64,000 nucleotides of DNA from the NCBI RefSeq assembly GCF_029227855.1, contig NZ_CP074356.1; one strand, 5' to 3'. Numbering within the stretch: the stretch's first letter is position 1; the number at the start of each line of letters is the position of its first letter. The notes below the pieces were generated by a model, which had not been told where the DNA came from, ran no database searches, and saw nothing but the letters and a program-made list of their open reading frames with translations. Both the position numbers and the translations under genes were made by a program. Below are positions 1 through 64,000 of this stretch, piece by piece. This DNA comes from Escherichia coli. GTDB lineage: Bacteria; Pseudomonadota; Gammaproteobacteria; Enterobacterales; Enterobacteriaceae.

Positions 1-1328
1 TGACGCTGGGGAGCATTCGGTTGAATGCCTGAAAGATTGAAATTGCGTTGCCATATTGCGAGCTGTTTATCTGCAAATTCTTCAGTTAGCTTGTGTTGCG
101 ATTGCAGAAGAAGAATTAAACCGTCCCATTTGTTCAAGTTAGGATACAACCGACAATATGCGCAAGCATGTTTAACTGACGGTGCGTTTTCCAGCAACTG
201 ACGTATTTCCTCGAACGTGAGCGGAACTCGACACCATACACAGATGTTAACCATAAATCGAAGCCCGGAGGCGTCCGGGTTAGCCAGTGTGGTCAGAATA
301 ATCCCTTTGACACCACCATCAGGATTGGCTTTCGCAAGAATATACATAGCGGCTAATCGCAGTGGGAATACATCCTGTAATAATCCCCATTCTGCCAGTT
401 TTAAAATATTGGCATCATGAATGGAGTCCAGCCCGTATAAAGCTGCCCGGCGCTGTGAGGGAGTATATTCAGTCGAGGTGACAACATGACGCCAGAATTG
501 CGCAACATCCATGACGTCATTAAGCATGTTTTTAGCGCGTAGACGGATCAACATATTGTTATCCAGCAGTAATGCGCCGTACAACTCCGGAGGAATTTCT
601 ATAGCTCGGTCAGTAAGGCTAAACAACGTTGCTTGTCGAATACGCGGCCAGCGGTCTTTTAACAGACGAGTTAATACCGCTTCGCTTAACGGTAATTGTT
701 GACGCAGCCAGTGGGTGACCGCCAGCATTCGTAACCCTTCGTCGGGCTGCTTGAGTATTAAAAGCAGCGAAGATTCATCATTAAAGTAGCCATATTCAAT
801 CAGCGTTTGTAATACTGCGCGGGAGAGTTTTTTATCAGGGCAAGTAAGCCAACACGTTAATTGTGGACGGCTATTTTCTGTCAATAAAAATCTAAGTATC
901 TCGTCTACAAATGCACGGTGATCGTAACGCTGGCATTGGAGAAGGTTACGTATCATGGGAAGATTAACGGCAAATGCCGCTGCATTCTTACCCTTCTTTA
1001 AATGACGTAACGCTATGGTTGCAGCAAGGCGAACCTCTTTTACCCAGTCATTAGCTGCAAGTAATAATTCTTCTATAGCTGCAACATCCTCTTTTTGTCC
1101 CAGACATTGCACGGCCTTTTCTCGTATATATCCATTGTGGTGATAGGTAAGCTGGCAAAGAACCAGAGTATTGTTGAGATCACAATCATGCGCTATATAA
1201 TTGCCTGGATCGGCTATCATCGCCTGGAGTTGTTGCTGGATAAGAAATAATTCACAGTCAACAGAATTATTCATTTCGACGTTAAACAAAACCCTGCGTG
1301 TAAATAATGTACGCAATCCTTTGAGCAT
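1..1328 (-). CDS. Hypothetical repeat-containing protein, partial (C-terminus lies beyond window start); possible HEAT/armadillo-like repeats
   Basis: Hand translation of the minus strand from ATG at 1328..1326 (MLKGLRTLFTRRVLFNVEMNNSVD...) stays open for about 442 codons to position 1; AAGGAA Shine-Dalgarno about 5 nt upstream and an in-frame TAA stop 6 codons upstream. Absent from the supplied ORF track, presumably because it has no stop inside the window. Recurrent ~30-40 aa Leu/Ala-rich units. Does not resemble K-12 YegQ, which occupies this position in K-12. Confidence 0.55.
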   Translation of the reverse strand, partial: MLKGLRTLFTRRVLFNVEMNNSVDCELFLIQQQLQAMIADPGNYIAHDCDLNNTLVLCQLTYHHNGYIREKAVQCLGQKEDVAAIEELLLAANDWVKEVRLAATIALRHLKKGKNAAAFAVNLPMIRNLLQCQRYDHRAFVDEILRFLLTENSRPQLTCWLTCPDKKLSRAVLQTLIEYGYFNDESSLLLILKQPDEGLRMLAVTHWLRQQLPLSEAVLTRLLKDRWPRIRQATLFSLTDRAIEIPPELYGALLLDNNMLIRLRAKNMLNDVMDVAQFWRHVVTSTEYTPSQRRAALYGLDSIHDANILKLAEWGLLQDVFPLRLAAMYILAKANPDGGVKGIILTTLANPDASGLRFMVNICVWCRVPLTFEEIRQLLENAPSVKHACAYCRLYPNLNKWDGLILLLQSQHKLTEEFADKQLAIWQRNFNLSGIQPNAPQR

Positions 1329-1450
1329 AATTTTCCTTATCAGTTATGAGGAGAAAACTCATTTCATGATTAATAATTTCTTGAGGGATAGTAACTCTGT
1401 GATGAGAGAAAATAAAGCCGGACGCCAACAACACGCGCCCGGCATCGTAA

Positions 1451-1783
1451 TTACGTATTGTCTTTTACCGTCTGGCTTGTGCCATTGGCTTTAACGGAGG
1501 CAATTCCGGTTTCACGAGATTGCGCGGTGGCGTACATTTGGCTGGAGCCGATAATTTGATGATTGGCGGCTTTCAGATTGAAATAGAATTTGCCGTTGCT
1601 TGCCGTTTTTTTCTCATAGCGTTCTTCTTGCGGGCTGTTGCTACGCACCGACGCGATACCCTTTTCCGCAGAGGCTTTTGAGGTATACAGCTCGCTGGTG
1701 AGGATAGTCTCACCATTGCCCGCTTTTAGCACAAACCGGAACTGATTATCACTGCTCTTACTGAGTTCAAACCAACCAGCCAT
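1451..1783 (-). CDS. yegP: UPF0339/DUF1508 family protein YegP
   Basis: Translation MAGWFELSKSSDNQFRFVLKAGNGETILTSELYTSKASAEKGIASV... matches remembered YegP (110 aa); AGGAG Shine-Dalgarno 7 nt upstream of ATG at 1783. The ORF-track 5' extension to 1822 is rejected. Confidence 0.8.
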   Translation of the reverse strand: MAGWFELSKSSDNQFRFVLKAGNGETILTSELYTSKASAEKGIASVRSNSPQEERYEKKTASNGKFYFNLKAANHQIIGSSQMYATAQSRETGIASVKANGTSQTVKDNT

Positions 1784-1962
1784 AATGACTCCTTGATTGA
1801 AATTGCGTATCGAAAACAGCATCTAAAGGTACTGTTTGCCAATTAAAGTATGAGCGATTTTCTGGTGCCTGCCAGGGCGGAGAGATCATGTCAGTTTGCT
1901 GACCATGCGTGGGATAATGTTGCCGGATCTGGTCTGAAGGCCATCTCCGGCAGGTAAAAATG

Positions 1963-2685
1963 TTAAACGATGCGGCAGGCGTCGGCTTCCCAGCGGTAAC
2001 CGACGCCGTAAACGGCACGGATAAAGGACTGTTCGGCGTCGAGAGATTCCAGCTTGCGACGCAGGTTTTTAATGTGGCTGTCGATGGTGCGGTCGGTTAC
2101 TACGCGGTAGTCGTCATAAAGATGATTGAGCAATTGCTCGCGGGAGAACACTTTTCCTGGTTCATGAGAGAGCGTTTTCAGCAGACGAAATTCCGCAGGC
2201 GTCAGGTCAAGCATTTTTCCGCGCCATGAAGCCTGAAAACGACCTTCGTCGATAATCAACGGGCTTTCAGCATCCTGTTGCTGCAACTCACGCTGCGGTT
2301 TGCAACGGCGCAAAATGGTTTTGACGCGCGCTACCACTTCCCGTGGGCTGTACGGCTTGCAGATATAATCATCTGCGCCAATTTCCAGCCCCAGCAGGCG
2401 GTCGATCTCTTCGATTTTTGCTGTCACCATCACGATCGGAATGTCAGAAAAACGACGAATTTCCCGACACAGCGTCAGGCCATCGGTGCCAGGGAGCATC
2501 AGATCCAGCAGGATCAGATCCGGTGGTGTCTGGCGCACATACGGCAGTACCTGATCGCCGTGGCTAATCAACGTTGGCGCATAGCTCGCAGCACGCAGAT
2601 AATCAATGAGTAACTGCCCCAGCTTCGGTTCATCTTCCACGATCAAAATACGCGGTGTGTTTTCGTCGATTGGTAACTCGGTCAT
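1963..2685 (-). CDS. baeR: OmpR-family response regulator BaeR
   Basis: 240 aa; receiver domain ([13 protein letters not shown]...[14 protein letters not shown]) plus winged-helix output domain; 4-nt overlap with baeS upstream. Confidence 0.95.
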
Positions 2686-4085
2686 ACTTCTCTCTGTAAA
2701 TCCCGTTCCAGCGGTAACTCTACTGTAATGCTTACCCCGCCAAAAGGCGAATGGGCAGCAATAATGCGGCCATTATGGGCTTCAACAATGTTCAGGCAAA
2801 TCGCCAGCCCCAGCCCGGAACCGCCGCTGGCGCGGTTGCGGGAGCCTTCGGCGCGATAAAAACGTTCAAACAATTTTTGTAGCTGATCGTCACTGACGCC
2901 CGGCGCGCTGTCGGCAAAGGTCAGTCGCACCGTTTTGTCGTGCTGCTCGGCAGAGATTTTCAGGCTGCCGCCGCTGTCAGTGTAGCGCAGGCTGTTTTCA
3001 AGTAAGTTATTGAATAACTGCATTAAACGGTCGCGATCGCCAAATACGGTAATACTGTCTGGCAGGGAGAATTGCAGTTTCAGGCCACGGCTGGCAAATC
3101 GTTCGCGAAATGCGCCGCCCGCTACTTCCAGCAGTGGGATCAAATCTACCGGTGCTTTTTGATAGGCGAGAGCGCCTTCATCAGACATCGACAACTGATG
3201 GAGATCGTCAACCAGTTTGGTCAGTGTACCGACCTCCGCCTGTAAAGACGCCACCGTCTCCGGCGTGAATTTACGCACGCCATCCTGAATGGCTTCCAGT
3301 TCACCGCGCAGCACCGCTAATGGCGTACGCAGTTCGTGAGAAATATCGGCCATAAAATCGCGGCGCATTTGCTGGTTTTTCTCCAGCGTGCTGGCGAGCT
3401 GGTTGAAGTCCTGCGCCAGTTTGCCCAGTTCATCTTCACTGGTGGGCGTCACGCGGGTTGTGAAATCGCCCGCCGCCAGTTTGTGCGTGCCGTCCACCAG
3501 CCGTTTGACCGGGGCCAACAGACCACGCGCCAGCAGAAAGGTGGCGAGCGCCGCGAGTAACGTTGCCAGGGCGACAATCAGCCAGCTGGTTTGCCGCTGT
3601 TGTTTATCGAAATTGATATCAGTATTGCGGGTCAGTCGCTCAACAGGGGAGGCAATCACCGCACCCACTTCCGCACCGTTGACCAGAATGGGTCGCCGTG
3701 TACCGTCAGGTGGAATCGGCGCTCGCGGACCAACCAGCACCTTGTTGTTTTGATCAACCACCCAGAACTGAGTACGCCAGCCGTGCGGCGGCATACCCGG
3801 GCCGGGTTTATCTTCCGAATTATCGTGTTCAAATGAACGCAGGATCTGAAAGACAAAGCGATCGTTGTTGCGCAGGAAGCGCCAGTTACCATGCTGCGCA
3901 TACTGCTCGCCAAGCGCATCACTTAACAGCTGTAATCGCTGTTCATTGCCGTGTTTGATGTAATCAATAAAGCCACGCTCAAAACTGATACGCACCGCCC
4001 AGTGCATACTGATCAGCAAGACAATGCAGGTGGCGAAAATCGCCAGAAACAGTTTGCCGGTAATACCAGGTCGCCAGAACTTCAT
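2682..4085 (-). CDS. baeS: Sensor histidine kinase BaeS
   Basis: 467 aa; N-terminal TM segments, H-box ([24 protein letters not shown]) and HATPase G-boxes (GGSGLGLAI). Confidence 0.95.
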
Positions 4086-5497
4086 TGCGCGCTCCTTTTT
4101 CGCCGCGAAATAGCTACATTTTGATGCGTATCGTTCGGCACTCTGGCAAAGATGAACGCCGGAAGGGCGATGATAAACGCCATGCTAAACCAGGTGTACA
4201 TAAAGACGGTTTGTGTGGTGCCGCTGTCGACGCTGACATGCTGCGAACCAAAAAGCCCCAGCAACAGCCCGGCGATGGTGACGCCGATACTCATCGACAA
4301 TTGCATAATCATCGACAGCAGGCTGTTTCCGCTGCTCGCCAGATTGTCCGGGAGATCTTTCAGCGTCAGGGTGTTCATGGAGGAGAAACGGGTCGAGTTG
4401 ACCATCCCTTGTAAAAACAGGACGAACGGCAAAACGTAGTACCAGCCCAGCAGAGCAGTGGTCATAAACAACAGGGTGACCAGCGACAGACCCAGCGTGG
4501 TCGCCACCAGTACCCGACGGTAGCCAAAGCGATTCACCACCTGTACCATAATTCGCTTCATTCCCATGCTGCCAAGCACCATCGGGATCATCATCAGTCC
4601 GGCATGAAACGGTGAGAAGCCAAGGCCAATTTGCAGGAAAACCGGTGTCATAAAGGGCAACATGCCACTGCCAATACGTCCGGCAAAGCTCCCCGCCAGG
4701 CCCAGCGAAAAGGTACGAGTGCGGAACAGTTTCAGACTGAACAGGGCGCGGTTGTTATTTCTGGCGTGCAGCAGATAAAGCACCAGTGCCACCACGCCAA
4801 CTGCGACCAGGCCAGCAATCGCCAGCGGCGATAAACCTGTACCTTTACTGCCGTCCAGTGCCAGGGTTAATACCGCCATGCCAACCGCCAGCAATAAAAA
4901 GCCGGAAAGATCAAAGCGCCGCGTCTGCATGGTGTAGTTCGGCATTAACATCAGTGTGGCGATCGCGCCAATAATCCCCACCGGAATGTTGATCAAAAAG
5001 ATCCAGTGCCACGACGCGTATTCCACCAGCAGACCGCCGAGCGCCGGACCGAGCAGCGGACCGACCTGACCGGGTAACGTGACAAAGGTCATCGCCGCCA
5101 TATATTGCTCGCGCGGTACGATTTTCATCACCGTCAACCTGCCGACCGGCACCATCATCGCGCCGCCAACGCCCTGTAACGCGCGTGCCAGCAACAGTTC
5201 GTTCAGCGTGCCGGAAAGCGCGCAAAACAGTGAACCGAGAGTAAACAGCACGATGGCGGTAAAGAAAATATTGCGCACGCCGACTTTGTCCGCCAGCCAG
5301 CCGCTGGCGGGCAGCATCACCGCCACGGTCAGTACATAAGAGACAATGACCATGTGCATATGCAACGGACTTTCCCCGAGGCTTTGCGCCATTGAGGGAA
5401 GCGCGGTGTTAACGATGGTGGTGTCCAGCGACTGCATAAAGAAGCCGAAAGCCACAATCCACAATTGCCAGCGGGTGCTGTCGGGAAGATCTGTCAT
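4082..5497 (-). CDS. mdtD: MFS transporter MdtD
   Basis: 471 aa polytopic membrane protein with MFS-type repeats; sits in the mdtABCD-baeSR operon with a 4-nt overlap with baeS. Confidence 0.95.
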
Positions 5498-8400
5498 TTA
5501 CTCGGTTACCGTTTGTTTAGGTTTACGCGAAAAACGCAGCCGCAGACGGTCGAAAAAGAGATACACCACCGGCGTGGTATACAGCGTCAGAAGCTGGCTC
5601 ATTACCAGACCGCCGACAATGGTGATCCCCAGGGGTTGGCGCAGCTCCGAGCCGTCACCGCCCGACAATACCAGCGGCAGCGCGCCAAACAGCGCCGCCA
5701 GGGTAGTCATCATAATCGGGCGAAAACGCAGCAGACAGGCCTGGAAAATAGCTTCCTGCGGCGTCAGGTTACCGTGCCGTTGGGCTTCAAGCGCAAAATC
5801 GACCATCATAATGGCGTTTTTCTTCACGATGCCGATTAATAGCATGATCCCTATCAGGGCGATTAGGCTGAACGGGGCATTGAACAGCTCCAGCGCCAAC
5901 AGCGCTCCAACGCCCGCCGAGGGCAGGGTGGAGAGAATCGTCAGCGGATGTACGTAACTCTCGTAAAGGATACCCAGCACGATATACACCGTGGCGATGG
6001 CGGCGATAATCAGGATCACCTGCGAGTTCATCGTCTCCTGGAACACCTGCGCCGTGCCGGCAAAACTACCGCGCACCGTCGAAGGCACACCAAGCTGGGT
6101 CATTGCGCGATCGATCGCCGCACTGGCGTCCGAGAGCGATTTCCCGGTCGGCAGGTTAAACGAAATGGTCGAGGCCGCCGATAATCCCTGATGATTCACC
6201 GACAGCGGAGCATTCGCCGGTTGCCATTTAGCGAAATACGACAGCGGGATCGCTTTTCCTTCGTTATTGATAACGAACATTTTTTCCAGCGCGCTGATGT
6301 CCTGGGTATAGCGCGGATCCACTTCCATCACCACTTTGTACTGGTTCATCGGCTGGTAAATGGTCGAGATTTGCCGCTGACCGAAGGCGTTATTTAACAG
6401 GCTGTTGGCGGCCTGCACGTCGATTCCCAGCCGCGCCATGGTGTCGCGGTCGTAAACCAGATTCATCTCCGCGCCGTTATCCTGCTGATCGGAGTTCACG
6501 TCCGCCAGTTCCGGCAACGTTGCCAGTTTTTTGCGGATTTTCGGCTCCCATTCGCGCAGTGCCGCCAGGTCGTCGGATAACAACGTGTACTGGTAACTGG
6601 CGTTCGACTGACGTCCGCCAACGCGAATATCCTGTACCGCCATCAGGAACAGATTCGCCCCCGGTTCTTTCGCCAGTTTTACGCGCAGACGGTCGATAAT
6701 TTGCTGCGCCGTTTCGCTGCGTTCGTCGCGTGGCTTGAGGGTGATAAACATCATCCCACTGTTCACCCGCGAACCGCCGGTAAAGCCGGTGACATTATCC
6801 ACCGCCGGATCGTCACGGATAATTTTCATAAAATCCTGCAACTTACCGCGCATCGCCTGAAACGAAATACTCTGATCCGCCTGTATCCCGCCCATCAACA
6901 CGCCGGTGTCCTGCTCCGGGAAGAAGGTTTTCGGGATCGAGATATATAGCCAGATATTCAGCGCAATGGTGCCAAGCAGCACCACGCCCACCAGACGGGT
7001 ATGATTGAGCACCCATTTCAGCGACTTGCCATAGCCTTGTTGCAGGGCTACCAACATGCGACCAAAACCACGCAGTCGCTTTTGCTCGCGCGGCTTGCTG
7101 GCTTTTAGCATCCAGCCGCACATCATCGGCGTTAGCGTCAGGGAAACCAGCAACGAAATACCAATGGCGACAGAAAGCGTCACGGCAAACTCGCGTAACA
7201 GTCTGCCCGGCAATCCGCCCATCAACAGCAGCGGCAGAAACACCGCCACCAGTGACAGACTCATCGACAGCACCGTAAAACCGACTTCGCGAGTACCTTG
7301 CAGTGCGGCCTGTAGTGGTTTTATCCCCGCTTCCAGGTGACGGGCAATGTTTTCCAGCACCACGATGGCGTCATCCACCACGAAACCAGTAGCAATAGTG
7401 AGCGCCATTAACGACAGGTTATTGAGACTGAATCCGCACAGGTACATCGCCGCAAACGTACCAATCAGCGAAACCGGCACCGCAACGGCGGGAATAATAG
7501 TGGCGCGACCCGAGCGCAGGAATAAAAACACCACCAGAATCACCAGCGCCACCGAGATAATCAGCGTTTGCTCGACTTCTTCCAGCGAGGCGCGAATGGT
7601 GGGGGAGCGATCCTGGGCAATTTGCAGATCAATCGCCGCCGGAATGGTCTCCTGCAACTCCGGTAATTTTGCCCGGATGCTGTCAACCGTCTGGATTATA
7701 TTGGCTTCCGGCAGCTTGCGGATCATCAGCAAAATAGCCGGTTTGGCGTTGGTCATCCCGGCGTTACGTACATCTTGTACAGAGTCGGTCACCGTCGCCA
7801 CATCGCCCAGACGAACCGCGCCGCCGTTGTTGTAATGAATAATCAACGGCTGATATTCAGCGGCGGTTTTCAGTTCATCGTTAGTCTGGATCTGCCAGCG
7901 GTGAGTATCATCTTCCAGCGCCCCCTGCGGTTTACGCACGTTGGCATTGCTGATGGCGGTGCGCACATCGTCCAGCGACACGCCCTGATTAAACAGCGCC
8001 TGCGGATTCAGCCCGACGCGTACGGCGGGCAGCGAGCTGCCGCCAACATCGACATCACCGACACCGTCGATTTGCGAAATCGTCGGAGCCAACTGCGTCG
8101 AGGCGAAATCGTACAGTTCACCCTGCGAATAAGTATCGGACGTCAGCGTCAGGATCATTATTGGCGCATCCGACGGGTTCGCTTTGCGATAGGTCGGACG
8201 GCTGGGCATCCCGCTAGGCAGCAAACTTTGTGCGGCGTTGATCGCCGCTTGCACATCGCGCGCTGCGCCGTTGATATCGCGGTCAAAATCAAACTGCAAA
8301 ATAATGCGCGTGCTGCCGAGCGAACTGCTGGAGGTCATTTCACTGACCCCGGCAATGCGCCCAAGCGAACGTTCCAGCGGCGTGGCAACGGAAGACGCCA

Positions 8401-8575
8401 TTGTTTCTGGTGACGCACCGGGCAGCGAGGCGCTGACCATAATCACCGGAAAATCGACCTGCGGCAGTGGGGCGACCGGCAGCATACGGAAGCCCAGTAT
8501 GCCGCACAGGGTAATGGCGACCGACAGTAAAATCGTCGCCACCGGGCGGTAAATGAAGAGGGCAAAAAACTTCAC
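5498..8575 (-). CDS. mdtC: RND multidrug efflux pump subunit MdtC
   Basis: 1025 aa; AcrB/RND-family sequence ([29 protein letters not shown]...). Confidence 0.95.
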
Positions 8576-11500
8576 TTACGCCTCCTCTTCATGGCGAGCA
8601 AAGCGACTTTTGGTCCACAATGCCAGGCGGTCGAACAGCAGATAAATCACCGGCGTGGTGAACAGCGTCAGCACCTGGCTGACAATCAGACCGCCGACCA
8701 TGCCGATACCTAACGGACGACGCAGTTCCGCGCCGACCCCGGTACTCAACATCAGCGGCAGCGCGCCAAGCAGAGCCGCCAGAGTGGTCATCAGGATCGG
8801 ACGAAAACGTAACAGACAAGCCTGGTAGATTGCCTCGCGCGGCGACATGCCTTGCTCGCGCTCAGCAGCCAGCGCGAAGTCGATCATCATGATGGCGTTC
8901 TTCTTCACGATACCGATCAGCAAAATAATGCCGATAATCGCAATCACATCCAGCTCGCTACCGGCAATCAGTAACGCCAGCAGTGCGCCGACCCCTGCGG
9001 TGGGTAGCGTCGAGAGAATGGTGATCGGGTGAATAAAGCTCTCGTACAGAATGCCGAGCACGATATACATCGCCACCACCGCCGCGACAATCAGCCAGAC
9101 AGTGCTGCCCAACGCCGACTGGAAGGCGAGGGTGCTGCCCTGGAACTGCGTGGTGATATCCACCGGCAGATTCAGCGTCTTTTCGGTGTCCATAATCGCC
9201 TGCACCGCATCGCCCAGCGAATAGTTATCCGGCACGTTAAAGGAGATGGTCGTTACCGGGAACTGATCCAGATGGTTGATGGAAAGCGGCGCAAAACGCT
9301 GCTCAATTTTGGCAATTGAGCTTAACGGCACCACTCCACCGTCGCTGCTGGTCAGGCGAATGGTATCCAGCGCCGCGAGGCCTGGGGTATTTTCGGTGTT
9401 GTGTTCCAGCACCACGCGATACTGGTTAGCCTGAGTATAAATAGTGGAAATCAGCCGCTGACCAAACGCGTTGTACAGGGCGTTATCGACATCCGCCATG
9501 CTGATCCCCAGACGGCTGGCGCTGTCGCGATCAACATTGACATACGCCACCAGCCCTTTGTCCTGCCAGTCGCTGGAGACATCAGATAGCTGTGGCAGCT
9601 GCTGGAGTTTTTCCATCAACTGTGGCACCCAGGTACTGAGCGCATCCAGTGACGTGGCCTGCAAGGTAAACTGGTACTGGGTGCGGCTGACCTGAGTATC
9701 GATGGTCAGGTCCTGCGTTGGTTGCAGGAAGAGATCGACGCCCGGCACTTTATCCACCGCCGTTTGCAGACGGGCGATGACTTTTTGCACCCGATCATCA
9801 CGTTCATCCAGCGGTTTGAGGTTGATCTGCAAACGCGCACTGTTCAGCGACGGGTTAGTGCCATCAACGCCAACAAATGAGGTCAGACTTTGCACTGCCG
9901 GATCCTGCAAAATCACGTCCGCGACCTGGCGTTGCCGCTGGGCCATATTGGCAAAGGAGCTGGATTGCGGTGCCTGCAAAGTGCCCTGAATAATGCCGTT
10001 ATCCTGTACCGGGAAGAAACCTTTCGGAATGAACACCCACAACAGCACGCTAAGCAGCAGCGTGCTGAGTGCCACGCTTAAGGTCAGCCACGGATGATTC
10101 AGCACTTTCGCCAGTCCACGACCATAGGCGGCGATTATCCTGTCGAACATTTTCTCCGAGGCTCGGGAGAAGCGATTCTGTTTACGCAGCGACTCCTGGC
10201 TGAGCATCCGCGCGCACATCATCGGCGTCAGAGTCAGCGACACCACGGCTGAGATCAAAATTGCTACCGCCAGGGTAATGGCAAACTCGCGGAACAGTCG
10301 CCCGACGATATCGCCCATAAACAGTAGCGGGATCAGCACTGCAATCAGCGAGAAGGTCAGCGAGATAATGGTAAAACCGATTTCACCTGCGCCTTTGAGC
10401 GCCGCCGCCAGCGGTTTTTCGCCTTTTTCGATATAGCGCGAAATGTTCTCGATCACCACGATGGCGTCATCGACCACGAATCCGGTGGCGATAGTTAACG
10501 CCATCAGCGTCAGGTTATTGATCGAAAAATCGAGAAACACCATGACTGCGAAGGTGCCGATTAACGACAGCGGCACTGCGACGCCAGGAATAATGGTCGC
10601 CGGAATATTGCGCAAAAACAGGTAGATAATCATGACTACCAGCGCGATAGCCATCATCAGTTCAAACTGGGTATCGTCGACCGATGCGCGGATGTTGGTG
10701 GTGCGGTCAGAAAGCACCGTCACTTTTACCGATTTCGGCAAACTCTCGGTGAGTTGTGGCAGCATCTGCCGGATGCTGTCGGCGGTGGAGATAATGTTAG
10801 CACCGGGCTGGCGCTGAACATTCATCACAATGGCCTGTTCTTTGTTCGCCCACGCGCCGAGCCAGCTGTTTTCTGCTCCTTGCTCTACGGTTGCGACATC
10901 GCCCAGACGAATCGGCGCGCCGTTCTGGTAGGCGATGATCAGCTGGCGATACTCTTCGGCGGATTGCATCTGGTCGTTCGCGGAAAGTGTGACCGCACGG
11001 GAAGGGCCGTCGAGGCTACCTTTTGCCGAGTTAACGTTAGCGCCGGTAATAGCGGTGCGCACGGTTTCGCTGGTCAGGCCGAGGGCGGCAATCGCCTGGG
11101 CGTTAAGTTTGACGCGAACAGCCGGACGCTGGCCGCCGGAAAGCGTCACCAGGCCGACGCCGGAAATCTGCGAGATTTTTTGCGCGACGCGGGTTTCCAC
11201 CATATCTTCCACTTGCGTCATCGGCATGGCGGTTGAGGTGACAGCGAGCGTCATGATTGGCGGATCTGCCGGGTTCACTTTGCTGTAAACCGGCGGGTTA
11301 GGCAGATCGCTCGGTAGCAGGTTGGTCGCAGCGTTAATCGCGGCCTGCACTTCCTGCTCGGCGACATCCAGCGGTAATGTTAGCTGGAACTGCAAAGTGA
11401 TAACTGACGCACCGCCGGAACTTTGCGACGACATCTGTTTCAGGCCGGACATCTGCCCGAACTGGCGTTCGAGCGGCGCGGTAACGGCAGAGGTCATGAC

Positions 11501-11698
11501 ATCCGGGCTGGCACCTGGGTAGAGGGTGACCACCTGAATGGTTGGATAGTCCACTTCCGGCAGCGCCGAAACGGGCAGGGCACGATAACCGATAATCCCG
11601 GCGAGTAAGATCGCCACCATCAGCAGCGTGGTGGCGACAGGACGCATAATAAACAGGCGCGATGGGCCGCCTGTGCTGCTCGGGGGTAACACCTGCAT
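8576..11698 (-). CDS. mdtB: RND multidrug efflux pump subunit MdtB
   Basis: 1040 aa; RND family, paralogous to mdtC; start overlaps the mdtA stop. Confidence 0.95.
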
Positions 11699-12945
11699 CA
11701 GGAGCGTGCTCCTTTTTTCGCGTATTCGCGGCTGGTGGCTTTCTCTTCCGGAGTGGTGGCGCTCTGGGCTTCCACTACTTCCACTTTCGCCCCTTCGGTC
11801 AGGCGATCAATGCCGTCTGTCACTACGCGGTCGCCCGCAGAAATACCTGCGCGGATCACCACTTTCTGACTGTCCTGAATGCCCGGCGTCACCAGATGTT
11901 TGCTGACCTTGTTTTCGCTATTCAGCACCCAGACAAAATGGCCTTCATTGCCCATTTGCAGGGCGGCGGTGGGGATCACCACGGCGTTTTGTTCGGTGTC
12001 GACTAACATACGCGCGTTAACAAACTGATTGGGAAACAGTGCATCATCCTGATTATTAAAGCGTGCTTTCACTTTAATCGTACCGGTAGTGGCATCGATT
12101 TGGTTATCGAGGCTTAACAGCGTGCCTTCACTTAATTTCTTCGAGTTGGTGCGATCCCAGGCTTCAACAACCAGCGGTTTTCCGGCTTTTTGCGCCTGTA
12201 CTACGGTAGCGATATCGCTTTCCGGCAGGGTAAAGACTAAATCGATAGGGTGCGTCTGGGTGATCACCACAATCCCGGTGGTATCACCACTGGAGATTTG
12301 GTTACCAACATCAACCTGCTTGAGACCAACGCGACCATCGACTGGTGCGGTGATGCGGCTCCAGTCGAGTTGCAGCTGCGCGCTGGCGACGCTTGCTTCA
12401 TCAGCCTTAATGGTGCCTTCGGTTTCACTGACCAGCGCCTGTTGGGCATCCAGCTCCTGACGAGATACGAGATTGGTTTTTACCAGTTGTTGATAACGCG
12501 CCAGGTCACGGCGGGCGTTGGCAAGCGTGGCTTTATCTTTTGCCAGTTGGCCCTGGGCTTGTGCTAATGCAACTTTGAACTGGCTTGGGTCAATTTCTGC
12601 CAGTAAATCGCCTGCTTTGACCTGCTGGCCTTCCTGGAAATGTAACGCTATCAGTTGGCCGTCCACGCGGCTGCGCACCGTAACGGTATTAGCGGCGGTA
12701 ATGGTGCCAAGCCCGGTGAGGTAACGCGGAACTGCCTGTTCTACGGCGGTCGCCGCCTGAACCGGGGCTAATGGGCCGGAACGCATACCACGGCGACCAC
12801 CCGCTGGCGATTGCTGCGCTTGTTTCGTCGCCCCTGGGGCTGCACTCCGGGAGTCATTGCGGCCTTGCCAGAACCAGAATGCGGCGATGGCGGCGATAAC
12901 CACCACGATTACGATTACCCAACGGGATTTATAACTGCCTTTCAT
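11698..12945 (-). CDS. mdtA: RND efflux membrane fusion (periplasmic adaptor) protein MdtA
   Basis: 415 aa from ATG at 12945 ([27 protein letters not shown]...), matching remembered MdtA; the ORF-track 5' extension to 13092 is rejected. Confidence 0.9.
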
Positions 12946-12998
12946 CGTTAAGAGTTTCTCTTCCTGAAACGTTTCGCGGAATGATACTAGTGTAGCCA

Positions 12999-13016
12999 GC
13001 CAATAAGGGAGAAAAA
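12999..13016 (-). promoter_or_regulatory. Candidate BaeR-binding box in the mdtA promoter
   Basis: Minus strand reads TTTTTCTCCCTTATTGGC, close to the reported BaeR consensus TTTTTCTCCATDATTGGC, about 55 bp upstream of the mdtA start. Confidence 0.5.
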
Positions 13017-13175
13017 TGGAGGAATTATGAAACACTATCGGGAATCGTCTGAATGGCGGGCACATTTGCGAGCACGCATCCAGTAATAACACATGAAACT
13101 ATTTTATCTACGCGTTAGCGATAGACTACGTGCATGGCGAAAGGAGGTAAGCCGATGATTTCAGCGGGACGCTGA

Positions 13176-13320
13176 AACGGGAAAGCCCCTCCCGAGGAAG
13201 GGGCCATAAATAAATAAGGAAAGGGTCATGATGAAGCTACTCATCATCGTGGTGCTCTTAGTCATTAGCTGGCCAGCTTACTAAGACTACCAGGGCGGGG
13301 GAAACCCCGCTCTACCCTCA
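13176..13320 (-). ncRNA. Sib-type antisense sRNA, copy 1 (antitoxin of ibs)
   Basis: Minus-strand promoter TTGACA (13355..13350), 17-bp spacer, TACTTT (13332..13327); transcript fully overlaps ibs copy 1; GC-rich hairpin (13186..13205) followed by a U-rich stretch on the minus strand. Ends are approximate. Confidence 0.5.
13228..13284 (+). CDS. Type I toxin Ibs, 18 aa hydrophobic peptide (MMKLLIIVVLLVISWPAY)
   Basis: ATGATG start followed by a hydrophobic 18-codon ORF, typical of Ibs toxins, preceded by AAGGAAAGGG. Confidence 0.75.
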   Translation: MMKLLIIVVLLVISWPAY

Positions 13321-13506
13321 CTCCTGAAAGTATGCCTTCACGATAAGATTGTCAATCTGCAGGCTTTGCAGTCTGCGATCCTGCCAGCAAATATTCTTTG
13401 CGAGACGTTACGCAATAATCACACTGGAAACTATTTTATCCGCAAGTCAGCGATAGACTGCATACAGGGCGAAAGGAGGTAAGCCGACGATTTCAGCGGG
13501 ACGCTG

Positions 13507-13648
13507 AAACGGGAAAGCCCCTCCCGAGGAAGGGGCCTTAAATAAGGAAAGGGTCATGATGAAGATACTCATCATCGTGGTGCTCTTAGTGATTAGCTAC
13601 CCAGCATACTAAGACTACCAGGGCGGGGGAAACCCCGCTCTACCCTCA
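13507..13648 (-). ncRNA. Sib-type antisense sRNA, copy 2
   Basis: Same architecture as copy 1: minus-strand TTGACA (13683..13678), 17-bp spacer, TAATTT (13660..13655); hairpin plus U-rich 3' end near 13507. Ends are approximate. Confidence 0.5.
13556..13612 (+). CDS. Type I toxin Ibs, 18 aa (MMKILIIVVLLVISYPAY)
   Basis: Paralogue of copy 1 at the same position in repeat unit 2. Confidence 0.75.
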   Translation: MMKILIIVVLLVISYPAY

Positions 13649-13835
13649 CTCCTGAAATTATGCCTTCACGATAAGATTGTCAATCTGCAGGCTTTGCAGT
13701 CTGCGATCCTGCCAGCAAATATTCTTTGCGAGTCGTTACGCAATAATCACAGAGGAAACTATTTTGTTCACGCGTTAGCGATAGACTGCATTCAGGGCGA
13801 AAGGAGGTAAGCCGACGATTTCAGCGGGACGCTGA

Positions 13836-13983
13836 AACGGGAAACCCTCTCCCGGAGAAGAGGGCTTTTAATAAGGAAAGGGTTATGATGAAGCACGTCA
13901 TCATACTGGTGATACTCTTAGTGATTAGCTTCCAGGCTTACTAAGAACACCAGGGGGAGGTGGAAACCTCTCCCTAACCCTCA
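13836..13983 (-). ncRNA. Sib-type antisense sRNA, copy 3
   Basis: Minus-strand TTGACA (14018..14013), 17-bp spacer, TAATTT (13995..13990); diverged hairpin CCCTCTCCCGGAGAAGAGGG. Ends are approximate. Confidence 0.45.
13885..13944 (+). CDS. ibsA: Type I toxin Ibs, 19 aa (MMKHVIILVILLVISFQAY), IbsA-like
   Basis: The 19-aa peptide matches the remembered IbsA sequence; it is the most diverged of the three copies. Confidence 0.7.
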   Translation: MMKHVIILVILLVISFQAY

Positions 13984-14164
13984 CTCCTGAAATTATGTCA
14001 CTCCGCCCTTAGTGTCAATCGACGGCTCTCCGTTCTTGCGAGGCGAATAGCAAAATTTTCTGCGCCGCCGGGCCTAATTCTGAAAGTTTCTTCGTTTGCT
14101 CTTATTTCATTATTGCAGTCGGTATGATACCGGACCTCAATAATTCTCTAAGAAAGGATTTCTT

Positions 14165-14824
14165 ATGAGCGAACAAATCACGTTTGCCACCAGCGATTTT
14201 GCCAGTAACCCGGAACCACGTTGCCCCTGCATTTTGCTGTTGGATGTTTCTGGTTCGATGAGTGGTAGACCTATTAATGAACTTAACGCCGGATTGGTTA
14301 CCTTTCGCGATGAGCTGCTTGCCGATTCGCTGGCCTTAAAAAGAGTGGAACTCGGTATTGTGACGTTCGGCCCGGTGCATGTGGAACAACCCTTTACCAG
14401 CGCCGCTAATTTTTTCCCGCCCATCCTGTTTGCCCAAGGCGATACACCAATGGGGGCCGCCATTACCAAAGCCCTGGATATGGTTGAGGAGCGCAAACGT
14501 GAGTATCGCGCCAATGGTATTTCCTATTATCGTCCGTGGATTTTCCTGATCACTGATGGCGCACCAACCGATGAGTGGCAGGCTGCCGCCAACAAAGTGT
14601 TTCAGGGGGAAGAAGATAAGAAGTTTGCCTTCTTTTCCATCGGTGTTCAGGGGGCGGATATGAAGACTTTGGCACAAATCAGCGTTCGTCAGCCTTTGCC
14701 ACTGCAGGGATTACAATTCCGTGAACTGTTTAGCTGGTTATCCAGTTCGCTGCGTTCGGTTTCCCGCTCCACGCCGGGAACGGAAGTTGTGCTGGAAGCG
14801 CCAAAAGGCTGGACGTCAGTGTGA
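14165..14824 (+). CDS. yegL: von Willebrand factor A (vWA, TerY-like) domain protein YegL
   Basis: 219 aa; MIDAS motif DVSGSMSG in [15 protein letters not shown]; first gene of the yegL-yegK-yegI operon. Confidence 0.9.
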
Positions 14825-15582
14825 GCTGGCGTCTGGTCTATGCATCAACCGTTGGAACGTCGCACATCAGCGCGGACTTGCCTTGCCAGGATGCCTGCCA
14901 GATGCAGGTTGCCTGGTTAAATGACCAGCAGCCATTATTGTCGGTATTTGTCGCTGATGGCGCAGGCAGTGTCTCGCAGGGTGGCGAAGGCGCGATGCTC
15001 GCCGTCAATGAAGCGATGGCTTATATGTCGCAAAAAGTGCAGGGCGGGGAATTGGGGCTTAATGATGTCCTCGCCACGGATATTGTGCTGACCATTCGTC
15101 AACGACTTTTTGCCGAGGCGGAAGCCAAAGAATTAGCGGTTCGCGATTTTGCCTGCACATTTCTGGGACTGATTTCATCGCCTGACGGCACCTTGATTAT
15201 GCAGATTGGCGATGGCGGCGTGGTGGTAGATTTGGGTCACGGTCTGCAATTGCCTCTCACGCCGATGGTGGGTGAATATGCCAACATGACGCACTTCATT
15301 ACCGACGAAGATGCCGTTTCCAGACTGGAAACTTTCACCAGCACTGGGCGTGCGCATAAAGTTGCAGCATTTACGGATGGTATTCAGCGACTGGCGTTAA
15401 ATATGCTGGATAATTCTCCGCATGTGCCTTTCTTTACCCCGTTTTTCAATGGACTGGCGTCAGCAACGCAGGAACAACTCGATTTATTACCTGAATTGTT
15501 AAAGCAGTTTTTGTCCAGCCCGGCGGTAAACGAGCGTACCGATGATGATAAAACGTTGGCACTGGCGCTGTGGTTACCATGA
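14821..15582 (+). CDS. yegK: PP2C-family Ser/Thr protein phosphatase YegK (PphC)
   Basis: 253 aa; GTG start overlapping the yegL stop (GTGA); PP2C-like metal-binding signature (FVADGAGS...); matches remembered PphC. Confidence 0.9.
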
Positions 15583-17519
15583 AACCCACTTTATATACTG
15601 CTACTGGTGAGTGCGTTACGCCAGGCCGTGAACTGGGCAAAGGTGGCGAAGGCGCGGTTTATGATATCGAGGAGTTTGTCGATAGCGTCGCTAAGATTTA
15701 TCACACGCCGCCACCCGCCTTAAAACAGGACAAACTTGCCTTTATGGCTGCGACAGCTGACGCGCAGTTGTTGAATTATGTCGCCTGGCCGCAGGCAACG
15801 CTTCACGGTGGACGAGGCGGAAAGGTTATCGGTTTTATGATGCCAAAAGTTTCTGGTAAAGAACCGATTCATATGATCTATAGCCCGGCACATCGTCGCC
15901 AGAGTTACCCTCATTGTGCGTGGGATTTTCTACTCTATGTTGCGCGCAATATTGCTTCATCTTTTGCTACGATTCACGAGCACGGGCACGTCGTGGGTGA
16001 CGTAAACCAGAATAGCTTTATGGTAGGTCGCGACAGCAAAGTGGTGTTGATTGATAGCGACTCCTTTCAGATTAACGCTAATGGCACGTTGCATTTATGC
16101 GAAGTTGGCGTGTCGCATTTTACGCCGCCAGAGCTACAAACCTTGTCGTCATTTGTCGGCTTTGAACGCACAGAAAATCACGATAATTTTGGCCTAGCGT
16201 TGCTGATTTTTCACGTCTTGTTTGGTGGGCGGCATCCTTATTCTGGTGTGCCGCTTATCTCTGATGCGGGGAATGCACTGGAGACGGATATTGCCCATTT
16301 CCGTTATGCCTACGCGTCAGATAATCAGCGACGTGGTTTAAAACCGCCGCCACGATCTATTCCGCTGTCGATGTTACCGGGCGATGTTGAAGCCATGTTT
16401 CAGCAGGCATTCACGGAAAGTGGCGTGGCAACCGGGCGTCCGACGGCAAAAGCGTGGGTAGCGGCACTTGATTCTCTACGCCAACAGTTAAAGAAATGTA
16501 CCGTTTCGGCAATGCATGTTTACCCCGGTCATTTGACTGACTGCCCGTGGTGTGCGCTGGATAATCAAGGCGTTATCTATTTTATTGATCTCGGCGAAGA
16601 GGTCATTACCACCGGCGGTGATTTTGTGCTGGCGAAAGTCTGGGCGATGGTGATGGCGTCAGTAGCACCGCCAGCATTGCAACTGCCATTACCCGATCAT
16701 TTTCAACCGACCGGCAGGCCGCTTCCTTTAGGCCTGTTACGGCGTGAATACATCATTCTGATTGAGATCGCACTGTCAGCGTTATCGCTGTTGCTTTGCG
16801 GCCTTCAGACAGAACCGCGTTATATTATTTTGGTTCCTGTGCTGGCGGCTATCTGGATTATTGGCAGCCTGACAAGCAAAGCGTACCAAGCAGAAATCCA
16901 GCAACGCCGTGAGGCGTTTAATCGTGCGAAAATGGACTATGACCATTTAGTCAGCCAGACCCAACGGTTGGGCGGGCTGGAAGGTTTTATAGCCAAACGG
17001 ACGATGCTCGAAAAAATGAAGGACGAAATTCTTGGGTTACCGGAAGAAGAAAAGCGCGATCTGGCAGCACTTCAGGACACCGCAAGGGAACGGCAGAAGC
17101 AGAAGTTTCTGGAGGGATTTTTTATTGATGTTGCCTCTATTCCCGGCGTTGGCCCTGTGCGTAAAGCGGCGTTACGGTCCTTTGGTATTGAAACGGCGGC
17201 AGACGTTACCCGACGGAGCGTTAAGCAAGTGAAAGGTTTTGGTGATCATCTGACCCAGGCGGTTATCGACTGGAAAGCGAGTTGCGAACGCCGTTTTGTT
17301 TTCAGGCCGAACGAAGCGGTAACGCCTGCAGACAGACAAGCGGTAATGGCAAAAATGGCCGCCAAACGACATCGGCTGGAATCGGCGCTGACTGTCGGCG
17401 CGACAGAGTTGCAGCGATTCCGCCTTCATGCTCCAGCACGGACCATGCCGTTGATGGAACCGTTACGTCAGGCGGCAGAAAAACTGGCTCAGGCGCAGGC
17501 AGATTTAAGCCGCTGCTGA
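15579..17519 (+). CDS. yegI: Hanks-type (eukaryotic-like) Ser/Thr protein kinase YegI
   Basis: ATG at 15579 overlaps the yegK stop (ATGA); glycine-rich loop LGKGGEGAVYD, catalytic-loop-like HVVGDVNQNS and DFG-like IDSDSF; C-terminal predicted TM segment and coiled-coil region. An alternative GTG start at 15570 is possible. Confidence 0.9.
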   Translation: MKPTLYTATGECVTPGRELGKGGEGAVYDIEEFVDSVAKIYHTPPPALKQDKLAFMAATADAQLLNYVAWPQATLHGGRGGKVIGFMMPKVSGKEPIHMIYSPAHRRQSYPHCAWDFLLYVARNIASSFATIHEHGHVVGDVNQNSFMVGRDSKVVLIDSDSFQINANGTLHLCEVGVSHFTPPELQTLSSFVGFERTENHDNFGLALLIFHVLFGGRHPYSGVPLISDAGNALETDIAHFRYAYASDNQRRGLKPPPRSIPLSMLPGDVEAMFQQAFTESGVATGRPTAKAWVAALDSLRQQLKKCTVSAMHVYPGHLTDCPWCALDNQGVIYFIDLGEEVITTGGDFVLAKVWAMVMASVAPPALQLPLPDHFQPTGRPLPLGLLRREYIILIEIALSALSLLLCGLQTEPRYIILVPVLAAIWIIGSLTSKAYQAEIQQRREAFNRAKMDYDHLVSQTQRLGGLEGFIAKRTMLEKMKDEILGLPEEEKRDLAALQDTARERQKQKFLEGFFIDVASIPGVGPVRKAALRSFGIETAADVTRRSVKQVKGFGDHLTQAVIDWKASCERRFVFRPNEAVTPADRQAVMAKMAAKRHRLESALTVGATELQRFRLHAPARTMPLMEPLRQAAEKLAQAQADLSRC

Positions 17520-17531
17520 GCCATTTTTCAA

Positions 17532-18884
17532 TTAACGAAACACCACTTCCGCCCAGCGTGCCAGCCCGGCGGTGACGGAGCCAAAGTCATCGCCGCCTGC
17601 AATCGGAATGCCCGGCAACTGTTCTGCCAGCGCTTTTTTAATCAGCGGCGAACGGGCGCTACCGCCGGTCAGGTAGATGACATCCGGTTTTTCCTGGGCG
17701 TTATCCAGCGCCAGTTGCACCTGTTCCAGAATCCGCATCAGTGGCTGGTTGAGGGCGCTTTCCAGCCCTTGCTGGCTAATCAGCGTAGCCAGTTCATCGC
17801 TGATAAACGGCAGTGAGGCGCGGGTTTCCGCTACGCTTGAAAGCGCAATTTTGCTCTCTTCTGCGCTACGTACCAGGCGATAGCTTAAACGCTGACGCCA
17901 GACTTTCTGTAACAGGGCCACTTTTTCCGGTTCGCGGGCATCGCGTACCAGATCGTTAAGCAGACGACCGTTGGCACTACTGTAGAAATCACTTTGCGCA
18001 GGTACGTCGTTGATGGCAACCGCATTCCACCACGGCAGAATCGGCAGGGCGATGCCTTTTTCGGTTTCGCCACCCATGCCCAGTAACGGCATCAGGTTTT
18101 TAAACGCCAGTGCGATATCCAGATCGTTACCGCCAATACGGCAACCACTGTGACCCAGCAGGCTGGCTTCACGATCGAGACGCGAACGCCACTGCGGCCC
18201 CATCAGCAGCAATGAACAGTCAGTCGTACCACCGCCGATATCCACCACCAGCACCCGTTTTTCTTCCTGCAAGGTGGCTTCGTAATCCAGCCCAGCCGCG
18301 ACCGGCTCGTACTGGAATACCACATCCTTAAACCCGGCACGCTTCGCCGCGCGTTCCAGAATCCCCTGCGCCTGGGTGTTTGCTTCATCGCCGCCCAGCC
18401 CCTGGAAGTTGATAGGGCGACCAATCACCGCCTGAGTAATCGCTTCTGGCAGCTGTGCCTGCGCCTGCTGGCGAATGTGCAACATCATTGCGCAGACCAG
18501 ATCCTCAAACAGCGCTACCTGCTGCGGTTTTAAGCCGCTGGCACCGAGGAACGATTTTGGTGATTTCACAAACCACACTTCTTCTGGATCATCAATGTAC
18601 TGTGCCAGTGAGGAAAGACCGAACTGCACGCTTTTCGCCGTAACATCGATATCTTCTTCGCGGTTATAACGAATCGCCCGACGCAACAGCGCCTGCGTTT
18701 CATCGTCGTCTGCCGGAACATCATGATGGCGGTACAGCCATTCGCTTACCGCTTCACGCGTTGGCGCGCAAAGCATTGAAGGCAGCAGCGTGCTGTCGTT
18801 TTCCATTTTCAGTAATTGCGGCTTACCGTCGCGCATGACCGCCACTGAACAGTTTGCTGTACCGTAATCAAAACCAATAAACAC
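17532..18884 (-). CDS. yegD: Hsp70/actin-like ATPase family protein YegD
   Basis: 450 aa from GTG at 18884 with GGGGA Shine-Dalgarno upstream; phosphate-1 motif FIGFDYGTANCSVAV and DIGGGTTDCSLL (Hsp70 fold); convergent with yegI. Confidence 0.85.
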   Translation of the reverse strand: MFIGFDYGTANCSVAVMRDGKPQLLKMENDSTLLPSMLCAPTREAVSEWLYRHHDVPADDDETQALLRRAIRYNREEDIDVTAKSVQFGLSSLAQYIDDPEEVWFVKSPKSFLGASGLKPQQVALFEDLVCAMMLHIRQQAQAQLPEAITQAVIGRPINFQGLGGDEANTQAQGILERAAKRAGFKDVVFQYEPVAAGLDYEATLQEEKRVLVVDIGGGTTDCSLLLMGPQWRSRLDREASLLGHSGCRIGGNDLDIALAFKNLMPLLGMGGETEKGIALPILPWWNAVAINDVPAQSDFYSSANGRLLNDLVRDAREPEKVALLQKVWRQRLSYRLVRSAEESKIALSSVAETRASLPFISDELATLISQQGLESALNQPLMRILEQVQLALDNAQEKPDVIYLTGGSARSPLIKKALAEQLPGIPIAGGDDFGSVTAGLARWAEVVFR

Positions 18885-19017
18885 GAAATAATCCCCATGC
18901 CGGTGAAGAAGGGGCGTGACTTTAGCGAAATGTTGCCGTCGCGACAACCGGAATATGAAAGCAAAGCGTAGCGTCTGAATAACGTTTATGCTGAAAGCGG
19001 ATTAACAAGGAGATGCG

Positions 19018-19875
19018 ATGTATACCTTGAACTGGCAGCCGCCGTATGACTGGTCGTGGATGTTGGGATTTCTCGCCGCCCGTGCGGTGAACGGTGTGGA
19101 AACGGTCGCTGACGATTATTATGCCCGTAGTCTGGCGGTGGGCGAATGTCGCGGCGTGGTGACTGCTATTCCGGATATAGCCAGCCATACTCTGCACATA
19201 AATTTAAGTGCAGGTTTAGAACCCGTTGCCGCAGAGTGTCTGGCGAAAATGAGCCGCCTGTTTGATCTGCAATGTAACCCGCAGATTGTTAACGGTGCGT
19301 TGGGCAAGTTAGGCGCGGCACGGCCCGGATTGCGTTTACCCGGTTGTGTTGATGCTTTTGAGCAGGGCGTGCGGGCGATTTTAGGCCAGCTGGTGAGCGT
19401 GGCGATGGCGGCAAAATTGACCGCCAGAGTGGCACAGCTTTATGGCGAACGGCTGGATGATTTTCCGGATTATGTCTGCTTCCCCACGCCTCAGCGGCTG
19501 GCAGCAGCCGACCCGCAGGCATTAAAAGCGTTAGGTATGCCGTTGAAACGGGCAGAGGCGCTGATTAATCTGGCAAATGCGGCGCTGGAGGGCACCTTAC
19601 CAATGACAATTCCGGGCGACGTAGAGCAAGCGATGAAAACGCTGCAAACTTTTCCGGGTATCGGGCGCTGGACGGCGAATTATTTCGCCTTACGTGGCTG
19701 GCAGGCGAAAGATGTTTTCCTGCCGGATGATTATCTGATTAAACAGCGATTTCCGGGAATGACACCGGCACAAATCCGCCGTTATGCCGAACGCTGGAAG
19801 CCCTGGCGTTCTTATGCGCTGTTGCATATCTGGTATACGGAAGGCTGGCAACCAGACGGAACGGACGAATTGTAG
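19018..19875 (+). CDS. alkA: 3-methyladenine DNA glycosylase II AlkA
   Basis: 285 aa; MYTLNWQPPYDWSWMLGFLAARAV... matches remembered AlkA. Confidence 0.95.
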   Translation: MYTLNWQPPYDWSWMLGFLAARAVNGVETVADDYYARSLAVGECRGVVTAIPDIASHTLHINLSAGLEPVAAECLAKMSRLFDLQCNPQIVNGALGKLGAARPGLRLPGCVDAFEQGVRAILGQLVSVAMAAKLTARVAQLYGERLDDFPDYVCFPTPQRLAAADPQALKALGMPLKRAEALINLANAALEGTLPMTIPGDVEQAMKTLQTFPGIGRWTANYFALRGWQAKDVFLPDDYLIKQRFPGMTPAQIRRYAERWKPWRSYALLHIWYTEGWQPDGTDEL

Positions 19876-19897
19876 GCCTGATACGCCGCATCAGGCG
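19876..19897. repeat. REP (repetitive extragenic palindromic) element
   Basis: GCCTGATACGCCGCATCAGGC palindrome immediately after the alkA stop. Confidence 0.45.
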
Positions 19898-19912
19898 ATG
19901 GGGAAGCTCGCC

Positions 19913-22900
19913 TCAGTTAATCGCGAAATAACTGCTATTCACCAGCAAATCCAGCGGTTGGGCATCGGCAATCACATCGCCATAAATCAGATCGACGCCG
20001 ATGCCAGAAAGCGTATCCATCACCAGGGGTAAAACTACTGGCCCGGCGATGGTCTTCATCCCGAGCCGCTGAGCGTGCCCCTGAATGATCGTAATCAGCA
20101 TCTCATCCATCAAATTTCCCTGCACGTTGGCGCATAACTCACCATCAAGTAGTAGGTAATCTGCCATATTTGCTTTCAGCGAGTTGAAGATTTGCAGATC
20201 GCGGCCCACCTGACTGAATACGATCCGACATCCCGCCAGCCGCAGTTTTTGCACGCTTTCTGCGTGATCTAAAATCGCTTCTGCCGGAATAATCAGATGT
20301 AATAACCGTGGTGGTAAAGGGCTGTTTTCCAGCTGTTCAAGCAGTTCATTTACCAGTGTGGCGCTACTCAAACCGGCAACAGAAAGGGGGAGGGCGATGC
20401 TTATGCCTTTACTGGCAATCGCTTTTGCGGCCTGCTGGAAAAAATCGTGGAATACCCGTCGGTCAAGAGCATGGCTAAGTGCCGGATCGCTGAAGCTACG
20501 ACGAAATGTTTGTTCATCAATAATCTCGCCTTCGCAACTCCAGAGCTTAAGTGAAATCAGCCACAAATTACGTGCTTCCGGGATCCGCGGCGAAGCGACA
20601 CCGTGGGCGATCATCATCAACTGATTCTCTTTAATCATCCGCCACTGTTCATCAAGCGACATCGCCGCCCGTTCGCTATGTGCGGTAGCTTGCTGCGGTT
20701 CGTAAATCGTCACCCGGCCCCGGCCACCATTTTTGGAGGCATAACAGGCGATATCAGCCTGCGACATCACTTCAGCCGCCTGATGATTGTTGTCATCAAT
20801 CAAGGTAATCCCGGCACTGGCACCTACCCGATGTACACGTCCTTCCCAGATAAAGTGATAGTCATTCACGGCGCTGATAATGCGTGTAGCGATAAAACGC
20901 GCACTTTCGACATTACAATCTGGCAGCAGCAGACCAAATTCATCGCCACCGAGTCGCGCCAGCACGTCGCTGGAGCGCAGCATACTCAGCATCAACGACG
21001 CCAGTTCGCGCAGTAAAGCGTCGCCAGCGGCGTGCCCGGCGCTGTCATTCACCGCTTTAAAGCGATCAAGATCGATAAACACCAGTGCATGTCGCTGATG
21101 TGTACTGTTTACCGTTTGCAGCAGGATGCGTAGTTGCTTCTCAAAACTGGCGCGATTGGCGAGATGCGTCAGTGCATCATGGGAGGCGCTGTAGCTCAGC
21201 TGGCGCAGCATTTTGCGCGATTCGGTGACGTCCTGAATCACCAGAACCGAGCCTATATTGCTGCCGTCCAGAGTACTTAACGGCGTAATACTATAATGCA
21301 CGTCGTAGCTGCCGCCGCTCCGACAGTGCAACACCACATCTTGTTCAATCGCGGAACGTGAGGTGTCGGCACTGTAAATGTTCTCCATTAATGGTCCGTT
21401 GTCGCCAAAAGTAATATGCAACACCGTTAGGAGCGGAACACCTAATGCTTCTTCCTGCGTCCAGCCGCTCATCTTCTCCGCCACCGGATTCATAAAGGTA
21501 ATTTTCATCGCCATATCAATACAGACCACGGCTTCACCGATGGAGTCCAGCGTAATGTGCAGGCGCTCTTTTTCCTGAAACAATGCCTCGTTAAGCTGTT
21601 TCACTTCGGTCATATCCATATTAATGCCGAGCAGGCGTTCGACTTCGCCTTCTTTATTCAGTACCCGGTTAGCGAGGGCGCGGATATGGCGAATGCCGTC
21701 TTTCACGGTAATGCGAAATTCCAGTTTAAAGGGAGAGCGTGATTGCAATGAATCGCGAATCACTTTTTCGGCGTGCTGGCGATCTTCCGGCAGCACGCAC
21801 TCGTACCACACCTGCCAGTTCGGTTTGATATGCGGAGGAATTTCATACAGCTCGAACATCCGCTTATCCCAGCTAAAAATATTCGGCTTTAGCTCCCACT
21901 CCCAGATGCCAATCCCGCCCGCTTCGTTAGCCAGCGTGATGCGCTCCATCAGTTGCTGATTCACCTGTTCGGTGCGTTTTAGCTCGTTAATGTCTTCAAT
22001 CTGAGCGATAAAATAGAGCGGCGTGCCATCCGTGTGGCGTACCAGTGAGACGGCAAGCAACGCCCAGACAACATCGCCATTGCGGTTGTAGTAGCGTTTT
22101 TCCATTGAATAGGTGTTTATTTCACCGCTGATCAGCTTTTCAACCTGTTGCAGATCTTTATTGAGATCCTCCGGCCAGGTCAGTTGCTGAAAGGTGAGTC
22201 CGCGCAGTTCTTCCTGACTGTAACCGAGAAACTGGCAGAGTGCTTTGTTGGATTGCAGCCATTGCCCTTCGGTGCCCACTAATGCCATGCCGATGGCGGA
22301 ATATTCCATCGCGTTACGAAAACGGGTTTCGCTTTCGGAAATGTGTTTGCGTTCCGCACGAAAGGCATACATCACCATGGTCATGATGTTGGCGGGCAGC
22401 AGGATCAGCAAAAACGGTAGCCACGGCATATGGCTCATCAGGTATGTACGCGGCGTAGCAAGCAGGGAGGGATCAGCGGCCATCATCAGTGACACCATCA
22501 TCACCGTGGTAAGGAAGATCAAAAAGGCTTCCATTCGTGGCAGGCGCACGGCGCTCCACATCAACAGCACAATAATGAAAGTAAAAGGCCACGGCAGATA
22601 CAGCATCGAAAGCCAGCTTAACGTCAGTGTGATGGCTAACGTGAGCAGCGACTCAAAAAGCAACCGTGGGTTGCGATGGCGCAGCAGATAGTGTGGTTTA
22701 AATAACAACCCCAGCGGCACCAGTGCCAGTGCGCCGATGGATTCTGAAAGTACCCATATCAAAAATGCCCTGAGAGGATCGTCTCCGGGCGTCAGCAGGA
22801 CAACCAGAACACCCCCCAACAGAGGCGGAACAATGGCGCTGCCGAGTGCCAGACGCAGCCAGTCAGCCAGATTTTGCAATGGGTTATACCACGGCAGCAA

Positions 22901-23230
22901 TTTACGCAGTAGCACTGCCCCGACCACGGCTTCAACAATATTGATGGTCGTCCAGGTCATGTTCAGCGAGCTGGTGGAAAAAAGCAGGATGGATGCGGCG
23001 ATATTTCCCAGCGAGCAGCTCAGCGCAATCCCCGGCCACATGCGCCCGGCATGGCGATAAAACGCCACCATCATGATGGACGTCGGGAACCACAATGGGG
23101 CGAGTTGGGTGCCAAACTGCGAAAGCTCAAGCGAGAAAAGGGTAAAGATAAACGAGACTAAACCTAAACTGACCAGGTGAAGCAGCGGGTGGGGCAGGGC
23201 AATTAATACATGCTGTGATTGTTTGCTCAT
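19913..23230 (-). CDS. dgcE: Diguanylate cyclase DgcE (YegE); MASE1-PAS-GGDEF-degenerate EAL
   Basis: 1105 aa; N-terminal polytopic membrane domain, PAS repeats, GGDEF motif (ARLGGDEFGLLL) and a C-terminal EAL-like domain. Confidence 0.95.
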   Translation of the reverse strand: MSKQSQHVLIALPHPLLHLVSLGLVSFIFTLFSLELSQFGTQLAPLWFPTSIMMVAFYRHAGRMWPGIALSCSLGNIAASILLFSTSSLNMTWTTINIVEAVVGAVLLRKLLPWYNPLQNLADWLRLALGSAIVPPLLGGVLVVLLTPGDDPLRAFLIWVLSESIGALALVPLGLLFKPHYLLRHRNPRLLFESLLTLAITLTLSWLSMLYLPWPFTFIIVLLMWSAVRLPRMEAFLIFLTTVMMVSLMMAADPSLLATPRTYLMSHMPWLPFLLILLPANIMTMVMYAFRAERKHISESETRFRNAMEYSAIGMALVGTEGQWLQSNKALCQFLGYSQEELRGLTFQQLTWPEDLNKDLQQVEKLISGEINTYSMEKRYYNRNGDVVWALLAVSLVRHTDGTPLYFIAQIEDINELKRTEQVNQQLMERITLANEAGGIGIWEWELKPNIFSWDKRMFELYEIPPHIKPNWQVWYECVLPEDRQHAEKVIRDSLQSRSPFKLEFRITVKDGIRHIRALANRVLNKEGEVERLLGINMDMTEVKQLNEALFQEKERLHITLDSIGEAVVCIDMAMKITFMNPVAEKMSGWTQEEALGVPLLTVLHITFGDNGPLMENIYSADTSRSAIEQDVVLHCRSGGSYDVHYSITPLSTLDGSNIGSVLVIQDVTESRKMLRQLSYSASHDALTHLANRASFEKQLRILLQTVNSTHQRHALVFIDLDRFKAVNDSAGHAAGDALLRELASLMLSMLRSSDVLARLGGDEFGLLLPDCNVESARFIATRIISAVNDYHFIWEGRVHRVGASAGITLIDDNNHQAAEVMSQADIACYASKNGGRGRVTIYEPQQATAHSERAAMSLDEQWRMIKENQLMMIAHGVASPRIPEARNLWLISLKLWSCEGEIIDEQTFRRSFSDPALSHALDRRVFHDFFQQAAKAIASKGISIALPLSVAGLSSATLVNELLEQLENSPLPPRLLHLIIPAEAILDHAESVQKLRLAGCRIVFSQVGRDLQIFNSLKANMADYLLLDGELCANVQGNLMDEMLITIIQGHAQRLGMKTIAGPVVLPLVMDTLSGIGVDLIYGDVIADAQPLDLLVNSSYFAIN

Positions 23231-23547
23231 TACCGCTTTATCCGCAAGACCAGGTCGCCAGTATTCGTTTCTGTGTTTATGCTAGTACAAAAGTTTTACA
23301 TTTTATATGCGAATTGCTCATAAAGTGACGTAAAGGCGGATAATTTGCGCAACTTCGTATAACAATTTTTACCTTGCATTAAAACTGAACAACGTAATTT
23401 GCCACCGGGAATTATTCGTCAACAATTACTCTGAGCGCGCGGCAACGCTATTCGACTGGTATCAGGCGGATGAAATCCCTATAATTGCCGCGTTTGGCGC
23501 TTCGTCGCCCCCTTCCTAACATCCAGGTTAATCAGGTCGCTAAATAT

Positions 23548-24189
23548 ATGACTGATCAGTCTCATCAGTGCGTCATTATCGGTATCGCTGGCGCATCGGC
23601 TTCCGGCAAGAGTCTTATTGCCAGTACCCTTTATCGTGAATTACGTGAGCAAGTCGGTGATGAACACATCGGCGTAATTCCCGAAGACTGCTATTACAAA
23701 GATCAAAGCCATCTGTCGATGGAAGAACGCGTTAAGACCAACTACGACCATCCCAGCGCGATGGATCACAGCCTGCTGCTTGAGCATTTACAAGCATTGA
23801 AACGCGGCTCGGCCATTGACCTGCCGGTTTACAGCTATGTTGAACATACGCGTATGAAAGAAACGGTGACGGTTGAGCCGAAGAAAGTCATCATTCTCGA
23901 AGGCATTTTGCTGCTGACGGATGCGCGTTTGCGTGATGAACTTAACTTCTCAATTTTCGTTGATACCCCGCTGGATATCTGCCTGATGCGCCGCATCAAG
24001 CGTGACGTTAACGAGCGTGGGCGTTCAATGGATTCAGTGATGGCGCAATATCAAAAAACCGTGCGCCCGATGTTCCTGCAATTCATTGAGCCTTCTAAAC
24101 AATATGCGGACATTATCGTGCCGCGCGGCGGGAAAAACCGCATCGCCATCGATATATTGAAAGCGAAAATAAGTCAGTTCTTTGAATAA
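23548..24189 (+). CDS. udk: Uridine/cytidine kinase
   Basis: 213 aa from ATG at 23548 ([23 protein letters not shown]-loop); the ORF-track 5' extension is rejected. Confidence 0.95.
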
Positions 24190-24280
24190 GCTTGATAAAT
24201 TGTGTACCGTTCAGTGATAACCTGGTATGCCCTTGACGTAATTGGCGTTAAGGGAGTGATGCGCGAAAGGAGAAAATGCC

Positions 24281-24862
24281 ATGCGTCTGTGTGACCGAGA
24301 TATTGAAGCCTGGCTTGATGAAGGCCGTTTGTCGATCAACCCACGTCCGCCAGTGGAGCGTATTAACGGCGCGACGGTGGATGTACGCCTGGGCAATAAA
24401 TTTCGTACCTTCCGTGGTCACACGGCAGCGTTTATCGATCTGAGCGGTCCCAAAGATGAAGTGAGCGCCGCGCTTGACCGCGTGATGAGCGATGAGATCG
24501 TTCTCGATGAAAGCGAGGCGTTCTATCTTCACCCAGGAGAGCTGGCGCTGGCGGTGACGCTGGAGTCGGTGACGCTGCCAGCCGATCTGGTGGGCTGGCT
24601 GGACGGGCGTTCCTCATTGGCGCGTCTGGGGCTGATGGTGCACGTCACCGCGCACCGCATCGATCCGGGCTGGTCTGGCTGCATTGTGCTGGAGTTCTAC
24701 AACTCCGGTAAGCTGCCGCTGGCGCTGCGTCCGGGCATGTTAATTGGTGCGCTGAGCTTTGAGCCGCTTTCCGGCCCGGCGGCGCGACCATACAACCGCC
24801 GCGAAGATGCGAAATATCGCAACCAGCAGGGCGCGGTAGCCAGCCGAATCGATAAAGACTAA
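24281..24862 (+). CDS. dcd: dCTP deaminase
   Basis: 193 aa; [23 protein letters not shown]... matches remembered Dcd. Confidence 0.95.
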
Positions 24863-24883
24863 TTCAGGCCCATTGAGGATACC

Positions 24884-26737
24884 ATGAGACGATTTCTGAC
24901 GACGCTGATGATACTCCTGGTCGTGCTGGTGGCCGGGTTATCTGCGTTAGTGTTGCTGGTGAATCCGAATGATTTCCGCGACTATATGGTCAAGCAAGTT
25001 GCTGCACGTAGCGGTTATCAATTGCAGCTCGACGGGCCACTGCGTTGGCACGTCTGGCCGCAGCTTAGTATCCTCTCCGGGCGAATGTCTCTCACTGCCC
25101 AGGGCGCGAGCCAGCCACTGGTTCGCGCAGACAACATGCGTCTGGACGTGGCGCTTTTACCACTGCTGAGTCATCAACTGAGCGTTAAGCAGGTGATGCT
25201 AAAAGGGGCAGTGATTCAACTGACGCCGCAGACGGAAGCGGTGCGCAGTGAAGACGCTCCGGTTGCACCGCGCGACAATACCTTGCCGGATCTGTCAGAC
25301 GATCGCGGATGGTCGTTTGATATATCCAGTCTTAAGGTGGCGGACAGCGTGCTGGTGTTCCAGCATGAAGATGACGAGCAGGTGACAATCCGCAATATTC
25401 GCCTGCAAATGGAACAAGATCCCCAACATCGTGGTTCATTTGAGTTCTCCGGGCGGGTTAATCGCGATCAGCGCGATCTCACGATATCCCTTAACGGTAC
25501 GGTAGATGCTTCTGATTATCCGCATGATTTAACGGCGGCTATTGAACAAGTTAACTGGCAGTTGCAGGGTGCAGATTTACCAAAACAAGGTATTCAGGGG
25601 CAGGGGAGTTTCCAGGCCCAGTGGCAGGAGTCACATAAACGCCTTTCATTTAACCAAATTAGTTTGACCGCCAATGACAGTACGCTGAGCGGGCAAGCAC
25701 AGGTCACGCTGACAGAGCAACCGGAATGGCAGCTGAGACTGCAATTTCCGCAACTGAATCTTGACAACCTCATCCCGCTTAATGAAACAGCGAACGGTGA
25801 GAACGGTACCGCGCAGCAAGGGCAGAGCCAATCAACGTTGCCGCGCCCGGTCATTTCTTCGCGTATTGATGAACCGGCCTATCAGGGACTGCAAGGCTTT
25901 ACGGCTGATATTTTGTTGCAGGCCAGTAACGTGCGCTGGCGCGGAATGAATTTTACAGATGTTGCCACGCAAATGACCAACAAGTCGGGTTTGCTGGAAA
26001 TTACTCAACTGCAGGGCAAACTTAACGGTGGACAGGTTTCACTGCCGGGCACGCTGGACGCGACATCAATAAATCCGCGGATAAACTTCCAGCCACGGCT
26101 GGAAAACGTTGAGATTGGTACCATTCTGAAGGCGTTTAACTATCCGATTTCGTTGACCGGAAAGATGTCACTGGCTGGTGATTTCTCCGGTGCTGACATA
26201 GATGCCGACGCATTCCGCCATAACTGGCAAGGACAGGCACATGTCGAAATGACCGACACGCGCATGGAAGGGATGAACTTCCAGCAGATGATTCAGCAAG
26301 CGGTAGAACGTAATGGTGGTGATGTGAAGGCCGCTGAAAACTTCGATAACGTAACGCGTCTTGACCGCTTTACCACCGATTTGACGTTGAAGGATGGCGT
26401 CGTGACGTTAAACGACATGCAAGGTCAATCGCCCATGCTGGCGCTTTCCGGGGCTGGTACGTTGAATCTGGCGGAGCAAACCTGTGACACCCAGTTTGAT
26501 ATTCGGGTCGTGGGGGGCTGGAACGGGGAAAGTAAACTGATTGATTTCCTGAAAGAAACGCCAGTACCGCTGCGGGTTTATGGCAACTGGCAGCAACTCA
26601 ATTACAGCCTGCAAGTGGATCAGTTACTGCGCAAACATCTACAGGACGAAGCGAAACGTCGCCTGAATGACTGGGCCGAGCGGAATAAAGATTCCCGCAA
26701 TGGCAAAGATGTGAAGAAGTTGCTGGAGAAGATGTAG
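24884..26737 (+). CDS. asmA: Outer membrane assembly protein AsmA
   Basis: 617 aa; N-terminal signal anchor MRRFLTTLMILLVVLVAGLSALVLLV; AsmA family. Confidence 0.95.
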   Translation: MRRFLTTLMILLVVLVAGLSALVLLVNPNDFRDYMVKQVAARSGYQLQLDGPLRWHVWPQLSILSGRMSLTAQGASQPLVRADNMRLDVALLPLLSHQLSVKQVMLKGAVIQLTPQTEAVRSEDAPVAPRDNTLPDLSDDRGWSFDISSLKVADSVLVFQHEDDEQVTIRNIRLQMEQDPQHRGSFEFSGRVNRDQRDLTISLNGTVDASDYPHDLTAAIEQVNWQLQGADLPKQGIQGQGSFQAQWQESHKRLSFNQISLTANDSTLSGQAQVTLTEQPEWQLRLQFPQLNLDNLIPLNETANGENGTAQQGQSQSTLPRPVISSRIDEPAYQGLQGFTADILLQASNVRWRGMNFTDVATQMTNKSGLLEITQLQGKLNGGQVSLPGTLDATSINPRINFQPRLENVEIGTILKAFNYPISLTGKMSLAGDFSGADIDADAFRHNWQGQAHVEMTDTRMEGMNFQQMIQQAVERNGGDVKAAENFDNVTRLDRFTTDLTLKDGVVTLNDMQGQSPMLALSGAGTLNLAEQTCDTQFDIRVVGGWNGESKLIDFLKETPVPLRVYGNWQQLNYSLQVDQLLRKHLQDEAKRRLNDWAERNKDSRNGKDVKKLLEKM

Positions 26738-26755
26738 GTTACCAGGTGACTTGTC

Positions 26756-26797
26756 CTGTAGGCCTGATAAGACGCCTGAAGCGTCGCATCAGGCGTT
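26756..26797. repeat. REP element
   Basis: GTAGGCCTGATAAGACGCCTGAAGCGTCGCATCAGGC, a typical REP palindrome downstream of asmA. Confidence 0.5.
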
Positions 26798-27029
26798 CGT
26801 GGCGGCACCATTATATTCTGAATATGTAAGATCGAAGGCTGTTCCGTTCACTTGATGTTCCTCGTTACTATGTAACGCTCAAGCCGGTGAACGTGCCAGG
26901 GTGGCTCAATCTCCACCACCCTGGCAACCCGGGCCCACACCCCCGCTGTGATGTCCGTTTACCACAGACAACGCTTCATTGCTGAAGTTATAAGGCGTTA
27001 CGCAGCATCGGGTAAAATGACCGATACCA

Positions 27030-28613
27030 TCACACCTCGTACTCCATCTCGCCATCCTTATGCAGCGGAATAATCTGCACCTTCTGCACGCGATGGCTTT
27101 CCACCTGCAACGTTTTGAGCAAGTAATCCCCTACCTGAACTTCTTCGCCAGGTTTTGGAATACGCTGCAAATATTCCATCAGCAGCCCGGCAATGGTGTG
27201 ATATTCGCGTTTCTCATCCAGCGGTAGCGGCACATATTGCACCAGATCTTCCAGCGGCATATGACCATTCGCCGTCCAGGAACCGTCCGCATTTTTCTGA
27301 ATATCATGGCGGGCGTCGATCTCTTCCACTTCGTTCGGTAAGTTACCGGCAATGGTTTCTGTGACGTCACTTAATGTCACAATCCCTTCCACTGAACCAA
27401 ACTCATCCACCACAAAAGCAAAGTGCGTGCGGGCATTACGGAACTGCTCCAGGGCTGGTAACAACGGCAAGGTTTCCGGGAACACCAGCGGCTGGCGAAT
27501 CAACACCCGCAGGTTGAGCGGTTCGCCGCGCAGTGACTGTTGTAGCAGGTCGATAACGTGAACAACACCGAGCAAATCTTCTGCGTCATCACCGTCGGTA
27601 ACCACCAGCCGCGTATGCTGATTTCGCTCCAGCAACTGGCGGATCTCGTCTTCCGGCGCGTTGAGATCGATATGCTCAATATCGTGGCGCGACGTCATAA
27701 TGCTGCTGACGGTACGCTGATTAAGATTAAGGACCCGCTCAATCATCCGCCGTTCCTGCGGGTTAAAGATCTGCTGGTTACCATGATCCACCAGCATGGA
27801 CGCGGTTTCGGCGTCCAGTTCCGCATCTTCTTTTTGCCCGCTAAGCAGGCGCATTACCGCTTCGGTAGTCCGCTGGCGCAGCGTCTGGTTAGCGGAAAGA
27901 AAACGTCGCCGGTTAAAGATAGCCAACTGATTGAGCGCCTCGATCATCACCGAGAAACCAATGGCAGCGTACAGGTAGCCTTTCGGAATGACGAAGCCGA
28001 AACCTTCCGCCACCAGGCTAAAGCCAATCATCAACAGGAAACTTAAGCAGAGTATGACGATGGTCGGGTGGCTATTAACAAACTGAGTTAACGGCTTGCT
28101 GGCCATCAACATCAGGCTGATAGCGATAACGACGGCGGCCATCATGACCAGTAAATGGTCGACCATTCCGACGGCGGTAATCACCGAGTCGAGTGAGAAG
28201 ATGGCGTCCAGCACCACAATTTGCGTCACCACCCCCCAGAACTTCGCACCTTTGCGTTGCGTGGGGTTATTGCTGTCTTTCCCTTCCAGCCGTTCGTTCA
28301 ACTCCATCGTGGCTTTGAACAACAGGAAGAAACCACCAAACAGCATGATTAAGTCGCGGGCGCTAAAGGTAAACGAGCGGAAGCTGAACAGTGGTTGCGT
28401 CAGGGTGACCAGCCAGGAGATTGACGCCAGCAGTAACAGGCGCATTAACATTGCCAGCAGCAGCCCGGTAACTCGTGCGCGGTCACGCTGCTTCGGCGGT
28501 AGTTTTTCGGCGAGGATGGCAATAAAGACCAGGTTATCAATGCCGAGGACCAGTTCGATCACAATCAGCGTGATTAACCCGGCCCAGATAGACGGATCGG
28601 CAATCCATTCCAT
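27030..28613 (-). CDS. yegH: TerC-family membrane protein with CBS/CorC domains YegH
   Basis: 527 aa from ATG at 28613 ([30 protein letters not shown], TerC motif); C-terminal CBS pair and CorC domain. Confidence 0.9.
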
Positions 28614-29044
28614 AGTAAGTACAAAACCTATTCGTTGTATGACAAATGTCACAATTCGATCATGGATAAATCAGGGCAAAAATGCAATGTTACGGCACTA
28701 TTTATCTCACATTATTTGAGGATTATAACATCGCATTATCCCTGAATTAAAAGTGGTAATAATAAAATATTATTTAAGAAATATCGCATATAGATACGCC
28801 GTATTAAATATTGTCAACATAAAGAAACTCCTAAAAAATACCACACATGACACTTAATATAATTCTTAAAAATAGCCAATTGCCGATTTGTTACCTTGCC
28901 TGCAATTCCGTTAGCTGTAACACTTCCTCCTGCATTATTGTAGAGCTAATATTCAATTACCATAATGCCACCTTATATCTGGAAAATTAATATCCGGAAT
29001 AACGCTTTTTCATAAACGACTGCGTTAGAAAATCTAAGCTAAAT

Positions 29045-29083
29045 CAGTGTATTGGTAGCTAAAAAGCCAGGGGCGGTAGCGTG
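29045..29083 (+). promoter_or_regulatory. JUMPstart element with ops (GGCGGTAGCGTG, RfaH recruitment) in the colanic acid operon leader
   Basis: CAGTGTATTGGTAGCTAAAAAGCCAGGGGCGGTAGCGTG matches the 39-bp JUMPstart consensus; ops core at 29072..29083, about 180 bp upstream of wza. Confidence 0.7.
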
Positions 29084-29261
29084 TCTGGATGCCTGAAAGA
29101 CCAGTCTGAATTATTCTTTCAATAGCCTGCGGATGAAATCAATTTTTTTAGGACTGATGCCAGTTAAATTTTTATTCAATTAACTGCAAGGTAAATGTGC
29201 ATGGCGACATTGCTATTAATAGTGCACAGGATAATTACTCTGCCAAAGTGATAAATAAACA

Positions 29262-30401
29262 ATGATGAAATCCAAAATGAAATTGATGCCATTATTGGTG
29301 TCAGTAACCTTGATAAGCGGTTGCACAGTACTTCCGGGCAGCAATATGTCTACGATGGGTAAAGACGTCATCAAACAGCAGGACGCTGATTTCGATCTCG
29401 ACAAAATGGTGAATGTTTATCCGTTGACCCCGCGCCTGATTGATCAATTACGCCCACGCCCCAACGTAGCGCGCCCCAATATGACGCTGGAAAGCGAGAT
29501 CGCGAATTACCAGTATCGCGTCGGGCCGGGGGACGTTCTTAATGTCACCGTCTGGGATCACCCGGAGCTCACCACGCCAGCCGGTCAGTACCGCAGCTCC
29601 AGCGACACCGGCAACTGGGTACAGCCTGACGGCACCATGTTCTACCCGTATATCGGCAAGGTTCACGTCGTGGGGAAAACGCTCGCTGAAATCCGCAGTG
29701 ATATTACCGGGCGCTTAGCGACGTACATCGCTGATCCGCAGGTGGACGTTAATATCGCCGCCTTCCGCTCACAAAAGGCCTATATCTCCGGTCAGGTGAA
29801 TAAATCCGGTCAACAGGCGATCACCAACGTGCCACTGACCATTCTCGATGCCATCAACGCCGCAGGTGGCCTGACCGACACCGCTGACTGGCGCAACGTG
29901 GTGCTAACACACAATGGTCGTGAAGAACGCATTTCTTTGCAGGCGCTGATGCAAAACGGCGACCTCAATCAGAACCGACTGCTTTATCCTGGCGATATTC
30001 TCTACGTGCCGCGTAATGATGATCTGAAAGTGTTTGTGATGGGTGAAGTGAAAAAACAGAGCACCCTGAAAATGGACTTTAGCGGCATGACCCTGACTGA
30101 AGCCCTGGGCAATGCTGAAGGCATCGACATGACCACCTCCAACGCCAGCGGCATCTTTGTCATTCGTCCGCTGAAAGGCGAGGGCGGGCGTAACGGCAAG
30201 ATTGCCAATATCTATCAGCTGGATATGTCCGATGCCACGTCGCTGGTGATGGCGACAGAATTCCGCCTGCAACCTTATGACGTGGTGTATGTCACCACCG
30301 CACCGGTTTCCCGCTGGAACCGTCTGATCAATCAGTTGCTGCCAACTATTAGCGGTGTCCGTTACATGACGGATACAGCCAGCGACATTCATAACTGGTA
30401 A
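29262..30401 (+). CDS. wza: Colanic acid outer membrane export lipoprotein Wza
   Basis: 379 aa; lipoprotein signal [21 protein letters not shown]. Confidence 0.95.
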
Positions 30402-30406
30402 TCGTC

Positions 30407-30850
30407 ATGTTTAACAACATCTTAGTTGTCTGCGTCGGCAATATTTGCCGTTCCCCGACGGCGGAACGCTTACTGCAACGTTATCACCCGGAGCTAAAAG
30501 TGGAGTCCGCTGGACTCGGCGCGCTGGTCGGAAAGGGCGCTGATCCTACCGCTATCAGCGTCGCCGCAGAACATCAACTGTCTCTGGAAGGTCATTGCGC
30601 ACGGCAAATCAGCCGCCGTCTGTGTCGCAACTACGACCTGATTCTGACCATGGAAAAGCGCCATATCGAACGCTTATGCGAGATGGCACCGGAGATGCGC
30701 GGCAAAGTGATGCTGTTTGGTCACTGGGATAACGAATGTGAAATCCCCGATCCGTATCGCAAAAGCCGGGAAACGTTTGCAGCGGTGTACACATTACTTG
30801 AACGGTCTGCCCGCCAGTGGGCGCAGGCATTGAACGCAGAGCAGGTATAA
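30407..30850 (+). CDS. wzb: Low-molecular-weight protein-tyrosine phosphatase Wzb
   Basis: 147 aa; CX5R P-loop VCVGNICRSPTAE. Confidence 0.95.
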   Translation: MFNNILVVCVGNICRSPTAERLLQRYHPELKVESAGLGALVGKGADPTAISVAAEHQLSLEGHCARQISRRLCRNYDLILTMEKRHIERLCEMAPEMRGKVMLFGHWDNECEIPDPYRKSRETFAAVYTLLERSARQWAQALNAEQV

Positions 30851-30852
30851 GA

Positions 30853-33015
30853 ATGACAGAAAAAGTAAAACAACATGCCGCTCCGGTAACGGGCAGTGAT
30901 GAAATCGATATTGGTCGCCTGGTCGGCACCGTCATTGAAGCGCGCTGGTGGGTGATTGGCATCACCGCCGTATTTGCCCTCTGTGCCGTGGTTTACACCT
31001 TCTTCGCCACGCCGATTTATAGTGCCGACGCACTGGTACAAATCGAGCAAAACAGCGGCAATTCGTTAGTGCAGGACATTGGTTCGGCATTAGCCAACAA
31101 ACCGCCAGCATCGGACGCCGAGATCCAGTTGATTCGTTCGCGTCTGGTGCTTGGTAAAACGGTGGACGATCTCGACCTCGATATTGCAGTGAGCAAAAAC
31201 ACGTTCCCGATTTTCGGTGCGGGCTGGGATCGCCTGATGGGACGCCAGAACGAGACGGTAAAAGTGACCACCTTTAACCGCCCGAAAGAGATGGCGGATC
31301 AGGTGTTTACGCTTAATGTGCTGGACGATAAAAACTACACTCTGAGCAGCGATGGCGGCTTTAGCGCCCGTGGGCAAGCGGGCCAGATGCTGAAAAAAGA
31401 AGGCGTCACACTGATGGTTGAAGCCATTCACGCCAGCCCGGGCAGTGAGTTTACCGTCACCAAATACTCCACGCTGGGGATGATCAACCAACTGCAAAAC
31501 AGCCTGACGGTAATGGAGAACGGCAAAGACGCAGGCGTACTGAGCCTGACTTATACCGGTGAAGATCGCGAACAGATCCGCGACATTCTTAACAGCATCG
31601 CTCGTAACTATCAGGAACAAAATATTGAGCGCAAATCGGCGGAAGCGTCGAAAAGCCTCGCTTTCCTCGCGCAACAGTTACCGGAAGTACGTAGCCGCCT
31701 TGATGTTGCCGAAAACAAACTGAATGCCTTCCGTCAGGATAAAGATTCTGTTGATCTGCCGCTGGAAGCGAAAGCGGTGCTCGATTCGATGGTGAACATC
31801 GACGCGCAGTTGAACGAACTGACCTTTAAAGAGGCGGAAATCTCCAAGCTGTACACTAAAGTTCACCCGGCGTACCGCACGCTGCTGGAGAAACGGCAGG
31901 CGCTGGAAGACGAAAAAGCCAAACTGAACGGGCGTGTAACGGCGATGCCGAAAACCCAGCAGGAAATTGTCCGTCTGACCCGCGATGTCGAGTCTGGTCA
32001 ACAGGTCTATATGCAACTGCTGAATAAAGAGCAGGAGCTGAAAATCACCGAAGCCAGCACCGTCGGCGATGTGCGCATTGTTGACCCGGCAATCACCCAG
32101 CCTGGCGTGCTAAAACCGAAGAAAGGGCTGATTATCCTCGGCGCGATTATCCTTGGCCTGATGCTCTCTATCGTGGGTGTGCTGCTGCGCTCGTTGTTTA
32201 ATCGCGGCATCGAAAGCCCGCAGGTGCTGGAAGAACACGGTATCAGCGTCTATGCCAGCATCCCGTTGTCGGAATGGCAGAAAGCGCGCGATAGCGTCAA
32301 AACCATCAAAGGGATTAAACGCTATAAACAGAGCCAGCTACTGGCGGTGGGGAATCCAACCGATCTGGCGATTGAAGCCATTCGCAGTCTGCGTACCAGT
32401 CTGCACTTCGCGATGATGCAGGCACAGAACAATGTGTTGATGATGACAGGGGTTAGCCCGTCAATCGGTAAAACCTTTGTCTGCGCCAACCTGGCGGCGG
32501 TGATCAGCCAGACCAATAAACGGGTGTTGTTGATCGACTGCGATATGCGCAAAGGCTACACCCACGAGCTGTTGGGCACTAATAACGTTAATGGCCTGTC
32601 GGAAATTCTGATTGGTCAGGGCGATATTACTACCGCTGCTAAACCGACCTCTATTGCCAAATTTGACCTGATCCCGCGCGGTCAGGTACCGCCAAATCCT
32701 TCTGAACTGTTGATGAGCGAACGCTTTGCCGAACTGGTGAACTGGGCGAGTAAAAACTACGACCTGGTGTTGATTGATACGCCGCCGATTCTGGCAGTGA
32801 CCGATGCCGCAATTGTTGGTCGTCATGTCGGAACCACGTTAATGGTGGCGCGTTATGCGGTCAACACATTGAAAGAAGTGGAAACCAGTCTGAGCCGCTT
32901 TGAGCAAAACGGTATTCCGGTGAAAGGGGTGATTCTGAACTCCATCTTCCGCCGCGCCAGCGCGTATCAGGATTATGGCTATTACGAATACGAATATAAG
33001 TCGGACGCGAAATAA
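30853..33015 (+). CDS. wzc: Tyrosine autokinase / polysaccharide co-polymerase Wzc
   Basis: 720 aa from ATG at 30853 (MTEKVKQHAAP...); Walker A GVSPSIGKT and C-terminal Tyr-rich tail YQDYGYYEYEYKSD. Confidence 0.95.
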   Translation: MTEKVKQHAAPVTGSDEIDIGRLVGTVIEARWWVIGITAVFALCAVVYTFFATPIYSADALVQIEQNSGNSLVQDIGSALANKPPASDAEIQLIRSRLVLGKTVDDLDLDIAVSKNTFPIFGAGWDRLMGRQNETVKVTTFNRPKEMADQVFTLNVLDDKNYTLSSDGGFSARGQAGQMLKKEGVTLMVEAIHASPGSEFTVTKYSTLGMINQLQNSLTVMENGKDAGVLSLTYTGEDREQIRDILNSIARNYQEQNIERKSAEASKSLAFLAQQLPEVRSRLDVAENKLNAFRQDKDSVDLPLEAKAVLDSMVNIDAQLNELTFKEAEISKLYTKVHPAYRTLLEKRQALEDEKAKLNGRVTAMPKTQQEIVRLTRDVESGQQVYMQLLNKEQELKITEASTVGDVRIVDPAITQPGVLKPKKGLIILGAIILGLMLSIVGVLLRSLFNRGIESPQVLEEHGISVYASIPLSEWQKARDSVKTIKGIKRYKQSQLLAVGNPTDLAIEAIRSLRTSLHFAMMQAQNNVLMMTGVSPSIGKTFVCANLAAVISQTNKRVLLIDCDMRKGYTHELLGTNNVNGLSEILIGQGDITTAAKPTSIAKFDLIPRGQVPPNPSELLMSERFAELVNWASKNYDLVLIDTPPILAVTDAAIVGRHVGTTLMVARYAVNTLKEVETSLSRFEQNGIPVKGVILNSIFRRASAYQDYGYYEYEYKSDAK

Positions 33016-33023
33016 CGAGATCC

Positions 33024-33082
33024 GCTGTCGGATGCGATGCTGACGCATCTTATCCGACCTCCGTTCACGCCGCATCCGGCAA
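33024..33082. repeat. REP-like palindromic unit(s) (possible BIME)
   Basis: CGGATGCGATGCTGACGCATCTTATCCGACC ... CGCCGCATCCGGC between wzc and wcaA. Confidence 0.35.
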
Positions 33083-33143
33083 CAGAACCCGTAAACAAGC
33101 TTATAAACCGGCAGAACATCTCGACACTCCGGGAGAACAACCT

Positions 33144-33983
33144 ATGAAAGACAATCCGCTGATCTCAATCTATATGCCGACCTGGAATCGCCAACAACTG
33201 GCGATTCGGGCGATAAAATCGGTCCTGCGCCAGGACTATAATAACTGGGAGATGATCATCGTGGATGATTGCTCCACCTCCTGGGAACAACTGCAACAGT
33301 ACGTCACCGCCCTCAACGATCCGCGTATTACTTACATTCACAACGACATAAACAGCGGGGCGTGCGCGGTACGTAACCAGGCGATTATGCTGGCGCAAGG
33401 GGAATACATCACCGGGATCGATGATGATGATGAATGGACGCCCAACCGCTTGAGCGTCTTCCTCGCCCATAAACAGCAACTGGTCACACACGCCTTTTTG
33501 TACGCTAACGACTACGTTTGCCAGGGCGAAGTCTATTCCCAACCAGCAAGTTTGCCGCTATATCCCAAATCGCCGTATTCACGCCGCCTGTTCTATAAAC
33601 GCAATATCATTGGCAATCAGGTCTTTACCTGGGCGTGGCGTTTCAAAGAGTGTTTGTTTGATACCGAACTGAAAGCGGCACAGGATTACGACATCTTCCT
33701 GCGGATGGTGGTGGAGTATGGCGAACCGTGGAAAGTGGAAGAGGCGACGCAGATCCTGCATATCAATCACGGCGAAATGCAGATCACCTCGTCACCGAAA
33801 AAATTCTCCGGATACTTCCACTTTTACCGTAAGCACAAAGACAAATTTGACCGCGCCAGCAAAAAATATCAGCTGTTTACCCTCTACCAGATCCGCAATA
33901 AACGCATGACCTGGCGCACTTTGCTGACGCTGCTGTCGGTGCGTAACGGCAAACGTCTGGCTGATGGTATTCGGGGGCGCTAA
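33144..33983 (+). CDS. wcaA: Colanic acid glycosyltransferase WcaA (GT2)
   Basis: 279 aa; GT2 signature ISIYMPTWNRQ...DDCS. Confidence 0.9.
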   Translation: MKDNPLISIYMPTWNRQQLAIRAIKSVLRQDYNNWEMIIVDDCSTSWEQLQQYVTALNDPRITYIHNDINSGACAVRNQAIMLAQGEYITGIDDDDEWTPNRLSVFLAHKQQLVTHAFLYANDYVCQGEVYSQPASLPLYPKSPYSRRLFYKRNIIGNQVFTWAWRFKECLFDTELKAAQDYDIFLRMVVEYGEPWKVEEATQILHINHGEMQITSSPKKFSGYFHFYRKHKDKFDRASKKYQLFTLYQIRNKRMTWRTLLTLLSVRNGKRLADGIRGR

Positions 33984-33985
33984 AG

Positions 33986-34474
33986 ATGCTGGAAGATCTG
34001 CGCGCCAACAGCTGGAGTTTACGCCCGTGCTGCATGGTTCTTGCCTATCGCGCCGCTCATTTTTGTTCGGTGTGGCGCAAAAAGAACGTTCTCAACAATA
34101 TTTGGGCGGCCCCGCTGCTGGTGCTGTATCGCATTATCACCGAATGCTTTTTCGGTTATGAAATCCAGGCAGCCGCAACCATTGGTCGCCGCTTTACTAT
34201 CCATCACGGTTACGCCGTAGTGATCAATAAAAACGTGGTTGCGGGGGATGATTTCACCATTCGCCACGGCGTCACTATCGGCAATCGTGGTGCCGATAAC
34301 ATGGCATGTCCACACATTGGCAACGGCGTCGAACTCGGTGCCAACGTCATTATTCTTGGTGATATCACGCTTGGTAACAACGTCACCGTGGGCGCGGGCA
34401 GCGTGGTGCTCGACTCTGTCCCGGACAACGCGCTGGTGGTGGGAGAAAAAGCGCGAGTGAAGGTAATTAAATGA
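33986..34474 (+). CDS. wcaB: Colanic acid acetyltransferase WcaB (hexapeptide-repeat)
   Basis: 162 aa; left-handed beta-helix hexapeptide repeats. Confidence 0.9.
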   Translation: MLEDLRANSWSLRPCCMVLAYRAAHFCSVWRKKNVLNNIWAAPLLVLYRIITECFFGYEIQAAATIGRRFTIHHGYAVVINKNVVAGDDFTIRHGVTIGNRGADNMACPHIGNGVELGANVIILGDITLGNNVTVGAGSVVLDSVPDNALVVGEKARVKVIK

Positions 34475-35688
34475 ATATTCTGCAATTTAATGTGCGACTG
34501 GCGGAAGGCGGTGCGGCAGGTGTGGCGTTAGATCTCCACCAGCGAGCACTGCAACAGGGGCTGGCGTCACATTTTGTCTACGGCTACGGCAAAGGCGGCA
34601 AAGAGAGCGTCAGCCATCAGAACTATCCGCAGGTCATCAAATATACGCCGCGGATGACCGCGATGGCGAATATTGCTCTGTTTCGTCTGTTTAATCGCGA
34701 TCTGTTTGGCAATTTCAATGAGTTATATCGCACCATTACTCGCACACCGGGTCCGGTGGTCCTGCATTTTCATGTGCTGCACAGCTACTGGCTAAATCTT
34801 AAGAGCGTGGTGCGCTTTTGCGAAAAGGTGAAAAACTATAAACCGGACGTCACTCTGGTCTGGACGCTGCACGACCACTGGAGCGTTACCGGACGCTGCG
34901 CCTTTACCGACGGTTGTGACGGCTGGAAAACAGGCTGCCGGAAATGCCCGACCTTAAATAATTATCCGCCGGTGAAGATTGATCGCGCACACCAGCTGGT
35001 GGCGGGCAAACGCCAGTTATTCCGTGAGATGCTGGCGCTGGGCTGTCAGTTTATTTCCCCCAGCCAGCATGTGGCTGATGCTTTCAATAGTCTGTACGGT
35101 CCAGGGCGTTGCCGGATTATCAATAATGGCATTGATATGGCAACCGAAGCGATTCTGGCGGACTTGCCTCCGGTGCGCGAAACTCAGGGCAAGCCGAAAA
35201 TCGCGGTGGTAGCGCATGACCTGCGTTACGACGGCAAGACTAACCAGCAACTGGTGCGTGAGATGATGGCGCTGGGCGACAAAATCGAACTACATACCTT
35301 CGGTAAGTTCTCGTCGTTCACCGCTGGCAACGTGGTTAATCACGGCTTTGAAACTGACAAGCGCAAGTTGATGAGCGCGCTCAATCAGATGGATGCGCTG
35401 GTATTCAGTTCTCGCGTCGATAACTACCCACTGATTTTGTGTGAGGCGCTATCGATTGGTGTGCCGGTGATTGCCACCCATAGCGACGCGGCACGTGAAG
35501 TGTTGCAAAAATCCGGCGGTAAAACCGTCAGCGAAGAAGACGTGCTGCAACTGGTGCAGTTAAGCAAACCGGAAATCGCGCAGGCGATATTTAGTACCAC
35601 GCTGGCTGAGTTCAGCCAACGCAGCCGCGTCGCCTACAGTGGACAACAGATGCTGGAGGAGTATGTCAACTTCTATCAGAATCTGTAG
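34471..35688 (+). CDS. wcaC: Colanic acid glycosyltransferase WcaC
   Basis: 405 aa; position and sequence consistent with WcaC. Confidence 0.9.
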   Translation: MNILQFNVRLAEGGAAGVALDLHQRALQQGLASHFVYGYGKGGKESVSHQNYPQVIKYTPRMTAMANIALFRLFNRDLFGNFNELYRTITRTPGPVVLHFHVLHSYWLNLKSVVRFCEKVKNYKPDVTLVWTLHDHWSVTGRCAFTDGCDGWKTGCRKCPTLNNYPPVKIDRAHQLVAGKRQLFREMLALGCQFISPSQHVADAFNSLYGPGRCRIINNGIDMATEAILADLPPVRETQGKPKIAVVAHDLRYDGKTNQQLVREMMALGDKIELHTFGKFSSFTAGNVVNHGFETDKRKLMSALNQMDALVFSSRVDNYPLILCEALSIGVPVIATHSDAAREVLQKSGGKTVSEEDVLQLVQLSKPEIAQAIFSTTLAEFSQRSRVAYSGQQMLEEYVNFYQNL

Positions 35689-36880
35689 CTACCTGCTGCT
35701 GCCGCTGATTTACCTGTTGGTTAACGTCAAAATCGCCCAGCTTGGCGAAAGTTTCCCCATCACCATCGTCACTTTTTTACCCGTCTTGTTATTGCTGTTT
35801 TTAGAACGCATCAGCGTTAAAAAATTGATGATTGCCTTAGGGATTGGCGCGGGACTCACGGCGTTTAACTACCTGTTTGGTCAGTCGTTGGATGCCAGTA
35901 AATACGTCACTTCAACCATGCTGTTTGTCTATATTGTGATCATTATTGGCATGGTGTGGAGTATTCGCTTTAAAACGATTTCGCCCCACAACCACCGCAA
36001 GATATTACGCTTTTTTTATCTGGTGGTCGGGTTGGTGGTGGCGCTGGCGGCGGTGGAGATGGCGCAAATTATCCTCACCGGTGGCAGCAGTATTATGGAG
36101 TCGATTTCAAAATATCTGATTTACAGCAACAGCTATGTACTGAATTTCATTAAATTCGGCGGCAAGCGCACGACAGCACTTTATTTCGAACCGGCATTTT
36201 TCGCTCTGGCATTAATCTCAATTTGGCTCAGCATCAAACAGTTTGGTATCAAAACCCCTAAAACCGATGCTATGATTCTCGCAGGGATAATATTATCCGG
36301 ATCGTTTTCAGGGGTTATGACCTTTATCCTGTTTTATTTGCTGGAGTGGGCATTTCAATATCTGAATAAAGAGGCGATTAAGAAAAAGTTACCGTTAGCA
36401 TTGATTTCTCTGGCTGTATTCCTGGTTGGTGTGGTAATTGCATTTCCTTATATTTCCACCCGTCTGGGCGATTTAGGTACGGAAGGATCGTCATCATATT
36501 ATCGTATTGTCGGTCCGCTGGTGATGGTCGGTTATTCTTTGACCCATATTGACGGTGTAGTCAGATTTGGCTCACTTTATGAATATGTCGCATCATTCGG
36601 AATATTTAACGGTGCGGATGTCGGAAAAACCATAGACAATGGTTTGTATCTGCTGATTATTTATTTTTCCTGGTTCGCGGTGTTTTTATCACTGTGGTAC
36701 ATGGGGAAAGTGATAAAAATGATGATCAACGCTTTTGGTGATAACCGCAATTTTCGCGTGCAATTATATCTTTTTACTCCGGTATCGCTGTTTTTTACCG
36801 GTTCGATATTTAGCCCGGAATATGCATTTTTAATCGTCTGTCCGTTTATTTTGCGAAAAGCGTTAAATATTACGAGGTAA
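35663..36880 (+). CDS. wcaD: Colanic acid polymerase WcaD
   Basis: 405 aa from ATG at 35663 ([22 protein letters not shown]...); polytopic membrane protein. Confidence 0.9.
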
Positions 36881-36890
36881 GAATAAGAAC

Positions 36891-37637
36891 ATGTTGCTTA
36901 GCATAATCACTGTCGCGTTTCGTAACCTCGCAGGGATAGTCAAAACACACGCCTCGCTGGCGCATCTGGCGCAGGCGGACGATATCAGCTTCGAATGGAT
37001 TGTTGTCGATGGCGGTTCCAATGACGGCACCCGTGAGTACCTGGAAAATCTCAATGGTATCTATAACCTACGCTTTGTCAGCGAGCCAGATAACGGTATC
37101 TACGACGCCATGAACAAGGGCATTGCGATGGCACAAGGCAAGTTCGCGTTGTTTCTCAACTCGGGCGATATTTTTCATCAGGATGCCGCAAATTTTGTCC
37201 GTAAGTTAAAAGTGCAAAAAGATAACGTGATGATCACCGGCGATGCGCTGCTGGATTTTGGCGACGGGCATAAGATTAAACGTAGCGCCAAACCGGGGTG
37301 GTATATTTATCACAGCCTGCCCGCCAGTCATCAGGCGATATTTTTTCCGGTATCCGGCTTGAAAAAATGGCGTTATGACCTGGAATATAAAGTTTCTTCC
37401 GACTACGCGCTGGCAGCCAAAATGTATAAAGCCGGTTATGCATTTAAAAAACTCAATGGCCTGGTGTCTGAATTTTCTATGGGTGGAGTATCTACCACCA
37501 ATAATATGGAATTATGTGCTGACGCCAAAAAAGTCCAACGGCAGATATTGCACGTGCCTGGCTTTTGGGCTGAATTATCCTGGCATTTACGCCAACGTAC
37601 TACCTCAAAGACGAAAGCCTTATATAACAAAAGCTGA
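36891..37637 (+). CDS. wcaE: Colanic acid glycosyltransferase WcaE (GT2)
   Basis: 248 aa; [15 protein letters not shown]...[10 protein letters not shown]. Confidence 0.9.
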
Positions 37638-37652
37638 ATATAAGGGAAAACG

Positions 37653-38201
37653 ATGCAGGATTTAAGTGGTTTCTCGGTGCCGAAAGGGTTCCGGGGCGGC
37701 AACGCTATTAAAGTGCAATTGTGGTGGGCGGTACAGGCAACATTATTTGCCTGGTCGCCACAAGTATTGTATCGCTGGCGGGCATTTTTATTACGTTTAT
37801 TCGGCGCAAAAATAGGAAAAAACGTAGTTATTCGTCCGTCAGTAAAAATTACCTATCCGTGGAAATTAACCTTAGGTGATTACGCGTGGGTCGGCGATGA
37901 CGTCAATTTATATACCCTCGGTGAAATAACCATTGGCGCACATTCGGTGATATCGCAAAAAAGTTATTTATGCACCGGGAGCCACGACCATGCAAGTCAA
38001 CATTTCACCATTAACGCCACGCCTATTGTGATTGGCGAGAAATGCTGGCTGGCGACAGATGTTTTTGTTGCCCCAGGCGTCACGATTGGCGACGGCACCG
38101 TCGTGGGTGCACGAAGCAGTGTTTTTAAATCGCTCCCGGCAAATGTGGTTTGCCGGGGGAATCCCGCAGTGGTGATACGCGAACGCGTTGAAACTGAATA
38201 A
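37653..38201 (+). CDS. wcaF: Colanic acid acetyltransferase WcaF
   Basis: 182 aa; hexapeptide-repeat acyltransferase. Confidence 0.9.
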   Translation: MQDLSGFSVPKGFRGGNAIKVQLWWAVQATLFAWSPQVLYRWRAFLLRLFGAKIGKNVVIRPSVKITYPWKLTLGDYAWVGDDVNLYTLGEITIGAHSVISQKSYLCTGSHDHASQHFTINATPIVIGEKCWLATDVFVAPGVTIGDGTVVGARSSVFKSLPANVVCRGNPAVVIRERVETE

Positions 38202-38227
38202 ATTCAAAAAATACAGAGGAATAAGAC

Positions 38228-39349
38228 ATGTCAAAAGTCGCTCTCATCACCGGTGTAACCGGACAAGACGGTTCTTACCTGGCAGAGTTTCTGCTGGAAA
38301 AAGGTTACGAGGTGCATGGTATTAAGCGTCGCGCATCGTCATTCAACACCGAGCGCGTGGATCACATTTATCAGGATCCGCACACCTGCAACCCGAAATT
38401 CCATCTGCATTATGGCGACCTGAGTGATACCTCCAACCTGACGCGCATTTTGCGTGAAGTGCAGCCGGATGAAGTGTACAACCTGGGCGCAATGAGCCAC
38501 GTTGCGGTTTCTTTTGAGTCACCGGAATATACCGCAGACGTCGATGCGATGGGTACGCTGCGCCTGCTCGAGGCGATCCGCTTCCTCGGTCTGGAAAAGA
38601 AAACCCGTTTCTATCAGGCTTCCACCTCTGAACTGTATGGTCTGGTGCAGGAAATTCCGCAGAAAGAGACCACGCCGTTCTACCCGCGATCTCCGTATGC
38701 GGTCGCCAAACTGTACGCCTACTGGATCACCGTTAACTACCGCGAATCCTACGGCATGTACGCCTGTAACGGTATTCTCTTCAACCATGAATCCCCGCGC
38801 CGCGGCGAAACCTTCGTTACCCGCAAAATCACCCGCGCAATCGCCAACATCGCCCAGGGGCTGGAATCGTGCCTGTACCTCGGCAATATGGATTCCCTGC
38901 GTGACTGGGGCCACGCCAAAGACTACGTAAAAATGCAGTGGATGATGCTGCAACAGGAACAGCCGGAAGATTTCGTTATCGCGACCGGCGTTCAGTACTC
39001 CGTACGTCAGTTCGTGGAAATGGCGGCAGCACAGCTGGGCATCAAACTGCGCTTTGAAGGCACGGGTGTTGAAGAGAAGGGCATTGTGGTTTCCGTCACC
39101 GGGCATGACGCGCCGGGCGTTAAACCGGGCGATGTGATTATCGCCATTGATCCGCGTTACTTCCGTCCGGCAGAAGTTGAAACGCTGCTCGGTGACCCGA
39201 CCAAAGCGAACGAAAAACTGGGCTGGAAACCGGAAATCACCCTCAGAGAGATGGTGTCTGAAATGGTGGCTAATGACCTCGAAGCGGCGAAAAAACACTC
39301 TCTGCTGAAATCTCACGGCTACGACGTGGCGATCGCGCTGGAGTCATAA
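38228..39349 (+). CDS. gmd: GDP-mannose 4,6-dehydratase
   Basis: 373 aa; [31 protein letters not shown]. Confidence 0.95.
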
Positions 39350-39351
39350 GC

Positions 39352-40317
39352 ATGAGTAGACAACGCATTTTTATCGCTGGCCATCGCGGGATGGTCGGTT
39401 CTGCCATCAGGCGGCAGCTCGAACAGCGCGGTGATGTGGAACTGGTATTACGCACCCGCGACGAGCTGAACCTGCTGGACAGCCGCGCGGTGCATGATTT
39501 CTTTGCCAGCGAACGTATTGACCAGGTCTATCTGGCGGCGGCGAAAGTGGGCGGCATTGTTGCCAACAACACGTATCCGGCGGATTTCATCTACCAGAAC
39601 ATGATGATTGAGAGCAACATCATTCACGCCGCGCATCAGAACGACGTGAACAAACTGCTGTTTCTCGGATCGTCCTGTATCTACCCGAAACTGGCAAAAC
39701 AGCCGATGGCAGAAAGCGAGTTATTGCAGGGTACGCTGGAGCCGACCAACGAGCCTTATGCCATTGCCAAAATCGCTGGGATCAAACTGTGCGAATCTTA
39801 CAACCGCCAGTATGGACGCGATTACCGCTCGGTCATGCCGACCAACCTGTATGGCCCGCATGACAACTTCCACCCGAGTAATTCGCATGTGATCCCAGCA
39901 TTGCTGCGTCGCTTCCACGAGGCGACGGCACAGAATGCGCCGGACGTGGTGGTGTGGGGCAGCGGTACACCGATGCGTGAATTTCTGCACGTCGATGATA
40001 TGGCGGCGGCAAGCATTCATGTGATGGAGCTGGCGCACGAAGTCTGGCTGGAAAACACCCAGCCGATGTTGTCGCACATTAACGTCGGCACGGGCGTTGA
40101 CTGCACCATCCGTGAACTGGCGCAAACCATCGCCAAAGTGGTGGGTTACAAAGGTCGGGTGGTTTTTGATGCCAGCAAACCGGATGGCACACCGCGCAAA
40201 CTGCTGGATGTGACGCGCCTGCATCAGCTTGGCTGGTATCACGAAATCTCACTGGAAGCGGGGCTTGCCAGCACTTACCAGTGGTTCCTTGAGAATCAAG
40301 ACCGCTTTCGGGGGTAA
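39352..40317 (+). CDS. fcl: GDP-L-fucose synthase (WcaG)
   Basis: 321 aa; [24 protein letters not shown]. Confidence 0.95.
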
Positions 40318-40319
40318 TG

Positions 40320-40799
40320 ATGTTTTTACGTCAGGAAGACTTTGCCACGGTAGTGCGCTCCACTCCGCTTGTCTCTCTCGACTTTATTGTTGAGAACAGT
40401 CGCGGCGAGTTTCTGCTTGGCAAAAGAACCAACCGCCCGGCGCAGGGTTACTGGTTTGTGCCGGGAGGGCGCGTGCAGAAAGACGAAACGCTGGAAGCCG
40501 CATTTGAGCGGCTGACGATGGCGGAACTGGGGCTGCGTCTGCCGATAACAGCAGGCCAGTTTTACGGTGTCTGGCAGCACTTTTATGACGATAACTTCTC
40601 CGGCACGGATTTCACCACTCACTATTTGGTGCTCGGTTTTCGCTTCAGAGTAGCGGAAGAAGAGCTGTTACTGCCGGATGAGCAGCATGACGATTACCGC
40701 TGGCTGACGCCGGACGCACTGCTCGCCAGTGACAATGTTCACGCTAACAGCCGCGCCTATTTTCTCGCTGAGAAGCGTGCCGGAGTACCCGGATTATGA
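40320..40799 (+). CDS. gmm: GDP-mannose mannosyl hydrolase (Nudix; WcaH/NudD)
   Basis: 159 aa from the second ATG ([21 protein letters not shown]); Nudix fold. Confidence 0.9.
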
Positions 40800-42019
40800 A
40801 AATACTGGTCTACGGCATTAACTACTCGCCGGAGTTAACCGGCATCGGCAAATACACCGGAGAGATGGTGGAATGGCTTGCGGCACAAGGTCATGAGGTG
40901 CGGGTCATAACCGCACCGCCTTACTACCCGCAGTGGCAGGTGGGCGAGAACTATTCCGCCTGGCGCTACAAACGAGAAGAGGGGGCCGCCACGGTGTGGC
41001 GCTGCCCGCTGTACGTGCCAAAACAGCCGAGCACCCTGAAACGCTTGTTGCATCTCGGCAGTTTTGCCGTCAGCAGTTTTTTCCCGTTGATGGCGCAACG
41101 TCGCTGGAAGCCGGATCGCATTATTGGCGTGGTGCCAACGCTGTTTTGCACGCCGGGAATGCGCCTGCTGGCGAAACTCTCTGGCGCGCGTACCGTGCTG
41201 CATATTCAGGATTACGAAGTGGACGCCATGCTGGGGCTGGGCCTTGCCGGAAAAGGCAAAGGCGGCAAAGTGGCACAGCTGGCGACGGCGTTCGAACGTA
41301 GCGGACTGCATAACGTCGATAACGTCTCCACGATTTCGCGCTCGATGATGAATAAAGCCATCGAAAAAGGCGTGGCGGCGGAAAACGTCATCTTCTTCCC
41401 CAACTGGTCGGAAATCGCCCGTTTTCAATATGTTGCAGACGCCGATGTTGATGCCCTTCGTAACCAGCTTGGCCTGCCGGATAACAAAAAAATCATTCTT
41501 TACTCCGGCAATATTGGTGAAAAGCAGGGGCTGGAAAACGTTATTGAAGCTGCCGATCACCTGCGCGATGAACCGCTGATTTTTGCCATTGTCGGGCAGG
41601 GCGGCGGCAAAGCGCGGCTGGAAAAAATGGCGCAGCAGCGCGGACTGCGCAACATGCAATTTTTTCCGCTGCAATCGTATGACGCTTTACCCGCACTGCT
41701 GAAGATGGGCGATTGCCATCTGGTGGTGCAAAAACGCGGCGCGGCAGATGCCGTATTGCCGTCGAAACTGACCAATATTCTGGCGGTAGGCGGTAACGCG
41801 GTGATTACCGCAGAAGCCCACACCGAACTGGGGCAGCTTTGCGAAACCTTTCCGGGCATTGCGGTTTGCGTAGAGCCGGAATCGGTCGAGGCGCTGGTGG
41901 CGGGGATCCGTCAGGCGCTCCTGCTGCCCAAACACAACACGGTGGCATGTGAATATGCCGAACGCACGCTCGATAAAGAGAACGTGTTACGTCAATTTAT
42001 AAATGATATTCGGGGATAA
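40796..42019 (+). CDS. wcaI: Colanic acid glycosyltransferase WcaI
   Basis: 407 aa; [24 protein letters not shown]. Confidence 0.9.
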
Positions 42020-42021
42020 TT

Positions 42022-43458
42022 ATGGCGCAGTCGAAACTCTATCCAGTTGTGATGGCAGGTGGCTCCGGTAGCCGCTTATGGCCGCTTTCCCGCGTACTTT
42101 ACCCCAAGCAGTTTTTATGCCTGAAAGGCGATCTCACCATGCTGCAAACCACCATCTGCCGCCTGAACGGCGTGGAGTGCGAAAGCCCGGTGGTGATTTG
42201 CAATGAGCAGCACCGCTTTATTGTCGCGGAACAGCTGCGTCAACTGAACAAACTCACCGAGAATATTATTCTCGAACCGGCAGGGCGTAACACTGCACCT
42301 GCCATTGCACTGGCGGCGCTGGCGGCAAAACGTCATAGCCCGGAGAGCGACCCGTTAATGCTGGTGCTGGCGGCGGATCATGTGATTGCCGATGAAGACG
42401 CGTTCCGTGCCGCCGTGCGTAATGCCATGCCGTATGCCGAAGCGGGCAAGCTGGTGACCTTTGGCATTGTGCCGGATCTACCAGAAACCGGTTATGGCTA
42501 TATTCGTCGCGGTGAAGTGTCTGCGGGTGAGCAGGATACGGTGGCCTTTGAAGTGGCGCAGTTTGTCGAAAAACCGAATCTGGAAACCGCTCAGGCCTAT
42601 GTGGCAAGCGGCGAATATTACTGGAACAGCGGTATGTTTCTGTTCCGCGCCGGACGCTATCTCGAAGAACTGAAAAAATATCGCCCGGATATTCTCGACG
42701 CCTGTGAAAAAGCGATGAGCGCCGTCGATCCGGATCTCGATTTTATTCGTGTGAATGAAGACGCGTTTCTGGCGTGCCCGGAAGAGTCGGTGGATTACGC
42801 GGTCATGGAACGTACGGCAGATGCTGTTGTGGTGCCGATGGATGCGGGCTGGAGCGATGTTGGTTCCTGGTCCTCTTTATGGGAAATCAGCGCCCACACC
42901 GCCGAGGGCAACGTTTGCCACGGCGATGTGATTAATCATAAAACTGAAAACAGCTATGTGTACGCCGAATCTGGCCTGGTCACCACCGTCGGGGTGAAAG
43001 ATTTGGTGGTAGTGCAGACCAAAGATGCGGTGCTGATTGCCGACCGTAACGCGGTACAGGATGTGAAAAAAGTGGTCGAGCAGATCAAAGCCGACGGTCG
43101 CCATGAGCATCGGGTGCATCGCGAAGTGTATCGTCCGTGGGGCAAATATGACTCTATTGATGCGGGCGACCGCTACCAGGTGAAACGCATCACCGTGAAA
43201 CCGGGCGAAGGCTTGTCAGTACAGATGCACCATCACCGCGCGGAACACTGGGTAGTGGTCGCGGGAACGGCAAAAGTCACTATTGACGGTGATATCAAAC
43301 TGCTTGGTGAAAACGAGTCCATTTATATTCCGCTGGGGGCGACGCACTGCCTGGAAAACCCGGGGAAAATTCCGCTCGATTTAATTGAAGTGCGCTCCGG
43401 CTCTTATCTCGAAGAGGATGATGTGGTGCGCTTCGCGGATCGCTACGGACGGGTGTAG
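42022..43458 (+). CDS. cpsB: Mannose-1-phosphate guanylyltransferase (ManC/CpsB)
   Basis: 478 aa; [24 protein letters not shown]. Confidence 0.95.
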
Positions 43459-43558
43459 CCGTTGAATAATCAACCGGATTAATTCTCCGGTAAATAACGA
43501 AAAAACAAAATTGGCCGCTTCGGTCAGGGCCAACTATTGCCTGAAAAAGGGTAACGAT

Positions 43559-44929
43559 ATGAAAAAATTAACCTGCTTTAAAGCCTATGATATTCGCGGG
43601 AAATTAGGCGAAGAACTGAATGAAGATATTGCCTGGCGTATTGGGCGTGCCTATGGCGAATTTCTCAAACCGAAAACCATTGTGTTAGGCGGTGATGTCC
43701 GCCTCACCAGCGAAACCTTAAAACTGGCGCTGGCAAAAGGTTTACAGGATACGGGCGTCGATGTGCTGGATATTGGCATGTCCGGCACCGAAGAGATCTA
43801 TTTCGCCACGTTCCATCTCGGCGTGGCTGGCGGCATTGAAGTTACCGCCAGCCATAACCCGATGGATTACAACGGCATGAAACTGGTGCGCGAAGGGGCT
43901 CGCCCGATCAGCGGCGATACCGGACTGCGCGACGTCCAGCGTCTGGCAGAAGCCAATGACTTCCCTCCTGTCGATGAAACCAAACGCGGTCGCTATCAGC
44001 AAATCAATCTGCGTGACGCTTACGTTGATCACCTGTTCGGCTATATCAACGTCAAAAACCTCACGCCGCTCAAGCTGGTGATCAACTCCGGGAACGGCGC
44101 GGCGGGGCCGGTGGTGGACGCCATTGAAGCTCGCTTTAAAGCCCTCGGCGCACCCGTGGAATTGATCAAAGTGCACAACACGCCGGACGGGAATTTCCCC
44201 AACGGTATACCTAACCCGCTGCTGCCGGAATGTCGCGACGACACCCGCAATGCGGTCATCAAACACGGCGCGGATATGGGCATTGCTTTTGATGGCGATT
44301 TTGACCGCTGCTTCCTGTTTGACGAAAAAGGGCAGTTTATCGAGGGCTACTACATTGTCGGCCTGCTGGCAGAAGCGTTCCTCGAAAAAAATCCCGGCGC
44401 GAAGATCATCCACGATCCACGTCTCTCCTGGAACACCGTTGATGTGGTGACTGCCGCTGGCGGCACGCCGGTGATGTCGAAAACCGGACACGCCTTTATT
44501 AAAGAACGTATGCGCAAGGAAGACGCCATCTACGGTGGCGAAATGAGCGCTCACCATTACTTCCGCGATTTCGCTTACTGTGACAGCGGCATGATCCCGT
44601 GGCTGCTGGTCGCCGAACTGGTGTGCCTGAAAGGAAAAACGCTGGGCGAACTGGTGCGCGACCGGATGGCGGCGTTTCCGGCAAGCGGTGAGATCAACAG
44701 CAAACTGGCACACCCCGTTGAGGCGATTAACCGCGTGGAACAGCATTTTAGCCGTGAGGCGCTGGCGGTGGATCGCACCGATGGCATCAGCATGACCTTT
44801 GCCGACTGGCGCTTTAACCTGCGCTCCTCCAACACCGAACCGGTGGTGCGGTTGAATGTGGAATCGCGCGGCGATGTACCGCTGATGGAAGCGCGAACGC
44901 GAACTCTGCTGACGTTGCTGAACGAGTAA
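43559..44929 (+). CDS. cpsG: Phosphomannomutase (ManB/CpsG)
   Basis: 456 aa from ATG at 43559 ([20 protein letters not shown]); active-site TASHNP. Confidence 0.95.
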
Positions 44930-44983
44930 TGTCGGATCTTCCCTTACCCCACTGCGGGTAAGGGGCTAATAACAGGAACAACG

Positions 44984-46378
44984 ATGACAAATCTAAAAAA
45001 GCGCGAGCGAGCGAAAACCAATGCATCGTTAATCTCTATGGTGCAACGCTTTTCAGATATCACCATCATGTTTGCCGGGCTATGGCTGGTTTGCGAAGTC
45101 AGCGGACTGTCATTCCTCTACATGCACCTGTTGGTGGCGCTGATTACGCTGGTGGTGTTCCAGATGCTGGGCGGCATCACCGATTTTTATCGCTCATGGC
45201 GCGGTGTTCGGGCAGCGACAGAATTTGCCCTGCTGCTACAAAACTGGACCTTAAGCGTGATTTTCAGCGCCGGACTGGTGGCGTTCAACAATGATTTCGA
45301 CACGCAACTGAAAATCTGGCTGGCGTGGTATGGGCTGACCAGCATCGGACTGGTGGTTTGCCGTTCGTGTATTCGCATTGGTGCGGGCTGGCTGCGTAAT
45401 CATGGCTATAACAAGCGCATGATTGCGGTGGCGGGGGATTTAGCCGCCGGACAAATGCTGCTTGAGAGCTTCCGTAATCAGCCGTGGTTAGGGTTTGAAG
45501 TGGTGGGCGTTTACCACGACCCGAAACCGGGTGGCGTTTCTAACGACTGGGCGGGTAATCTGCAACAGCTGGTCGAGGATGCGAAAGCGGGCAAGATTCA
45601 TAACGTCTATATCGCGATGCAAATGTGCGACGGCGCACGAGTGAAAAAACTGGTCCATCAACTGGCGGATACCACCTGTTCGGTGCTGCTGATCCCCGAT
45701 GTCTTTACCTTCAACATTCTCCATTCCCGTATCGAAGAGATGAACGGCGTACCGGTGGTGCCGCTGTATGACACGCCGCTTTCCGGGGTTAACCGCCTGC
45801 TCAAACGTGCGGAAGATATTGTGCTGGCGACGCTTATCCTGCTGCTGATCTCCCCGGTGCTGTGCTGCATTGCGCTGGCGGTAAAACTGAGCTCACCGGG
45901 GCCGGTTATTTTCCGCCAGACTCGCTACGGCATGGATGGCAAGCCGATCAAAGTGTGGAAGTTCCGTTCTATGAAAGTGATGGAGAACGACAAAGTGGTG
46001 ACTCAGGCGACGCAGAACGATCCGCGCGTTACTAAAGTGGGGAACTTTCTGCGCCGCACTTCGCTGGATGAACTGCCGCAGTTTATCAATGTGCTGACTG
46101 GCGGGATGTCGATTGTGGGGCCACGTCCGCACGCCGTGGCGCATAACGAACAATATCGCCAGCTCATTGAAGGCTACATGCTGCGCCATAAGGTGAAACC
46201 GGGCATTACCGGCTGGGCGCAGATTAATGGCTGGCGTGGCGAAACCGACACGCTGGAGAAAATGGAAAAACGCGTCGAGTTCGACCTTGAGTACATCCGC
46301 GAATGGAGCGTCTGGTTCGATATCAAAATCGTTTTCCTGACGGTATTCAAAGGCTTCGTTAACAAAGCGGCATATTGA
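44984..46378 (+). CDS. wcaJ: UDP-glucose:undecaprenyl-phosphate glucose-1-phosphate transferase WcaJ
   Basis: 464 aa; polyprenyl-phosphate hexose-1-phosphate transferase C-terminal domain. Confidence 0.95.
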   Translation: MTNLKKRERAKTNASLISMVQRFSDITIMFAGLWLVCEVSGLSFLYMHLLVALITLVVFQMLGGITDFYRSWRGVRAATEFALLLQNWTLSVIFSAGLVAFNNDFDTQLKIWLAWYGLTSIGLVVCRSCIRIGAGWLRNHGYNKRMIAVAGDLAAGQMLLESFRNQPWLGFEVVGVYHDPKPGGVSNDWAGNLQQLVEDAKAGKIHNVYIAMQMCDGARVKKLVHQLADTTCSVLLIPDVFTFNILHSRIEEMNGVPVVPLYDTPLSGVNRLLKRAEDIVLATLILLLISPVLCCIALAVKLSSPGPVIFRQTRYGMDGKPIKVWKFRSMKVMENDKVVTQATQNDPRVTKVGNFLRRTSLDELPQFINVLTGGMSIVGPRPHAVAHNEQYRQLIEGYMLRHKVKPGITGWAQINGWRGETDTLEKMEKRVEFDLEYIREWSVWFDIKIVFLTVFKGFVNKAAY

Positions 46379-46379
46379 T

Positions 46380-47858
46380 ATGAGCTTACGTGAAAAAACC
46401 ATCACCGGCGCGAAGTGGTCGGCGATTGCCACGGTGATCATCATCGGCCTCGGGTTGGTGCAGATGACCGTGCTGGCGCGGATTATCGACAACCACCAGT
46501 TCGGCCTGCTTACCGTGTCTCTGGTGATTATCGCGCTGGCAGATACGCTTTCTGACTTCGGTATCGCTAACTCGATTATTCAGCGAAAAGAAATCAGCCA
46601 CCTTGAACTCACCACGTTGTACTGGTTGAACGTCGGGCTGGGGCTTGTGGTGTGCGTGGCGGTGTTTTTGTTGAGTGATGCCATTGGCGACATGCTGAAT
46701 AACCCGGACCTGGCACCGTTGATTAAAACATTGTCGCTGGCGTTTGTGGTGATCCCCCACGGGCAGCAGTTCCGCGCGTTGATGCAAAAAGAGCTGGAGT
46801 TCAACAAAATTGGCATGATCGAAACCAGCGCGGTGCTGGCGGGCTTCACTTTTACTGTGGTTAGCGCCCATTTCTGGCCGCTGGCAATGACTGCGATCCT
46901 CGGTTATCTGGTCAATAGTGCGGTAAGAACGCTGCTGTTTGGCTACTTTGGCCGCAAAATTTATCGCCCCGGTCTGCACTTCTCGCTGGCGTCGGTAGCA
47001 CCGAACTTACATTTTGGTGCCTGGCTGACGGCGGACAGCATCATCAACTATCTCAACACCAACCTTTCAACGCTGGTGCTGGCGCGTATTCTCGGCGCGG
47101 GCGTGGCAGGGGGATACAACCTGGCGTACAACGTGGCCATTGTGCCGCCGATGAAGCTGAACCCAATCATCACCCGCGTGTTGTTTCCGGCATTTGCCAA
47201 AATTCAGGACGACACCGAAAAGCTGCGCGTCAACTTCTACAAGCTGCTGTCGGTGGTGGGGATTATCAACTTTCCGGCGCTGCTGGGGCTGATGGTGGTG
47301 TCGAATAACTTTGTACCGCTGGTCTTTGGTGAGAAGTGGAACAGCATTATTCCGGTGCTGCAATTGCTGTGTGTGGTGGGTCTGCTGCGTTCCGTGGGTA
47401 ACCCGATTGGTTCGCTGCTGATGGCTAAAGCGCGGGTCGATATCAGCTTTAAATTCAACGTATTCAAAACCTTTCTGTTTATTCCGGCGATTGTTATAGG
47501 TGGGCAGATGGCGGGCGCAATCGGCGTCACGCTCGGCTTCCTGCTGGTGCAGATTATCAACACCATTCTGAGCTATTTCGTGATGATTAAACCGGTTCTT
47601 GGTTCCAGTTATCGCCAGTACATCCTGAGTTTATGGCTGCCGTTTTATCTCTCGCTGCCGACGCTGGTGGTCAGTTATGCGCTGGGCATTGTGCTGAAAG
47701 GGCAACTGGCGCTGGGGATGCTGCTGGCGGTGCAAATAGCCGCGGGCGTGCTGGCGTTTGTGGTGATGATTGTGCTGTCGCGCCATCCGCTGGTGGTGGA
47801 GGTGAAGCGTCAGTTTTGTCGCAGCGAAAAAATGAAAATGCTTTTACGGGCGGGGTGA
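46380..47858 (+). CDS. wzxC: Colanic acid repeat-unit flippase WzxC
   Basis: 492 aa polytopic membrane protein of the MOP/Wzx type. Confidence 0.9.
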   Translation: MSLREKTITGAKWSAIATVIIIGLGLVQMTVLARIIDNHQFGLLTVSLVIIALADTLSDFGIANSIIQRKEISHLELTTLYWLNVGLGLVVCVAVFLLSDAIGDMLNNPDLAPLIKTLSLAFVVIPHGQQFRALMQKELEFNKIGMIETSAVLAGFTFTVVSAHFWPLAMTAILGYLVNSAVRTLLFGYFGRKIYRPGLHFSLASVAPNLHFGAWLTADSIINYLNTNLSTLVLARILGAGVAGGYNLAYNVAIVPPMKLNPIITRVLFPAFAKIQDDTEKLRVNFYKLLSVVGIINFPALLGLMVVSNNFVPLVFGEKWNSIIPVLQLLCVVGLLRSVGNPIGSLLMAKARVDISFKFNVFKTFLFIPAIVIGGQMAGAIGVTLGFLLVQIINTILSYFVMIKPVLGSSYRQYILSLWLPFYLSLPTLVVSYALGIVLKGQLALGMLLAVQIAAGVLAFVVMIVLSRHPLVVEVKRQFCRSEKMKMLLRAG

Positions 47859-47929
47859 ATGGTTGTTTTAGGCTCCGGCAATAAAAACAACAACATAACC
47901 TCACCTGGCACCAAATTTATGAGGAAAAA

Positions 47930-49210
47930 ATGAAATTACTGATTCTGGGCAACCACACTTGCGGCAACCGCGGCGACAGCGCCATCTTGCGCGGCTTACT
48001 TGATGCCATCAACATCCTCAATCCACATGCCGAAGTGGACGTAATGAGCCGCTATCCGGTCAGTTCTTCCTGGCTGCTCAACCGCCCGGTAATGGGCGAT
48101 CCGCTGTTCCTGCAAATGAAACAACACAACAGCGCGGCGGGCGTTGTCGGGCGCGTTAAAAAAGTCCTCCGTCGCCGCTACCAGCATCAGGTATTGCTCT
48201 CACGCGTCACCGACACTGGCAAGCTGCGTAATATCGCCATCGCCCAGGGATTCACCGACTTCGTGCGCTTGCTGTCAGGTTACGACGCCATTATTCAGGT
48301 CGGCGGATCGTTTTTTGTCGATCTCTATGGTGTGCCGCAGTTTGAACACGCACTTTGCACGTTTATGGCGAAAAAGCCGCTGTTTATGATTGGTCACAGC
48401 GTCGGTCCCTTCCTGGATGAGCAATTTAACCAACTGGCAAACTACGTTTTTGGTCACTGCGACGCGCTGATCCTGCGCGAATCGGTCAGCCTTGATTTGA
48501 TGAAACGCAGCAATATCACTACCGCAAAAGTTGAACATGGCGTCGATACCGCGTGGCTGGTCGATCACCACATAGAAGATTTCACCGCCAGCTATGCCGT
48601 CCAACACTGGCTGGACGTTGCCGCACAACAGAAAACGGTAGCAATTACCTTGCGCGAACTGGCACCGTTCGACAAACGTCTCGGCACCACTCAACAAGCG
48701 TATGAAAAAGCCTTTGCCGGGGTGGTCAATCACATTCTCGACGAAGGGTATCAGGTGATTGCGCTCTCCACCTGTACGGGCATCGACAGCTATAACAAAG
48801 ACGACCGCATGGTGGCGCTCAACCTGCGCCAGCACATCAGCGATCCTGCCCGTTACCACGTAGTGATGGATGAACTCAACGATCTGGAAATGGGCAAAAT
48901 TCTCGGTGCCTGTGAACTCACCGTCGGCACGCGCCTGCACTCAGCCATTATCTCGATGAACTTTGCCACTCCGGCGATTGCCATCAACTACGAACATAAA
49001 TCCGCCGGGATCATGCAGCAGTTGGGGCTGCAAGAGATGGCGATTGATATCCGTCATTTACTGGACGGCAGCTTGCAAGCGATGGTTGCGGATACCTTAG
49101 GCCAGCTTCCGGTGCTGAACGCACGACTTAGCGAAGCCGTCAGTCGTGAGCGTCAGACAGGAATGCAGATGGTGCAGTCCGTACTGGAACGCATCGGGGA
49201 GGTGAAATGA
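47930..49210 (+). CDS. wcaK: Colanic acid pyruvyl transferase WcaK
   Basis: 426 aa; MKLLILGNHTCGNRGDSAILRGLL. Confidence 0.9.
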   Translation: MKLLILGNHTCGNRGDSAILRGLLDAINILNPHAEVDVMSRYPVSSSWLLNRPVMGDPLFLQMKQHNSAAGVVGRVKKVLRRRYQHQVLLSRVTDTGKLRNIAIAQGFTDFVRLLSGYDAIIQVGGSFFVDLYGVPQFEHALCTFMAKKPLFMIGHSVGPFLDEQFNQLANYVFGHCDALILRESVSLDLMKRSNITTAKVEHGVDTAWLVDHHIEDFTASYAVQHWLDVAAQQKTVAITLRELAPFDKRLGTTQQAYEKAFAGVVNHILDEGYQVIALSTCTGIDSYNKDDRMVALNLRQHISDPARYHVVMDELNDLEMGKILGACELTVGTRLHSAIISMNFATPAIAINYEHKSAGIMQQLGLQEMAIDIRHLLDGSLQAMVADTLGQLPVLNARLSEAVSRERQTGMQMVQSVLERIGEVK

Positions 49211-50427
49211 AGGTCGGCTTCTTTTTACTGAAATTCCCGCTGTCTTCGGAAACCTTCGTCCTCAACCAAATCACTGCGTTTATTGATATGGGCTTTGAGG
49301 TGGAGATTGTCGCGCTGCAAAAAGGCGATACAGAGAACACCCACGCGGCATGGACGAAATACAACCTTGCCGCCAGAACCCGCTGGTTACAGGACGAACC
49401 TACGGGCAAAGTGGCGAAGCTGCGCCACCGCGTCAGCCAGACGTTACGTGGCATTCATCGTAAAAATACCTGGCAGGCGCTCAACCTCAAACGCTATGGT
49501 GCCGAGTCGCGGAACCTGATTTTGTCTGCCATTTGCGGCCAGGTCGCAACACCGTTTCGCGCCGATGTGTTCATCGCTCATTTTGGCCCGGCGGGGGTAA
49601 CCGCAGCAAAACTACGGGAACTGGGTGTCATTCGCGGCAAAATTGCCACTATCTTCCACGGCATTGATATCTCCAGTCGGGAAGTGCTCAACCACTACAC
49701 TCCCGAATATCAGCAACTGTTCCGCCGTGGCGACCTGATGCTACCGATCAGCGATCTTTGGGCCGGAAGGCTGCAAAAAATGGGCTGCCCGAGGGAAAAA
49801 ATTGCCGTATCGCGCATGGGCGTGGACATGACGCGCTTTAGCCCGCGTCCGGTGAAAGCGCCCGCAACGCCGCTGGAAATCATATCCGTCGCACGCTTAA
49901 CCGAGAAAAAAGGTCTGCATGTAGCGATTGAAGCCTGCCGTCAGTTGAAAGAGCAGGGCGTGGCATTTCGTTATCGCATCCTCGGCATTGGCCCGTGGGA
50001 ACGACGCCTGCGCACCCTCATCGAACAATATCAACTGGAAGATGTGGTAGAGATGCCGGGCTTTAAACCGAGCCACGAAGTGAAAGAGATGCTCGATGAC
50101 GCGGATGTTTTCCTGCTGCCTTCGGTAACGGGTGCGGATGGCGATATGGAAGGCATTCCAGTGGCGCTAATGGAAGCGATGGCGGTCGGCATTCCGGTGG
50201 TTTCTACTCTGCATAGCGGAATACCGGAACTAGTGGAGGCTGACAAATCCGGCTGGCTGGTGCCTGAGAACGATGCTCGCGCACTGGCACAACGTCTGGC
50301 GGCATTTAGCCAACTGGACACTGACGAACTGGCTCCGGTCGTCAAACGTGCGCGCGAAAAAGTCGAACACGATTTTAACCAGCAGGTGATTAATCGAGAA
50401 CTCGCCAGTTTGTTACAGGCTTTATAG
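49207..50427 (+). CDS. wcaL: Colanic acid glycosyltransferase WcaL (GT4)
   Basis: 406 aa; GT4 family. Confidence 0.9.
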
Positions 50428-50437
50428 AGGAGAACGC

Positions 50438-51832
50438 ATGCCATTTAAAAAACTCTCCCGACGCACCTTCCTGACGGCAAGCTCGGCGCTTGCCTTCCTC
50501 CATACCCCTTTCGCCCGTGCACTTCCTGCCCGAGCAAGCGTTAACATTAACGATTACAATCCACACGACTGGATTGCTTCATTTAAACAAGCCTTCAGCG
50601 AAGGGCAAACGGTCGTCGTGCCTGCCGGATTGGTTTGCGACAATATCAACACCGACATCTTCATTCCTGCAGGTAAAACGTTACACATCCTTGGAAGCCT
50701 GCGCGGCAACGGCAGAGGGCGATTTGTCTTACAGGACGGCAGCCAGGTGACAGGGGAGGAGGGCGGCAGTATGCATAACATCACCCTGGATGTGCGTGGT
50801 TCTGACTGCACCATCAAAGGGCTGGCGATGAGCGGCTTTGGTCCGGTAACGCAGATTTATATCGGCGGCAAAAACAAACGGGTCATGCGCAACCTGACCA
50901 TCGATAACCTGACCGTTAGCCACGCTAATTACGCCATCTTACGCCAGGGATTTCATAACCAGATTATCGGTGCCAACATCACCAACTGTAAGTTCAGCGA
51001 CTTACAGGGCGACGCCATTGAATGGAACGTGGCGATTAACGACCGTGATATTTTGATATCCGACCACATCATCGAGCGCATCAACTGTACCAACGGCAAA
51101 ATCAACTGGGGCATCGGCATAGGCCTTGCGGGGAGTACTTATGATAATAACTACCCGGAAGACCAGGCAGTGAAAAACTTTGTCGTGGCGAATATCACGG
51201 GATCGGATTGTCGACAGTTGATCCATGTTGAAAATGGTAAACATTTTGTTATTCGTAATATCAAAGCCCGCAATATCACGCCGGATTTCAGTAAGAAAGC
51301 AGGTATTGATAACGCCACAGTTGCTATTTATGGTTGTGACAACTTTGTGATTGATAATATTGAAATGATTAATAGTGCCGGGATGTTAATCGGCTATGGG
51401 GTAATTAAAGGCAAATATCTCTCGATACCGCAGAATTTCCGGGTGAATAATATTCAACTGGATAATACTCATCTTGCTTATAAATTGCGCGGCATTCAAA
51501 TCTCCGCCGGGAATGCTGTCTCCTTTGTGGCGCTGACTAACATTGAGATGAAGCGTGCCTCGCTTGAGCTACACAATAAACCGCAACACCTTTTTATGCG
51601 TAATATCAAGGTGATGCAGGAATCCGCAGTTGGACCCGCATTGAGCATGAACTTCGACATGCGCAAAGACGTTCGCGGCGTGTTTATGGCGAAAAAAGAA
51701 ACACTGCTATCTCTTGCAAATGTTCATGCGGTGAATGAAAAAGGACAAAGCTCGGTCGATATCGACAGGATTAATCACCATATTGTTAATGTGGAAAAGA
51801 TTAACTTTAGATTGCCGGAACGGAGAGAGTAG
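50438..51832 (+). CDS. wcaM: Colanic acid biosynthesis protein WcaM
   Basis: 464 aa; N-terminal signal region [28 protein letters not shown]; beta-helix-like repeats. Confidence 0.9.
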
Positions 51833-52006
51833 ATTTGCGACCATTCCTGGAAAAATGGAGCCATACTTAGGAACAATGCTACTGCAATCCACAACGAAGC
51901 GGCGTAACATTACAAGTAATTCAGTAATCAATTCAGGGTAATTGATGCTGGCGAAAAAAATCGAACAAGCTATAATTCAGCAACCATTTTACAGGTGGAT
52001 GAAATA

Positions 52007-52900
52007 ATGACGAATTTAAAAGCAGTTATTCCTGTAGCGGGTCTTGGGATGCATATGTTGCCTGCCACTAAGGCGATTCCCAAAGAGATGCTACCCATCG
52101 TCGACAAGCCAATGATTCAGTACATTGTTGACGAGATTGTGGCTGCAGGGATCAAAGAAATCCTCCTGGTAACTCACGCGTCCAAGAACGCGGTCGAAAA
52201 CCACTTCGACACCTCTTATGAATTAGAATCTCTCCTTGAGCAGCGCGTGAAGCGTCAACTGCTTGCGGAAGTGCAGTCCATCTGTCCTCCGGGCGTGACC
52301 ATTATGAACGTGCGTCAGGGCGAACCTTTAGGTTTAGGCCACTCCATTTTATGTGCACGACCTGCTATTGGTGACAACCCATTTGTCGTGGTGCTGCCAG
52401 ACGTTGTGATCGACGACGCGAGTGCCGACCCGCTGCGTTACAACCTTGCTGCCATGATTGCGCGCTTCAACGAAACGGGCCGCAGCCAGGTGCTGGCAAA
52501 ACGTATGCCGGGTGACCTCTCTGAATACTCTGTCATCCAGACCAAAGAGCCGCTGGACCGTGAAGGTAAGGTCAGCCGCATTGTTGAATTTATCGAAAAA
52601 CCAGATCAGCCGCAGACGCTGGACTCAGACATCATGGCCGTTGGCCGCTATGTGCTTTCTGCCGATATTTGGCCGGAGCTAGAACGCACTCAGCCTGGTG
52701 CATGGGGACGTATCCAACTGACAGATGCTATTGCCGAACTGGCGAAAAAACAGTCCGTTGAAGCCATGCTGATGACCGGCGACAGTTACGACTGCGGTAA
52801 AAAAATGGGTTATATGCAAGCGTTCGTGAAGTATGGACTACGCAACCTGAAAGAAGGGGCGAAGTTCCGTAAAGGGATTGAGAAGCTGTTAAGCGAATAA
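52007..52900 (+). CDS. galF: UTP-glucose-1-phosphate uridylyltransferase-like regulatory subunit GalF
   Basis: 297 aa from ATG at 52007 ([30 protein letters not shown]). Confidence 0.95.
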
Positions 52901-53157
52901 TGAAAATCTAACCGAATGTAACGGTTGATAAGAAAATTGTAACGGCAGTGAGGATTCGTGGCGAAAGTAATTGTTGCGAATATTCCTGCCGTTGTTTTAT
53001 ATAAACAATCAGAATAACAACGAGTTAGCAATAGGATTTTAGTCAAAGTTTTCCAGGATTTTCCTTGTTTCCAGAGCGGATTGGTAAGACAATTAGCGTT
53101 TGAATTTTTCGGGTTTAGCGCGAGTGGGTAACGCTCGTCACATCGTAGACATGCATG

Positions 53158-53196
53158 CAGTACTCTGGTAGCTGTAAAGCCAGGGGCGGTAGCGTG
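53158..53196 (+). promoter_or_regulatory. JUMPstart element with ops (GGCGGTAGCGTG) upstream of the O-antigen cluster
   Basis: CAGTACTCTGGTAGCTGTAAAGCCAGGGGCGGTAGCGTG, 39 bp; ops core at 53185..53196, about 100 bp upstream of the first O-antigen gene. Confidence 0.75.
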
Positions 53197-53297
53197 TCTA
53201 GTTCAATCCGAGTAAATTAAAAATAATAGTTTTGGAAAAATTGTCTTTATAATGTTAACAAAGCAAGAGTAGGTAATACATATCGTTTTGACATGTA

Positions 53298-54362
53298 TTG
53301 CACTTAAAGAAAACATATCAATTAAATTATCATACTATGCTTATTTACAATACAATATTTGTCTTTTTATCATTTCTTGCACTTTTAGATTTAAGTCATA
53401 AAAAAAATTTGTTATTTTTTTTATTTCCTTGTTTTATATTACTACTGTTAACTGCTATTCGTGGTAATGGAGGAGATGATTTTTATGTGTATGAAAAATA
53501 TTTTAACGCTCTTCCTAATGAAATTTTTAACTATGGATATGGTTATTATAGTTTAAATATGTTTGTTAAAAATTTTGGAGAGTATCCTTTTTTTATTATC
53601 ATTTCATCAATAATATGCATAACTCTTCAGGCAATTTTTATTTATCGTGAGACTGAAAAACCAACTCTGGTTTTGTTTTTATTTTATTCAACTAGCTTTT
53701 TATGGTTGGATTTTATTTTAATTAGGCAGTCAATTTCCGTTGGTTTTTTTATTTTGGCAATATCATTTTTCAAAAATAATAAAAAAATTTTTGCCTGTCT
53801 GTTTTTGATTCTATCTTCATTATTTCATGAGACCGCTATTTTTGCTGGAGTAGTTTTTTATATTTTATACAGAGCCGAGAAGGCAGGTTTTCTTTTTACA
53901 ATTGGCTCGGTATTAATTATTGCACCATTTTTATCTGATATAATCACTATCATAAATGATATGACGATAAAAAATAATAATATAACTCTCTATCTGGAGC
54001 AGCGTACCTTACCAAGCATTGCAAATGTAATTGAGTTAACAATAGCATTTGTTGCATTTTATATAATTAATAAAAATTCCGTGTTTAGAGAGAGTAATGA
54101 GTATAAAATATATAAAAGTATACTATATTCTTCACTATGCATACTATTATTGTCTTATACAATCCCATCATTGGCTAGATTCCTAGAATTTTTTCGTTTT
54201 TTTTACTTCATTTTAGTAGTTAGAATGCTAATGCAATTTAATGTGAGAAGTAGATATCTTTTTTTTGTAATTATACTAGCGTACTGTTTTATGAGACTTA
54301 ATAGCTTCATAAATCAATTTGATTCTGGTTTTGATTATATTTATAATGGAAAAATACTGTGA
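53298..54362 (+). CDS. wzy: Polytopic membrane protein, candidate O-antigen polymerase Wzy (EpsG-like)
   Basis: 354 aa, very hydrophobic with multiple predicted TM segments, AT-rich codon usage; first gene after galF. Assignment as Wzy rather than Wzx is a judgement from size and composition only. Confidence 0.5.
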   Translation: MHLKKTYQLNYHTMLIYNTIFVFLSFLALLDLSHKKNLLFFLFPCFILLLLTAIRGNGGDDFYVYEKYFNALPNEIFNYGYGYYSLNMFVKNFGEYPFFIIISSIICITLQAIFIYRETEKPTLVLFLFYSTSFLWLDFILIRQSISVGFFILAISFFKNNKKIFACLFLILSSLFHETAIFAGVVFYILYRAEKAGFLFTIGSVLIIAPFLSDIITIINDMTIKNNNITLYLEQRTLPSIANVIELTIAFVAFYIINKNSVFRESNEYKIYKSILYSSLCILLLSYTIPSLARFLEFFRFFYFILVVRMLMQFNVRSRYLFFVIILAYCFMRLNSFINQFDSGFDYIYNGKIL

Positions 54363-55228
54363 CTATATTATTTTCTGTTATTACTCCTACCTATAATAGG
54401 GCAGATGAGTTAAGCTCATTGTTCAAAAGTCTTAATAATCAAGAGGGTATCGAATTCGAATGGGTGATAATTGATGATGGTTCTGAAGATCATACACAAC
54501 AACAAGTTAATGACTTCAAAAAACATAATAAAAACATCACAGATATAAAATATTTTTATCAAGAGAATAAAGGTAAAAATTCTGCTGTAATTAGAGGGAT
54601 TCAGAATGCTTCCGGCGATTATATTGTGGTGATTGATAGCGATGATTATTTATTGGATGATGCTTTAATAAGAGTAAAAAATATATTAGATGAAGAGAGT
54701 GTTAATGGCGATGATAAAATAATTGGCATTTCAGGTGTTAAAGTTAAAAGTGATTTCACACCTGTAAGTTATATTAGCAACTCTTCGGCATTGCGAATGA
54801 GTCATTATGAGTGGTTTTATAAGTTTCAGCGGTTAGGTGATCGGATTGACTTTTATAAAGCCCGAGTGCTTAAAGAGAAAATATTTAATGCATTTCCAAA
54901 GGAAAAGTTTATTACAGAAGACGCATATTGGTTGGACCTCGTTGGGGAAAAAATTTTCATAAATGAACCGTTATTAGTAATAAAATATTTAGAGGGAGGG
55001 CTTAGTTCAAGTTACTCATTACTCCTGCGAAACAGTCCTTTTGGAACATCATATTATTATTATATTCTATTAATTAATGCTGATAATTTTAAAACAAAAC
55101 TTAAAGCATCATTATTGATGATGTACTATATATTTGTTACCATATTAAAAAATAGTAATATAGTAATTGGGTTATTGTCACTCATGTTATTTCCAATCTT
55201 ATGTATAATAAAATTCTTTCGAAGCTAA
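54359..55228 (+). CDS. Glycosyltransferase family 2
   Basis: 289 aa; MTILFSVITPTYNRADEL...WVIIDDGSEDHT (GT2 DXD region). Confidence 0.8.
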   Translation: MTILFSVITPTYNRADELSSLFKSLNNQEGIEFEWVIIDDGSEDHTQQQVNDFKKHNKNITDIKYFYQENKGKNSAVIRGIQNASGDYIVVIDSDDYLLDDALIRVKNILDEESVNGDDKIIGISGVKVKSDFTPVSYISNSSALRMSHYEWFYKFQRLGDRIDFYKARVLKEKIFNAFPKEKFITEDAYWLDLVGEKIFINEPLLVIKYLEGGLSSSYSLLLRNSPFGTSYYYYILLINADNFKTKLKASLLMMYYIFVTILKNSNIVIGLLSLMLFPILCIIKFFRS

Positions 55229-56406
55229 GAAACACTATTCTTCCTTGTTTCACTCTAGGAACGTCGACGATTTTTTTCTTTGCGATAGGTTTCTTCTTTG
55301 GTATAAATGAAAAATCTGATTTTATATTATTTACGATTACTTTACTTTCAACCATTGGAACTATTCTTCAAATTTCTTGGTATGGATTGTTACCTCGTTT
55401 GAGTTCGAGTTCAAGCTTAAAATTTTTAGGTTATATTATTTCTAATGGTTTTATCTACTGTTTGATCATAAATACCCTACCATTTGTGATTTTAACTCTG
55501 AACTTTACAAACTTTTTTTTTGCAGGGTGTCTCTACTCTTTATTTTTCCAACTGCATCAGTATCTTAAGAATGTTTTTGTTTATCTTGGGCGGCTTAAAG
55601 CATTTTATATTTTTGATGCCATCGGCTATGCCATATGTGTTATAAGTATTACTGTGTTCCAAAAATATCTATTACATTCAAACCCTCAGGATTTATTTGT
55701 TCTGCTTTCGTTATGTTGGCTTTTAATAGTAATTGGTGAGGTCGTACATCTTAAACTATATATTAATTATGACATATCTGTAAAGCCTGTTTATGTATGT
55801 ATTATTCCAACATGGAAAACAAGGATTGCAAACAGTGGTTTTATTGTGAAAGATCTTTTAACTGCGTATGCGCTTAATATACTTGCGCCGGTAGGCGGTT
55901 TAACTATATATTCATACGCAAGTAAGATTTCAACAGCTGTTTTTCAATTATTCTCTCAATATAAAGTAAATGCTTGGGTGGGCAGCATAAGAAAAAAAAG
56001 GTTAAGTGAAGTAGAATACGGTGATATAAAAAAAGTGTCATTATCTTCTTCAATTGATTTTTGTATTTTTCAGATCGTTGCATGGCTTTGTATCTTACCT
56101 ATTATATTATATAATGGCACAAATATAAATATTGAATGGTATGTATTAAGTATTATTACTGGTGGATTACTATACTTGATACAATCAATGGAACAGCCTT
56201 ATGCTAGATTTATTTATATGTCACGACATTTTACCGATATTGCCATCGCAGATGGAATAAATTTTATTATTTATATGGTTTTCTTTTCATATGGATTGTT
56301 AATGTTAAATGTATATTATCTATTTTTAGGTATTATATTAGCTCAATTATGTTCACTAGTTACTTATTCTTTATTTTGCAAGAGGTTGTTTAGGAATGAT
56401 ACCTAA
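55201..56406 (+). CDS. wzx: Polytopic membrane protein, candidate O-antigen flippase Wzx
   Basis: 401 aa with about 10-12 hydrophobic segments; the ORF overlaps the upstream GT2 gene by 28 nt, so the true start is uncertain. Confidence 0.5.
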   Translation: MYNKILSKLRNTILPCFTLGTSTIFFFAIGFFFGINEKSDFILFTITLLSTIGTILQISWYGLLPRLSSSSSLKFLGYIISNGFIYCLIINTLPFVILTLNFTNFFFAGCLYSLFFQLHQYLKNVFVYLGRLKAFYIFDAIGYAICVISITVFQKYLLHSNPQDLFVLLSLCWLLIVIGEVVHLKLYINYDISVKPVYVCIIPTWKTRIANSGFIVKDLLTAYALNILAPVGGLTIYSYASKISTAVFQLFSQYKVNAWVGSIRKKRLSEVEYGDIKKVSLSSSIDFCIFQIVAWLCILPIILYNGTNINIEWYVLSIITGGLLYLIQSMEQPYARFIYMSRHFTDIAIADGINFIIYMVFFSYGLLMLNVYYLFLGIILAQLCSLVTYSLFCKRLFRNDT

Positions 56407-57052
56407 AATAATACATTACTGTTGGTTCGGGGGCGGGGATAAACCTGCTTTAGTTAAAAAATGTATGGGGACATGGGAAAAAGTCTTGCCTGGTTGGGAT
56501 ATTATTGAATGGAACGAAGATAATTCGCCAGTATCAGTTCCTTATGTAAAAAATGCGTTAGAAGATAAACGATATGCATTTGCTGCTGATTATGTAAGAT
56601 TCTATGCGCTAAAAACCATGGGAGGAGTTTATCTTGATACTGATATGGAATTGATCAAAGATATTTCTCCGCTTTTGAATAATAAATTCTTTACAGCGAA
56701 AGAATCAGAGGAGCTTATTAATGCAGCAATAATGGGGAGTGAAAAAGATGGGAGATTTGTCAATTTAGTAATCCAAGAATTACAATTGCGCACAGGACAT
56801 ACTTACGAATCTATACCAAAAATACTTACTGATATATTTAATACAGGAAATGGATTTAAAGATGAAACAACCATTTATGATAAGGAATATTTTTATCCTT
56901 ATAATCCCTTTGATAATAAACGAAATGAAGTTAAACAACTTTTCTATTGTGATATAACTCCTCATACTTATGCCATTCATCACTGGCAACAAAGTTGGCA
57001 CTATACATTTCTTGAACGGGTTATTAACAGAATAAGGATGCTTATAAAGTGA
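56396..57052 (+). CDS. Glycosyltransferase (sugar-transferase DXD family, GT32-like)
   Basis: 218 aa; MIPKIIHYCWFGGG...YLDTDMELIKD, typical of the Gly_transf_sug family. Confidence 0.7.
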   Translation: MIPKIIHYCWFGGGDKPALVKKCMGTWEKVLPGWDIIEWNEDNSPVSVPYVKNALEDKRYAFAADYVRFYALKTMGGVYLDTDMELIKDISPLLNNKFFTAKESEELINAAIMGSEKDGRFVNLVIQELQLRTGHTYESIPKILTDIFNTGNGFKDETTIYDKEYFYPYNPFDNKRNEVKQLFYCDITPHTYAIHHWQQSWHYTFLERVINRIRMLIK

Positions 57053-57819
57053 GTGGAAATAAATTAATAAGCATAATTATGGCATCAAATAAAATAGATG
57101 AGTTTCTACCTCTGGCAATAAACTCAATTCTTGAACAAACATATCAAAATATCGAAGTGATTTTTGTTGCTAATGGTGATAAAGCTCACTGTATTAGTTT
57201 GTATATAAAAAATTTTTTTAAAGATGAGCGAATCAAAATTTATGAAACACCAATAGGCCAACTATCACATGCGCTTAACCTCGCTATTTCTAACGCATCG
57301 GGTGATTATATTGCCCGCATGGATGCTGATGACATTAGTTTACCTGAGCGATTAACTAAACAGTTGGAATATTTAAGGTCACATAATTTAGATATGGTAG
57401 GTTCGGATATAATTCACATAGATACAAATGGAGAAGTTATTGGGATTAAACATTATCCCAAAGGGTTAAATAAAATTAACAAACAATTGTATTTTAGGAA
57501 TACTTTTTCGCATAGCACTATACTAATCAAAAAAAAAATACTCATTTCAGCGAGAGGCTACAATGCTGGATTTAATTCAGAGGACTATGATCTCTGGTTA
57601 AGATTAAGACGGAAGAATATCAAATGGGATAATATGGAGGAATGCCTCTTAAAATATCGTATACATAGTGCATCTACACAAAGGAAGAGATTGGGTTACG
57701 CCGAAGTCGCGGGTTATTCTCTACGTGAATTTTTATTACGTTTCTCATTTATTGGTATTTTTTCTGTTTTAATTCATATTGTTAAAGTTTATATTAAATC
57801 ATCTTCTCATGAAGAATGA
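57049..57819 (+). CDS. Glycosyltransferase family 2
   Basis: 256 aa; ISIIMASNKIDEFLPLAINSILEQTYQNIEVIFV...DADD. Confidence 0.8.
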   Translation: MSGNKLISIIMASNKIDEFLPLAINSILEQTYQNIEVIFVANGDKAHCISLYIKNFFKDERIKIYETPIGQLSHALNLAISNASGDYIARMDADDISLPERLTKQLEYLRSHNLDMVGSDIIHIDTNGEVIGIKHYPKGLNKINKQLYFRNTFSHSTILIKKKILISARGYNAGFNSEDYDLWLRLRRKNIKWDNMEECLLKYRIHSASTQRKRLGYAEVAGYSLREFLLRFSFIGIFSVLIHIVKVYIKSSSHEE

Positions 57820-58010
57820 TTTATATTTTAGGATAATTAACTATTTAAATTAGAATCATTTGAGCAAACTTAGGTAACTCTATATAATACACAGCATTGC
57901 AAATGAGTAACATATTGGAATAGCCATTCAATGGTAATATTACAAATTGCTTTAATAATAATGGATCATTTAGCTATGGTGCAATATTTTCTTCTTGCGG
58001 AATTTTACCC

Positions 58011-59129
58011 ATGAAAATACTTCTAATAGGAAACCTCTCTGATACTATTGTATTATTCAGAGAGAAGTTAATAAGAGAGTTGATTAAAAAAAATATCACG
58101 GTTTATACATTAACGATGGATTCTAATCAAGAAAACTTCAACATCATTGCCAGCTACGGGGCCAAACCTGATTCATACTCTTTTTCTCGTTCAGGTACAA
58201 ATCCTTTTTCTGATATTTGGGATACATACAAATTAAATAAAAAAATAAAAAAAATAAAACCTGACGTTGTTCTTTCTTTTTTTCCAAAACCTGTTATTTA
58301 TGGTTCTTTAGCTGCTAAAATAGCAGGGGTGAAAAAAATATTTAGTCTCTTGGAAGGACTTGGTTTTTGCTATACGAATAATTCTAGTCCAATTAGTCTC
58401 AAAAGGAAGATATTAAAATGTATACAAACAATGCTATACAGAATTAGCTTGCCATTATGTAATAAAGTTTTTTTCTTAAACAAGGATGATTTTAATGATC
58501 TCATTATTGATAATAAAATAACCATAAAGAATTATGAAATAATTGGTGGAATTGGTGTTAATTTAGAAGAGTACAGTTATAAGCAACCAAAGATTGATAA
58601 AATACATTTTGGGATGGTTTCGCGATTACTAGTCGAGAAAGGTATTCGCGAATTTGTTTTGGCCGCGAGCCAGGTGAAAAAAAAATTTCCTGAGGTCGAA
58701 TTTAGTATTGCTGGCGCAATTGATGATAATCCTGGTGGTATAACCGAAGATGAGATAAAAAAATGGGAATCAGAGGGGGTTGTCAAATTTTTAGGTCAAG
58801 TTTCTAATGTTAAAAGTTATTTATCTAATATCTCTGTTTTCGTTTTGCCATCTTACCGAGAAGGCGTACCAAGAAGTACTCAAGAAGCGATGGCTATTGG
58901 GCTTCCAATAATTACAACTAATGTTCCTGGTTGTCGTGATACAATTATCAATATGGTAAATGGAATCATGATCCCACCATTTGATATTCAGTCTCTAGCG
59001 GACGCAATGGTATTTTTTATACAAAACCCTCAGAGTATAACAATAATGGGTAGAGAAAGTAGAATAATTGCAGAGAAAAAGTTTAATGAAATAGAAGCCG
59101 CGAATAAATTACTTAAATTAATAATCTAA
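58011..59129 (+). CDS. Glycosyltransferase family 4 (GT-B, retaining)
   Basis: 372 aa; C-terminal EX7E-type region PSYREGVPRSTQEAMAIGLPIITTNVPG. Confidence 0.8.
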   Translation: MKILLIGNLSDTIVLFREKLIRELIKKNITVYTLTMDSNQENFNIIASYGAKPDSYSFSRSGTNPFSDIWDTYKLNKKIKKIKPDVVLSFFPKPVIYGSLAAKIAGVKKIFSLLEGLGFCYTNNSSPISLKRKILKCIQTMLYRISLPLCNKVFFLNKDDFNDLIIDNKITIKNYEIIGGIGVNLEEYSYKQPKIDKIHFGMVSRLLVEKGIREFVLAASQVKKKFPEVEFSIAGAIDDNPGGITEDEIKKWESEGVVKFLGQVSNVKSYLSNISVFVLPSYREGVPRSTQEAMAIGLPIITTNVPGCRDTIINMVNGIMIPPFDIQSLADAMVFFIQNPQSITIMGRESRIIAEKKFNEIEAANKLLKLII

Positions 59130-59159
59130 TATATAGATTAACATCTACCGGAGTGTTTT

Positions 59160-60179
59160 ATGGCTATTCTTGTTACTGGCGGAGTTGGTTATATCGCTTC
59201 GCACACTATTATAACTTTACTAGAAAAAGGTGAAGAAGTTATAATACTTGATAATTTATCAAATTCATTCTACGAATCTTTGCATAAAGTTAAAAAAATT
59301 ACCGGGTATGATAGTCGATTTTATAGAGGTGATATACTTGACAAAGAGCTCTTACGCAAAATATTCAAAGAAAACACTATTTCTGACGTAATTCATTTTG
59401 CAGGCTATAAATCTGTAAAAGAATCCATTTCTCACCCATTGAAATACTATCAAAATAACGTTTCTGGTACATTGTCATTAATAGATGCGATGGGGGAGGC
59501 TTGTGTAAAAAGTTTGATTTTTAGCTCATCAGCTACAGTATATGGTGAACCAGAAAGAATACCTTTAGATGAAAATTGCAGAATTGGAGGTACAACGAAT
59601 CCATACGGCACGTCCAAGTTATTCGTAGAAAAATTCCTTATTGATTATTCACATGCATTCCCTGATTTTAGAACTACCATCTTAAGATATTTCAACCCTG
59701 TCGGTGCTCATCCATCTGGTGAAATAGGGGAAGATCCCAATGGTATACCTAACAACTTAATGCCATATATATGTCAAGTTGCTATAGGGAAGCAACAACA
59801 CCTCACTATCTTTGGTAGCGATTATCCAACAAAAGATGGTACAGGTGTTCGTGATTATATCCATGTCATGGATCTTGCTGAAGGGCATGTTGCAGCGTTA
59901 GAACATCGAAATGAAGGAGCAAATTGCAAGATCTATAATCTCGGGACGGGCACAGGATACTCAGTACTGGAACTTGTTGATGCATTTCAAAGAGTTACTG
60001 CACGTAAAGTTCCATATGTATTCAGTAAACGACGACCTGGTGATATTGCTGAGTGTTGGTCTGATCCTTCTAAGGCTTATAGGGAACTTGGATGGAAAGC
60101 GAAGCGTGGGTTGGAAGAAATGGTTCGAGATGCCTGGAATTGGCAACAAAAGAATCCGAACGGTTATATAAAAGCATGA
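59160..60179 (+). CDS. gne: NAD-dependent UDP-hexose 4-epimerase (GalE/Gne family)
   Basis: 339 aa; Rossmann motif VTGGVGYIASH and catalytic YGTSK; UDP-GlcNAc versus UDP-Glc specificity cannot be told from sequence alone. Confidence 0.8.
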   Translation: MAILVTGGVGYIASHTIITLLEKGEEVIILDNLSNSFYESLHKVKKITGYDSRFYRGDILDKELLRKIFKENTISDVIHFAGYKSVKESISHPLKYYQNNVSGTLSLIDAMGEACVKSLIFSSSATVYGEPERIPLDENCRIGGTTNPYGTSKLFVEKFLIDYSHAFPDFRTTILRYFNPVGAHPSGEIGEDPNGIPNNLMPYICQVAIGKQQHLTIFGSDYPTKDGTGVRDYIHVMDLAEGHVAALEHRNEGANCKIYNLGTGTGYSVLELVDAFQRVTARKVPYVFSKRRPGDIAECWSDPSKAYRELGWKAKRGLEEMVRDAWNWQQKNPNGYIKA

Positions 60180-60297
60180 ATGCTCAATGGTATTTTTGTC
60201 AATCTTAAAAATTATCGATTTTATGTATCCTGAGTTAACATAGCATCTACATTGACCTGAGTTATGTTTCGCAGTATCACCCTGACAGGAGTAAACA

Positions 60298-61704
60298 ATG
60301 TCAAAGCAACAGATCGGCGTAGTCGGTATGGCAGTGATGGGGCGCAACCTTGCGCTCAACATCGAAAGCCGTGGTTATACCGTCTCTATTTTCAACCGTT
60401 CCCGTGAGAAGACGGAAGAAGTGATTGCCGAAAATCCAGGCAAGAAACTGGTTCCTTACTATACGGTGAAAGAGTTTGTTGAATCTCTGGAAACGCCTCG
60501 TCGCATCCTGTTAATGGTGAAAGCAGGTGCAGGCACGGATGCTGCTATTGATTCCCTCAAGCCGTACCTCGATAAAGGTGACATCATCATTGATGGTGGT
60601 AACACCTTCTTCCAGGACACCATTCGTCGTAACCGTGAGCTTTCTTCAGAAGGCTTTAACTTCATCGGTACCGGTGTCTCCGGTGGTGAAGAAGGTGCGC
60701 TGAAAGGTCCTTCCATTATGCCTGGTGGGCAGAAAGAAGCCTATGAACTGGTAGCGCCGATCCTGACCAAAATCGCCGCAGTAGCTGAAGACGGAGAGCC
60801 ATGCGTTACCTATATTGGTGCCGATGGTGCAGGTCACTATGTGAAGATGGTTCACAACGGTATTGAATACGGTGATATGCAACTGATTGCTGAAGCCTAT
60901 TCTCTCCTGAAAGGCGGCCTGAATCTCTCTAACGAAGAACTGGCACAGACCTTTACCGAGTGGAATAACGGTGAACTGAGTAGCTATCTGATCGACATCA
61001 CCAAAGATATCTTCACCAAAAAAGATGAAGACGGTAACTACCTGGTTGATGTGATCCTGGATGAAGCAGCAAACAAAGGTACGGGCAAATGGACCAGCCA
61101 GAGCGCGCTGGATCTCGGCGAACCACTGTCTCTGATTACCGAGTCTGTGTTTGCACGTTATATCTCTTCTCTGAAAGATCAGCGCGTTGCCGCATCTAAA
61201 GTTCTTTCTGGTCCGCAAGCGCAGCCGGCAGGCGACAAAGCTGAGTTCATTGAAAAAGTTCGCCGTGCGCTGTATCTGGGCAAAATCGTTTCTTACGCTC
61301 AGGGCTTTTCTCAGCTACGCGCCGCGTCTGAAGAGTACAATTGGGATCTGAACTACGGCGAAATCGCGAAGATTTTCCGTGCTGGTTGCATCATCCGTGC
61401 GCAGTTCCTGCAGAAAATCACCGATGCATATTCCGAAAACCCGCAGATCGCTAACCTGCTGCTGGCTCCGTACTTCAAGCAAATTGCCGATGACTACCAG
61501 CAGGCGCTGCGTGATGTCGTTGCTTATGCGGTACAGAACGGTATCCCGGTTCCGACCTTCGCCGCTGCGGTTGCCTATTATGACAGCTACCGTGCTGCTG
61601 TTCTGCCTGCGAATCTGATCCAGGCTCAGCGTGACTATTTTGGTGCGCATACTTATAAGCGCATTGATAAAGAAGGTGTGTTCCATACTGAATGGCTGGA
61701 TTAA
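60298..61704 (+). CDS. gnd: 6-phosphogluconate dehydrogenase, decarboxylating
   Basis: 468 aa; [27 protein letters not shown]; GC content abruptly higher than the upstream O-antigen genes. Confidence 0.95.
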
Positions 61705-61730
61705 TCTGATTTAACCAACAATAAATTGAG

Positions 61731-61760
61731 GCCCGGCGTATATTACGCCGGGCTTTTTTG
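61731..61760 (+). terminator. Rho-independent terminator of gnd
   Basis: GCCCGGCGTATATTACGCCGGGC hairpin followed by TTTTTTG. Confidence 0.75.
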
Positions 61761-61764
61761 TGCA

Positions 61765-62472
61765 CAGAAAACCCCCAGCTAGGCTGGGGGTTCCGGAAAG
61801 CTTTCAGCTTTGAGCCAGTTATTAAAACCCCTTTTGATTTGTTAAAACACTTTGCGGTCTGGCAACTGCAAGTGTCAAACAAGAAATCAAAAGGGGGTCC
61901 CAATGGGGAACGAAAAGAGCTTAGCGCACACCCGATGGAACTGTAAATATCACATAGTTTTTGCGCCAAAATACCGAAGACAGGTGTTCTACAGAGAGAA
62001 GCGTAGAGCAATAGGCAGTATTTTGAGAAAGCTGTGTGAGTGGAAAAGCGTACGGATTCTGGAAGCTGAATGCTGTGCAGATCATATCCATATGCTTGTG
62101 GAGATCCCGCCCAAAATGAGCGTATCCGGCTTTATGGGATATCTGAAAGGGAAAAGCAGTCTGATGCTTTACGAGCAGTTTGGTGATTTGAAATTCAAAT
62201 ACAGGAACAGGGAGTTCTGGTGCAGAGGGTACTACGTCGATACGGTGGGTAAGAACACGGCGAAGATACAGGATTACATAAAGCACCAGCTTGAAGAGGA
62301 TAAAATGGGAGAGCAGTTATCGATTCCCTATCCGGGCAGCCCGTTTACGGGCCGTAAGTAACGAAGTTGGATGCAAATGTCAGATCGTGTGCGCCTGTTA
62401 GGGCGCGGCTGGTAAGAGAGCCTTATAGGCGCATTTGAAAAACCTCCGGCTATGCCGGAGGATATTTATTTT
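61765..62472 (+). mobile_element. IS200-family insertion sequence (IS200/IS605 family); boundaries approximate
   Basis: About 0.7 kb element between gnd and ugd carrying a tnpA ORF; left-end hairpin CCCCCAGCTAGGCTGGGGG and right-end hairpin CCTCCGGCTATGCCGGAGG. gnd and ugd are directly adjacent in K-12. Confidence 0.7.
61903..62361 (+). CDS. tnpA: IS200 transposase TnpA (HUH Y1 transposase)
   Basis: 152 aa from ATG at 61903; MGNEKSLAHTRWNCKYHIVFAPKYRRQVFY...HIHMLVEIPPK (HuH motif) is characteristic of IS200 TnpA. Confidence 0.85.
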   Translation: MGNEKSLAHTRWNCKYHIVFAPKYRRQVFYREKRRAIGSILRKLCEWKSVRILEAECCADHIHMLVEIPPKMSVSGFMGYLKGKSSLMLYEQFGDLKFKYRNREFWCRGYYVDTVGKNTAKIQDYIKHQLEEDKMGEQLSIPYPGSPFTGRK

Positions 62473-62654
62473 TACCAATTATCTTATAGACTAAATTTCA
62501 CTGCTTAATATTAACTTAATAAATATCAGCTATTCTTATAAAGAAATTCTGAATTGTTTTTCGTTGCGTTGACCATCCAACAACGTAGCGTTAAAACTTT
62601 TAGCTCTTATCAGGATGCTAAAAACATCATGATTCACAGTTAAGTTAATTCTGA

Positions 62655-63830
<1,176 letters not shown>

Positions 63831-63840
63831 CATCCTGTTA

Positions 63841-63871
63841 TCAGGGCTATTTACGCCCTGATTGTCTTTTG
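63841..63871 (+). terminator. Rho-independent terminator of ugd
   Basis: TCAGGGCTATTTACGCCCTGA hairpin followed by TTGTCTTTTGTT. Confidence 0.6.
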
Positions 63872-63975
63872 TTACTTGCGTAACAATTCATTATTTTTAT
63901 CAATTATCCTATAGCATTCATGAGGATTATCGCTAAACTATGCGGACTTGGAAATTTCCGTCAGTTAGGGTAATG

Positions 63976-64000
63976 ATGAGAGTAGAAAATAATAATGTTT
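63976..64000 (+). CDS. wzzB: O-antigen chain-length determinant WzzB, first 8 codons only (continues beyond window)
   Basis: ATG AGA GTA GAA AAT AAT AAT GTT gives MRVENNNV, the remembered WzzB N-terminus, at the expected position after ugd. Confidence 0.5.

Follow-up and report, generated by a model that had tools for sequence, protein, structure and literature searches.

Helical-repeat proteins are known from rather different bacterial systems. DSR2 senses a phage protein via HEAT repeats (PMC11263360). The rtc operons are known to have recruited a helical-repeat protein that binds RNA, Ro/Rsr (PMC3854526). In Pseudomonas, the order of genes in such an operon is rtcR/rtcB-rlaP-rtcA (PMC12776372).

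The gene described here lies at the edge of a 64,000-nucleotide stretch of Escherichia coli DNA (NZ_CP074356.1, hereafter the window). The window is the mdtABCD-baeSR-yegP region of E. coli, in reversed orientation relative to K-12. The edge frame is a real, intact gene, 95% of which is within the window. In the reading favoured here, it encodes a basic HEAT solenoid and sits, between baeSR(-yegP) and trhP, in a slot of long standing from which it is being lost in E. coli; the ligand of the solenoid would belong to RNA repair. Taken as a whole, this reading has roughly even chances.

The gene at the edge of the window

The first-pass annotation of the window had described a minus-strand frame of at least 442 codons that starts at 1328 and runs off the end. 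When the reverse complement of positions 1 to 1328 is translated by machine, it gives 442 codons and zero stops from an ATG at 1328-1326, in agreement with this. The good Shine-Dalgarno sequence that had been noted is also there, with its AAGGA core at 1338-1334, 5 nt from the ATG. The start is further backed by an N-terminal "L(T/S)R" segment that is conserved in the enteric subfamily. The ORF list had skipped the frame because the listing tool leaves out frames that are still open at the end of the source, which accounts for the gap in the track that had been pointed out. Other genes on the same strand in the ORF list are yegP, baeR, baeS, mdtD, and mdtC.

Among 5,426 complete E. coli genomes searched by megablast, strain JNEC-KY178 (NZ_AP045174.1) has 100%-identical DNA, and the sequence was extended past position 1 by means of this genome, as had been proposed. 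The complete gene is 1,401 nt long and has a product of 466 aa (L001 19928-21328 in the identical genome), which RefSeq lists under WP_275877614.1 as "HEAT repeat domain-containing protein". All that the window lacks is the final 24 codons and the stop, in the 73 nt beyond position 1. The remainder of the gene was therefore rightly expected there, but no large island follows it. The HEAT gene is followed by a convergent gene, whose hypothetical 201-aa product has a signal peptide, and then by an intact trhP. The features of this part of the window are collected in Table 1.

A promoter scan found no sigma-70 consensus promoter upstream of the HEAT gene. Likewise, no BaeR box (TTTTTCTCCATDATTGGC) is found upstream of it within 3 mismatches. 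The sole match in the window at this threshold is the mdtA promoter (12999-13016), which served as a positive control. Membership of the HEAT gene in the BaeR regulon was rejected, the box being absent upstream and the mdtA control box having been recovered.

Table 1. Features at the edge of the window (positions are those of the window).
Feature	Position	Strand	Basis
HEAT-repeat gene, codons 1-442 of 466	1..1328	-	Open frame, 100% identical full gene, Pfam HEAT_2, AlphaFold2 solenoid
Start of family-specific C-terminal cap, residues ~396-442 (continues outside)	1..142	-	60-sequence alignment, per-helix conservation
Core of ~11 PBS-type HEAT repeats, residues ~56-395	143..1163	-	31-residue period, conservation on helices, alphaRep/CpcE/YibA profile matches
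Region 5' of the HEAT gene, cargo-specific	1329..1416	-	In all HEAT-bearing alleles, not in K-12-type empty sites; junction mapping
Shine-Dalgarno AAGGAA	1333..1338	-	Read from the sequence; 5-6 nt 5' of ATG 1328
yegP intrinsic terminator, hairpin GCCGGGCGC...GCGTCCGGC then TTTATTTTC	1408..1443	-	Terminator scan; L001 21429-21417 = window 1429-1417
yegP, conserved flank on the baeR side	1451..1783	-	ORF list and RefSeq annotation of the identical genome

Repeats, fold, and conservation of the protein

The Leu/Ala-rich, HEAT-type helical repeats that had been suspected from the letters alone are borne out by autocorrelation at lag 31, by Pfam HEAT_2, by PDB profile matches, and by an AlphaFold2 solenoid. 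Leucine accounts for 16.8% of residues and alanine for 8.8%. BLOSUM autocorrelation over the repeat core is highest at lag 31 (z = 4.8) and shows the harmonic of this period at 62 (z = 3.2); repeat starts are 28-41 residues apart, mostly 31. Pfam HEAT_2 matches the window protein at E = 4e-4 and 55 of 60 family members at E<=1e-3 (best 6e-11), and Pfam yields only HEAT/ARM-type families across these 60. The best PDB matches of a profile of 60 relatives are alphaRep (down to 1e-44), CpcE (5.5e-10), and E. coli YibA (1oyz, 6.5e-8). Whether the query was the protein sequence alone or the family profile, searches of PDB sequences returned repeat-type matches only.

AlphaFold2, run with the family alignment, predicts an all-helical solenoid of 29 helices (mean pLDDT 92.7, pTM 0.84) in which residues 1-19 are disordered. 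The fold matches of this model are generic (alphaRep, YibA, and PP2A-A). Matches in the AlphaFold database are unnamed "HEAT repeat domain-containing proteins" of Proteobacteria, Firmicutes, Planctomycetes, and others.

Along the repeats runs a ladder of Asp...Val/Ile-Arg...Ala positions (D93/R99, D195/R199, D224/R230, D255/R261, and R323), each kept in at least 87% of members. The invariant Asp and Arg positions mostly belong to the canonical HEAT-PBS ladder and are therefore structural. Other conserved positions are specific to the family. The C-terminal cap, which is outside the generic HEAT motif, has the invariant or near-invariant residues K399, W400, W425, N430, P436, and Q440. Further examples are W94 and, in a CxRxDH loop, R133/H136. 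The window copy keeps 8 of 8 family-invariant residues and all 19 positions conserved in >=90% of members.

The family is basic, with a median pI of 9.2 and 88% of members above pI 8; the window protein has a pI of 8.8. Searches against Pfam, NCBIfam, and PHROGs found no catalytic or effector domain in the window protein, and the latter two gave nothing meaningful at all. The protein is predicted to be a cytoplasmic, basic, non-enzymatic alpha-solenoid consisting of about 11 PBS-type repeats and a C-terminal cap. Since it has no catalytic or effector domain, such a protein would have to act by binding.

The window protein is a PBS-type HEAT-like repeat protein that belongs to a distinct full-length family, annotated by RefSeq in generic terms. 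An exhaustive phmmer search against 1.84 billion cluster representatives gave 1,614 matches at E<=1e-3 and 481 at E<=1e-10. At 50% identity, the family comprises at least 481 clusters across many phyla, and the sole annotation for all of them is "HEAT repeat domain-containing protein". Matches are collinear over residues ~55-450 and fall into two size classes, one of ~440 aa and one of ~540 aa with an extra helical N-terminal region of ~100 residues. No description of this family, or of a HEAT gene in rtc operons, was found in the accessible literature. It is a large and widespread family that has never been characterised, and the only recurring partners found here are rtcB and rlaP. The neighbours of most members are unrelated to each other, and the gene is typically solo. 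For the 540-aa class and other distant members, there were no shared neighbours in the contexts examined.

The variable gap between yegP and trhP

The first-pass annotation correctly held that the edge protein is not YegQ. A U32 peptidase match is absent, and the genuine trhP (=yegQ) is found elsewhere. However, yegQ has not been replaced. In the identical genome it is intact, 838 bp past the end of the HEAT gene. What had been called a synteny break at the window edge amounts to the presence or absence of one gene beside an intact yegQ.

Across E. coli, the gap between yegP and trhP can be empty (K-12 and many others), or filled by ParDE, by a PcfJ-DUF1266-DUF4034 island, by the HEAT gene, or by combinations of these. 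It is a compact variable spot with fixed junctions and at least four cargo states. The right-hand junction is marked by the hairpin of the yegP terminator, whose 3' arm lies at ~1417; from ~1410-1417 of the window onwards, the sequence is again homologous with the K-12, ParDE, and island variants. The other junction precedes the trhP start by ~91 bp (...GGGCGGGCATTGTAGCGC/, the slash marking the junction). Both are common to all states of the gap. All filled states share an extra ~30 bp (AATCGGCGGGGTTGGCTCCAGTG...), in place of which K-12 has a 21-bp collapsed filler. Neither an integrase nor direct repeats, nor any other signature of mobility, could be seen at the junctions.

In most carriers, the HEAT gene stands alone between yegP and trhP. 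An example for this arrangement can be found in strain M160133. In strain Ecol_AZ147, the HEAT gene lies beside a 52-aa ParD remnant. The gene for the 201-aa protein accompanies the HEAT gene in only 5 genomes, and its product is 87.5% identical to that of the last gene of the PcfJ-DUF1266-DUF4034 island that fills the same gap in strain 9.

Two functional pairs were considered and rejected. The HEAT gene and the gene for the 201-aa secreted protein occur together in only those 5 genomes, and the latter comes from a different island. ParDE and the HEAT gene each occur without the other.

Distribution, decay, and age in E. coli

The first-pass annotation had suspected a strain-specific gene, and strain variability is indeed what is observed. 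Of 5,426 complete E. coli genomes, 96 have any trace of the HEAT gene and 39 have it at full length, which is not the distribution of a common conserved E. coli gene. In at least 8 of the 39 full-length copies, a single A->T change turns K112 into a TAG stop. In the remaining 57 genomes, the gene is reduced to its 3' 878 nt or 308 nt, beside one or two copies of IS1; in one of them, the IS1-associated deletion also took yegP.

Homologues of the gene fill the same slot outside E. coli. In contigs of other Enterobacteriaceae, proteins with 59%, 42%, and 38% identity are found in the order baeR -> HEAT -> trhP -> yegS, and BaeR and TrhP in these contigs are 90-92% identical to those of E. coli. 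A further homologue in this slot is present in the Enterobacteriaceae MAG UBA3516. The genome collection was scanned for relatives with a 9-sequence subfamily alignment and two exact peptide patterns, and the resulting taxonomic list is a lower bound. The slot between baeSR(-yegP) and trhP/yegQ, common to E. coli and other Enterobacteriaceae, is probably old.

The sequences of the E. coli alleles can be compared with those of the flanking genes. Between alleles, dS is 0.03-0.17 for the HEAT gene and 0.07-0.56 for yegP, baeR, baeS, and trhP. The non-synonymous divergence of the HEAT gene is 5-20 times above that of its flanks, and its dN/dS of 0.24-0.51 compares with 0.00-0.05 for the flanking genes. 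The ratio is 0.51 for the closest alleles, 0.24 for deeper ones, and 0.14 to the homologue with 59% identity.

A check of base composition had also been proposed. It gives a mixed result: the HEAT gene is AT-shifted in E. coli (GC 44% and GC3 41%, against 53-54% and 59-64% in the flanks), but its GC tracks the flanks in other genera. An old transfer could explain the low GC in E. coli, as could relaxed selection.

The best reading of these comparisons, rated well above a recent insertion, is that in E. coli the HEAT gene would be ancestral, fast-evolving, dispensable, and repeatedly lost. The K-12 arrangement looks like a deletion state, because homologues hold the slot elsewhere, dS is not above that of the flanks, and there are many independent inactivations. 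On the same grounds, the word "insertion" in the first-pass annotation probably has the wrong polarity. Most E. coli appear to have lost the gene. In this reading, loss is going on piecemeal, by a nonsense mutation, by IS1 insertion with deletion of adjacent DNA, and, for K-12, by deletion of the whole gene. Since the nonsense, IS1, and full-deletion states can all be found, the gene clearly illustrates how an old gene is lost step by step. The edge feature itself matters little, being an ordinary presence/absence polymorphism of an accessory gene that is already annotated in RefSeq.

Association with rtcB and rlaP

In some relatives, the HEAT gene is the last gene of an RNA-repair operon under RtcR control, in the same orientation as rtcB and close to it. 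The arrangement rtcB-rlaP-HEAT with a divergent rtcR is found in a locus between ppiC/rep and ilvC (L034), in L013-15, and in Pectobacterium polonicum (L025). In P. zantedeschiae (L026), rtcB is followed by the HEAT gene after a 17-bp gap. Given the order of genes in the Pseudomonas operon, the HEAT gene thus occupies the usual place of rtcA. Across these loci, RtcB is 84-88% and RlaP 72-74% identical, and the HEAT protein only 38-49%; the arrangement has therefore been conserved over substantial divergence. The HEAT gene is the fastest-evolving member here too. This variant of the operon is previously unremarked.

The association is found in part of the family. RtcB is present in ~4 of roughly 11 distinct Enterobacterales contexts. 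In P. betavasculorum, an orthologous gene (84-87% identity) occurs without rtcB. The HEAT gene of the window is not adjacent to rtcBA, and the pairing with rtcB is absent in most other genera.

The HEAT gene of Enterobacteriaceae adjoins trhP, which has a role in tRNA modification. This fits a tRNA theme and may be a coincidence.

As far as sequence and gene order go, the recurring rtcR/rtcB-rlaP neighbours weakly suggest an RNA-binding role in RNA repair. The basic charge of the protein is compatible with the binding of nucleic acid, and is not proof of it. Because of this charge and the rtcR/rtcB-rlaP-HEAT operons of three Enterobacterales lineages, we infer that the ligand of the solenoid would most likely be damaged RNA (fragments of tRNA or rRNA) or the repair proteins RtcB and RlaP. 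The HEAT protein may then assist RNA repair of the RtcB/RlaP type in some lineages, and in E. coli it would have been orphaned from this partnership, under relaxed selection and dispensable. Such a mechanism is tentative, and doubtful overall. If the link holds, the family provides a further component of this pathway, for which substrates and accessory factors are currently being established.

A broader version of this idea takes the whole family to be an undescribed accessory of RtcB-type RNA repair. Its members would be basic, Ro-like proteins that bind damaged tRNA or rRNA, or recruit RtcB and RlaP, and would substitute for RtcA in rtcR/rtcB-rlaP-HEAT operons; the E. coli copy beside trhP would be a decaying orphan. 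This version is unlikely.

Alternative explanations

Under the view closest to the first-pass annotation, the gene would have reached the yegP/yegQ junction by horizontal transfer, as a strain-specific island or replacement, and K-12 would show the original state. The rarity of the gene in E. coli, its low GC relative to the flanks (44% vs 53-54%), and a gap that takes varied cargo (ParDE, PcfJ-DUF1266-DUF4034, HEAT) at identical junctions speak for this. However, trhP is intact and nothing was replaced, the junctions have none of the mobility features looked for (integrase, direct repeats, mobility genes), and the GC of the gene follows that of the host in other genera. The same gene in the same slot of other Enterobacteriaceae, a dS between E. 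coli alleles that does not exceed that of the flanking genes, and multiple independent decay events also argue against acquisition, which is quite improbable. Decay could be taken further, to a functionless relic whose frame is open in some E. coli only through too little elapsed time. The repeated inactivation, the dN/dS of 0.51 between the closest alleles, the AT-shifted composition, and a promoter scan that found no recognisable promoter fit a relic. Yet the 466 uninterrupted codons keep all 8 invariant residues and all 19 of those conserved in >=90% of members, the Shine-Dalgarno sequence is good, and the lower ratios among deeper alleles (0.24) and to the 59%-identity homologue (0.14) indicate that purifying selection has acted. 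A relic carries the same low probability as an acquired island.

The protein could also belong to a conflict system, either as a stand-alone anti-phage sensor or decoy, or as an orphan protein conferring immunity to a polymorphic toxin, as the HEAT-like YibA in an Rhs locus might suggest. This would agree with the fast evolution of the gene, with the presence of ParDE at the same hotspot, with the fold resemblance to YibA and CdiI, and with a weak PADLOC match to HEAT-ARM_XIII (E = 9e-7). But that match spans 180 of 1,972 profile positions, which indicates generic repeat similarity, and YibA and CdiI score no better than designed repeat proteins. An effector domain is absent, as is any adjacent toxin, Rhs, CDI, or effector gene in E. 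coli and ~15 other contexts; dN/dS is below 1, and the hotspot's ParDE and HEAT genes are found independently of each other. A conflict role has no better prospects than the two views above. The ancestral gene in the course of being lost is the preferred reading, and its part on identity and evolution is highly probable.

Comparison with known systems

The window protein most closely resembles the PBS-type HEAT-like proteins (Pfam PF13646/PF03130, clan CL0020), such as the natural family behind alphaRep and the CpcE/F bilin lyases. It has the HMM match, the two-helix repeat of ~31 residues, and the D/R ladder of this group. Compared with alphaRep and CpcE/F, it is longer (~11 repeats), and the C-terminal cap and the CxRxDH loop are its own. 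E. coli is without phycobiliproteins, and a role as bilin lyase is not expected.

YibA of E. coli (PDB 1oyz; 280 aa, rhsA locus) shares 8% identity with the window protein in a structural alignment. It is ~60% as long, lacks the C-terminal cap, and is encoded at a different locus. Beside the window gene there is no Rhs or toxin neighbour, and the likeness is one of repeat type, not of orthology. Polymorphic-toxin immunity proteins of the YibA/CdiI kind are expected to have a cognate toxin upstream, which is absent here.

DSR2, in which an N-terminal SIR2 NADase effector is fused to a C-terminal HEAT sensor, has the helical-repeat architecture in common with the window protein. A SIR2 or other effector domain is absent from the latter (Pfam, NCBIfam, and PADLOC). 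In PADLOC, only positions 582-761 of the 1,972 in the HEAT-ARM_XIII profile are matched, with 24.7 bits. As evidence of defence this match was rejected, being partial and generic to HEAT-ARM proteins.

YegQ/TrhP, the tRNA U34 hydroxylase of the U32 peptidase family, is encoded on the same strand and, in K-12, in the same place right after yegP. It is an unrelated protein; Pfam and NCBIfam searches gave no Peptidase_U32 match (PF01136 / PF16325) for the window protein.

For function, the rtcR/rtcB-rlaP-HEAT loci suggest an analogy with Ro60/Rsr, an RNA-binding ring of HEAT repeats that is likewise encoded in RtcR-controlled RtcB operons (rtcR-rsr-rtcBA; Das & Shuman 2013, PMC3854526). Its TROVE and vWA domains are absent from the window protein and 60 relatives (Pfam). 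The gene order differs as well, the Ro/Rsr gene being upstream of rtcB and the HEAT gene of the relatives downstream of it.

Variable Contents of the yegP-trhP Gap

The gap that holds the helical-repeat (HEAT) gene also receives other cargo. In many E. coli it contains a ParDE toxin-antitoxin pair, which in strain GF66.1 carries a frameshift in ParD. In one HEAT allele lineage a ParD remnant of 52 aa adjoins the HEAT gene, and the contig of the 59%-identity homologue (L005) has the order HEAT-ParD-ParE-trhP. This order suggests an older arrangement of HEAT together with ParDE.

Just outside the window lies a gene for a 201-aa protein, for which a family match was not found. Its DNA is 87.5% identical to the last gene of the PcfJ-DUF1266-DUF4034 island that occupies the yegP-trhP gap of E. 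coli strain 9 (L018), an identity that marks it as a leftover of cargo other than the HEAT gene.

The HEAT gene can also be lost in part. Truncated remnants are marked by IS1A copies; strain DA33133 has two IS1 copies, and yegP itself is deleted.

Differences in Flanking Genes

On the 59%-homologue contig yegP is replaced by a gene whose 228-aa product gave no family match, and on the contigs of the 38-42% homologues the yegP position is without any gene. Therefore, yegP is not a fixed part of the slot between baeR and the HEAT gene.

A second presence/absence difference from K-12 lies close to the gap. In K-12 the P2-remnant gene ogrK is present beyond yegQ (now trhP), whereas in the window strain trhP is followed directly by yegR and ogrK is not annotated. 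In the identical genome (L001), the mdtA-yegL interval is annotated with three tandem Ibs-family toxin genes.

For baeS, dS between the window strain and the carrier M160133 is 0.56, against 0.16 for the carrier AZ147 and 0.1-0.2 for neighbouring genes. The raised value suggests a recombinant patch in the M160133 baeS. A near-perfect BaeR box upstream of mdtA served as positive control for the BaeR-box search.

Coordinates of features in the window and in comparison loci (L-numbers)
Feature	Location	Remarks
228-aa protein in place of yegP	L005 7310-7996	between baeR and HEAT gene
ibsA and two relatives (type I toxins)	window ~13228-13944 = L001 33228-33944	
ogrK comparison	L001 17388-17728 vs L016 1-430	
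WP_096931894.1, hypothetical	L001 19292-19897	signal peptide; convergent; ~100-700 bp past window position 1
PcfJ-DUF1266-DUF4034 island	L018 1-4561	same gap
baeS comparison	window 2682-4085 vs L002 7682-9085	
BaeR box TTTTTCTCCCTTATTGGC	window 12999-13016	minus; 1 mismatch
ParDE-related loci	L017 1894-2489; L004 4749-4907; L005 9531-9967	yegP-trhP gap
IS1A at HEAT remnants	L036 2694-3391; L037 2124-3597	
rtcR/rtcB-rlaP-HEAT	L034 1190-6353; L025 1-4797; L026 2950-7332; L013 1-4361	

An rtc Operon Variant

In Enterobacterales, a HEAT-family gene also occurs in an RtcR-controlled operon variant, rtcR/rtcB-rlaP-HEAT, found in three chromosomal contexts. Across its loci RtcB is 84-88% identical and RlaP 72-74%, but the HEAT protein only 38-49%. 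Neither the RlaP preprint nor the operon survey of Das & Shuman (PMC3854526) mentions this variant, in which the HEAT-family gene takes the slot held by rtcA in the operons of E. coli and Pseudomonas.

Follow-up and report, generated by a model that had tools for sequence, protein, structure and literature searches.

Tight gene junctions and BaeR-dependent transcriptional feedback in the mdtABCD-baeSR operon of Escherichia coli

The minus strand of the 64,000-nucleotide window, the whole stretch of E. coli DNA analysed here, carries between positions 1963 and 12945 the canonical mdtABCD-baeSR efflux-pump operon, intact and in its reference geometry. Six co-directional genes follow one another in the order mdtA, mdtB, mdtC, mdtD, baeS and baeR, each supported by its open reading frame and the RefSeq annotation, and all six products score above their NCBIfam equivalog or subfamily cut-offs. 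The pump is encoded by mdtA (11698..12945), which starts with ATG and specifies a periplasmic adaptor subunit of 415 aa (MdtA/MuxA equivalog, 721 bits versus a cut-off of 391), and by two RND permease subunit genes, mdtB (8576..11698; 1040 aa; MdtB/MuxB, 2243 versus 1584 bits) and mdtC (5498..8575; 1025 aa, GTG start; MdtC, 2212 versus 1774 bits). These are followed by mdtD, also called iceT (4082..5497), for a 471-aa MFS transporter (MdtD, 966 versus 426 bits), baeS (2682..4085) for a 467-aa sensor histidine kinase (BaeS, 932 versus 603 bits) and baeR (1963..2685) for a 240-aa OmpR-family response regulator (BaeR, 450 versus 380 bits). Both ends of the interval are exact: the baeR stop codon finishes at position 1963, and the start codon of mdtA has its A at 12945. 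A longer mdtA frame opening at a GTG at 13092 was rejected; it would cross the BaeR box and the promoter, and it appears in neither the RefSeq nor the K-12 annotation.

The operon is 100% identical to that of RefSeq E. coli NZ_AP045174.1 and is present in 5419 of the 5426 complete genomes of this species. Compared with K-12 it has the same length (10,983 nt) and 96.95% nucleotide identity, with 335 point substitutions and no indels, and the junctions together with 15 nt on either side are unchanged. The gene identities and order given by an earlier, sequence-only reading of this DNA are thus borne out by the RefSeq annotation, the NCBIfam scores and the identity to K-12, and the alignment to the reference operon that it had proposed as a check returns the same geometry without indels. 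Of its five junction descriptions, four hold, namely the abutting mdtB/mdtC and mdtC/mdtD pairs and the ATGA overlaps of mdtD/baeS and baeS/baeR; mdtA and mdtB, which it had also joined by ATGA, share TGATG with a 1-nt overlap.

More specifically, the mdtA/mdtB junction (11696..11700, minus strand, as are all features below) reads ...TCC TGA TG CAG, with an AGGAG Shine-Dalgarno (SD) sequence 10 nt upstream of the ATG. At mdtB/mdtC (8573..8578), TAA is directly followed by GTG in the same reading frame, with a 0-nt gap, and is preceded by a GAGGAGG SD, while at mdtC/mdtD (5495..5500) TAA is directly followed by ATG, again with a 0-nt gap, and no SD is recognisable. Both remaining junctions are 4-nt ATGA overlaps, mdtD/baeS (4082..4085) with an AGGAG SD 6 nt upstream and baeS/baeR (2682..2685) with a weak purine-rich SD (AGAGAGAAG). 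Due to this series of -1, 0, 0, -4 and -4 nt, there is no space for promoters or terminators at the gene boundaries.

Five consecutive junctions of -4, -1 or 0 nt are above chance. Elsewhere in the window such distances occur in 7 of 40 same-strand neighbour pairs, with a longest run of two. The chance of five in a row is 0.175^5 = 1.6e-4 at this in-window rate and 7e-4 at the published genome-wide fraction of 707 of 2987 pairs (-8 to +6 nt), both values overstating the rarity because they assume independent junctions, which is untrue inside operons. The same spacing series is listed in a published tabulation of intergenic distances in E. coli, so that the junction distances already stand in a published supplement and are nothing new. 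The operon itself, its BaeR-dependent autoregulation and the prevalence of -4 and -1 overlaps are likewise known at textbook level.

The predicted strength of the SD sites varies strongly along the operon. SD energies are strong for mdtB (-7.9 kcal/mol), mdtC (-12.0 kcal/mol) and baeS (-7.9 kcal/mol), and weak for mdtA (-3.8 kcal/mol), mdtD (-3.1 kcal/mol) and baeR (-4.1 kcal/mol). The mdtC site is the strongest of the operon and lies in the top 0.1% of operon positions, whereas that of mdtD is no better than 39% of random operon positions and is weak also in all six other Enterobacteriaceae loci. The baeR site is moderate in several other genera. For mdtB, mdtC and baeS, this strong SD lies within the 3' end of the upstream gene, a position at which mdtD and baeR have weak matches.

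Upstream of mdtA, 54 nt before its ATG, lies a BaeR box, TTTTTCTCCCTTATTGGC (12999..13016), which is identical in K-12 and differs at one position from the published consensus TTTTTCTCCATDATTGGC (quoted in PMC3915751). It is the sole match with up to three mismatches in the 64 kb, where 0.15 would be expected. Among the sampled relatives, the published 18-nt box at up to three mismatches has no match outside Escherichia. The part of the mdtA upstream region that is conserved across genera, TTCCTCCATTTTT (13012..13024), overlaps the 5' end of the BaeR box and, by inspection, is shifted in the 5' direction relative to it. Exactly, or with one T-for-C change, it precedes mdtA at -78 to -169 in every one of the 11 Enterobacterales loci, and it may represent a BaeR half-site. 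A putative -10 hexamer of the BaeR-dependent mdtA promoter, TACACT (12989..12994), is suggested by where it lies with respect to the BaeR box and by a conserved ACTAAA/CTACA about 30 nt past the motif in other genera; a scan for consensus promoters did not call it.

That the six genes form one transcript from the mdtA promoter is taken from the literature, to which our analysis adds the BaeR box and the uninterrupted gene chain. Just past the baeR stop codon, a stable hairpin (1921..1952) without a U-tract has a folding energy of -25.2 kcal/mol (z = -2.5) and may possibly form a weak or non-canonical operon end; between baeR and yegP no terminator-like match was found on the minus strand. Inside genes there are 20 terminator-like matches on both strands, not clearly above the shuffle expectation of 13.2 +/- 3.1. 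A terminator-like hairpin in the 3' end of mdtC (5582-5561, then CUCUUUUUCG) was not taken as functional, lying in a translated region with a fold z of -0.64.

To place the junctions in an evolutionary context, about 80 related loci were compared, including 11 from Enterobacterales and six Enterobacteriaceae loci besides E. coli. The mdtA/mdtB spacing is -1 in all 11 Enterobacterales loci, each with an identical 'cctgATG', and -4 in 28 other proteobacterial loci. Across about 75 loci, the mdtB/mdtC spacing is -4 in 43, -1 in 7 and 0 in 6, falls within -4 to +4 in 60, and stays tight in the majority of proteobacterial relatives, at protein identities as low as 54%. The mdtC/mdtD and mdtD/baeS junctions are tight only within Enterobacteriaceae, among the six loci besides E. 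coli, and even between close genera their spacing switches among -4, -1, 0 and +1. The baeS/baeR junction is tight within Enterobacteriaceae, and a -4 spacing is found also in Acerihabitans and Providencia. As judged from these loci, the tight junctions are ancient for the pump subunits and lineage-specific in the regulator part, and only Enterobacteriaceae in the narrow sense show the overlap chain without a break.

Structures around the junctions were assessed by comparison with shuffled sequences. A candidate SD-masking hairpin at mdtA/mdtB (AGGAG-CACG-CUCCU, 11700-11713) was rejected (local fold z = -0.14 versus dinucleotide shuffles), and in each of 12 species the unpaired probability of this initiation region lies among the values of the shuffles. 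At the mdtB/mdtC junction, which a candidate stem of GAGGAGG with CCUCUUC encloses, pairing of the initiation region exceeds that of shuffles in 9 of 12 species (fraction 0.03-0.10), which are related to one another. Covariation in this stem is limited to a single pair changed on both sides, in two sequences only, with a score no better than that of slid controls.

Taken together, we consider it likely that this is a canonical operon with one BaeR-dependent promoter and transcriptional feedback, in which the overlaps tune relative protein output. Transcription would start at the single promoter upstream of mdtA, where the BaeR box would overlap the -35 region, and read-through of all six genes would allow phosphorylated BaeR to raise its own mRNA, the shared transcript thereby constituting the positive feedback. 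The positive feedback of the operon by BaeR is real: ChIP-exo detects BaeR as a peak upstream of mdtA, baeS is listed as about 10-fold up on BaeR amplification in a review on response regulators that regulate themselves, and BaeR is reported to be 1.6-fold up with indole. What closes the loop is transcription of baeSR from the mdtA promoter, which BaeR activates; it is a matter of co-transcription and not of co-translation. The sequence-only reading was right that a positive feedback exists, as the BaeR box, the ChIP-exo peak and the rise of baeS indicate, but its derivation from the start/stop overlaps does not follow, since relatives with gaps of 7-258 nt keep baeSR downstream. The overlaps would adjust relative protein output; they would not create the feedback, which is transcriptional and should not be credited to them.

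All five junctions are co-directional and lie inside the stop-to-start range of about -8 to +6 nt that is associated with reinitiation, and by analogy with other E. coli pairs they would permit efficient termination and reinitiation. Published reinitiation losses are 5-70% at a gap of +2 nt and 80-100% at +38 nt, of the five E. coli ATGA pairs that have been tested, four show coupling, and the published role of the SD in coupling ranges from essential to absent. On this basis, the mdt/bae junctions may plausibly be translationally coupled, especially that of the SD-poor mdtD, which, having no usable SD, is probably the gene most reliant on ribosomes coming from mdtC. MdtB and MdtC work as a B2C trimer, and coupled translation of MdtA, MdtB and MdtC would suit an MdtA-MdtB2C complex that needs fixed subunit ratios; the ancient tight spacing of the pump subunits may fit selection where such ratios matter. 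Subunits of heteromeric complexes are overrepresented 4.5-fold among tight pairs. For baeS, with its strong SD, and baeR, with its weak one, reinitiation and fresh initiation could both contribute. A literature search found no direct experiment on coupling at any of the five mdt/bae junctions, and a text search for BaeS, BaeR and MdtA-D copy numbers gave nothing usable. Several points count against this preferred explanation: mdtB, mdtC and baeS could also be initiated independently from their strong SDs, the predicted SD-masking structures at mdtA/mdtB and mdtB/mdtC are not supported, and strict reinitiation in an operon where baeS precedes baeR could not yield the excess of response regulator over kinase found in most E. 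coli systems.

The claim that the genes form 'one translational unit' goes further than these data; it is inference, bioBF has an ATGA overlap and is uncoupled, and mdtB, mdtC and baeS carry strong SDs of their own. In its strict form, all six genes would be coupled, BaeS and BaeR would come only from ribosomes that have passed through the upstream genes, and co-translation would give the feedback. The run of five junctions within -4 to 0 nt, the weak mdtD and baeR SDs in E. coli and the coupling of four of five other ATGA pairs speak for such a chain, yet we regard it as very unlikely: co-transcription from the BaeR-box promoter suffices for the feedback, mdtABC-baeSR is kept together in relatives with 7-258 nt gaps at which reinitiation should mostly vanish, baeS has its strong SD and baeR a moderate one in several genera, and bioBF demonstrates that ATGA does not guarantee coupling. 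A strict chain furthermore predicts no more BaeR than BaeS, contrary to the usual situation, as response regulators outnumber their kinases in most E. coli systems. At the opposite extreme, the overlaps might be by-products of genome compaction and of the easy origin of ATGA and TGATG, with independent initiation of each gene and no functional coupling. This would agree with -4 and -1 being the commonest spacings genome-wide, with the switching at mdtC/mdtD and mdtD/baeS among close genera, with the three strong SDs and with the unsupported SD-masking structures at mdtA/mdtB and mdtB/mdtC. It is nevertheless unlikely in view of the invariant cctgATG in 11 of 11 Enterobacterales, the tight mdtB/mdtC junction in most proteobacterial relatives, an mdtD without an SD fit for independent initiation in all six other Enterobacteriaceae loci, and the enrichment of tight pairs among complex subunits, which argues for selection.

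A further alternative concerns transcription: baeSR, or baeR alone, might also be expressed from one or more internal promoters in mdtC, mdtD or baeS, giving basal BaeSR independent of the mdtA promoter and a loop that is only partly closed. In coding-strand orientation, promoter-like hexamer pairs occur within mdtD (4575-4548) and within baeS (2799-2772, 87 nt upstream of baeR), the reported induction of baeS is modest at about 10-fold, and the 114-258 nt before mdtD in Yersinia and Brenneria would leave room for a promoter. The six promoter-like matches are, however, fewer than the shuffle expectation of 7.6 +/- 2.5, a genomic SELEX list of constitutive promoters has only one past baeR, for yegP, and our literature search found no report of an internal promoter. 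We rate this alternative as somewhat unlikely, and it is compatible with the preferred explanation of a single BaeR-dependent promoter.

Within Enterobacteriaceae in the narrow sense, the regulator genes could even be translationally slaved to the pump genes, so that ribosome flux through about 9 kb of upstream open reading frames would set BaeS and BaeR output and the feedback gain. This idea derives from an mdtD without SD that abuts mdtC, a kinase gene that precedes the regulator gene, and a baeR that overlaps baeS and has a weak SD in E. coli, and we hold it to be highly doubtful. If true, BaeR would not exceed BaeS, an unusual two-component stoichiometry that would not be common to the gapped Yersinia, Brenneria and Photorhabdus. 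The degree to which BaeS and BaeR depend on upstream translation would affect quantitative models of the envelope-stress and drug-efflux circuit; otherwise the locus has little significance beyond correct annotation.

The closest known system is the K-12 mdtABCD-baeSR operon (b2074-b2079; formerly yegMNOB-baeSR), which has the same six genes, order, lengths, junction geometry and BaeR box sequence. Its flanks differ, with two Ibs toxin genes upstream in K-12 versus three here, and trhP beyond yegP in K-12 versus a HEAT-repeat gene here. In Yersinia, Brenneria, Providencia and Photorhabdus, mdtD, baeS or baeR is separated from the preceding gene by gaps of 7-258 nt, those of 114-258 nt in Yersinia and Brenneria lying before mdtD, and mdtD is missing from the Providencia, Y. 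aldovae and Photorhabdus loci. Despite these gaps, baeSR still follows mdtABC in Yersinia, Brenneria and Photorhabdus, as it does in E. coli. Yersinia, Brenneria and Providencia also share with E. coli the TTCCTCCATTTTT element upstream of mdtA; Photorhabdus lies outside the sampled loci, and its arrangement was taken from PMC6375597.

MdtABC/MuxABC-type RND loci of Pseudomonas, Burkholderiales and others have the same order, an adaptor followed by two paralogous RND subunits, with tight junctions. Among about 70 such loci outside Enterobacterales, none carries mdtD or baeSR on the same strand in the 10 kb that follow, and their typical overlap is ATGA or GTGA, compared with TGATG and TAA/GTG in the E. 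coli group. The coupled E. coli pairs hyfHI, astDB, ydbH-ynbE as well as menDH (Huber et al. 2019, 2023) are likewise co-directional, spaced by -4 or -1 nt, and have an SD within the 3' end of the upstream gene. Unlike these pairs, two of the mdt/bae junctions are 0-nt abutments, mdtD has no SD, and coupling in the mdt/bae operon is putative.

The mdtABCD-baeSR operon occupies window positions 1963-12945 on the minus strand, exactly the bounds that the sequence-only reading had assigned to it. It comprises baeR (1963-2685), baeS (2682-4085), mdtD (4082-5497), mdtC (5498-8575, beginning with GTG), mdtB (8576-11698), and mdtA (11698-12945), each placed by coordinates, RefSeq annotation, and sequence. 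All six proteins (MdtA, MdtB, MdtC, MdtD, BaeS, and BaeR) pass the curated NCBIfam cut-offs, and a check of the operon for pseudogenes and sequence errors found none. Its length of 10,983 nt equals that of K-12, with 335 substitutions and 0 indels (96.95% identity), and alignment to this reference showed all junctions to be identical over at least 15 nt on either side. The operon is thus the K-12 operon itself and not a variant. The surrounding region (1500-13500) matches E. coli JNEC-KY178 (NZ_AP045174.1) at 100% identity, and 5419 of the 5426 complete genomes of this species contain it.

On the coding strand, mdtB/mdtC (TAA followed directly by GTG) and mdtC/mdtD (TAA followed directly by ATG) abut with a spacing of 0, while mdtD/baeS and baeS/baeR each share an ATGA with a 4-nt overlap, all four as previously described. 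The mdtA/mdtB junction, which had been called ATGA, instead reads TCC-TGA-TG-CAG (TGATG), a 1-nt overlap. K-12 annotation gives matching distances, and these are already known, being tabulated in the supplement of Huber et al. 2023 as -1, 0, 0, -4, and -4, followed by +190 to yegP. Single TAA codons (8573-8578 and 5495-5500) alone divide mdtB, mdtC, and mdtD, which otherwise form one continuous reading frame.

Spacings of -4, -1, or 0 are found at 5/5 operon junctions versus 7/40 other same-strand neighbour pairs in the window, where the longest such run spans two junctions (yegL-pphC-yegI). The probability of five tight junctions by chance is 1.6e-4 at the window rate, or 7e-4 at the published genome-wide rate (707 of 2,987 E. 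coli pairs spaced -8 to +6), although both figures take junctions as independent and exaggerate the rarity because tight pairs cluster in operons. The chain is clearly non-random. Consecutive overlaps recur in the window only once, in yegL (a vWA protein), pphC (a Ser/Thr phosphatase), and yegI (a protein kinase), which lie at 14165-17519 on the plus strand and are joined by two 4-nt overlaps.

To place these junctions among relatives, MdtC was scanned in one genome per species, yielding 80 loci; orthologues were found by BLASTP of stop-to-stop ORFs, with starts set from alignments with their E. coli counterparts. Downstream baeSR is limited to 11 Enterobacterales loci, and mdtABC stands alone in approximately 70 loci, which belong to other Proteobacteria, Acidobacteria, and Verrucomicrobia, among others. 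The mdtA/mdtB junction is 'cctgATG' (-1) in 11/11 Enterobacterales loci and ATGA or GTGA (-4) in 28 loci outside this order. At mdtB/mdtC, 43 loci have a spacing of -4, 7 have -1, and 6 have 0, the last form being restricted to E. coli-like Enterobacteriaceae. Since Yersinia, Brenneria, and most distant relatives carry a GTGA or ATGA overlap here, the 0-nt state of the E. coli group is derived. Tight junctions (-4, -1, 0, or +1) at mdtD, baeS, and baeR occur only in Escherichia, Citrobacter, three 'Enterobacter' species, and Superficieibacter. Elsewhere, gaps of 67-258 nt precede mdtD (Yersinia, Brenneria, and Acerihabitans), and in Yersinia and Brenneria 7-16 nt precede baeS (83 nt in Y. aldovae) and 8-24 nt precede baeR; Acerihabitans has -1 at baeS and -4 at baeR. 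Providencia and Y. aldovae lack mdtD, and 121 nt have been reported between mdtC and baeS in Photorhabdus (PMC6375597). Because the pump junctions are tight across relatives and the regulator junctions only in Enterobacteriaceae, the former are old and widely retained, whereas the unbroken chain through the regulator is a narrower, derived feature.

All five spacings lie within the range of efficient E. coli reinitiation, which drops by 5-70% when the gap is +2 nt and by 80-100% when it is +38 nt. Overlap-mediated coupling is a general phenomenon that has already been reviewed; 4/5 tested ATGA pairs were coupled, bioBF being the uncoupled one. Subunits of heteromeric complexes are 4.5-fold enriched among tight pairs, and MdtBC works as a B2C trimer, which the deep conservation of mdtA/mdtB and mdtB/mdtC fits. 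A literature search for experiments on these five junctions found none; coupling at them is plausible. To join all six genes into 'one translational unit', as had been proposed, goes too far. Strong internal Shine-Dalgarno (SD) sequences permit fresh initiation: that of mdtC (-12.0 kcal/mol) ranks in the top 0.1% of operon positions and those of mdtB and baeS (-7.9 kcal/mol each) in the top 2.5%. Ribosome profiling further shows that most E. coli response regulators exceed their kinases in number, a ratio that strict reinitiation could not yield with the kinase gene first. Two candidate SD-masking RNA structures, of a kind that would enforce coupling, were tested: a hairpin at mdtA/mdtB (AGGAG-CACG-CUCCU) is at best equal to shuffles, and a stem around mdtB/mdtC (GAGGAGG/CCUCUUC) pairs somewhat above shuffles in 9/12 species with covariation absent. 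Promoter-like sites inside mdtD and baeS are no more frequent than chance.

The SDs of baeR (-4.1 kcal/mol), mdtA (-3.8 kcal/mol), and mdtD (-3.1 kcal/mol) do not stand above 27%, 29%, and 39% of random operon positions, respectively. As its SD is also poor in 6/6 other Enterobacteriaceae loci, mdtD is the gene most likely to depend on ribosomes passed on by mdtC. By the same measure, baeS can presumably also initiate independently, and baeR would be intermediate between the two. The mdtA SD (12920-12950) is weak throughout 12 genomes, including the 11 Enterobacterales relatives (-2.2 to -5.3 kcal/mol), in contrast to the strong SDs of the internal genes mdtB and mdtC; the number of ribosomes entering the operon may be held down.

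Positions 12999-13016, 54 nt 5' of the mdtA ATG, carry a BaeR box, TTTTTCTCCCTTATTGGC, which has one mismatch to the published consensus (PMC3915751) and is the sole match in 64 kb. BaeR binding upstream of mdtA has been detected by ChIP-exo, baeS rises ~10-fold upon BaeR amplification, and the literature handles the six genes as a single operon, whose junctions leave no space for promoters or terminators. Positive feedback would thus arise from co-transcription. The feedback that had been proposed is real, and autoregulation is already listed in tables of auto-activating response regulators, but the overlaps are not its cause and would not be needed for it, because gapped relatives retain the regulator-after-pump arrangement. 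The element conserved across genera 5' of mdtA is TTCCTCCATTTTT (13012-13024, minus strand), which overlaps the published 18-nt box at its 5' end only; retention of the 3' part (CTCCCTTATTGGC) is confined to Escherichia and Citrobacter, and outside Escherichia a search at up to 3 mismatches did not find the 18-mer.

Between baeR and yegP (1784-1962, minus strand), no canonical intrinsic terminator was found. This spacer holds a stable hairpin without a U-tract (1921-1952, minus strand) and the published constitutive yegP promoter (CTGGCA-17-CATACT), and the first good terminator lies 3' of yegP (~1417-1443); transcription may possibly continue from the operon into yegP. Farther away, an O23-type O-antigen cluster (53337-63830, plus strand; wzy, wzx, and glycosyltransferases) carries an IS200C transposase gene inserted between gndA and ugd (~61903-62361). 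Both flanks of the operon depart from K-12. Between mdtA and yegL (13228-13944, plus strand) lie three Ibs-family type I toxin genes, ~330 nt apart, compared with two in K-12 (ibsA and ibsB, with antisense RNAs sibA and sibB), and in matches from other strains (H2-H4) this stretch differs by ~324 nt. Past yegP, a gene for a HEAT-repeat-domain protein (1-1328, minus strand), possibly a strain-specific insertion or replacement, stands where K-12 has trhP (yegQ).

Follow-up and report, generated by a model that had tools for sequence, protein, structure and literature searches.

What does a near-consensus BaeR box, lodged between the efflux gene mdtA and an array of ibs/sib repeats, say about the promoter in which it lies, and does the neighbouring array take part in the control of that promoter? 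We addressed both questions in a 64 kb stretch of Escherichia coli DNA (the whole of the sequence analysed, hereafter the window). Our main reading, to which we assign a probability of about 0.9, is that this is the BaeR-activated promoter of the E. coli mdtABCD-baeSR operon, identical to that of K-12, and that the ibs/sib repeats are merely adjacent to it.

The BaeR box and the mdtABCD-baeSR operon

The first-pass annotation had reported a near-consensus BaeR sequence on the minus strand, in the mdtA promoter and beside the ibs/sib array. The sequence is present as quoted, and the setting is confirmed by operon genes that pass their NCBIfam models and by Sib RNAs that pass the Rfam model.

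12999..13016, minus strand: BaeR box TTTTTCTCCCTTATTGGC (reverse complement of the plus-strand GCCAATAAGGGAGAAAAA), matching the Nishino-type consensus at 17/18 positions and lying 54-71 bp ahead of the mdtA ATG at 12945 (-71..-54)

At up to three mismatches, TTTTTCTCCCTTATTGGC is the sole match to the consensus TTTTTCTCCATDATTGGC in the 64 kb window (shuffle mean 0.15), and at up to one mismatch it again stands alone, with a match in none of 100 shuffles. The annotation had placed the single deviation at the degenerate position, which is wrong: the mismatch falls on consensus position 10 (A to C), and the T at position 12 (D) is an allowed base.

The genes downstream of the box form the complete efflux and two-component operon, in which the call of mdtA also has the RefSeq annotation of an identical strain behind it:

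11698..12945, minus strand: mdtA, first gene of mdtABCD-baeSR (NCBIfam NF008589, 721 bits against a cut-off of 391)
8576-11698, minus strand: mdtB (above the NCBIfam curated cut-off)
5498-8575, minus strand: mdtC (above the NCBIfam curated cut-off)
4082-5497, minus strand: mdtD (above the NCBIfam curated cut-off)
2682-4085, minus strand: baeS (NCBIfam, 932 bits against a cut-off of 603)
1963-2685, minus strand: baeR (NCBIfam, 450 bits against a cut-off of 380)

Hence, the regulator is encoded within the very operon that it activates. The BaeR protein aligns over its full length with PDB 4B09, which has the same length (E 3.5e-159); this entry is named as protein only, and the PDB matches contain no BaeR-DNA structure. 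An open reading frame ending at 13092 (in the program-made list) is an in-frame upstream extension of mdtA. On the far side of the promoter, beyond three Ibs reading frames, lie yegL and pphC.

The predicted core promoter of mdtA

Between the box and the start codon we recognised a putative core promoter with the following elements:

12981..12989, minus strand: putative -10 region TAGTATCAT, with the overlapping candidates TAGTAT and TATCAT
12974, minus strand: predicted mdtA transcription start, placed from the -10 position (7 nt past TATCAT and ~29 nt before the ATG)

At the spacing required from TAGTATCAT we could discern no -35 hexamer, as is expected and typical for an activator-dependent promoter whose -35 region is covered by an OmpR/PhoB-type regulator. 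The start-site table of Kim et al. 2012 holds no genuine mdtA start, the signal that it assigns to mdtA falling inside sibA.

A CpxR box (GTAAA-N5-GTAAA) was sought as a separate candidate in 12946-13140 and rejected, the best site having at least three mismatches in 10.

Identity with the K-12 site and conservation within E. coli

From -91 to the mdtA ATG the window is identical to K-12 MG1655, and a few SNPs appear beyond -91. The K-12 counterpart of the box (2153945-2153962) could hence be set against the BaeR ChIP-exo peaks given for K-12 in the supplement of PMC7657598, namely peak_5 (2153931-2153967) and peak_6 (2153972-2153998). Transferred to the window, peak_5 covers 13030-12994, with the box inside it, and peak_6 covers 12989-12963, which is the -10 and predicted start region. 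The box thus has the same sequence as a K-12 site that BaeR occupies in vivo, and its proposed identity is upheld. According to the expression values given with the same K-12 data, deletion of baeR in 5% ethanol changes mdtA expression by a log2 fold change of -4.0 (a 16-fold drop), and in unstressed cells it leaves mdtA expression unchanged (PMC7657598).

The consensus TTTTTCTCCATDATTGGC is credited to Nishino et al. 2005 in the form quoted by PMC3799227 and PMC3915751. Since the mdtA promoter carries the K-12 sequence, its site is one that the consensus describes and not a newly found near-match; indeed, in K-12 this stretch is among the promoters from which the published consensus took shape. 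The BaeR site in the mdtA promoter is already characterised and represents textbook knowledge rather than a discovery, and control of mdtABCD-baeSR by BaeR through this site is long established, with a ChIP-exo confirmation in 2020. The original footprint, gel-shift and primer-extension papers are reportedly those of Baranova & Nikaido 2002, Nishino 2005 and Yamamoto 2008.

Within the species the locus is close to universal: the 801 bp surrounding the site match E. coli JNEC-KY178 at 100% identity and are present in 5419 of the 5426 complete E. coli genomes, and a 61-nt core (13035-12975) is kept at ≥99% identity in 5279 of 5417 complete E. coli records. The ibsB-mdtA spacer already serves as a strain-typing marker (PMC11267920), and the division between its constrained part (13035-12975, near-invariant) and the freely varying rest aids the reading of such markers.

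In one record bearing the label E. coli DH5alpha (NZ_CP026085.1) the core differs by two SNPs, at the equivalents of window positions 13013 (in the box, TTTTT to TTTGT) and 12981 (in the -10, TATCAT to TATCAC). The SNPs that it has farther upstream agree with this window and not with MG1655, so the DH5alpha label looks doubtful.

Conservation across genera and the extent of the operator

Upstream regions of mdtA were collected through MdtA homologues (E. albertii, two Citrobacter and one Klebsiella-type locus), and a metagenome scan with a pattern confined to the -10/5'UTR recovered 56 loci. Dereplication gave 31 distinct variants, which were assigned by best MdtA match to Escherichia, a Citrobacter type, a Klebsiella type and two further enterobacterial types. 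We stress that much of this set was retrieved by the -10/5'UTR pattern, and conservation downstream of 12989 is in part a product of that construction; nevertheless, TAGTATCAT is kept in the separately retrieved Citrobacter and Klebsiella loci. Upstream of the -10, the most constant element proved to be displaced from the textbook box:

13012..13032, minus strand: block TTTCATAATTCCTCCATTTTT, near-invariant across genera and overlapping the first 5 nt of the box
13006..13011, minus strand: third repeat core CTCCCT, located within the box, 10 bp past CTCCAT

Across at least four lineages, the 21-nt TTTCATAATTCCTCCATTTTT deviates in only 2 of the 31 variants (by one and by two bases). It contains the hexamers TTTCAT (13032-13027) and CTCCAT (13021-13016), 11 bp apart, which we regard as putative BaeR half-sites. 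Together with CTCCCT they form head-to-tail repeats at 11 and 10 bp, that is, all within a spacing of 10-11 bp. The third core is found in Escherichia and most Citrobacter-type variants, and its place is taken in the Klebsiella-type and other lineages by GC-rich sequence unrelated to it. More generally, the site is constant only in the block (with the first 5 nt of the box), and the 13 nt that follow (the 3' two-thirds of the box) differ by lineage:

Escherichia: CTCCCTTATTGGC
Citrobacter type: CTCCCTTGATGGC or CTCCCGTTATGGA
C. freundii locus (L127): CGCCCTTGATCGC
Klebsiella type: AAGCGGCGTTCGC
further enterobacterial group: GCGGGGCGTTCCC
a single locus (L157): TTGGCCCGCAGGG

The stretch from the block to the -10 is free of indels in all 31 variants, and the spacing of the block to the -10 is therefore fixed.

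The variation of the 13 nt outside Escherichia and Citrobacter suggests, at the level of sequence, that the operator may be a tandem direct repeat of the CTCCAT type. The mildly new point of this analysis is that the conserved element at mdtA looks like a tandem-CTCCAT-like one, shifted upstream of the textbook box. We tentatively put forward, as a possibility to which we would give rather less than an even chance, that the textbook box is only the promoter-proximal, lineage-specific third of the operator, and that the ancestral determinant is TTTCATAATTC-CTCCAT (13032-13016). If this were true, the upstream pair by itself would serve the Klebsiella-type lineages, and BaeR sites outside E. coli would be mis-predicted from the published consensus. 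For practical purposes, a motif search based on the 18-mer from E. coli will overlook or misplace the mdtA BaeR sites of Klebsiella-type and other enterobacteria, because there the upstream CTCCAT-containing block alone is conserved.

The upstream block could, however, be conserved for a reason other than BaeR. The 18-nt box would then be the complete BaeR site, and the block would be kept for a second sigma-70 promoter or for another regulator (e.g., CpxR), an explanation that we consider unlikely but deserving of a full hearing. The spy promoter speaks for it: there the entire 18-mer (including ATTGGC) is conserved across three genera (E. albertii, Salmonella and Citrobacter), which makes the textbook box a real unit at that gene, within the scope of a Spy homologue search whose matches were nearly all from Salmonella and included no Klebsiella spy promoter. 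A scan of genome contigs with TTTTTCTCCNTNATTGGC returned at least 120 matches, almost all of them chance occurrences in unrelated phyla, and among the matches listed a single one was relevant, namely the E. albertii spy promoter. At mdtA, by contrast with this box-alone reading, the block agrees with the footprinted tandem site of the regulator DzrR (CTCCATCATATCTCCATATT) at 14 of 20 positions.

As for a second, BaeR-independent promoter, the promoter scan yields one candidate with 9/12 matches (-35 TTCAGA at 13053-13048, an 18-nt spacer and -10 CATAAT at 13029-13024), and its elements are well kept, CATAAT occurring in 30 of the 31 variants and a -35-like T(T/A/C)C(A/G)GA being retained at 18-19 nt. 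Nonetheless, a match of this quality is at chance level (one found, 1.5 expected), with a start at ~13017 the DNA occupied by BaeR would form part of the transcribed leader, a poor fit to activation, and ChIP-exo peak_6 lies over TAGTATCAT rather than over the CATAAT promoter. CpxR is reported in the literature to influence mdtA, but a ChIP-exo study does not have mdtA among the direct CpxR targets. Peak_5 spans both the 18-nt box and the upstream block, and is compatible with either reading of the operator.

Two further elements of the alignment deserve description. A second conserved patch (13035-13053, minus strand), made up of CAGAC, ~9 nt and ACAG, lies upstream of the BaeR region and forms palindromes that differ between lineages (CCAGA-N4-TCTGG in the Klebsiella type, CGGAT-GA-ATCCG in some Citrobacter); it overlaps the -35-like TTCAGA of the weak sigma-70-like match TTCAGA-18-CATAAT. 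The other is found at the predicted start:

12966..12975, minus strand: perfect 10-bp palindrome GAAACGTTTC, at the predicted start/5'UTR

This palindrome is conserved in Escherichia, Citrobacter and Klebsiella-type promoters (with a 1-nt deletion inside it in E. albertii) and resembles a LacI-family operator core. As a Cra/FruR operator it was rejected: it mismatches gcTGAAtCGaTTCAgc at 6 of 16 positions, 56 sites in the window do better (≤5 mismatches), and the Cra ChIP-exo paper makes no mention of mdtA.

The ibs/sib array and its relation to the promoter

The repeats upstream of the promoter are a separate type I toxin-antitoxin array that simply adjoins it, and this is the normal E. coli layout. 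Three units were delineated (ibs reading frames after the RefSeq annotation of an identical strain and the repeat family D3):

13180..13355, minus strand: Sib unit 1, sibB-like (Rfam RF00113, 140.2 bits at 13355-13213)
13541-13683, minus strand: Sib unit 2 (Rfam SIB_RNA, 13683-13541)
13870-14018, minus strand: Sib unit 3, sibA-like (Rfam SIB_RNA, 14018-13870)
13184..13205, minus strand: terminator hairpin of Sib unit 1 predicted by folding, GGCCCCUUC-CUCG-GGAGGGGCU, then UUU
13123..13134, plus strand: ibs unit 1 promoter, with -10 TAGACT at 13123-13128 and start at 13134, diverging from mdtA
13228..13284, plus strand: ibs toxin reading frame of unit 1, 18 aa
13556-13612 and 13885-13944, plus strand: ibs reading frames of units 2 and 3

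The three SIB_RNA matches score 140-149 bits (gathering score 56), with short Ibs reading frames on the opposite strand. In unit 1, with ends taken from the K-12 sibB annotation, the -35 TTGACA lies at 13355-13350 and the RNA runs from ~13319 to 13180, co-directionally with mdtA. A second hairpin (13180-13152) follows the unit, the stretch 13225-13150 folds at -28.9 kcal/mol (z = -3.4), and the annotated 3' end of K-12 SibB maps just past the terminator hairpin. The ibs start corresponds to the K-12 ibsB start at 2151851 (NC_000913.2) as entered in supplement file 2 of Kim et al. 2012, which maps to 13134.

K-12 has two units here (sibA and sibB), and the present strain has three between yegL and mdtA; units 1 and 2 share 95% identity over 300 nt, an indication of a recent duplication of the ibsB-type unit. 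The leader of ibs unit 1 (13141-13176, plus strand) contains a strong Shine-Dalgarno sequence AAGGAGG and an ATG at 13155 opening a 6-codon reading frame, MISAGR. This small upstream frame was rejected as a functional candidate, the ATG being ACG in unit 2 and in K-12; AAGGAGG is conserved.

The annotation had further put the first ibs/sib unit at less than 100 bp from the box, which holds for the edge of the repeated DNA (13065, 48 bp) but fails for the transcribed parts, the ibs start (13134) being 118 bp away and the Sib RNA 3' end (~13180) 164 bp. From this proximity it had derived a possible transcriptional interference between the repeats and the efflux operon. The layout lends this no support, as ibs points away from mdtA and Sib ends ~200 bp before the predicted mdtA start. 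In its several forms (Sib read-through, promoter occlusion or supercoiling between divergent promoters), we hold a mutual effect of the ibs/sib unit and mdtA transcription to be quite improbable. Sib unit 1 is co-directional with mdtA and its terminator has a tail of only three U and goes uncalled by a simple terminator scan, the ibs and predicted mdtA starts stand back to back ~160 bp apart, and the Sib copy number varies by strain (three here, two in K-12), all of which would be in keeping with such an effect. Against it, no transcription units converge or overlap, Sib is followed by two stable hairpins at the point where the annotated K-12 SibB ends, and mdtA in K-12 depends strongly on BaeR under stress and is indifferent to baeR deletion without it. 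The core promoter, moreover, is shared by lineages with 0, 1, 2 or 3 Sib units upstream: it is the same in Klebsiella-type and other loci, which have none, and in nearly all Citrobacter-type loci, which have a single co-oriented one. In one E. coli strain the promoter is even parted from the array by an IS66-family insertion at -91/-92.

We found no link between sibB and the regulation of mdtA in the literature. Such an effect could now come only from terminator read-through or supercoiling coupling, which lack positive support; still more speculatively, Sib read-through could provide the pump and baeSR with a basal transcription that is independent of BaeR and tuned by Sib copy number. The notion that the box is a T/C-rich 18-mer arisen by chance and devoid of a regulatory role can be set aside as refuted, for apart from the low complexity of its 5' half (TTTTTCTCCC) nothing favours it, and it is contradicted by the shuffles at up to one mismatch, by the exact identity with a K-12 site occupied in vivo (ChIP-exo) and by the near-invariance in 5279/5417 E. 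coli records.

Several loci add detail to the surroundings of the array. The insertion mentioned above belongs to E. coli WWCOL-315 (NZ_CP155523.1) and is an ISCro1-like element (tnpA, tnpB, transposase) situated 91 bp upstream of the mdtA ATG, at the equivalent of 13036/13037; it lies just outside the conserved block, and block and box are intact. In Citrobacter (L126 and L127, and the metagenome loci L141, L153 and L170) a single co-oriented Sib, followed by an HSP70-family yegD-like gene, precedes mdtA, and yegI-pphC-yegL, the E. coli neighbours of the array, were not seen between mdtA and that gene. One Citrobacter-type locus (L179) has no Sib within 936 bp upstream of mdtA.

A whole-window Rfam scan also registered, on the plus strand and far from the BaeR site, two JUMPstart elements, an algC RNA motif and an STnc490 Hfq-binding sRNA (29045-29083, 53158-53196, 43505-43554 and 61770-61893). 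These distant matches fit with polysaccharide gene clusters farther down the window.

Proposed mode of activation

We reason from an established footing, namely the sequence identity with K-12, the in vivo occupancy and the BaeR-dependent induction in K-12, and the intact operon. Under envelope stress (indole, ethanol, metals) the kinase BaeS would become active and BaeR, a member of the OmpR/PhoB family, would be phosphorylated. BaeR-P would then bind 13032-12999, upstream of and overlapping the missing -35 of the TAGTATCAT promoter (12989-12981), and, once bound, would recruit RNA polymerase. Since the operon ends with baeSR, the site would also close a positive feedback loop.

Within this scheme, BaeR may read the head-to-tail repeats TTTCAT, CTCCAT (11 bp on) and CTCCCT (10 bp on), as suggested by the comparison across genera; by analogy with AdeR and DzrR, its winged helix would make contact with them. 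The 18-nt box would in that case cover just the last repeat and ATTGGC.

Comparison with known systems

The closest known system is the BaeR site of K-12 mdtA (yegM), which has the same sequence, the same distance to mdtA and the same operon (including baeSR). The promoter is no different from that of K-12, and the difference between the two loci lies upstream, with three ibs/sib units here and two in K-12. In locus and orientation the array itself conforms to the Sib/Ibs system of K-12 (RF00113; sibA/sibB between yegL and mdtA), and its units each pair a Sib RNA of ~140 nt with an antisense Ibs reading frame of 18-19 aa.

Among the other BaeR sites of K-12, the boxes of spy (TTTTTCTCCATAATTGGC) and acrD (TTTTTCTCCACGATTGGC), read directly from the K-12 sequence, share with mdtA the 18-nt frame TTTTTCTCC...ATTGGC. 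They differ from it at the core, as the C at position 10 gives mdtA a CTCCCT where spy and acrD have CTCCAT/CTCCAC, and at mdtA the better CTCCAT core lies 10 bp upstream of CTCCCT. The position also differs, the mdtA box adjoining the -10 and the spy box lying much farther from its gene (139 bp from the ATG).

Beyond BaeR, the arrangement at mdtA recalls two regulators that, like BaeR, belong to the OmpR/PhoB family. AdeR has been crystallised in complex with AAGTGTGGAG-N-AAGTGTGGAG, read on the opposite strand as two copies of CTCCACACTT (PMC5766154), and the DzrR operator is CTCCATC-N4-CTCCAT, with a footprint (CGGTTCTCCATCATATCTCCATATT) that holds two CTCCAT cores (PMC10052836). BaeR and AdeR are no more than distant paralogues (BaeR scores 153 bits on the AdeR model, cut-off 340), and the first mdtA repeat is degenerate (TTTCAT), unlike the repeats of AdeR and DzrR. 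Nevertheless, the AdeR and DzrR sites resemble that of mdtA in that CTCCA(T/C) cores follow one another head to tail at 10-11 bp in front of an RND pump operon.

Follow-up and report, generated by a model that had tools for sequence, protein, structure and literature searches.

In Escherichia coli K-12, the small RNA genes sibA and sibB lie between yegL and mdtA, and each spans a toxin gene, ibsA or ibsB, on the opposite strand (b4436/b4667 and b4437/b4668). The toxicity of Ibs and its repression by the cognate Sib have been shown for the K-12 homologues (Fozo 2008, as cited in PMC2943612, PMC4147584 and PMC8309996). Overexpressed Ibs inserts in the inner membrane and depolarises it within minutes (PMC8309996), and Salmonella IbsA has been described as binding the a and b subunits of the Fo sector of ATP synthase, with a fall in ATP (2025 preprint, bioRxiv 10.1101/2025.05.26.656083). 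The Sib RNA spans both the ORF and the ribosome-binding site, so that translation is blocked and RNase III-dependent decay is promoted (PMC4147584). In SibC, two independent target-recognition domains (TRDs) have been defined: TRD1 (+46 to +68), a hairpin loop opposite the ORF, and TRD2 (+99 to +115), a single-stranded linker opposite the translation initiation region that is assisted by the P6 loop (Han et al. 2010, PMC2943612). These domains are the variable regions among Sib paralogues, and swaps of 3-9 nt at these sites switch specificity between ibsC and ibsD (Han et al. 2010, PMC2943612). Tandem duplication is a trait of the family, with seven Ibs genes in O157:H7 Sakai compared with five in K-12 (PMC2887945). 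The ldr/rdl and zor/orz systems of E. coli also combine a small hydrophobic toxin with an antisense RNA, and are likewise found in tandem in one intergenic region with strain-variable copy number (Fozo et al. 2010, PMC2887945). Their sequences are unrelated to those of ibs/sib. In addition, the ldr/rdl and zor/orz antitoxins pair with the 5' UTR, rather than spanning the whole ORF.

We analysed a stretch of 64,000 nucleotides from E. coli (GCF_029227855.1, NZ_CP074356.1), referred to here as the window. At 13097-14018 it contains three tandem direct repeats of ~330 bp each, with a start-to-start spacing of 328-332 nt and weaker repeat similarity from 13065 on. The array is located in the intergenic region between two genes, an arrangement like that of K-12:

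11698-12945, minus strand: mdtA, transcribed away from the array (ORF list and RefSeq annotation of an identical locus)
14165-14824, plus strand: yegL, encoding a vWA-domain protein (ORF list and RefSeq annotation)

The site, orientation, promoter layout and RNA fold are those of sibA/ibsA and sibB/ibsB of K-12. The differences are that K-12 has two units and the window three, that window unit 1 carries an extra linker ATAA, and that both B-type peptides of the window differ from IbsB. We read the region as the E. coli mdtA-yegL ibs/sib locus in a three-unit form, in which each unit is a type I toxin-antitoxin module, with a probability of about 0.93. This reading draws on what the sequence shows here: its identity to known loci, its structure and synteny, how the arrays are distributed in the population and where the units differ. 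What is said of transcription, toxicity, repression and TRD function comes from studies published on the homologues in K-12. The original prediction had placed ibs/sib type I units between mdtA and yegL, and the Rfam matches, the synteny and the Ibs translations all agree with it. The proposed layout, three tandem ~330-bp units with an Ibs peptide on the plus strand and a Sib antisense RNA on the minus strand, was also confirmed. Its limits (13097-14010) were too short at the end, where they cut the -35 of the third sib promoter (TTGACA, 14018-14013), so that the feature runs to 14018. Furthermore, the whole locus is present with 100% identity in the RefSeq genome JNEC-KY178, where all three ORFs are annotated as Ibs family toxins.

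The toxin ORFs of the three units are the following:

13228-13284, plus strand: ibs copy 1, an 18-aa IbsB-like toxin ORF by translation, MMKLLIIVVLLVISWPAY; the same as WP_100249772.1, 'type I toxin-antitoxin system Ibs family toxin', in the 100%-identical RefSeq locus
13556-13612, plus strand: ibs copy 2, an 18-aa IbsB-like toxin ORF by translation, MMKILIIVVLLVISYPAY (I4, Y15); the same as WP_012767742.1, Ibs family toxin
13885-13944, plus strand: ibs copy 3, which is ibsA, encoding a 19-aa toxin, MMKHVIILVILLVISFQAY; WP_010723109.1 in both the JNEC-KY178 locus and K-12

These translations match exactly the three peptides that had been given for the locus. The copy 3 peptide is identical to K-12 IbsA. 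Because K-12 IbsB is MMKLLIIVVLLVISFPAY, copies 1 and 2 are, judging by their translations, IbsB-like variants and neither is IbsB itself: copy 1 carries F15W and copy 2 carries L4I and F15Y. A Shine-Dalgarno (SD) sequence, AAGGAAAGGG, precedes each of the three ORFs, and each ORF lies with its SD and AUG wholly within the corresponding Sib (13228-13284 inside 13180-13319, 13556-13612 inside 13512-13647 and 13885-13944 inside 13839-13982). The locus is of use for annotation, as it contains three sRNA genes for Sib and three toxin ORFs so small that ORF callers applying a length cut-off miss them.

On the minus strand, the Rfam family SIB_RNA (RF00113) gave three matches, with 140.2, 142.2 and 148.9 bits against a gathering score of 56. 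Their E-values ranged from 6.5e-29 to 4.8e-31 and model positions 1-147 of 147 were covered, so the three matches are far beyond chance. The Rfam coordinates are offset from those of the transcripts because the model takes in a stretch of the promoter and ends before the terminator. The Sib ends and +1 sites were set by homology, through alignment to the annotated K-12 sibA (144 nt) and sibB (136 nt):

13180-13319, minus strand: Sib copy 1 (SibB-like), 140 nt; 140.2 bits; 94.3% identical to K-12 sibB; spans the whole ibs1 ORF, its SD and the start region; terminator hairpin at 13184-13205; predicted fold of -59 kcal/mol, z -4.2
13512-13647, minus strand: Sib copy 2, 136 nt; 142.2 bits; 94.9% identical to K-12 SibB; terminator hairpin at 13514-13539; fold z -3.7
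13839-13982, minus strand: Sib copy 3, the SibA orthologue, 144 nt; 148.9 bits; 98.6% identical to annotated K-12 sibA over 144/144 nt; terminator hairpin at 13842-13867; fold z -5.6

At the RNA level, units 1 and 2 are thus 94-95% identical to K-12 SibB, and the Sib of unit 3 is 98.6% identical to SibA. All three share a common predicted fold, composed of a closing stem, three internal hairpins, a single-stranded linker and a GC-rich terminal hairpin of 9-11 bp followed by UUUCC, and their fold z-scores lie between -3.7 and -5.6 relative to shuffled sequences. When the three window RNAs were compared with K-12 SibA-E (eight family members), compensatory changes on both sides were found at 8 of the 39 consensus pairs. 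One terminator pair is C-G in six of these sequences and U-A in the two SibA-type RNAs. The third unit had been described as having a diverged peptide and a diverged terminator hairpin; this holds for both, and the hairpin is still a hairpin, with pairing kept in changes such as this one from C-G to U-A. The RNA architecture is also that of K-12 SibC (PMC2943612), with the closing stem P1, internal hairpins, the single-stranded J1/7 and the terminator P7. As in the window, SibC has TRD1 opposite the ORF and TRD2 opposite the initiation region, and the variation among paralogues lies in the TRDs. SibC/ibsC differs in its location, between fau and serA rather than between mdtA and yegL, and by ~57-63 differences from the window Sibs.

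The predicted promoters of the three antisense RNAs were read from the sequence as follows:

13327-13355, minus strand: sib1 promoter; -35 TTGACA at 13355-13350, 17-nt spacer, -10 TACTTT at 13332-13327, +1 G at 13319 by homology to K-12 sibB
13655-13683, minus strand: sib2 promoter; -35 TTGACA at 13683-13678, 17-nt spacer, -10 TAATTT at 13660-13655, +1 at 13647; in register with unit 1 at a 328-nt offset
13990-14018, minus strand: sibA (unit 3) promoter; -35 TTGACA at 14018-14013, 17-nt spacer, -10 TAATTT at 13995-13990, +1 G at 13982 from the K-12 sibA annotation

These sigma70 promoters had been called near-consensus, a description that suits the -35 region (exact TTGACA and a 17-nt spacer in 3/3 units) and does not suit the -10 boxes, in which TACTTT or TAATTT gives 3/6 matches. 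The -10 of unit 1 is that of K-12 sibB, and those of units 2 and 3 are that of K-12 sibA. A generic promoter scan of 12950-14160 flagged none of the predicted sib promoters, because their -10 boxes match at only 3/6 positions. A generic terminator scan of the same interval flagged no minus-strand sib terminator, because the 9-11 bp GC-rich hairpin is trailed only by UUUCC; the GC hairpin terminator proposed on this strand is nevertheless real according to the fold prediction. The lone plus-strand terminator-like match of that scan (13845-13864) was rejected, being the complement of the SibA terminator hairpin. Separately, the sole promoter-like site that the generic scan returned in the mdtA-yegL intergenic region was TTCAGA-18-CATAAT (13053-13024), on the mdtA strand. 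Just downstream of it on the minus strand is TTTTTCTCCCTTATTGGC (13017-13000), which we take to resemble a BaeR box, as a candidate only.

By homology to K-12, the units of the window would act as toxin and antitoxin, and this would include the W15 and I4/Y15 alleles. The plus strand of each unit would give an ibs mRNA for a hydrophobic inner-membrane peptide of 18-19 aa that, at high levels, would depolarise the membrane and lower ATP. From the minus strand, the promoter with the perfect -35 would direct an abundant Sib RNA of ~140 nt ending at the GC hairpin. This RNA would complement the whole of the ibs ORF, together with its start codon and Shine-Dalgarno region. Pairing would nucleate at TRD1, the hairpin loop opposite codons ~12-18, and at TRD2, the single-stranded linker opposite the initiation region, and would then spread, which would block translation and trigger mRNA decay. 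A different possibility is that one or more of the units have lost their function and are decaying as relics of the old 'QUAD' repeats. Other strains do have degenerate units, such as a 16-aa truncated IbsA in strain 2002-3211 and an ibsA unit with a changed SD in O157:H7. Moreover, the SibA-type unit was found in 4,493 records (4,492/5,426 genomes) and is absent from ~17% of genomes, for instance MS8320 and Nissle 1917, which are without the IbsA unit, so single units are dispensable. However, all three units of the window keep an intact ORF, the SD, the exact -35, the P1 closing stem and the terminator hairpin, and the -10 of unit 1 (TACTTT) is the same as that of K-12 sibB, which is annotated as an ncRNA ('small RNA SibB') in NC_000913.3. 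We consider decay very improbable in this array.

The number of units was then compared across the species. The original prediction had stated that K-12 carries two copies at this site, in agreement with the K-12 annotation. We searched 5,426 complete E. coli genomes (5,422 records) with the locus and ~400-nt unique anchors on each side. Identity bands alone were rejected as a measure of copy number, and the match span with longer unique anchors was used instead; it was read in 60 of the 5,422 records, evenly stepped down the ranking, and the proportions are therefore sample estimates:

three units, collinear: 24/60 records (~40%), match span 2096-2101 nt
two units: ~26/60 records (~43%), match span ~1,762-1,770 nt
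one unit: 1/60 records, match span ~1,441 nt
four or more units: ~7/60 records (~12%), the match being confined to the yegL side of the query

An earlier sample of 40 records gave the same picture. Four units were confirmed in BL21-Gold(DE3) and in strain 2002-3211, and three-unit arrays are found in O157:H7, O111:H8 and many unrelated clinical, animal and environmental isolates. Three copies had been presented as unusual, and this does not stand with ~40% of the sampled complete genomes having three. The copy-number novelty was to be given up if three copies proved to be the common state, which is what we found in the 60-record sample. At this locus it is K-12 that is unrepresentative of the species, with its two units in a species where two and three are about equally frequent and about 1/8 of genomes have four or more.

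The allele content of the arrays was compared as well. JNEC-KY178 (100% identical), O157:H7 and BL21-Gold(DE3) (four units) have the same locus and cassette alleles, annotated in RefSeq as Ibs family toxins. Arrays of other strains order and combine these alleles differently from the window. Over nine arrays, the B-type peptides are combinatorial, with LL, IL or WI at residues 4-5 and F, Y or W at residue 15, as in the following examples:

window: LL-W, IL-Y, IbsA
O157:H7: IL-Y, WI-F, IbsA
BL21: IL-Y, WI-F, LL-F, IbsA
MS8320: IL-Y, LL-W, without IbsA

Not only does the order of alleles differ between strains; upstream, ORF and downstream segments are also mixed among units. The W15 peptide of window unit 1 is found in the last unit of MS8320, and the copy 2 peptide in unit 1 of BL21-Gold(DE3), O157:H7 2571 and MS8320, the three inspected arrays carrying the copy 2 allele. 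In the single B unit of K-12, the upstream segment matches BL21 unit 1 and the ORF matches BL21 unit 3. This unit looks hybrid, which suggests that K-12 may have lost units by unequal crossing-over, rather than the source strain having gained one.

These comparisons bear on the age of the array. From the three copies, a recent duplication or unequal crossing-over had been suggested. On this reading, a K-12-like ancestor with two copies would lately have gained a third unit, either copied from the IbsB unit or produced by unequal crossing-over. K-12 does have two units, and tandem direct repeats of ~330 bp are a natural substrate for unequal crossing-over. The sequences themselves are difficult to reconcile with such an event: pairwise alignment of units 1 and 2 over 330 nt gave 93.9% identity, far more divergence than a recent copy would show, and three units are present in many lineages, O157:H7 and O111:H8 among them. 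In addition, the copy 2 Sib allele occurs at >=99% identity in 2,010 records, and since it is so widespread and sits at another array position elsewhere (position 1 in the three strains named above), copy 2 was not made from copy 1 in the source strain. The hybrid appearance of the K-12 B unit, with the loss of units that it suggests, also argues against a recent gain. With units 1 and 2 ~6% apart and the copy 2 allele this common, recent duplication is largely refuted and we regard it as extremely improbable.

The array is best regarded as an old set of cassettes that recombine with one another. Its ~330-bp direct repeats are polymorphic; they expand, contract and swap segments through unequal crossing-over and gene conversion, and the number of units ranges from one to four or more depending on the strain. 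Two arrays illustrate the variety of outcomes. In O157:H7 strain 2571 (L009:1040-1141), the ibsA unit is a mosaic, presumably produced by gene conversion between units: its terminator and linker are of the B type and its SD is changed to AAGAAAAGGG. In strain 2002-3211 (L004:1644-2677), three of the four units have the same IbsB peptide and IbsA is cut to 16 aa by a premature stop, which shows that neither the distinctness nor the integrity of units is always maintained.

Between the Sib terminator hairpin and the SD of ibs1, unit 1 has a feature that sets it apart from the other inspected arrays:

13206-13217, plus strand: (ATAA)3 linker, located in the single-stranded TRD2 segment of Sib1

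In those arrays the linker is (ATAA)2 or TTAAATAA, so that the TRD2 linker of Sib1 is longer by 4 nt. Slippage at a short repeat is the likely origin of this expansion. The exact 140-nt Sib1 allele was present at >=99% identity in only 13 of 5,337 E. coli records, and this rare linker is the sole unusual detail of the array.

Lastly, we considered the specificity of pairing among the three units, for which the original prediction had taken the divergence of the third copy as consistent with cognate toxin-antitoxin pairing. Sib1 and Sib2 differ by six substitutions and one 4-nt indel in ~140 nt. In SibC numbering, four of these events lie in TRD1, one in the P6 loop, and one substitution and the indel in TRD2, so that 7/7 fall in the published recognition regions, consistent with cognate pairing. 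TRD1 together with SibC +90 to +115 makes up 40% of the RNA, which gives a rough P of 0.0016 for all seven events falling there in what is a post hoc test. Four of the changes within the ORF are synonymous, which points to the RNA, and not the peptide, as what differs. For the contacts between units, contiguity was counted strictly inside each TRD; the 'longest helix touching a TRD' was discarded as a measure because it is misleading, its runs spilling into the terminator or the flanking stems. Counted in this way, the longest uninterrupted match between Sib1 and ibs2 inside TRD1 is 7 nt. Because the three units differ mostly at the segments where pairing nucleates, each Sib would be expected to act chiefly on its own ibs. 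Cognate pairing in the window units would fit the sequence pattern and is already published for the family, and we infer that all three units are active and mutually insulated in the source strain.

It could also be that the units are not insulated and that Sib1 and Sib2 each repress the other's target, one or the other perhaps acting on ibsA as well, so that the array works as a redundant antitoxin pool and not as three orthogonal pairs. The small number of changes between Sib1 and Sib2 would favour this, as would the long stretches in which units 1 and 2 are identical away from the discriminator positions, among them 19 contiguous nt over the AUG-AUG start codons and the SD, and the 15 and 14 contiguous nt that Sib2 and Sib3 share strictly inside TRD1 and TRD2, respectively. 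K-12 ibsA has been reported to be repressible by a non-cognate Sib, so that pairing in this family need not be strictly one-to-one. Furthermore, the three units of strain 2002-3211 that keep the same IbsB peptide, with units 2 and 3 98.8% identical, indicate that orthogonality is not always kept. On the other hand, every difference between Sib1 and Sib2 is placed in TRD1, the P6 loop or TRD2, the cross-match inside TRD1 does not exceed the 7 nt given above, and changes of 3-9 nt at the same sites are sufficient to switch SibC between ibsC and ibsD (Han et al. 2010, PMC2943612). Taking both sides together, shared repression is a serious possibility that we nonetheless think unlikely, and insulated pairs remain our preferred reading.

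A broader and more speculative extension of insulated pairing concerns the population. The array could be a population-level cassette system with two RNA recognition patches, the P6 loop/TRD2 opposite codons 4-5 and the initiation region, and TRD1 opposite codons 12-17. Recombination would shuffle these patches, and selection for orthogonal pairs would maintain the differences between them inside each genome. The peptide polymorphism (LL/IL/WI at 4-5, F/Y/W at 15) would then be largely a by-product of diversifying selection at the RNA level, and (ATAA)3 would be a fresh retuning of TRD2. All the Sib1/Sib2 differences, the four synonymous ones included, are in these patches and the alleles are combinatorial over the nine arrays, which would be in line with this idea, whereas strain 2002-3211, with its repeated IbsB peptide, speaks against it. 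We regard it as doubtful; its core was already proposed (Han et al. 2010, PMC2943612).

The module, its mechanism, the tandem arrangement and the copy-number variation are already published, and the exact locus is already in RefSeq. The array is an ordinary one that carries little weight as a discovery; its allele table may serve studies of how cis-antisense pairs stay specific.

Other RNA elements were found in the window outside the array. The Hfq-binding sRNA STnc490 gave a full-length Rfam match at 61770-61893 on the plus strand (144.6 bits against a gathering score of 56), and an algC cis-regulatory RNA motif was matched at 43505-43554, also on the plus strand (Rfam, 77.3 bits against a gathering score of 33.8). 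In addition, two JUMPstart elements were matched by Rfam at 29045-29083 and 53158-53196 on the plus strand (57.3 and 60 bits, respectively), which we presume to head the colanic acid and O-antigen gene clusters.

Follow-up and report, generated by a model that had tools for sequence, protein, structure and literature searches.

The yegL-pphC-yegI operon of Escherichia coli: a three-gene phosphorylation switch of the TerY-P type

The yegL, pphC (yegK) and yegI genes of E. coli form an already described operon that encodes a three-gene kinase/phosphatase/vWA switch of the TerY-P type. In the explanation that we consider best, with a probability of roughly 0.55, the locus would be a self-contained, horizontally acquired phosphorylation switch of this class that is triggered by DNA and likely acts in conflict with phages or mobile DNA. 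Novelty is low, given that the locus, both enzymes and the triad class have already been published; the biochemistry of PphC and YegI is found in bioRxiv 10.1101/303594 and 10.1101/819920, for which PMC13232886 cites later versions in J Bacteriol 2018 and FEBS Lett 2020. What the present analysis adds are the boundaries of the cassette, the exclusion of yegD, and context evidence pointing toward conflict with mobile DNA. An earlier note on this DNA had called the physiological role of the E. coli copy essentially unknown, in agreement with bioRxiv 10.1101/819920 and PMC7535926.

Results

The window is the whole stretch of E. coli DNA that was analysed, 64,000 nucleotides in length. The reading frames of yegL, yegK and yegI were found where the earlier note had placed them, and the cassette comprises the following features:

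14002..17531, + strand: Escherichia-specific inserted segment with the whole cassette inside, bounded by the end of the third Sib/Ibs copy and by the stop codon of yegD
14002..14164, + strand: non-coding leader 5´ of yegL, presumed promoter region
14165..14824, + strand: yegL, cytoplasmic TerY-type vWA protein, 219 aa
14821..15582, + strand: yegK (pphC), minimal PP2C Ser/Thr phosphatase, 253 aa, GTG start
15579..17519, + strand: yegI, membrane-anchored atypical Hanks Ser/Thr kinase, 646 aa, ATG start
15579..16484, + strand: YegI kinase domain, aa 1-302, from the secondary structure of the model, Foldseek, and hhalign to the ter-plasmid kinase
16488..16568, + strand: YegI zinc-ribbon-like motif, aa 304-330, C307-x5-H313-x8-C322-P-W-C325
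16734..16898, + strand: YegI transmembrane hairpin, about aa 386-440, from model helices (389-409 and 415-465), hydrophobic sequence and published topology
17112..17291, + strand: YegI cytoplasmic (HhH)2 domain, about aa 512-571, between coiled-coil helices

The three-gene operon with overlapping junctions at 14821 and 15579, as previously proposed, can be read directly from the sequence. The yegL/yegK junction is GTGA (yegL TGA at 14822-14824, yegK GTG at 14821-14823), and the yegK/yegI junction is ATGA (yegK TGA at 15580-15582, yegI ATG at 15579-15581), with an in-frame GTG at 15570 as an alternative yegI start. Of 83 related loci, 76 offer a start codon that would make the vWA and PP2C genes overlap by the same 4 nt, and in nearly all of these loci the PP2C and kinase genes meet within -17 to +9 nt; the overlaps are not due to chance. 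The "stoichiometric co-expression" that the earlier note drew from these overlapping codons is nevertheless overstated, since the step from overlap to co-expression is interpretive and published expression is almost nil. A sigma-70 consensus scan of the leader gave no promoter upstream of yegL, and a promoter and terminator scan gave no signal exceeding shuffle expectation.

The stop codon of yegI occupies 17517-17519 and that of yegD, on the reverse strand, 17532-17534, leaving 12 nt between them (17520-17531); the tail-to-tail arrangement with yegD noted before thus stands, but the gap is not the 13 bp then given. As annotated, yegD encodes 450 aa from a GTG start and ends at 18884, while its longest reading frame continues to a TTG at 18947; the protein matches Pfam HSP70 (4.6e-15) and NCBIfam PRK11678 (810 bits). 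The neighbours of the cassette in the window are sib/ibs, mdtABC, yegD and alkA, with no defence genes among them, and the cassette itself encodes no nuclease or toxin.

A search for the three domains that had been named gave the vWA and PP2C domains and no Pkinase match, YegI being a kinase all the same. YegL matches Pfam VWA (2e-9) and VWA_2 (4e-7) and carries an 11-residue MIDAS string at residues 24-34; its MIDAS is complete, with D27, S29, S31, T94 and D131 all conserved in 68 homologues. Across the same homologues 81 of the 219 residues are at least 95% conserved, and the protein has a conserved disordered motif at its N-terminus and a conserved, serine-rich C-terminal tail. YegL is by far the most constrained component of the cassette. 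COG4245 is presumably the family named for YegL as 'vWA domain of TerY type', and COG4248 the one that covers YegI. YegK matches Pfam PP2C_2 (2e-52), and its metal-binding aspartates (D24, D46, D131, D186, D242 and D243) are conserved; published work shows PphC to be a Mn-dependent phosphatase that dephosphorylates YegI (10.1101/303594).

YegI has no match to Pkinase (PF00069), its sole Pfam match being a marginal one to HHH_5 (0.0021, aa 515-551), whereas one distant member of the family (P0192) does match PF00069. The canonical Hanks motifs are absent from YegI, VGD replacing HRD and DSD replacing DFG (10.1101/819920). Yet K39, D141, N143, D159, D161 and S162 are invariant in 30 diverse homologues, and the AlphaFold2 model (pLDDT 90.5) has the PknB kinase domain as its best PDB match in Foldseek (TM-score 0.71 on target); the top matches, PknB, Aurora B and BRAF, score 0.65-0.74 on target. 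YegI thus combines the bilobal fold, catalytic Lys, catalytic Asp and metal-binding Asp of Hanks kinases with the lack of Pfam Pkinase recognition and of canonical HRD and DFG. We consider the negative Pfam result superseded by the conserved residues, the fold and the literature, in which YegI is an active, Mn2+-preferring, atypical Hanks kinase with mutational proof (10.1101/819920). It autophosphorylates activation-loop serines with second-order kinetics, and these phosphates are removed by PphC (10.1101/303594, 10.1101/819920). On the combined evidence of conserved catalytic residues, the model with its PknB match, and published biochemistry, YegI is an atypical Hanks kinase.

YegI is an inner-membrane protein with a two-pass hairpin, and PhoA-LacZ topology places both termini in the cytoplasm (10.1101/819920). 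The zinc-motif ligands C307, H313, C322 and C325 are invariant in the 30 diverse homologues. In the (HhH)2 domain, G525, S534-G536-I-E-T-A540 and G553-F-G555 are nearly invariant with pLDDT >90, and the HhH region also matches the NCBIfam DNA polymerase IV HhH region (0.002). DNA binding by this region is a prediction from sequence (Pfam E 0.0021).

The TerY-P architecture that had been recognized in the cassette is borne out by three pairwise or profile homologies to the ter-plasmid triad together with an identical gene order. YegL is 27% identical to the TerY vWA domain over 188 aa (E 8e-19, pairwise), and tblastn with YegL reaches TerY and 'TerY-C' proteins encoded on ter plasmids (28% identity, E about 1e-10); YegK is 28% identical to the ter-plasmid PP2C over 151 aa (E 4e-6). 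The YegI family profile aligns with the ter-plasmid kinase at an hhalign probability of 98.9% (E 1.6e-17), the zinc motif included, which falls on the C...C-P-x-C motif of that kinase; Pfam TerY_C gave no match on YegI. These similarities mark YegL, YegK and YegI as distant homologues, in the same order, of the ter-plasmid triad. To the extent that PMC11090510 and PMC4978471 relay the definition of the broad class of Anantharaman, Iyer and Aravind 2012, four of its elements are found here: a TerY-type vWA protein with an intact MIDAS, an adjacent PP2C phosphatase, a Ser/Thr kinase with a C-terminal zinc ribbon, and a conserved three-gene neighbourhood.

PADLOC made no TerY-P call on the locus. 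Among its TerY-P HMMs, YegL reached E 0.012 (13 bits) against TerY, while YegK matched none and YegI none of the TerY-P models, showing generic kinase matches alone (MkoA and PD-T4-6, about 1e-4). The canonical ter-plasmid triad, used as a control, likewise went unrecognized; the models are narrow, and the negative result therefore says little about class membership.

In 75 of 79 related loci the three genes lie side by side in one and the same order, which is also that of the ter plasmid, and the triad is co-inherited as a unit, as had been anticipated. Its distribution across bacteria is patchy, taking in Proteobacteria, Actinobacteria, Firmicutes, Planctomycetota, Acidobacteria and Synergistota, with Methanoregula as the sole archaeal genus. 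No fourth gene or effector shared between clades was present among the related loci examined. Three sets of neighbours were considered as core parts and rejected as clade-limited. Competibacteraceae have a TetR-like gene beside the triad, Paraburkholderia a gene for a secreted Cys-rich protein, and some Burkholderiales a 69-aa basic ORF together with a secreted SNase.

Salmonella and Citrobacter have the order dgcE-alkA-yegD-ibs-mdtABC without the triad, and in blastn of their yegD-ibs-mdtA intergenic regions against the window homology ends at 14001 and restarts at 17532. Since these genera keep yegD-ibs-mdtA without the triad, positions 14002-17531 represent an insertion specific to Escherichia. 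The nearest YegI outside Escherichia is 62% identical, compared with 88-90% for YegD in Salmonella and Citrobacter, and the cassette proteins of E. coli and Burkholderiales share 60% identity, which, with the extremely patchy distribution, indicates a mobile cassette rather than conserved physiology. These comparisons indicate horizontal acquisition of the cassette, which entered the Escherichia lineage at a site flanked by yegD and the sib/ibs toxin-antitoxin repeats.

Within E. coli the cassette is core, with full-length genes in about 5,413 of 5,426 complete genomes. dN/dS values in Escherichia are 0.02-0.07 for yegL, 0.12-0.16 for yegK and 0.08-0.14 for yegI, which indicates that the cassette is under purifying selection and still functional in Escherichia. 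Two cryptic-clade Escherichia genomes have a disrupted yegI, one through a nonsense mutation and the other through a frameshift.

In the clade closest to E. coli, the triad often lies beside known defence systems, a tendency seen with no background control. The neighbours are an SLFN-like helicase, BrxR and JetB at one locus (L001), AbiH, a KAP NTPase and Tn7-like genes at another (L002), GmrSD and type I RM at a third (L003), and type I RM with Mrr at a fourth (L008). Other related loci have Avs2, JetC and type I RM beside the triad, Gabija GajA/GajB immediately upstream of it together with type I RM, or JetC. Linkage to ter or to DNA-processing and restriction modules, a further element of the broad TerY-P class, is absent from the window and present in many but not all close relatives, again with no control. 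Housekeeping contexts also occur, with heme and PS-decarboxylase genes (L006) or PBP2, RodA and RNase E/G (L093). For the more distant clades, in which YegI shares 44% identity or less with the E. coli protein, ten contexts were considered by their two largest flanking ORFs each (L040, L041, L043, L048, L050, L053, L055, L061, L082 and L083), and one, L040, gave a strong match to known defence.

Discussion

Behind the YegI kinase follow a zinc ribbon, a coiled coil and a predicted (HhH)2 domain that would bind DNA without sequence specificity, and this arrangement suggests that the switch may respond to DNA, or to an event involving DNA, on the cytoplasmic side of the membrane. Such a signal would cluster YegI and lead to trans-autophosphorylation, PphC would hold the system off or reset it, and YegL could be a MIDAS-metal-dependent adaptor or a substrate. 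A link to DNA is also seen in published work, where overproduced YegL and YegI are 'DNA-damage-up' proteins (10.1101/354589). Since the cassette encodes no nuclease or toxin, it probably acts by phosphorylating proteins of the host or of the invader. In a linker-fused AlphaFold model of YegL, YegK and YegI(1-345), built with 12 paired rows, the domains were folded and undocked and the pTM was 0.42, so that no confident complex is predicted.

By analogy with close relatives that travel as the same cassette within defence islands, the operon appears most likely to take part in conflicts with phages or other mobile DNA. Core status in E. coli and non-defence neighbours are unusual for a defence system, and count against such a role. 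The barely detectable transcription, the missing PADLOC call, the housekeeping settings of several relatives, the disrupted yegI genes of cryptic-clade Escherichia and the yegJ insertion of K-12 also weigh against the explanation that we consider best. The link to anti-phage defence drawn in the earlier note holds for the three-gene make-up and was otherwise overstated, the validated kinase having an OB fold and the PADLOC profiles finding no match. We found no published phage-protection test of yegLKI in the literature. More narrowly, YegLKI might be a domesticated, core-genome immune sensor in which the cytoplasmic (HhH)2 arm of the inner-membrane kinase detects foreign DNA as it enters by phage injection or conjugation, followed by clustering and a signal through YegL. 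We regard this version as unlikely; if true, it would define a TerY-P branch separate from the OB-fold and CoCoNuT-linked versions.

The core status of the cassette would also fit an endogenous stress or metal switch without a defence role, in which YegL, through its MIDAS, would respond to a divalent metal or to a cue from the envelope or from stationary phase, and YegI and PphC would set the phosphorylation state of host metabolic or envelope proteins. Metal sensing was the function originally proposed for TerY-P (Anantharaman 2012, as relayed by PMC11090510), some relatives sit among housekeeping genes (L093, L006), yegI is weakly expressed in stationary phase in REL606 (10.1101/819920), and many Ser/Thr phosphosites of E. 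coli are orphans, with few kinases known (PMC8463566). Yet such a switch would not be expected to be so patchily distributed and 60% identical to Burkholderiales proteins, to be absent from the same locus in Salmonella and Citrobacter, or to recur beside Avs2, Gabija, Wadjet, RM and Tn7-like elements, and a predicted DNA-binding HhH module is unexpected in a metal or envelope sensor. We think this reading possible, if on the unlikely side. Another reading, in which the acquired cassette is a silenced remnant that has no function and simply persists in E. coli, is improbable. The barely detectable transcription of yegLKI, almost nil in the conditions tested (10.1101/303594, PMC13232886), the recurrent yegI mutations in long-term evolution lines (10.1101/303594), and the toxic or DNA-damaging effects of overexpression (PMC6116040; 10.1101/354589) would all be consistent with a remnant. 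So would the two truncated yegI genes of cryptic-clade Escherichia and, in K-12 strains, the insertion of yegJ between pphC and yegI. All three genes have dN/dS values far below 1, with yegL as low as neighbouring housekeeping genes, which leads us to down-weight a decaying pseudogene, and full-length genes in >99% of the 5,426 complete genomes also speak against it.

It is hardly credible that yegD, which encodes an Hsp70/actin-fold ATPase, supplies a fourth partner to the triad. The two genes are convergent with stop codons 12 nt apart, PMC12288877 counts yegD and yegI among the pairs with convergent overlapping transcripts, and yegD is induced by yegJ overexpression in K-12 (PMC13232886). 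But a YegD homologue adjoins the triad in only 4 loci of about 85 examined, all from Escherichia, and in none of the >70 others; co-variation, raised earlier as a possible sign of partnership, therefore fails across genomes. Salmonella and Citrobacter keep yegD at 88-90% identity without the triad, and the 12-nt gap is merely the edge of the insertion (blastn boundary 17532). These comparisons place yegD outside the cassette, as an unrelated, vertically inherited neighbour.

The yegL-pphC-yegI operon holds the only PP2C/Hanks-kinase pair of E. coli. A role as a defence or DNA-sensing switch, if true, would assign a function to genes that nearly all E. coli genomes carry, and the operon would then also serve as a tractable model of the many TerY-P modules that are attached to restriction systems.

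Among known systems, the triad of the ter plasmids (Salmonella IncHI plasmid NZ_CP039717, locus L091) has the same order of vWA, PP2C and Ser/Thr kinase genes, all homologous, and its kinase has the same Cys/His zinc motif after the catalytic domain. It differs in each protein: its vWA protein has an extra TerY-C metal-binding domain (346 aa, against 219 for YegL), its PP2C has a long N-terminal extension (577 aa, against 253 for YegK), and its kinase, at 499 aa, is without the transmembrane hairpin, coiled coil and (HhH)2 of YegI. It also lies inside a ter operon with TerD/TerX/TerW and nucleoside-biosynthesis genes, whereas the E. coli cassette stands alone.

The anti-phage TerY-P of Gao et al. 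2020 (PADLOC 'TerY-P'), described in PMC7699616 as active against T7-like phages, likewise consists of three genes for a vWA protein, a PP2C phosphatase and a Ser/Thr kinase. According to the account in PMC11090510, that kinase has a C-terminal OB fold, in contrast to YegI, which ends in the transmembrane hairpin, coiled coil and (HhH)2; the E. coli cassette also lacks matches to the PADLOC TerY-P profiles. TerY-P modules of large restriction operons (PMC11090510) share with YegLKI a TerY-like vWA protein, a PP2C and a kinase with a C-terminal zinc ribbon. The E. coli cassette differs from these modules in being without adjacent McrBC, HEPN or helicase genes, and YegI differs from their kinases in its additional membrane and HhH extension.

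In the H1 type VI secretion system of Pseudomonas, PpkA and PppA form a threonine-phosphorylation pathway in which the vWA domain of PpkA is periplasmic and fused to the kinase, and the output passes through an FHA protein. The Deinococcus operon DRA0331-0334 (bioRxiv 10.64898/2026.01.23.701218) is a vWA-kinase-FHA-PP2C operon. YegLKI resembles both as a reversible switch whose Hanks kinase, PP2C phosphatase and vWA domain are encoded by a single operon. In contrast to PpkA/PppA, it lacks an FHA protein, and its vWA domain resides in a cytoplasmic protein of its own.

Gene order and distribution of the cassette

The genes yegL (vWA), yegK (PP2C, now named pphC) and yegI (kinase) have the coordinates and overlapping junctions read earlier from the sequence. 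The yegL stop codon is overlapped by the yegK start (GTGA), and the yegK stop codon by the yegI start (ATGA), the latter overlap having been recorded previously by Rajagopalan and Dworkin (bioRxiv 10.1101/819920, 10.1101/303594).

Genes from the ORF list, with the conserved ends of YegL
14165-14824, plus strand, yegL
14165-14221, YegL N-terminal motif region (aa 1-19)
14741-14821, YegL serine-rich C-terminal tail (aa 193-219)
14821-15582, plus strand, yegK (pphC), GTG start
15579-17519, plus strand, yegI, ATG start
17532-18884, strand opposite to the triad, yegD

The expectation that the three genes are co-inherited was borne out. The YegI family comprises 3,236 representatives (50% clustering, E up to 1e-30), mostly of about 645 aa, and 377 relatives were found when a single genome was scanned for each species. 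The best 80 of these 377 come from Escherichia, one Klebsiella species, many Burkholderiales, Pseudomonas, Chromatium and Competibacteraceae, and further from Frankia, Georgenia, Paenibacillus, Planctomycetota, Acidobacteria, Synergistaceae and the archaeon Methanoregula. The closest YegI outside Escherichia is 62% identical (Klebsiella spallanzanii), followed by Burkholderiales at 60%. Of the 79 loci whose upstream sequence was long enough, 75 have contiguous vWA, PP2C and kinase genes in this order, and the other four have frameshifts or insertions. A start codon permitting the 4-nt vWA/PP2C overlap is found in 76/83 loci. No fourth gene common to different clades was found around the triad loci.

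Several Burkholderiales relatives have a conserved and highly basic ORF of 69 aa (MKFGMRKPS...GWGWLTNPK...) close upstream of the vWA gene, and the ORF often has a secreted protein resembling staphylococcal nuclease after it (L001:7719-8474, L009:7700-8501, L008:8075-8284, L018:4165-4410, numbered by locus); this ORF is absent from E. coli. A database E. coli YegI-like protein of 602 aa (P0036) has a PP2C_2 Pfam match, which points to a fusion of pphC with yegI, or to read-through of a frameshift, in the strain concerned.

Among 5,426 complete E. coli genomes, 5,413 contain yegK and 5,414 contain yegL, in one copy on the chromosome. Values of dN/dS within Escherichia are low (yegL 0.02-0.07, yegK 0.12-0.16, yegI 0.08-0.14; neighbouring yegD 0.03-0.05), and the triad genes are thus maintained by selection. 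Two cryptic-clade Escherichia have a broken yegI, with a nonsense codon at position 460 or a frameshift near codon 515 (L012:8680-10617, L013:4509-6447); in both, the HhH region is lost and the kinase stays intact. The window, which is from E. coli, comes from a strain lacking yegJ, a gene inserted between pphC and yegI in K-12, and laboratory transcription of the cassette is barely detectable (10.1101/303594; PMC13232886). Overproduction of either YegL or YegI increases DNA damage (10.1101/354589). The pphC gene (14821-15582) varies more than is usual in the E. coli core genome: copies from 2,173 genomes have only 90-95% nucleotide identity to the window copy, and the allele of strain E69 (L045:2980-3741) is 80.9% identical, with a dS of 0.79 compared to about 0.26-0.31 for the flanking yegL and yegI, which suggests deep allele classes or recombination.

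Proteins of the cassette

Pfam confirmed VWA in YegL (2e-9), which contains the MIDAS string DVSGSMSG, and PP2C_2 in YegK (2e-52), but reported no protein-kinase domain in YegI, only a marginal helix-hairpin-helix match. By the terms of the earlier note, failure to confirm all three domains formally speaks against its reading, yet here the miss is misleading. An alignment of 30 diverse homologues shows invariant ATP-binding K39, catalytic D141/N143 and metal-binding D159/D161/S162, the AlphaFold2 model is confident (pLDDT 90.5, pTM 0.71), and among PDB structures it best matches the M. tuberculosis PknB kinase domain. Experiments have demonstrated Ser/Thr kinase activity of YegI, which prefers Mn2+ and has DSD replacing DFG, and have shown it to be a two-pass inner-membrane protein with both termini cytoplasmic. 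In the same work PphC was active as a PP2C phosphatase and removed phosphate from YegI, reversing its autophosphorylation (Rajagopalan and Dworkin; 10.1101/819920, 10.1101/303594).

Regions of YegI, from the homologue alignment and AlphaFold2 model
aa 1-302, kinase domain
C307-H313-C322-C325, invariant zinc motif
about aa 386-440, transmembrane hairpin
between the hairpin and (HhH)2, long coiled coil
about aa 512-571, (HhH)2 module
C-terminal to (HhH)2, final long helix

YegL is the most conserved component (at least 95% conservation at 81/219 residues), including its N-terminal motif and serine-rich tail (S193, S195, S200, S202), both near-invariant from bacteria through Methanoregula. AlphaFold models these ends as disordered (pLDDT 27-55 and 41-69, respectively); such a combination of conservation and predicted disorder is what docking or phospho-acceptor peptides typically show. 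When AlphaFold was given the three proteins as a linker fusion, it produced no confident assembly (pTM 0.42).

yegD and the edges of the insertion

The Hsp70-like yegD (Pfam HSP70; NCBIfam PRK11678, 810 bits) had been proposed as a partner lying tail-to-tail with the triad. The genes are indeed convergent, with 12 nt rather than 13 between the stop codons; this leaves no room for a terminator (window 17480-17570), so the transcripts must overlap, and the pair is catalogued among convergent overlapping transcripts (PMC12288877). The partnership is refuted: a YegD homologue adjoins the triad in the four Escherichia loci only, and Salmonella and Citrobacter have an 88-90% identical YegD in the order dgcE-alkA-yegD-ibs-mdtABC, with the triad absent. 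When their intergenic regions are aligned to the window, homology ends at 14001 and restarts at 17532. By this comparison 14002-17531 is an insertion specific to Escherichia, whose edge accounts for the 12-nt gap.

The left edge (window 14040-14065) keeps CTTGCGAGGCGAATAGCAAAA. This is similar to the sequence with which the Salmonella junction enters the yegD stop codon, CTTGCGAGGCGCTTAGCGGAAAA (cf. window 17520-17545), and may be a target-site remnant or duplication. In window 13093-14018 three Sib antitoxin RNAs lie in tandem (Rfam SIB_RNA, 140-149 bits), and opposite each is a 19-codon ibs toxin ORF. K-12 has two copies at the matching locus, and Salmonella and Citrobacter have a single Ibs copy at the syntenic position.

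Sib antitoxin RNAs
13213-13355, minus strand
13541-13683, minus strand
13870-14018, minus strand

Possible function and relation to TerY-P

The triad had also been linked to anti-phage defence. Four Pfam-annotated neighbourhoods of relatives contain, respectively, SLFN-like helicase, MazG-like, ScoMcrA/NOV_C, BrxR and JetB genes; AbiH, a KAP NTPase and a Tn7-like transposon; GmrSD, SymE and type I RM; and type I RM with Mrr. Two others are housekeeping. PADLOC, applied to the two largest flanking ORFs at each of 20 further loci, gave strong matches to Avs2, JetC (twice), type I RM (twice) and Gabija GajA/GajB directly upstream, as well as weaker candidates, with no strong match in those ORFs at 12 of the 20. 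By raw tally at triad loci, clear defence genes occur in 9 of the 17 contexts examined in the clade closest to E. coli. The association appears clear in that clade and weak in distant ones. The defence claim, drawn by analogy with a different TerY-P subtype, is a reasonable but unproven extrapolation.

In the mechanism we suggest, YegI is a kinase tethered to the membrane, with an HhH arm in the cytoplasm that would bind DNA. YegI could then be clustered, and the kinase turned on, by DNA or by some event linked to DNA at the membrane. PphC would reset YegI, and YegL might be a metal-dependent adaptor or substrate. Since the cassette encodes no nuclease or toxin, it could act by phosphorylating proteins of the host or the invader. 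We consider a putative part in conflicts with phages or plasmids the likeliest function, with a probability of about one half. All of this concerns a locus, two enzymes and a triad class that have been described before.

The TerY-P assignment itself held at class level and not for the phage-defending subtype, which has a kinase with an OB fold, unlike YegLKI. PADLOC TerY-P models did not match YegLKI; they also miss the canonical triad of tellurite-resistance (ter) plasmids, so this negative excludes the narrow subtype only. In tblastn searches of plasmids, YegL matches the TerY vWA proteins of ter plasmids, one of which has the order TerY (vWA + TerY-C)-PP2C-kinase. YegL aligns with the TerY vWA domain over 188 aa (27% identity, E 8e-19), YegK with the plasmid PP2C (E 4e-6), and the YegI family profile with the plasmid kinase over 326 columns, zinc motif included (98.9% probability). 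By the homology of all three proteins, E. coli yegLKI is thus a distant member of TerY-P, as that class is defined second-hand in PMC11090510.

Follow-up and report, generated by a model that had tools for sequence, protein, structure and literature searches.

A hairpin between asmA and yegH of Escherichia coli is a helix of a truncated TRIP1/RRS-like repeat, probably an inert relic

The TRIP1 intergenic repeats were named by Rudd in 1999 and have been surveyed by Li et al. in 2024 (PMC10888264). In that survey, the elements are 146-273 bp long with a G+C content of 62-65%, their function is given as unknown, and 99% of the copies are assigned to five loci: TRIP1a between aqpZ and ybjE (lysO), TRIP1b between putP and ycdN, which carries a 125-bp internal deletion, TRIP1c between yohI (dusC) and yohG, TRIP1d between alx and sstT, and TRIP1e between copA and ybaP. 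Replication Risk Sequences (RRS) have been described at lysO and dusC by Pham, Wood, Dunbar, Cox and Goodman (NAR 2024, PMC11194060); the RRS at lysO is TRIP1a, and the RRS at dusC is TRIP1c.

The RRS are two 222-bp repeats located ~650 kb on either side of dif. They are conditionally essential, shape genome-wide supercoiling, and trigger lagging-strand post-replication gaps that become loaded with RecA and SSB (PMC11194060). This activity has been ascribed to a G4-forming sequence on the lagging-strand template, 5'-GGGGGTGCAGGGGGCGGCGG-3', at which Pol I, II and IV stop in vitro, and the intact RRS folds when single-stranded (PMC11194060). In K-12, ssGAP peaks were reported only at lysO and dusC, and inverted RRS produced no RecA or SSB peak, yet still rescued viability (PMC11194060). 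The only activity of the family shown by experiment is one at the DNA level, replication stalling and gap formation, and not that of a small RNA (PMC11194060).

We compared these elements to a hairpin found in 64,000 nucleotides of E. coli DNA (contig NZ_CP074356.1), hereafter the window. The hairpin is located in the spacer on which asmA (24884-26737, + strand) and yegH, a TerC family gene (27030-28613, - strand), converge. The palindrome at 26896-26924, CCAGGGTGG-CTCAATCTCCA-CCACCCTGG, reads exactly as in the original prediction made from the letters of the window. The perfect 9-bp stem described there is present, but its length was understated, as the perfect inverted repeat TGCCAGGGTGG/CCACCCTGGCA comprises 11 bp with arms at 26894-26904 and 26916-26926 and an 11-nt loop. 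Read on the - strand as UGCCAGGGUGG-UGGAGAUUGAG-CCACCCUGGCA, the stem has 12 pairs including one G.U, and the whole hairpin spans 26894-26926. Folded as RNA, the 29-mer reaches -16.2 kcal/mol on the + strand (z -3.5) and -18.7 kcal/mol on the - strand (z -4.6), with 0 of 200 shuffles folding as well in either case, and DNA folding of the 55-nt stretch 26886-26940 gives ~-14 kcal/mol. Both arms contain a Dcm site, CCAGG at 26896-26900 and CCTGG at 26920-26924; these sites are confined to the asmA-yegH subfamily defined below and are not kept in TRIP1a-d.

The surroundings of the hairpin agree with those first described: the asmA stop codon ends at 26737, 158 bp upstream, the yegH stop codon starts at 27030, 105 bp downstream, and a REP palindrome adjoins at 26762-26794. 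The hairpin itself is neither a REP nor an intrinsic terminator, as had been claimed. REP-like matches, including weak hits to the REP-derived Rfam family naRNA4, occur only at 26761-26833, outside the element described below, and differ in sequence from the hairpin. No U-tract follows on either strand, the stem being succeeded by CACGUUCACC on the - strand and by CAACCCGGGC on the + strand, and a scan of 26500-27300 returned no terminator-like site on either strand and no promoter-like site. Rfam searches of the window and 11 loci at permissive thresholds yielded no family covering the hairpin, with a RAGATH-5 match (E = 5.5) dismissed as chance. Our literature search on intergenic features of asmA and yegH returned nothing relevant, and the K-12 RefSeq record has no annotated feature at any spacer examined.

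Three alleles of this spacer occur in E. coli: one of 451 bp, the 292-bp allele of the window, and a K-12 allele with a different deletion. The hairpin is present in all three. Aligning the window with the intact 451-bp allele and the K-12 allele placed the deletion junction at 26934|26935, between the microhomologous CCGGGC and CCGGAC; the window allele is missing the 159 bp located immediately 3' of the hairpin on the + strand, and the sequence it has kept matches the intact allele with ~96% identity. A survey of 5426 complete E. coli genomes detected the 49-nt hairpin region in 4466, the intact long allele in 1425, and the window-type junction, represented by a spanning 61-mer, in 401. The intact allele contains an element of 276 nt with a GC content of 0.61 and 13 helices, of which the window retains ~116 nt (GC 0.57) with helices 12 and 13 alone. 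On the - strand, this remnant consists of the 5' end of the element, UCACAGCGGGGGUGUGGG, together with the junction at which the core-bearing 159-bp stretch was lost (26934-26951), of the hairpin, which is helix 12, and of a 3' domain (26836-26893), in which CGTTCAC (26845-26851) pairs with GTGAACG (26887-26893) to form helix 13. Three features fall inside helix 13: the inner palindrome CGTTAC-TAT-GTAACG at 26863-26877, a GAGGAA resembling an SD motif, and a GTG start codon. The inner palindrome differs by two substitutions from other alleles (CGCTAC-TAT-GGAACG), which render it perfect in the window and may reflect templated quasi-palindrome correction. A small ORF of 20 aa with an SD-like motif and a GTG/ATG start at the 3' end of the element (26851-26789, - strand) was rejected because neither its length nor its sequence is conserved between copies. 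Independent internal deletions are seen in the window allele, in the K-12 asmA-yegH allele (L093 2503-2660) and in K-12 TRIP1b (L095 2850-2999). All three remove the core with its two GGA hairpins, and all three keep helices 12 and 13.

The intact allele assigns the locus to a known family. A nhmmer profile built from TRIP1a-d only matches the intact asmA-yegH allele (L002) over HMM positions 3-271 with E = 3e-45, and the 451-bp allele aligns to TRIP1a and TRIP1c over the length of the element. The window remnant alone gives no significant match to this profile, and its assignment thus follows from the intact allele at the same locus. In a family profile, positions 175-273 match window 26935-26836 (- strand), and covariance model R1, which includes asmA-yegH copies, scores the window at 70.1 bits. 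The intact asmA-yegH allele shares with TRIP1 its helices, its GC-rich character and an intergenic site next to membrane or transporter genes, and the internal core deletions of asmA-yegH copies resemble that of TRIP1b. However, identity to TRIP1a/c is only 61-71%, compared with 84-94% among the five catalogued types, and the window copy is a remnant of ~116 nt. The copies at asmA-yegH, mmuM-tauA, proX-ygaY and rpoD-mug are located outside the five catalogued loci (PMC10888264), and the asmA-yegH locus is neither listed in the TRIP1 survey (PMC10888264) nor mentioned in the RRS study (PMC11194060). The copies at these four loci form a separate, diverged TRIP1 subfamily that appears in neither recent paper. 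REP/BIME elements are likewise GC-rich intergenic palindromes located after gene ends, and a REP lies 100 bp from the hairpin, but they have no sequence similarity to it, and its stem and loop are longer and belong to a 275-nt multi-helix unit.

We searched for further copies by blastn with the long allele, which places the element at a median of 3 and up to 10 sites per E. coli genome with 77-85% identity, and which also matches Klebsiella and Citrobacter. The E. coli loci are mmuM-tauA, proX-ygaY, aqpZ-lysO, dusC-yohP, alx-sstT and putP-efeU; a Citrobacter copy is found at torD-yeiP, Klebsiella copies at the iol and csdE loci, and a copy in another enterobacterium at rpoD-mug. The asmA-yegH spacer itself was recovered from 76 species-representative loci. 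In most other genera, it measures 21-130 bp and holds one GC-rich or REP-like hairpin, so the additional content of the E. coli spacer is an insert. Further spacer copies occur in Silvania, Lelliottia, Siccibacter and Klebsiella michiganensis, and the copy at asmA-yegH is an insertion confined to Escherichia and a small number of further genera. Taken over all loci, the element is a multi-copy, non-coding repeat of ~275 nt present in E. coli, Klebsiella, Citrobacter, Silvania, Lelliottia and Siccibacter.

Several copies show rearrangements. The 1956-bp asmA-yegH spacer of K. michiganensis contains four tandem, strongly diverged copies scoring 40-71 bits (L052 4234-5833). In E. whittamii (L004 4160-4510) and in L005 (4160-4435), the element at asmA-yegH is inverted with respect to E. 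coli (window 26836-26951) and is bracketed by two inverted REPs, of which E. coli keeps one; in another Escherichia lineage (L007), the spacer is only a 67-bp REP. The E. whittamii locus also contains a JUMPstart RNA element upstream of wza (L004 2021-2058, Rfam 57.9 bits). Two copies have their homologous hairpin interrupted by an IS element sitting precisely within it (L103 ~960, L107 ~9646). In the first, an aqpZ-lysO copy, an IS10-like end, CTGAGGAATCCCCAG, is followed by a 407-aa transposase-like ORF; in the second, a TGT-initiated end with repeated ACCGGnCACATGGGTAACA sites breaks the hairpin loop. At alx-sstT (L096 2547-2944 compared with L091 1688-2302), K-12 has BoxC-like CCCTCTCCC/GGGAGAGGG repeats where other strains carry TRIP1d, and the flanks are unrelated, so that this is not a clean insertion. 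Comparing filled and empty sites gave no support to a MITE origin, since neither a target-site duplication nor terminal inverted repeats could be delimited there. A phage origin was rejected as well: no match was found in 50,697 phage records, and the IMG/VR 'viral' contigs that contain copies are chromosomal, as exemplified by the arrangement dnaG-rpoD-element-mug.

We investigated whether the fold of the element is maintained between copies. In 11 copies aligned over ~275 nt, RNAalifold predicts 65 pairs, 31 of which show compensatory changes. In a 24-copy alignment, which was fitted to the covariance model and thus leans towards structure, 95.1% of the cells are paired and 43 of the 65 pairs are changed on both sides, compared with 35-43% and 9-12 in slid controls; 0 of 500 shuffles matched the observed pairing values. 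Within these 24 copies, 9 of the 11 pairs of helix 12 change on both sides, and in helix 13, pairing reaches 98.8% and 3 pairs covary. The homologous hairpin was found in 20 of 20 copies folded individually, with stems of 10-13 bp built from at least 10 different arm sequences, among them GCCAGGGUGG, GCAGGGGGCGGC, GCAGGGGGAGGA, ACAGAGGGCGGC, GCAAGGGAGGC, GUAAAGGGCGU and GUGAAGGGGGC. A single mismatch or bulge is seen in three copies (L005, Silvania and K. pneumoniae), and the loop starts with GGCG in all copies examined. A pseudoknot between the loop and the 5' strand (GGCGAUU with AAUCGCC) is not supported, as the Citrobacter copies show no covariation for it. Compensatory changes in short hairpins could also be generated by templated quasi-palindrome correction in the absence of selection, an origin harder to invoke for the long-range helices 1-6 and 13. 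The comparative evidence suggests that selection acts in intact copies on the multi-helix fold as a whole, the hairpin overlapping the proposed G4 included.

The hairpin occupies a defined position relative to the RRS stall site. In K-12 TRIP1a, the RRS 20-mer runs from the junction GGGGGUG through the 5' arm of helix 12 (CAGGGGGCGGC) to the first GG of the loop. Since the 20-mer spans the helix 12 arm, the window hairpin is homologous in position to the RRS stall site, with the corresponding junction, 5' arm and loop start located at 26911-26930 on the - strand. The G4-forming 20-mer is not found there, and the window reads GGGTTGCCAGGGTGGTGGAG in its place. The G-runs are G3/G3/G2/G2 in the window, which has also lost the core, as opposed to G5/G5/G2/G2 in the RRS. 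In our own implementation of a G4Hunter-style score, the window reaches 1.00 compared with 1.84 for RRS-lysO, and TRIP1a/c/d reach 1.84-1.92 compared with 0.9-1.0 in the asmA-yegH subfamily. A G-run pattern GGG-N4-8-GGG-N-GG-N-GG is kept in all copies, which would account for the loop invariably opening with GG. The universally conserved feature is the hairpin and not a strong G4.

The orientation of the element differs as well. The strand described by the covariance model is the G-rich strand. In K-12, it is the + strand for TRIP1a in the right replichore and the - strand for TRIP1c in the left replichore, and the G-strand of both copies is thus the lagging-strand template, in agreement with PMC11194060. 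At asmA-yegH, the G-strand has the sense of yegH and is the + strand at 2.139 Mb in K-12; as this is in the left replichore, it serves as template for the leading strand. In line with this assignment, GC skew on the window + strand is positive, and as judged from synteny and skew, the G-rich strand of the window is thus not the lagging-strand template. We compared orientations among K-12 copies (L093, L094, L095, L110), further E. coli copies (L084, L085, L091) and L100. Within E. coli and syntenic loci, only the lysO and dusC copies have their G-strand on the lagging-strand template; by synteny with K-12, TRIP1b, TRIP1d and the copies at asmA-yegH, tauA, proX and rpoD-mug apparently have it on the leading-strand template. 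Orientation is mixed in other genera. The dusC-yohP copy of strain MS10858 (L087 2430-2704) is inverted relative to K-12 (L110 2117-2392) at 89% identity, has TRIP1a-like extended flanks, and is located in a spacer whose flanking sequence is unrelated to that of K-12. The orientation of RRS-dusC is therefore not fixed in E. coli, and the roughly equal forward and reverse TRIP1 counts (PMC10888264) fit this inversion.

These findings together bear on how the hairpin is best explained. A palindromic operator for a dimeric DNA-binding protein would be compatible with a perfect 11-bp inverted repeat that has an 11-bp spacer and an intergenic position. Yet only complementarity, and not arm sequence, is kept between copies, and the site is flanked by the ends of convergent genes and has no promoter-like sequence near it, which makes this reading extremely improbable. 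The protein-binding site offered in the original prediction is in the same way unlikely as a sequence-specific site in double-stranded DNA, because the arms differ between copies while staying complementary. An intrinsic, possibly bidirectional, terminator of asmA and yegH, or a chance palindrome, is brought to mind by the strong stem and by the short spacer of most other genera, which is essentially a single GC-rich hairpin. We consider it very unlikely, as a U-tract is missing on both strands and the same hairpin recurs within the repeat at many unrelated loci. A stem of this class (perfect, at least 11 bp, at least 8 G-C pairs, loop of 3-20 nt) was moreover expected 0.05 times per window in 200 dinucleotide shuffles, compared with 1 observed in the 64 kb.

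Two readings leave the hairpin with a function. In one, the element would be a structured RNA in the sense of the yegH strand, whose two apical GGA loops would be putative binding sites for CsrA-type proteins, with the hairpin serving, within the yegH 3' UTR, as a stem for structure or for 3' protection. The 13 nested helices with conserved unpaired nucleotides favour it, as does the ratio of 27 G.U to 13 A.C pairs on the modelled strand, but G.T pairs are tolerated in single-stranded DNA too, and the alignment was fitted on that strand. GGA is found in both apical loops of all core-retaining copies except L002, in which the second loop is GUGA. The loops read CAUGGAUG or CAGGGAUG and ACAGGGAUGU, GCACGGACGC and similar (alignment A3, columns 65-87 and 89-154), and persist in K. 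michiganensis and Siccibacter, although the copies there have diverged greatly. They closely resemble the CsrA consensus RUACARGGAUGU. In the TwoAYGGAY family (RF01731; Weinberg 2010), proposed to bind CsrA (PMC4333381), two adjacent hairpins with A-N-GGA-Y loops are likewise placed inside an outer stem, as in the intact core and on the same strand. However, intact copies score 28-31 bits and so fall short of the gathering score of 43, their second loop frequently reads ARGGAY, and the family has no counterpart of the window hairpin; the window gives no match because its core is deleted. Against an RNA further stand the lack of promoter or terminator consensus flanking the three full copies scanned, the mixed orientation at co-directional gene pairs (two sense, three antisense) and the absence of CsrA CLIP flags for ybjE or dusC in a gene-level table (PMC5694010). 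The window copy also lacks both GGA hairpins. We regard this reading as quite unlikely. In the other reading, the hairpin and G-tract would fold on unwound DNA, pause replication or affect local supercoiling, which would leave the remnant as a weak element of RRS type and not junk. The homology to the RRS polymerase-stall site, the stability of the DNA hairpin (~-14 kcal/mol), the survival of helices 12 and 13 through three independent deletions and the ability of inverted RRS to compensate for RRS loss (PMC11194060) all point in this direction. The restriction of K-12 gap peaks to lysO and dusC (PMC11194060), the G4Hunter-style score of ~1.0 compared with 1.84, the G-strand on the leading-strand template and the case of TRIP1b, which retains this module yet is absent from the reported gap sites, point the other way. 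Residual activity thus appears unlikely.

The hairpin belongs, as one of its helices, to a truncated TRIP1/RRS-like repeat; with good confidence, we interpret it as helix 12 of a diverged family copy that is most likely an inert relic. The original prediction is thus partly borne out: of its three suggestions, part of an unannotated small RNA comes closest, in that the hairpin belongs to an unannotated structured element and does not stand alone. In the RRS, DNA polymerases stall at the segment comprising the G-rich junction, the 5' arm of the homologous hairpin and the first GG of its loop, and a post-replication gap forms where the stalling strand is the lagging-strand template. The insert at asmA-yegH originally measured ~276 nt and lost its core in this strain through the 159-bp microhomology deletion, which left the 5' tip, the hairpin and the 3' helix. 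The perfect stem would then be inherited from a fold selected in intact copies and not reflect a function at asmA-yegH. The window copy is probably inactive, because its core is gone, its G-runs are weak and its G-strand is, by synteny and skew, the leading-strand template, a placement in which intact RRS too yield no detectable gaps. This orientation is by itself no proof of inertness, since inverted RRS still rescue viability (PMC11194060), and the retention of helices 12 and 13 through three independent deletions could mean that the module has residual value; the two substitutions that perfect the inner palindrome likewise count against a relic. The K-12 allele of asmA-yegH keeps the hairpin, and the locus is not among the gap sites seen in that strain.

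Once both RRS are deleted, cells survive only if the insH7-insH8 interval, 2,102,912-2,288,976, is amplified 2-3-fold (PMC11194060). We found that the K-12 asmA-yegH remnant is located inside this interval, at 2,139,502-2,139,659. That the element is a cryptic, partly deleted third RRS-like site is doubtful, but its surviving hairpin and G-tract could supply weak RRS function as dosage rises. A contribution of remnant dosage to the rescue is a long shot. A broader and similarly speculative possibility is that the RRS act through the conserved hairpin and the 13-helix fold and not through a canonical G4, given that the hairpin persists in subfamily members poor in G4.

For the window itself, the odd palindrome is the fossil of a known repeat; no new regulator is needed, and it is an ordinary feature at this locus. 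For TRIP1/RRS biology, the comparison adds a diverged subfamily at four loci, with copies in at least six genera, that is absent from the two recent papers, and comparative evidence suggesting selection on a multi-helix fold. It also brings to light near-universal GGA apical loops and a candidate reason why amplification of insH7-insH8 may rescue E. coli that has lost its RRS.
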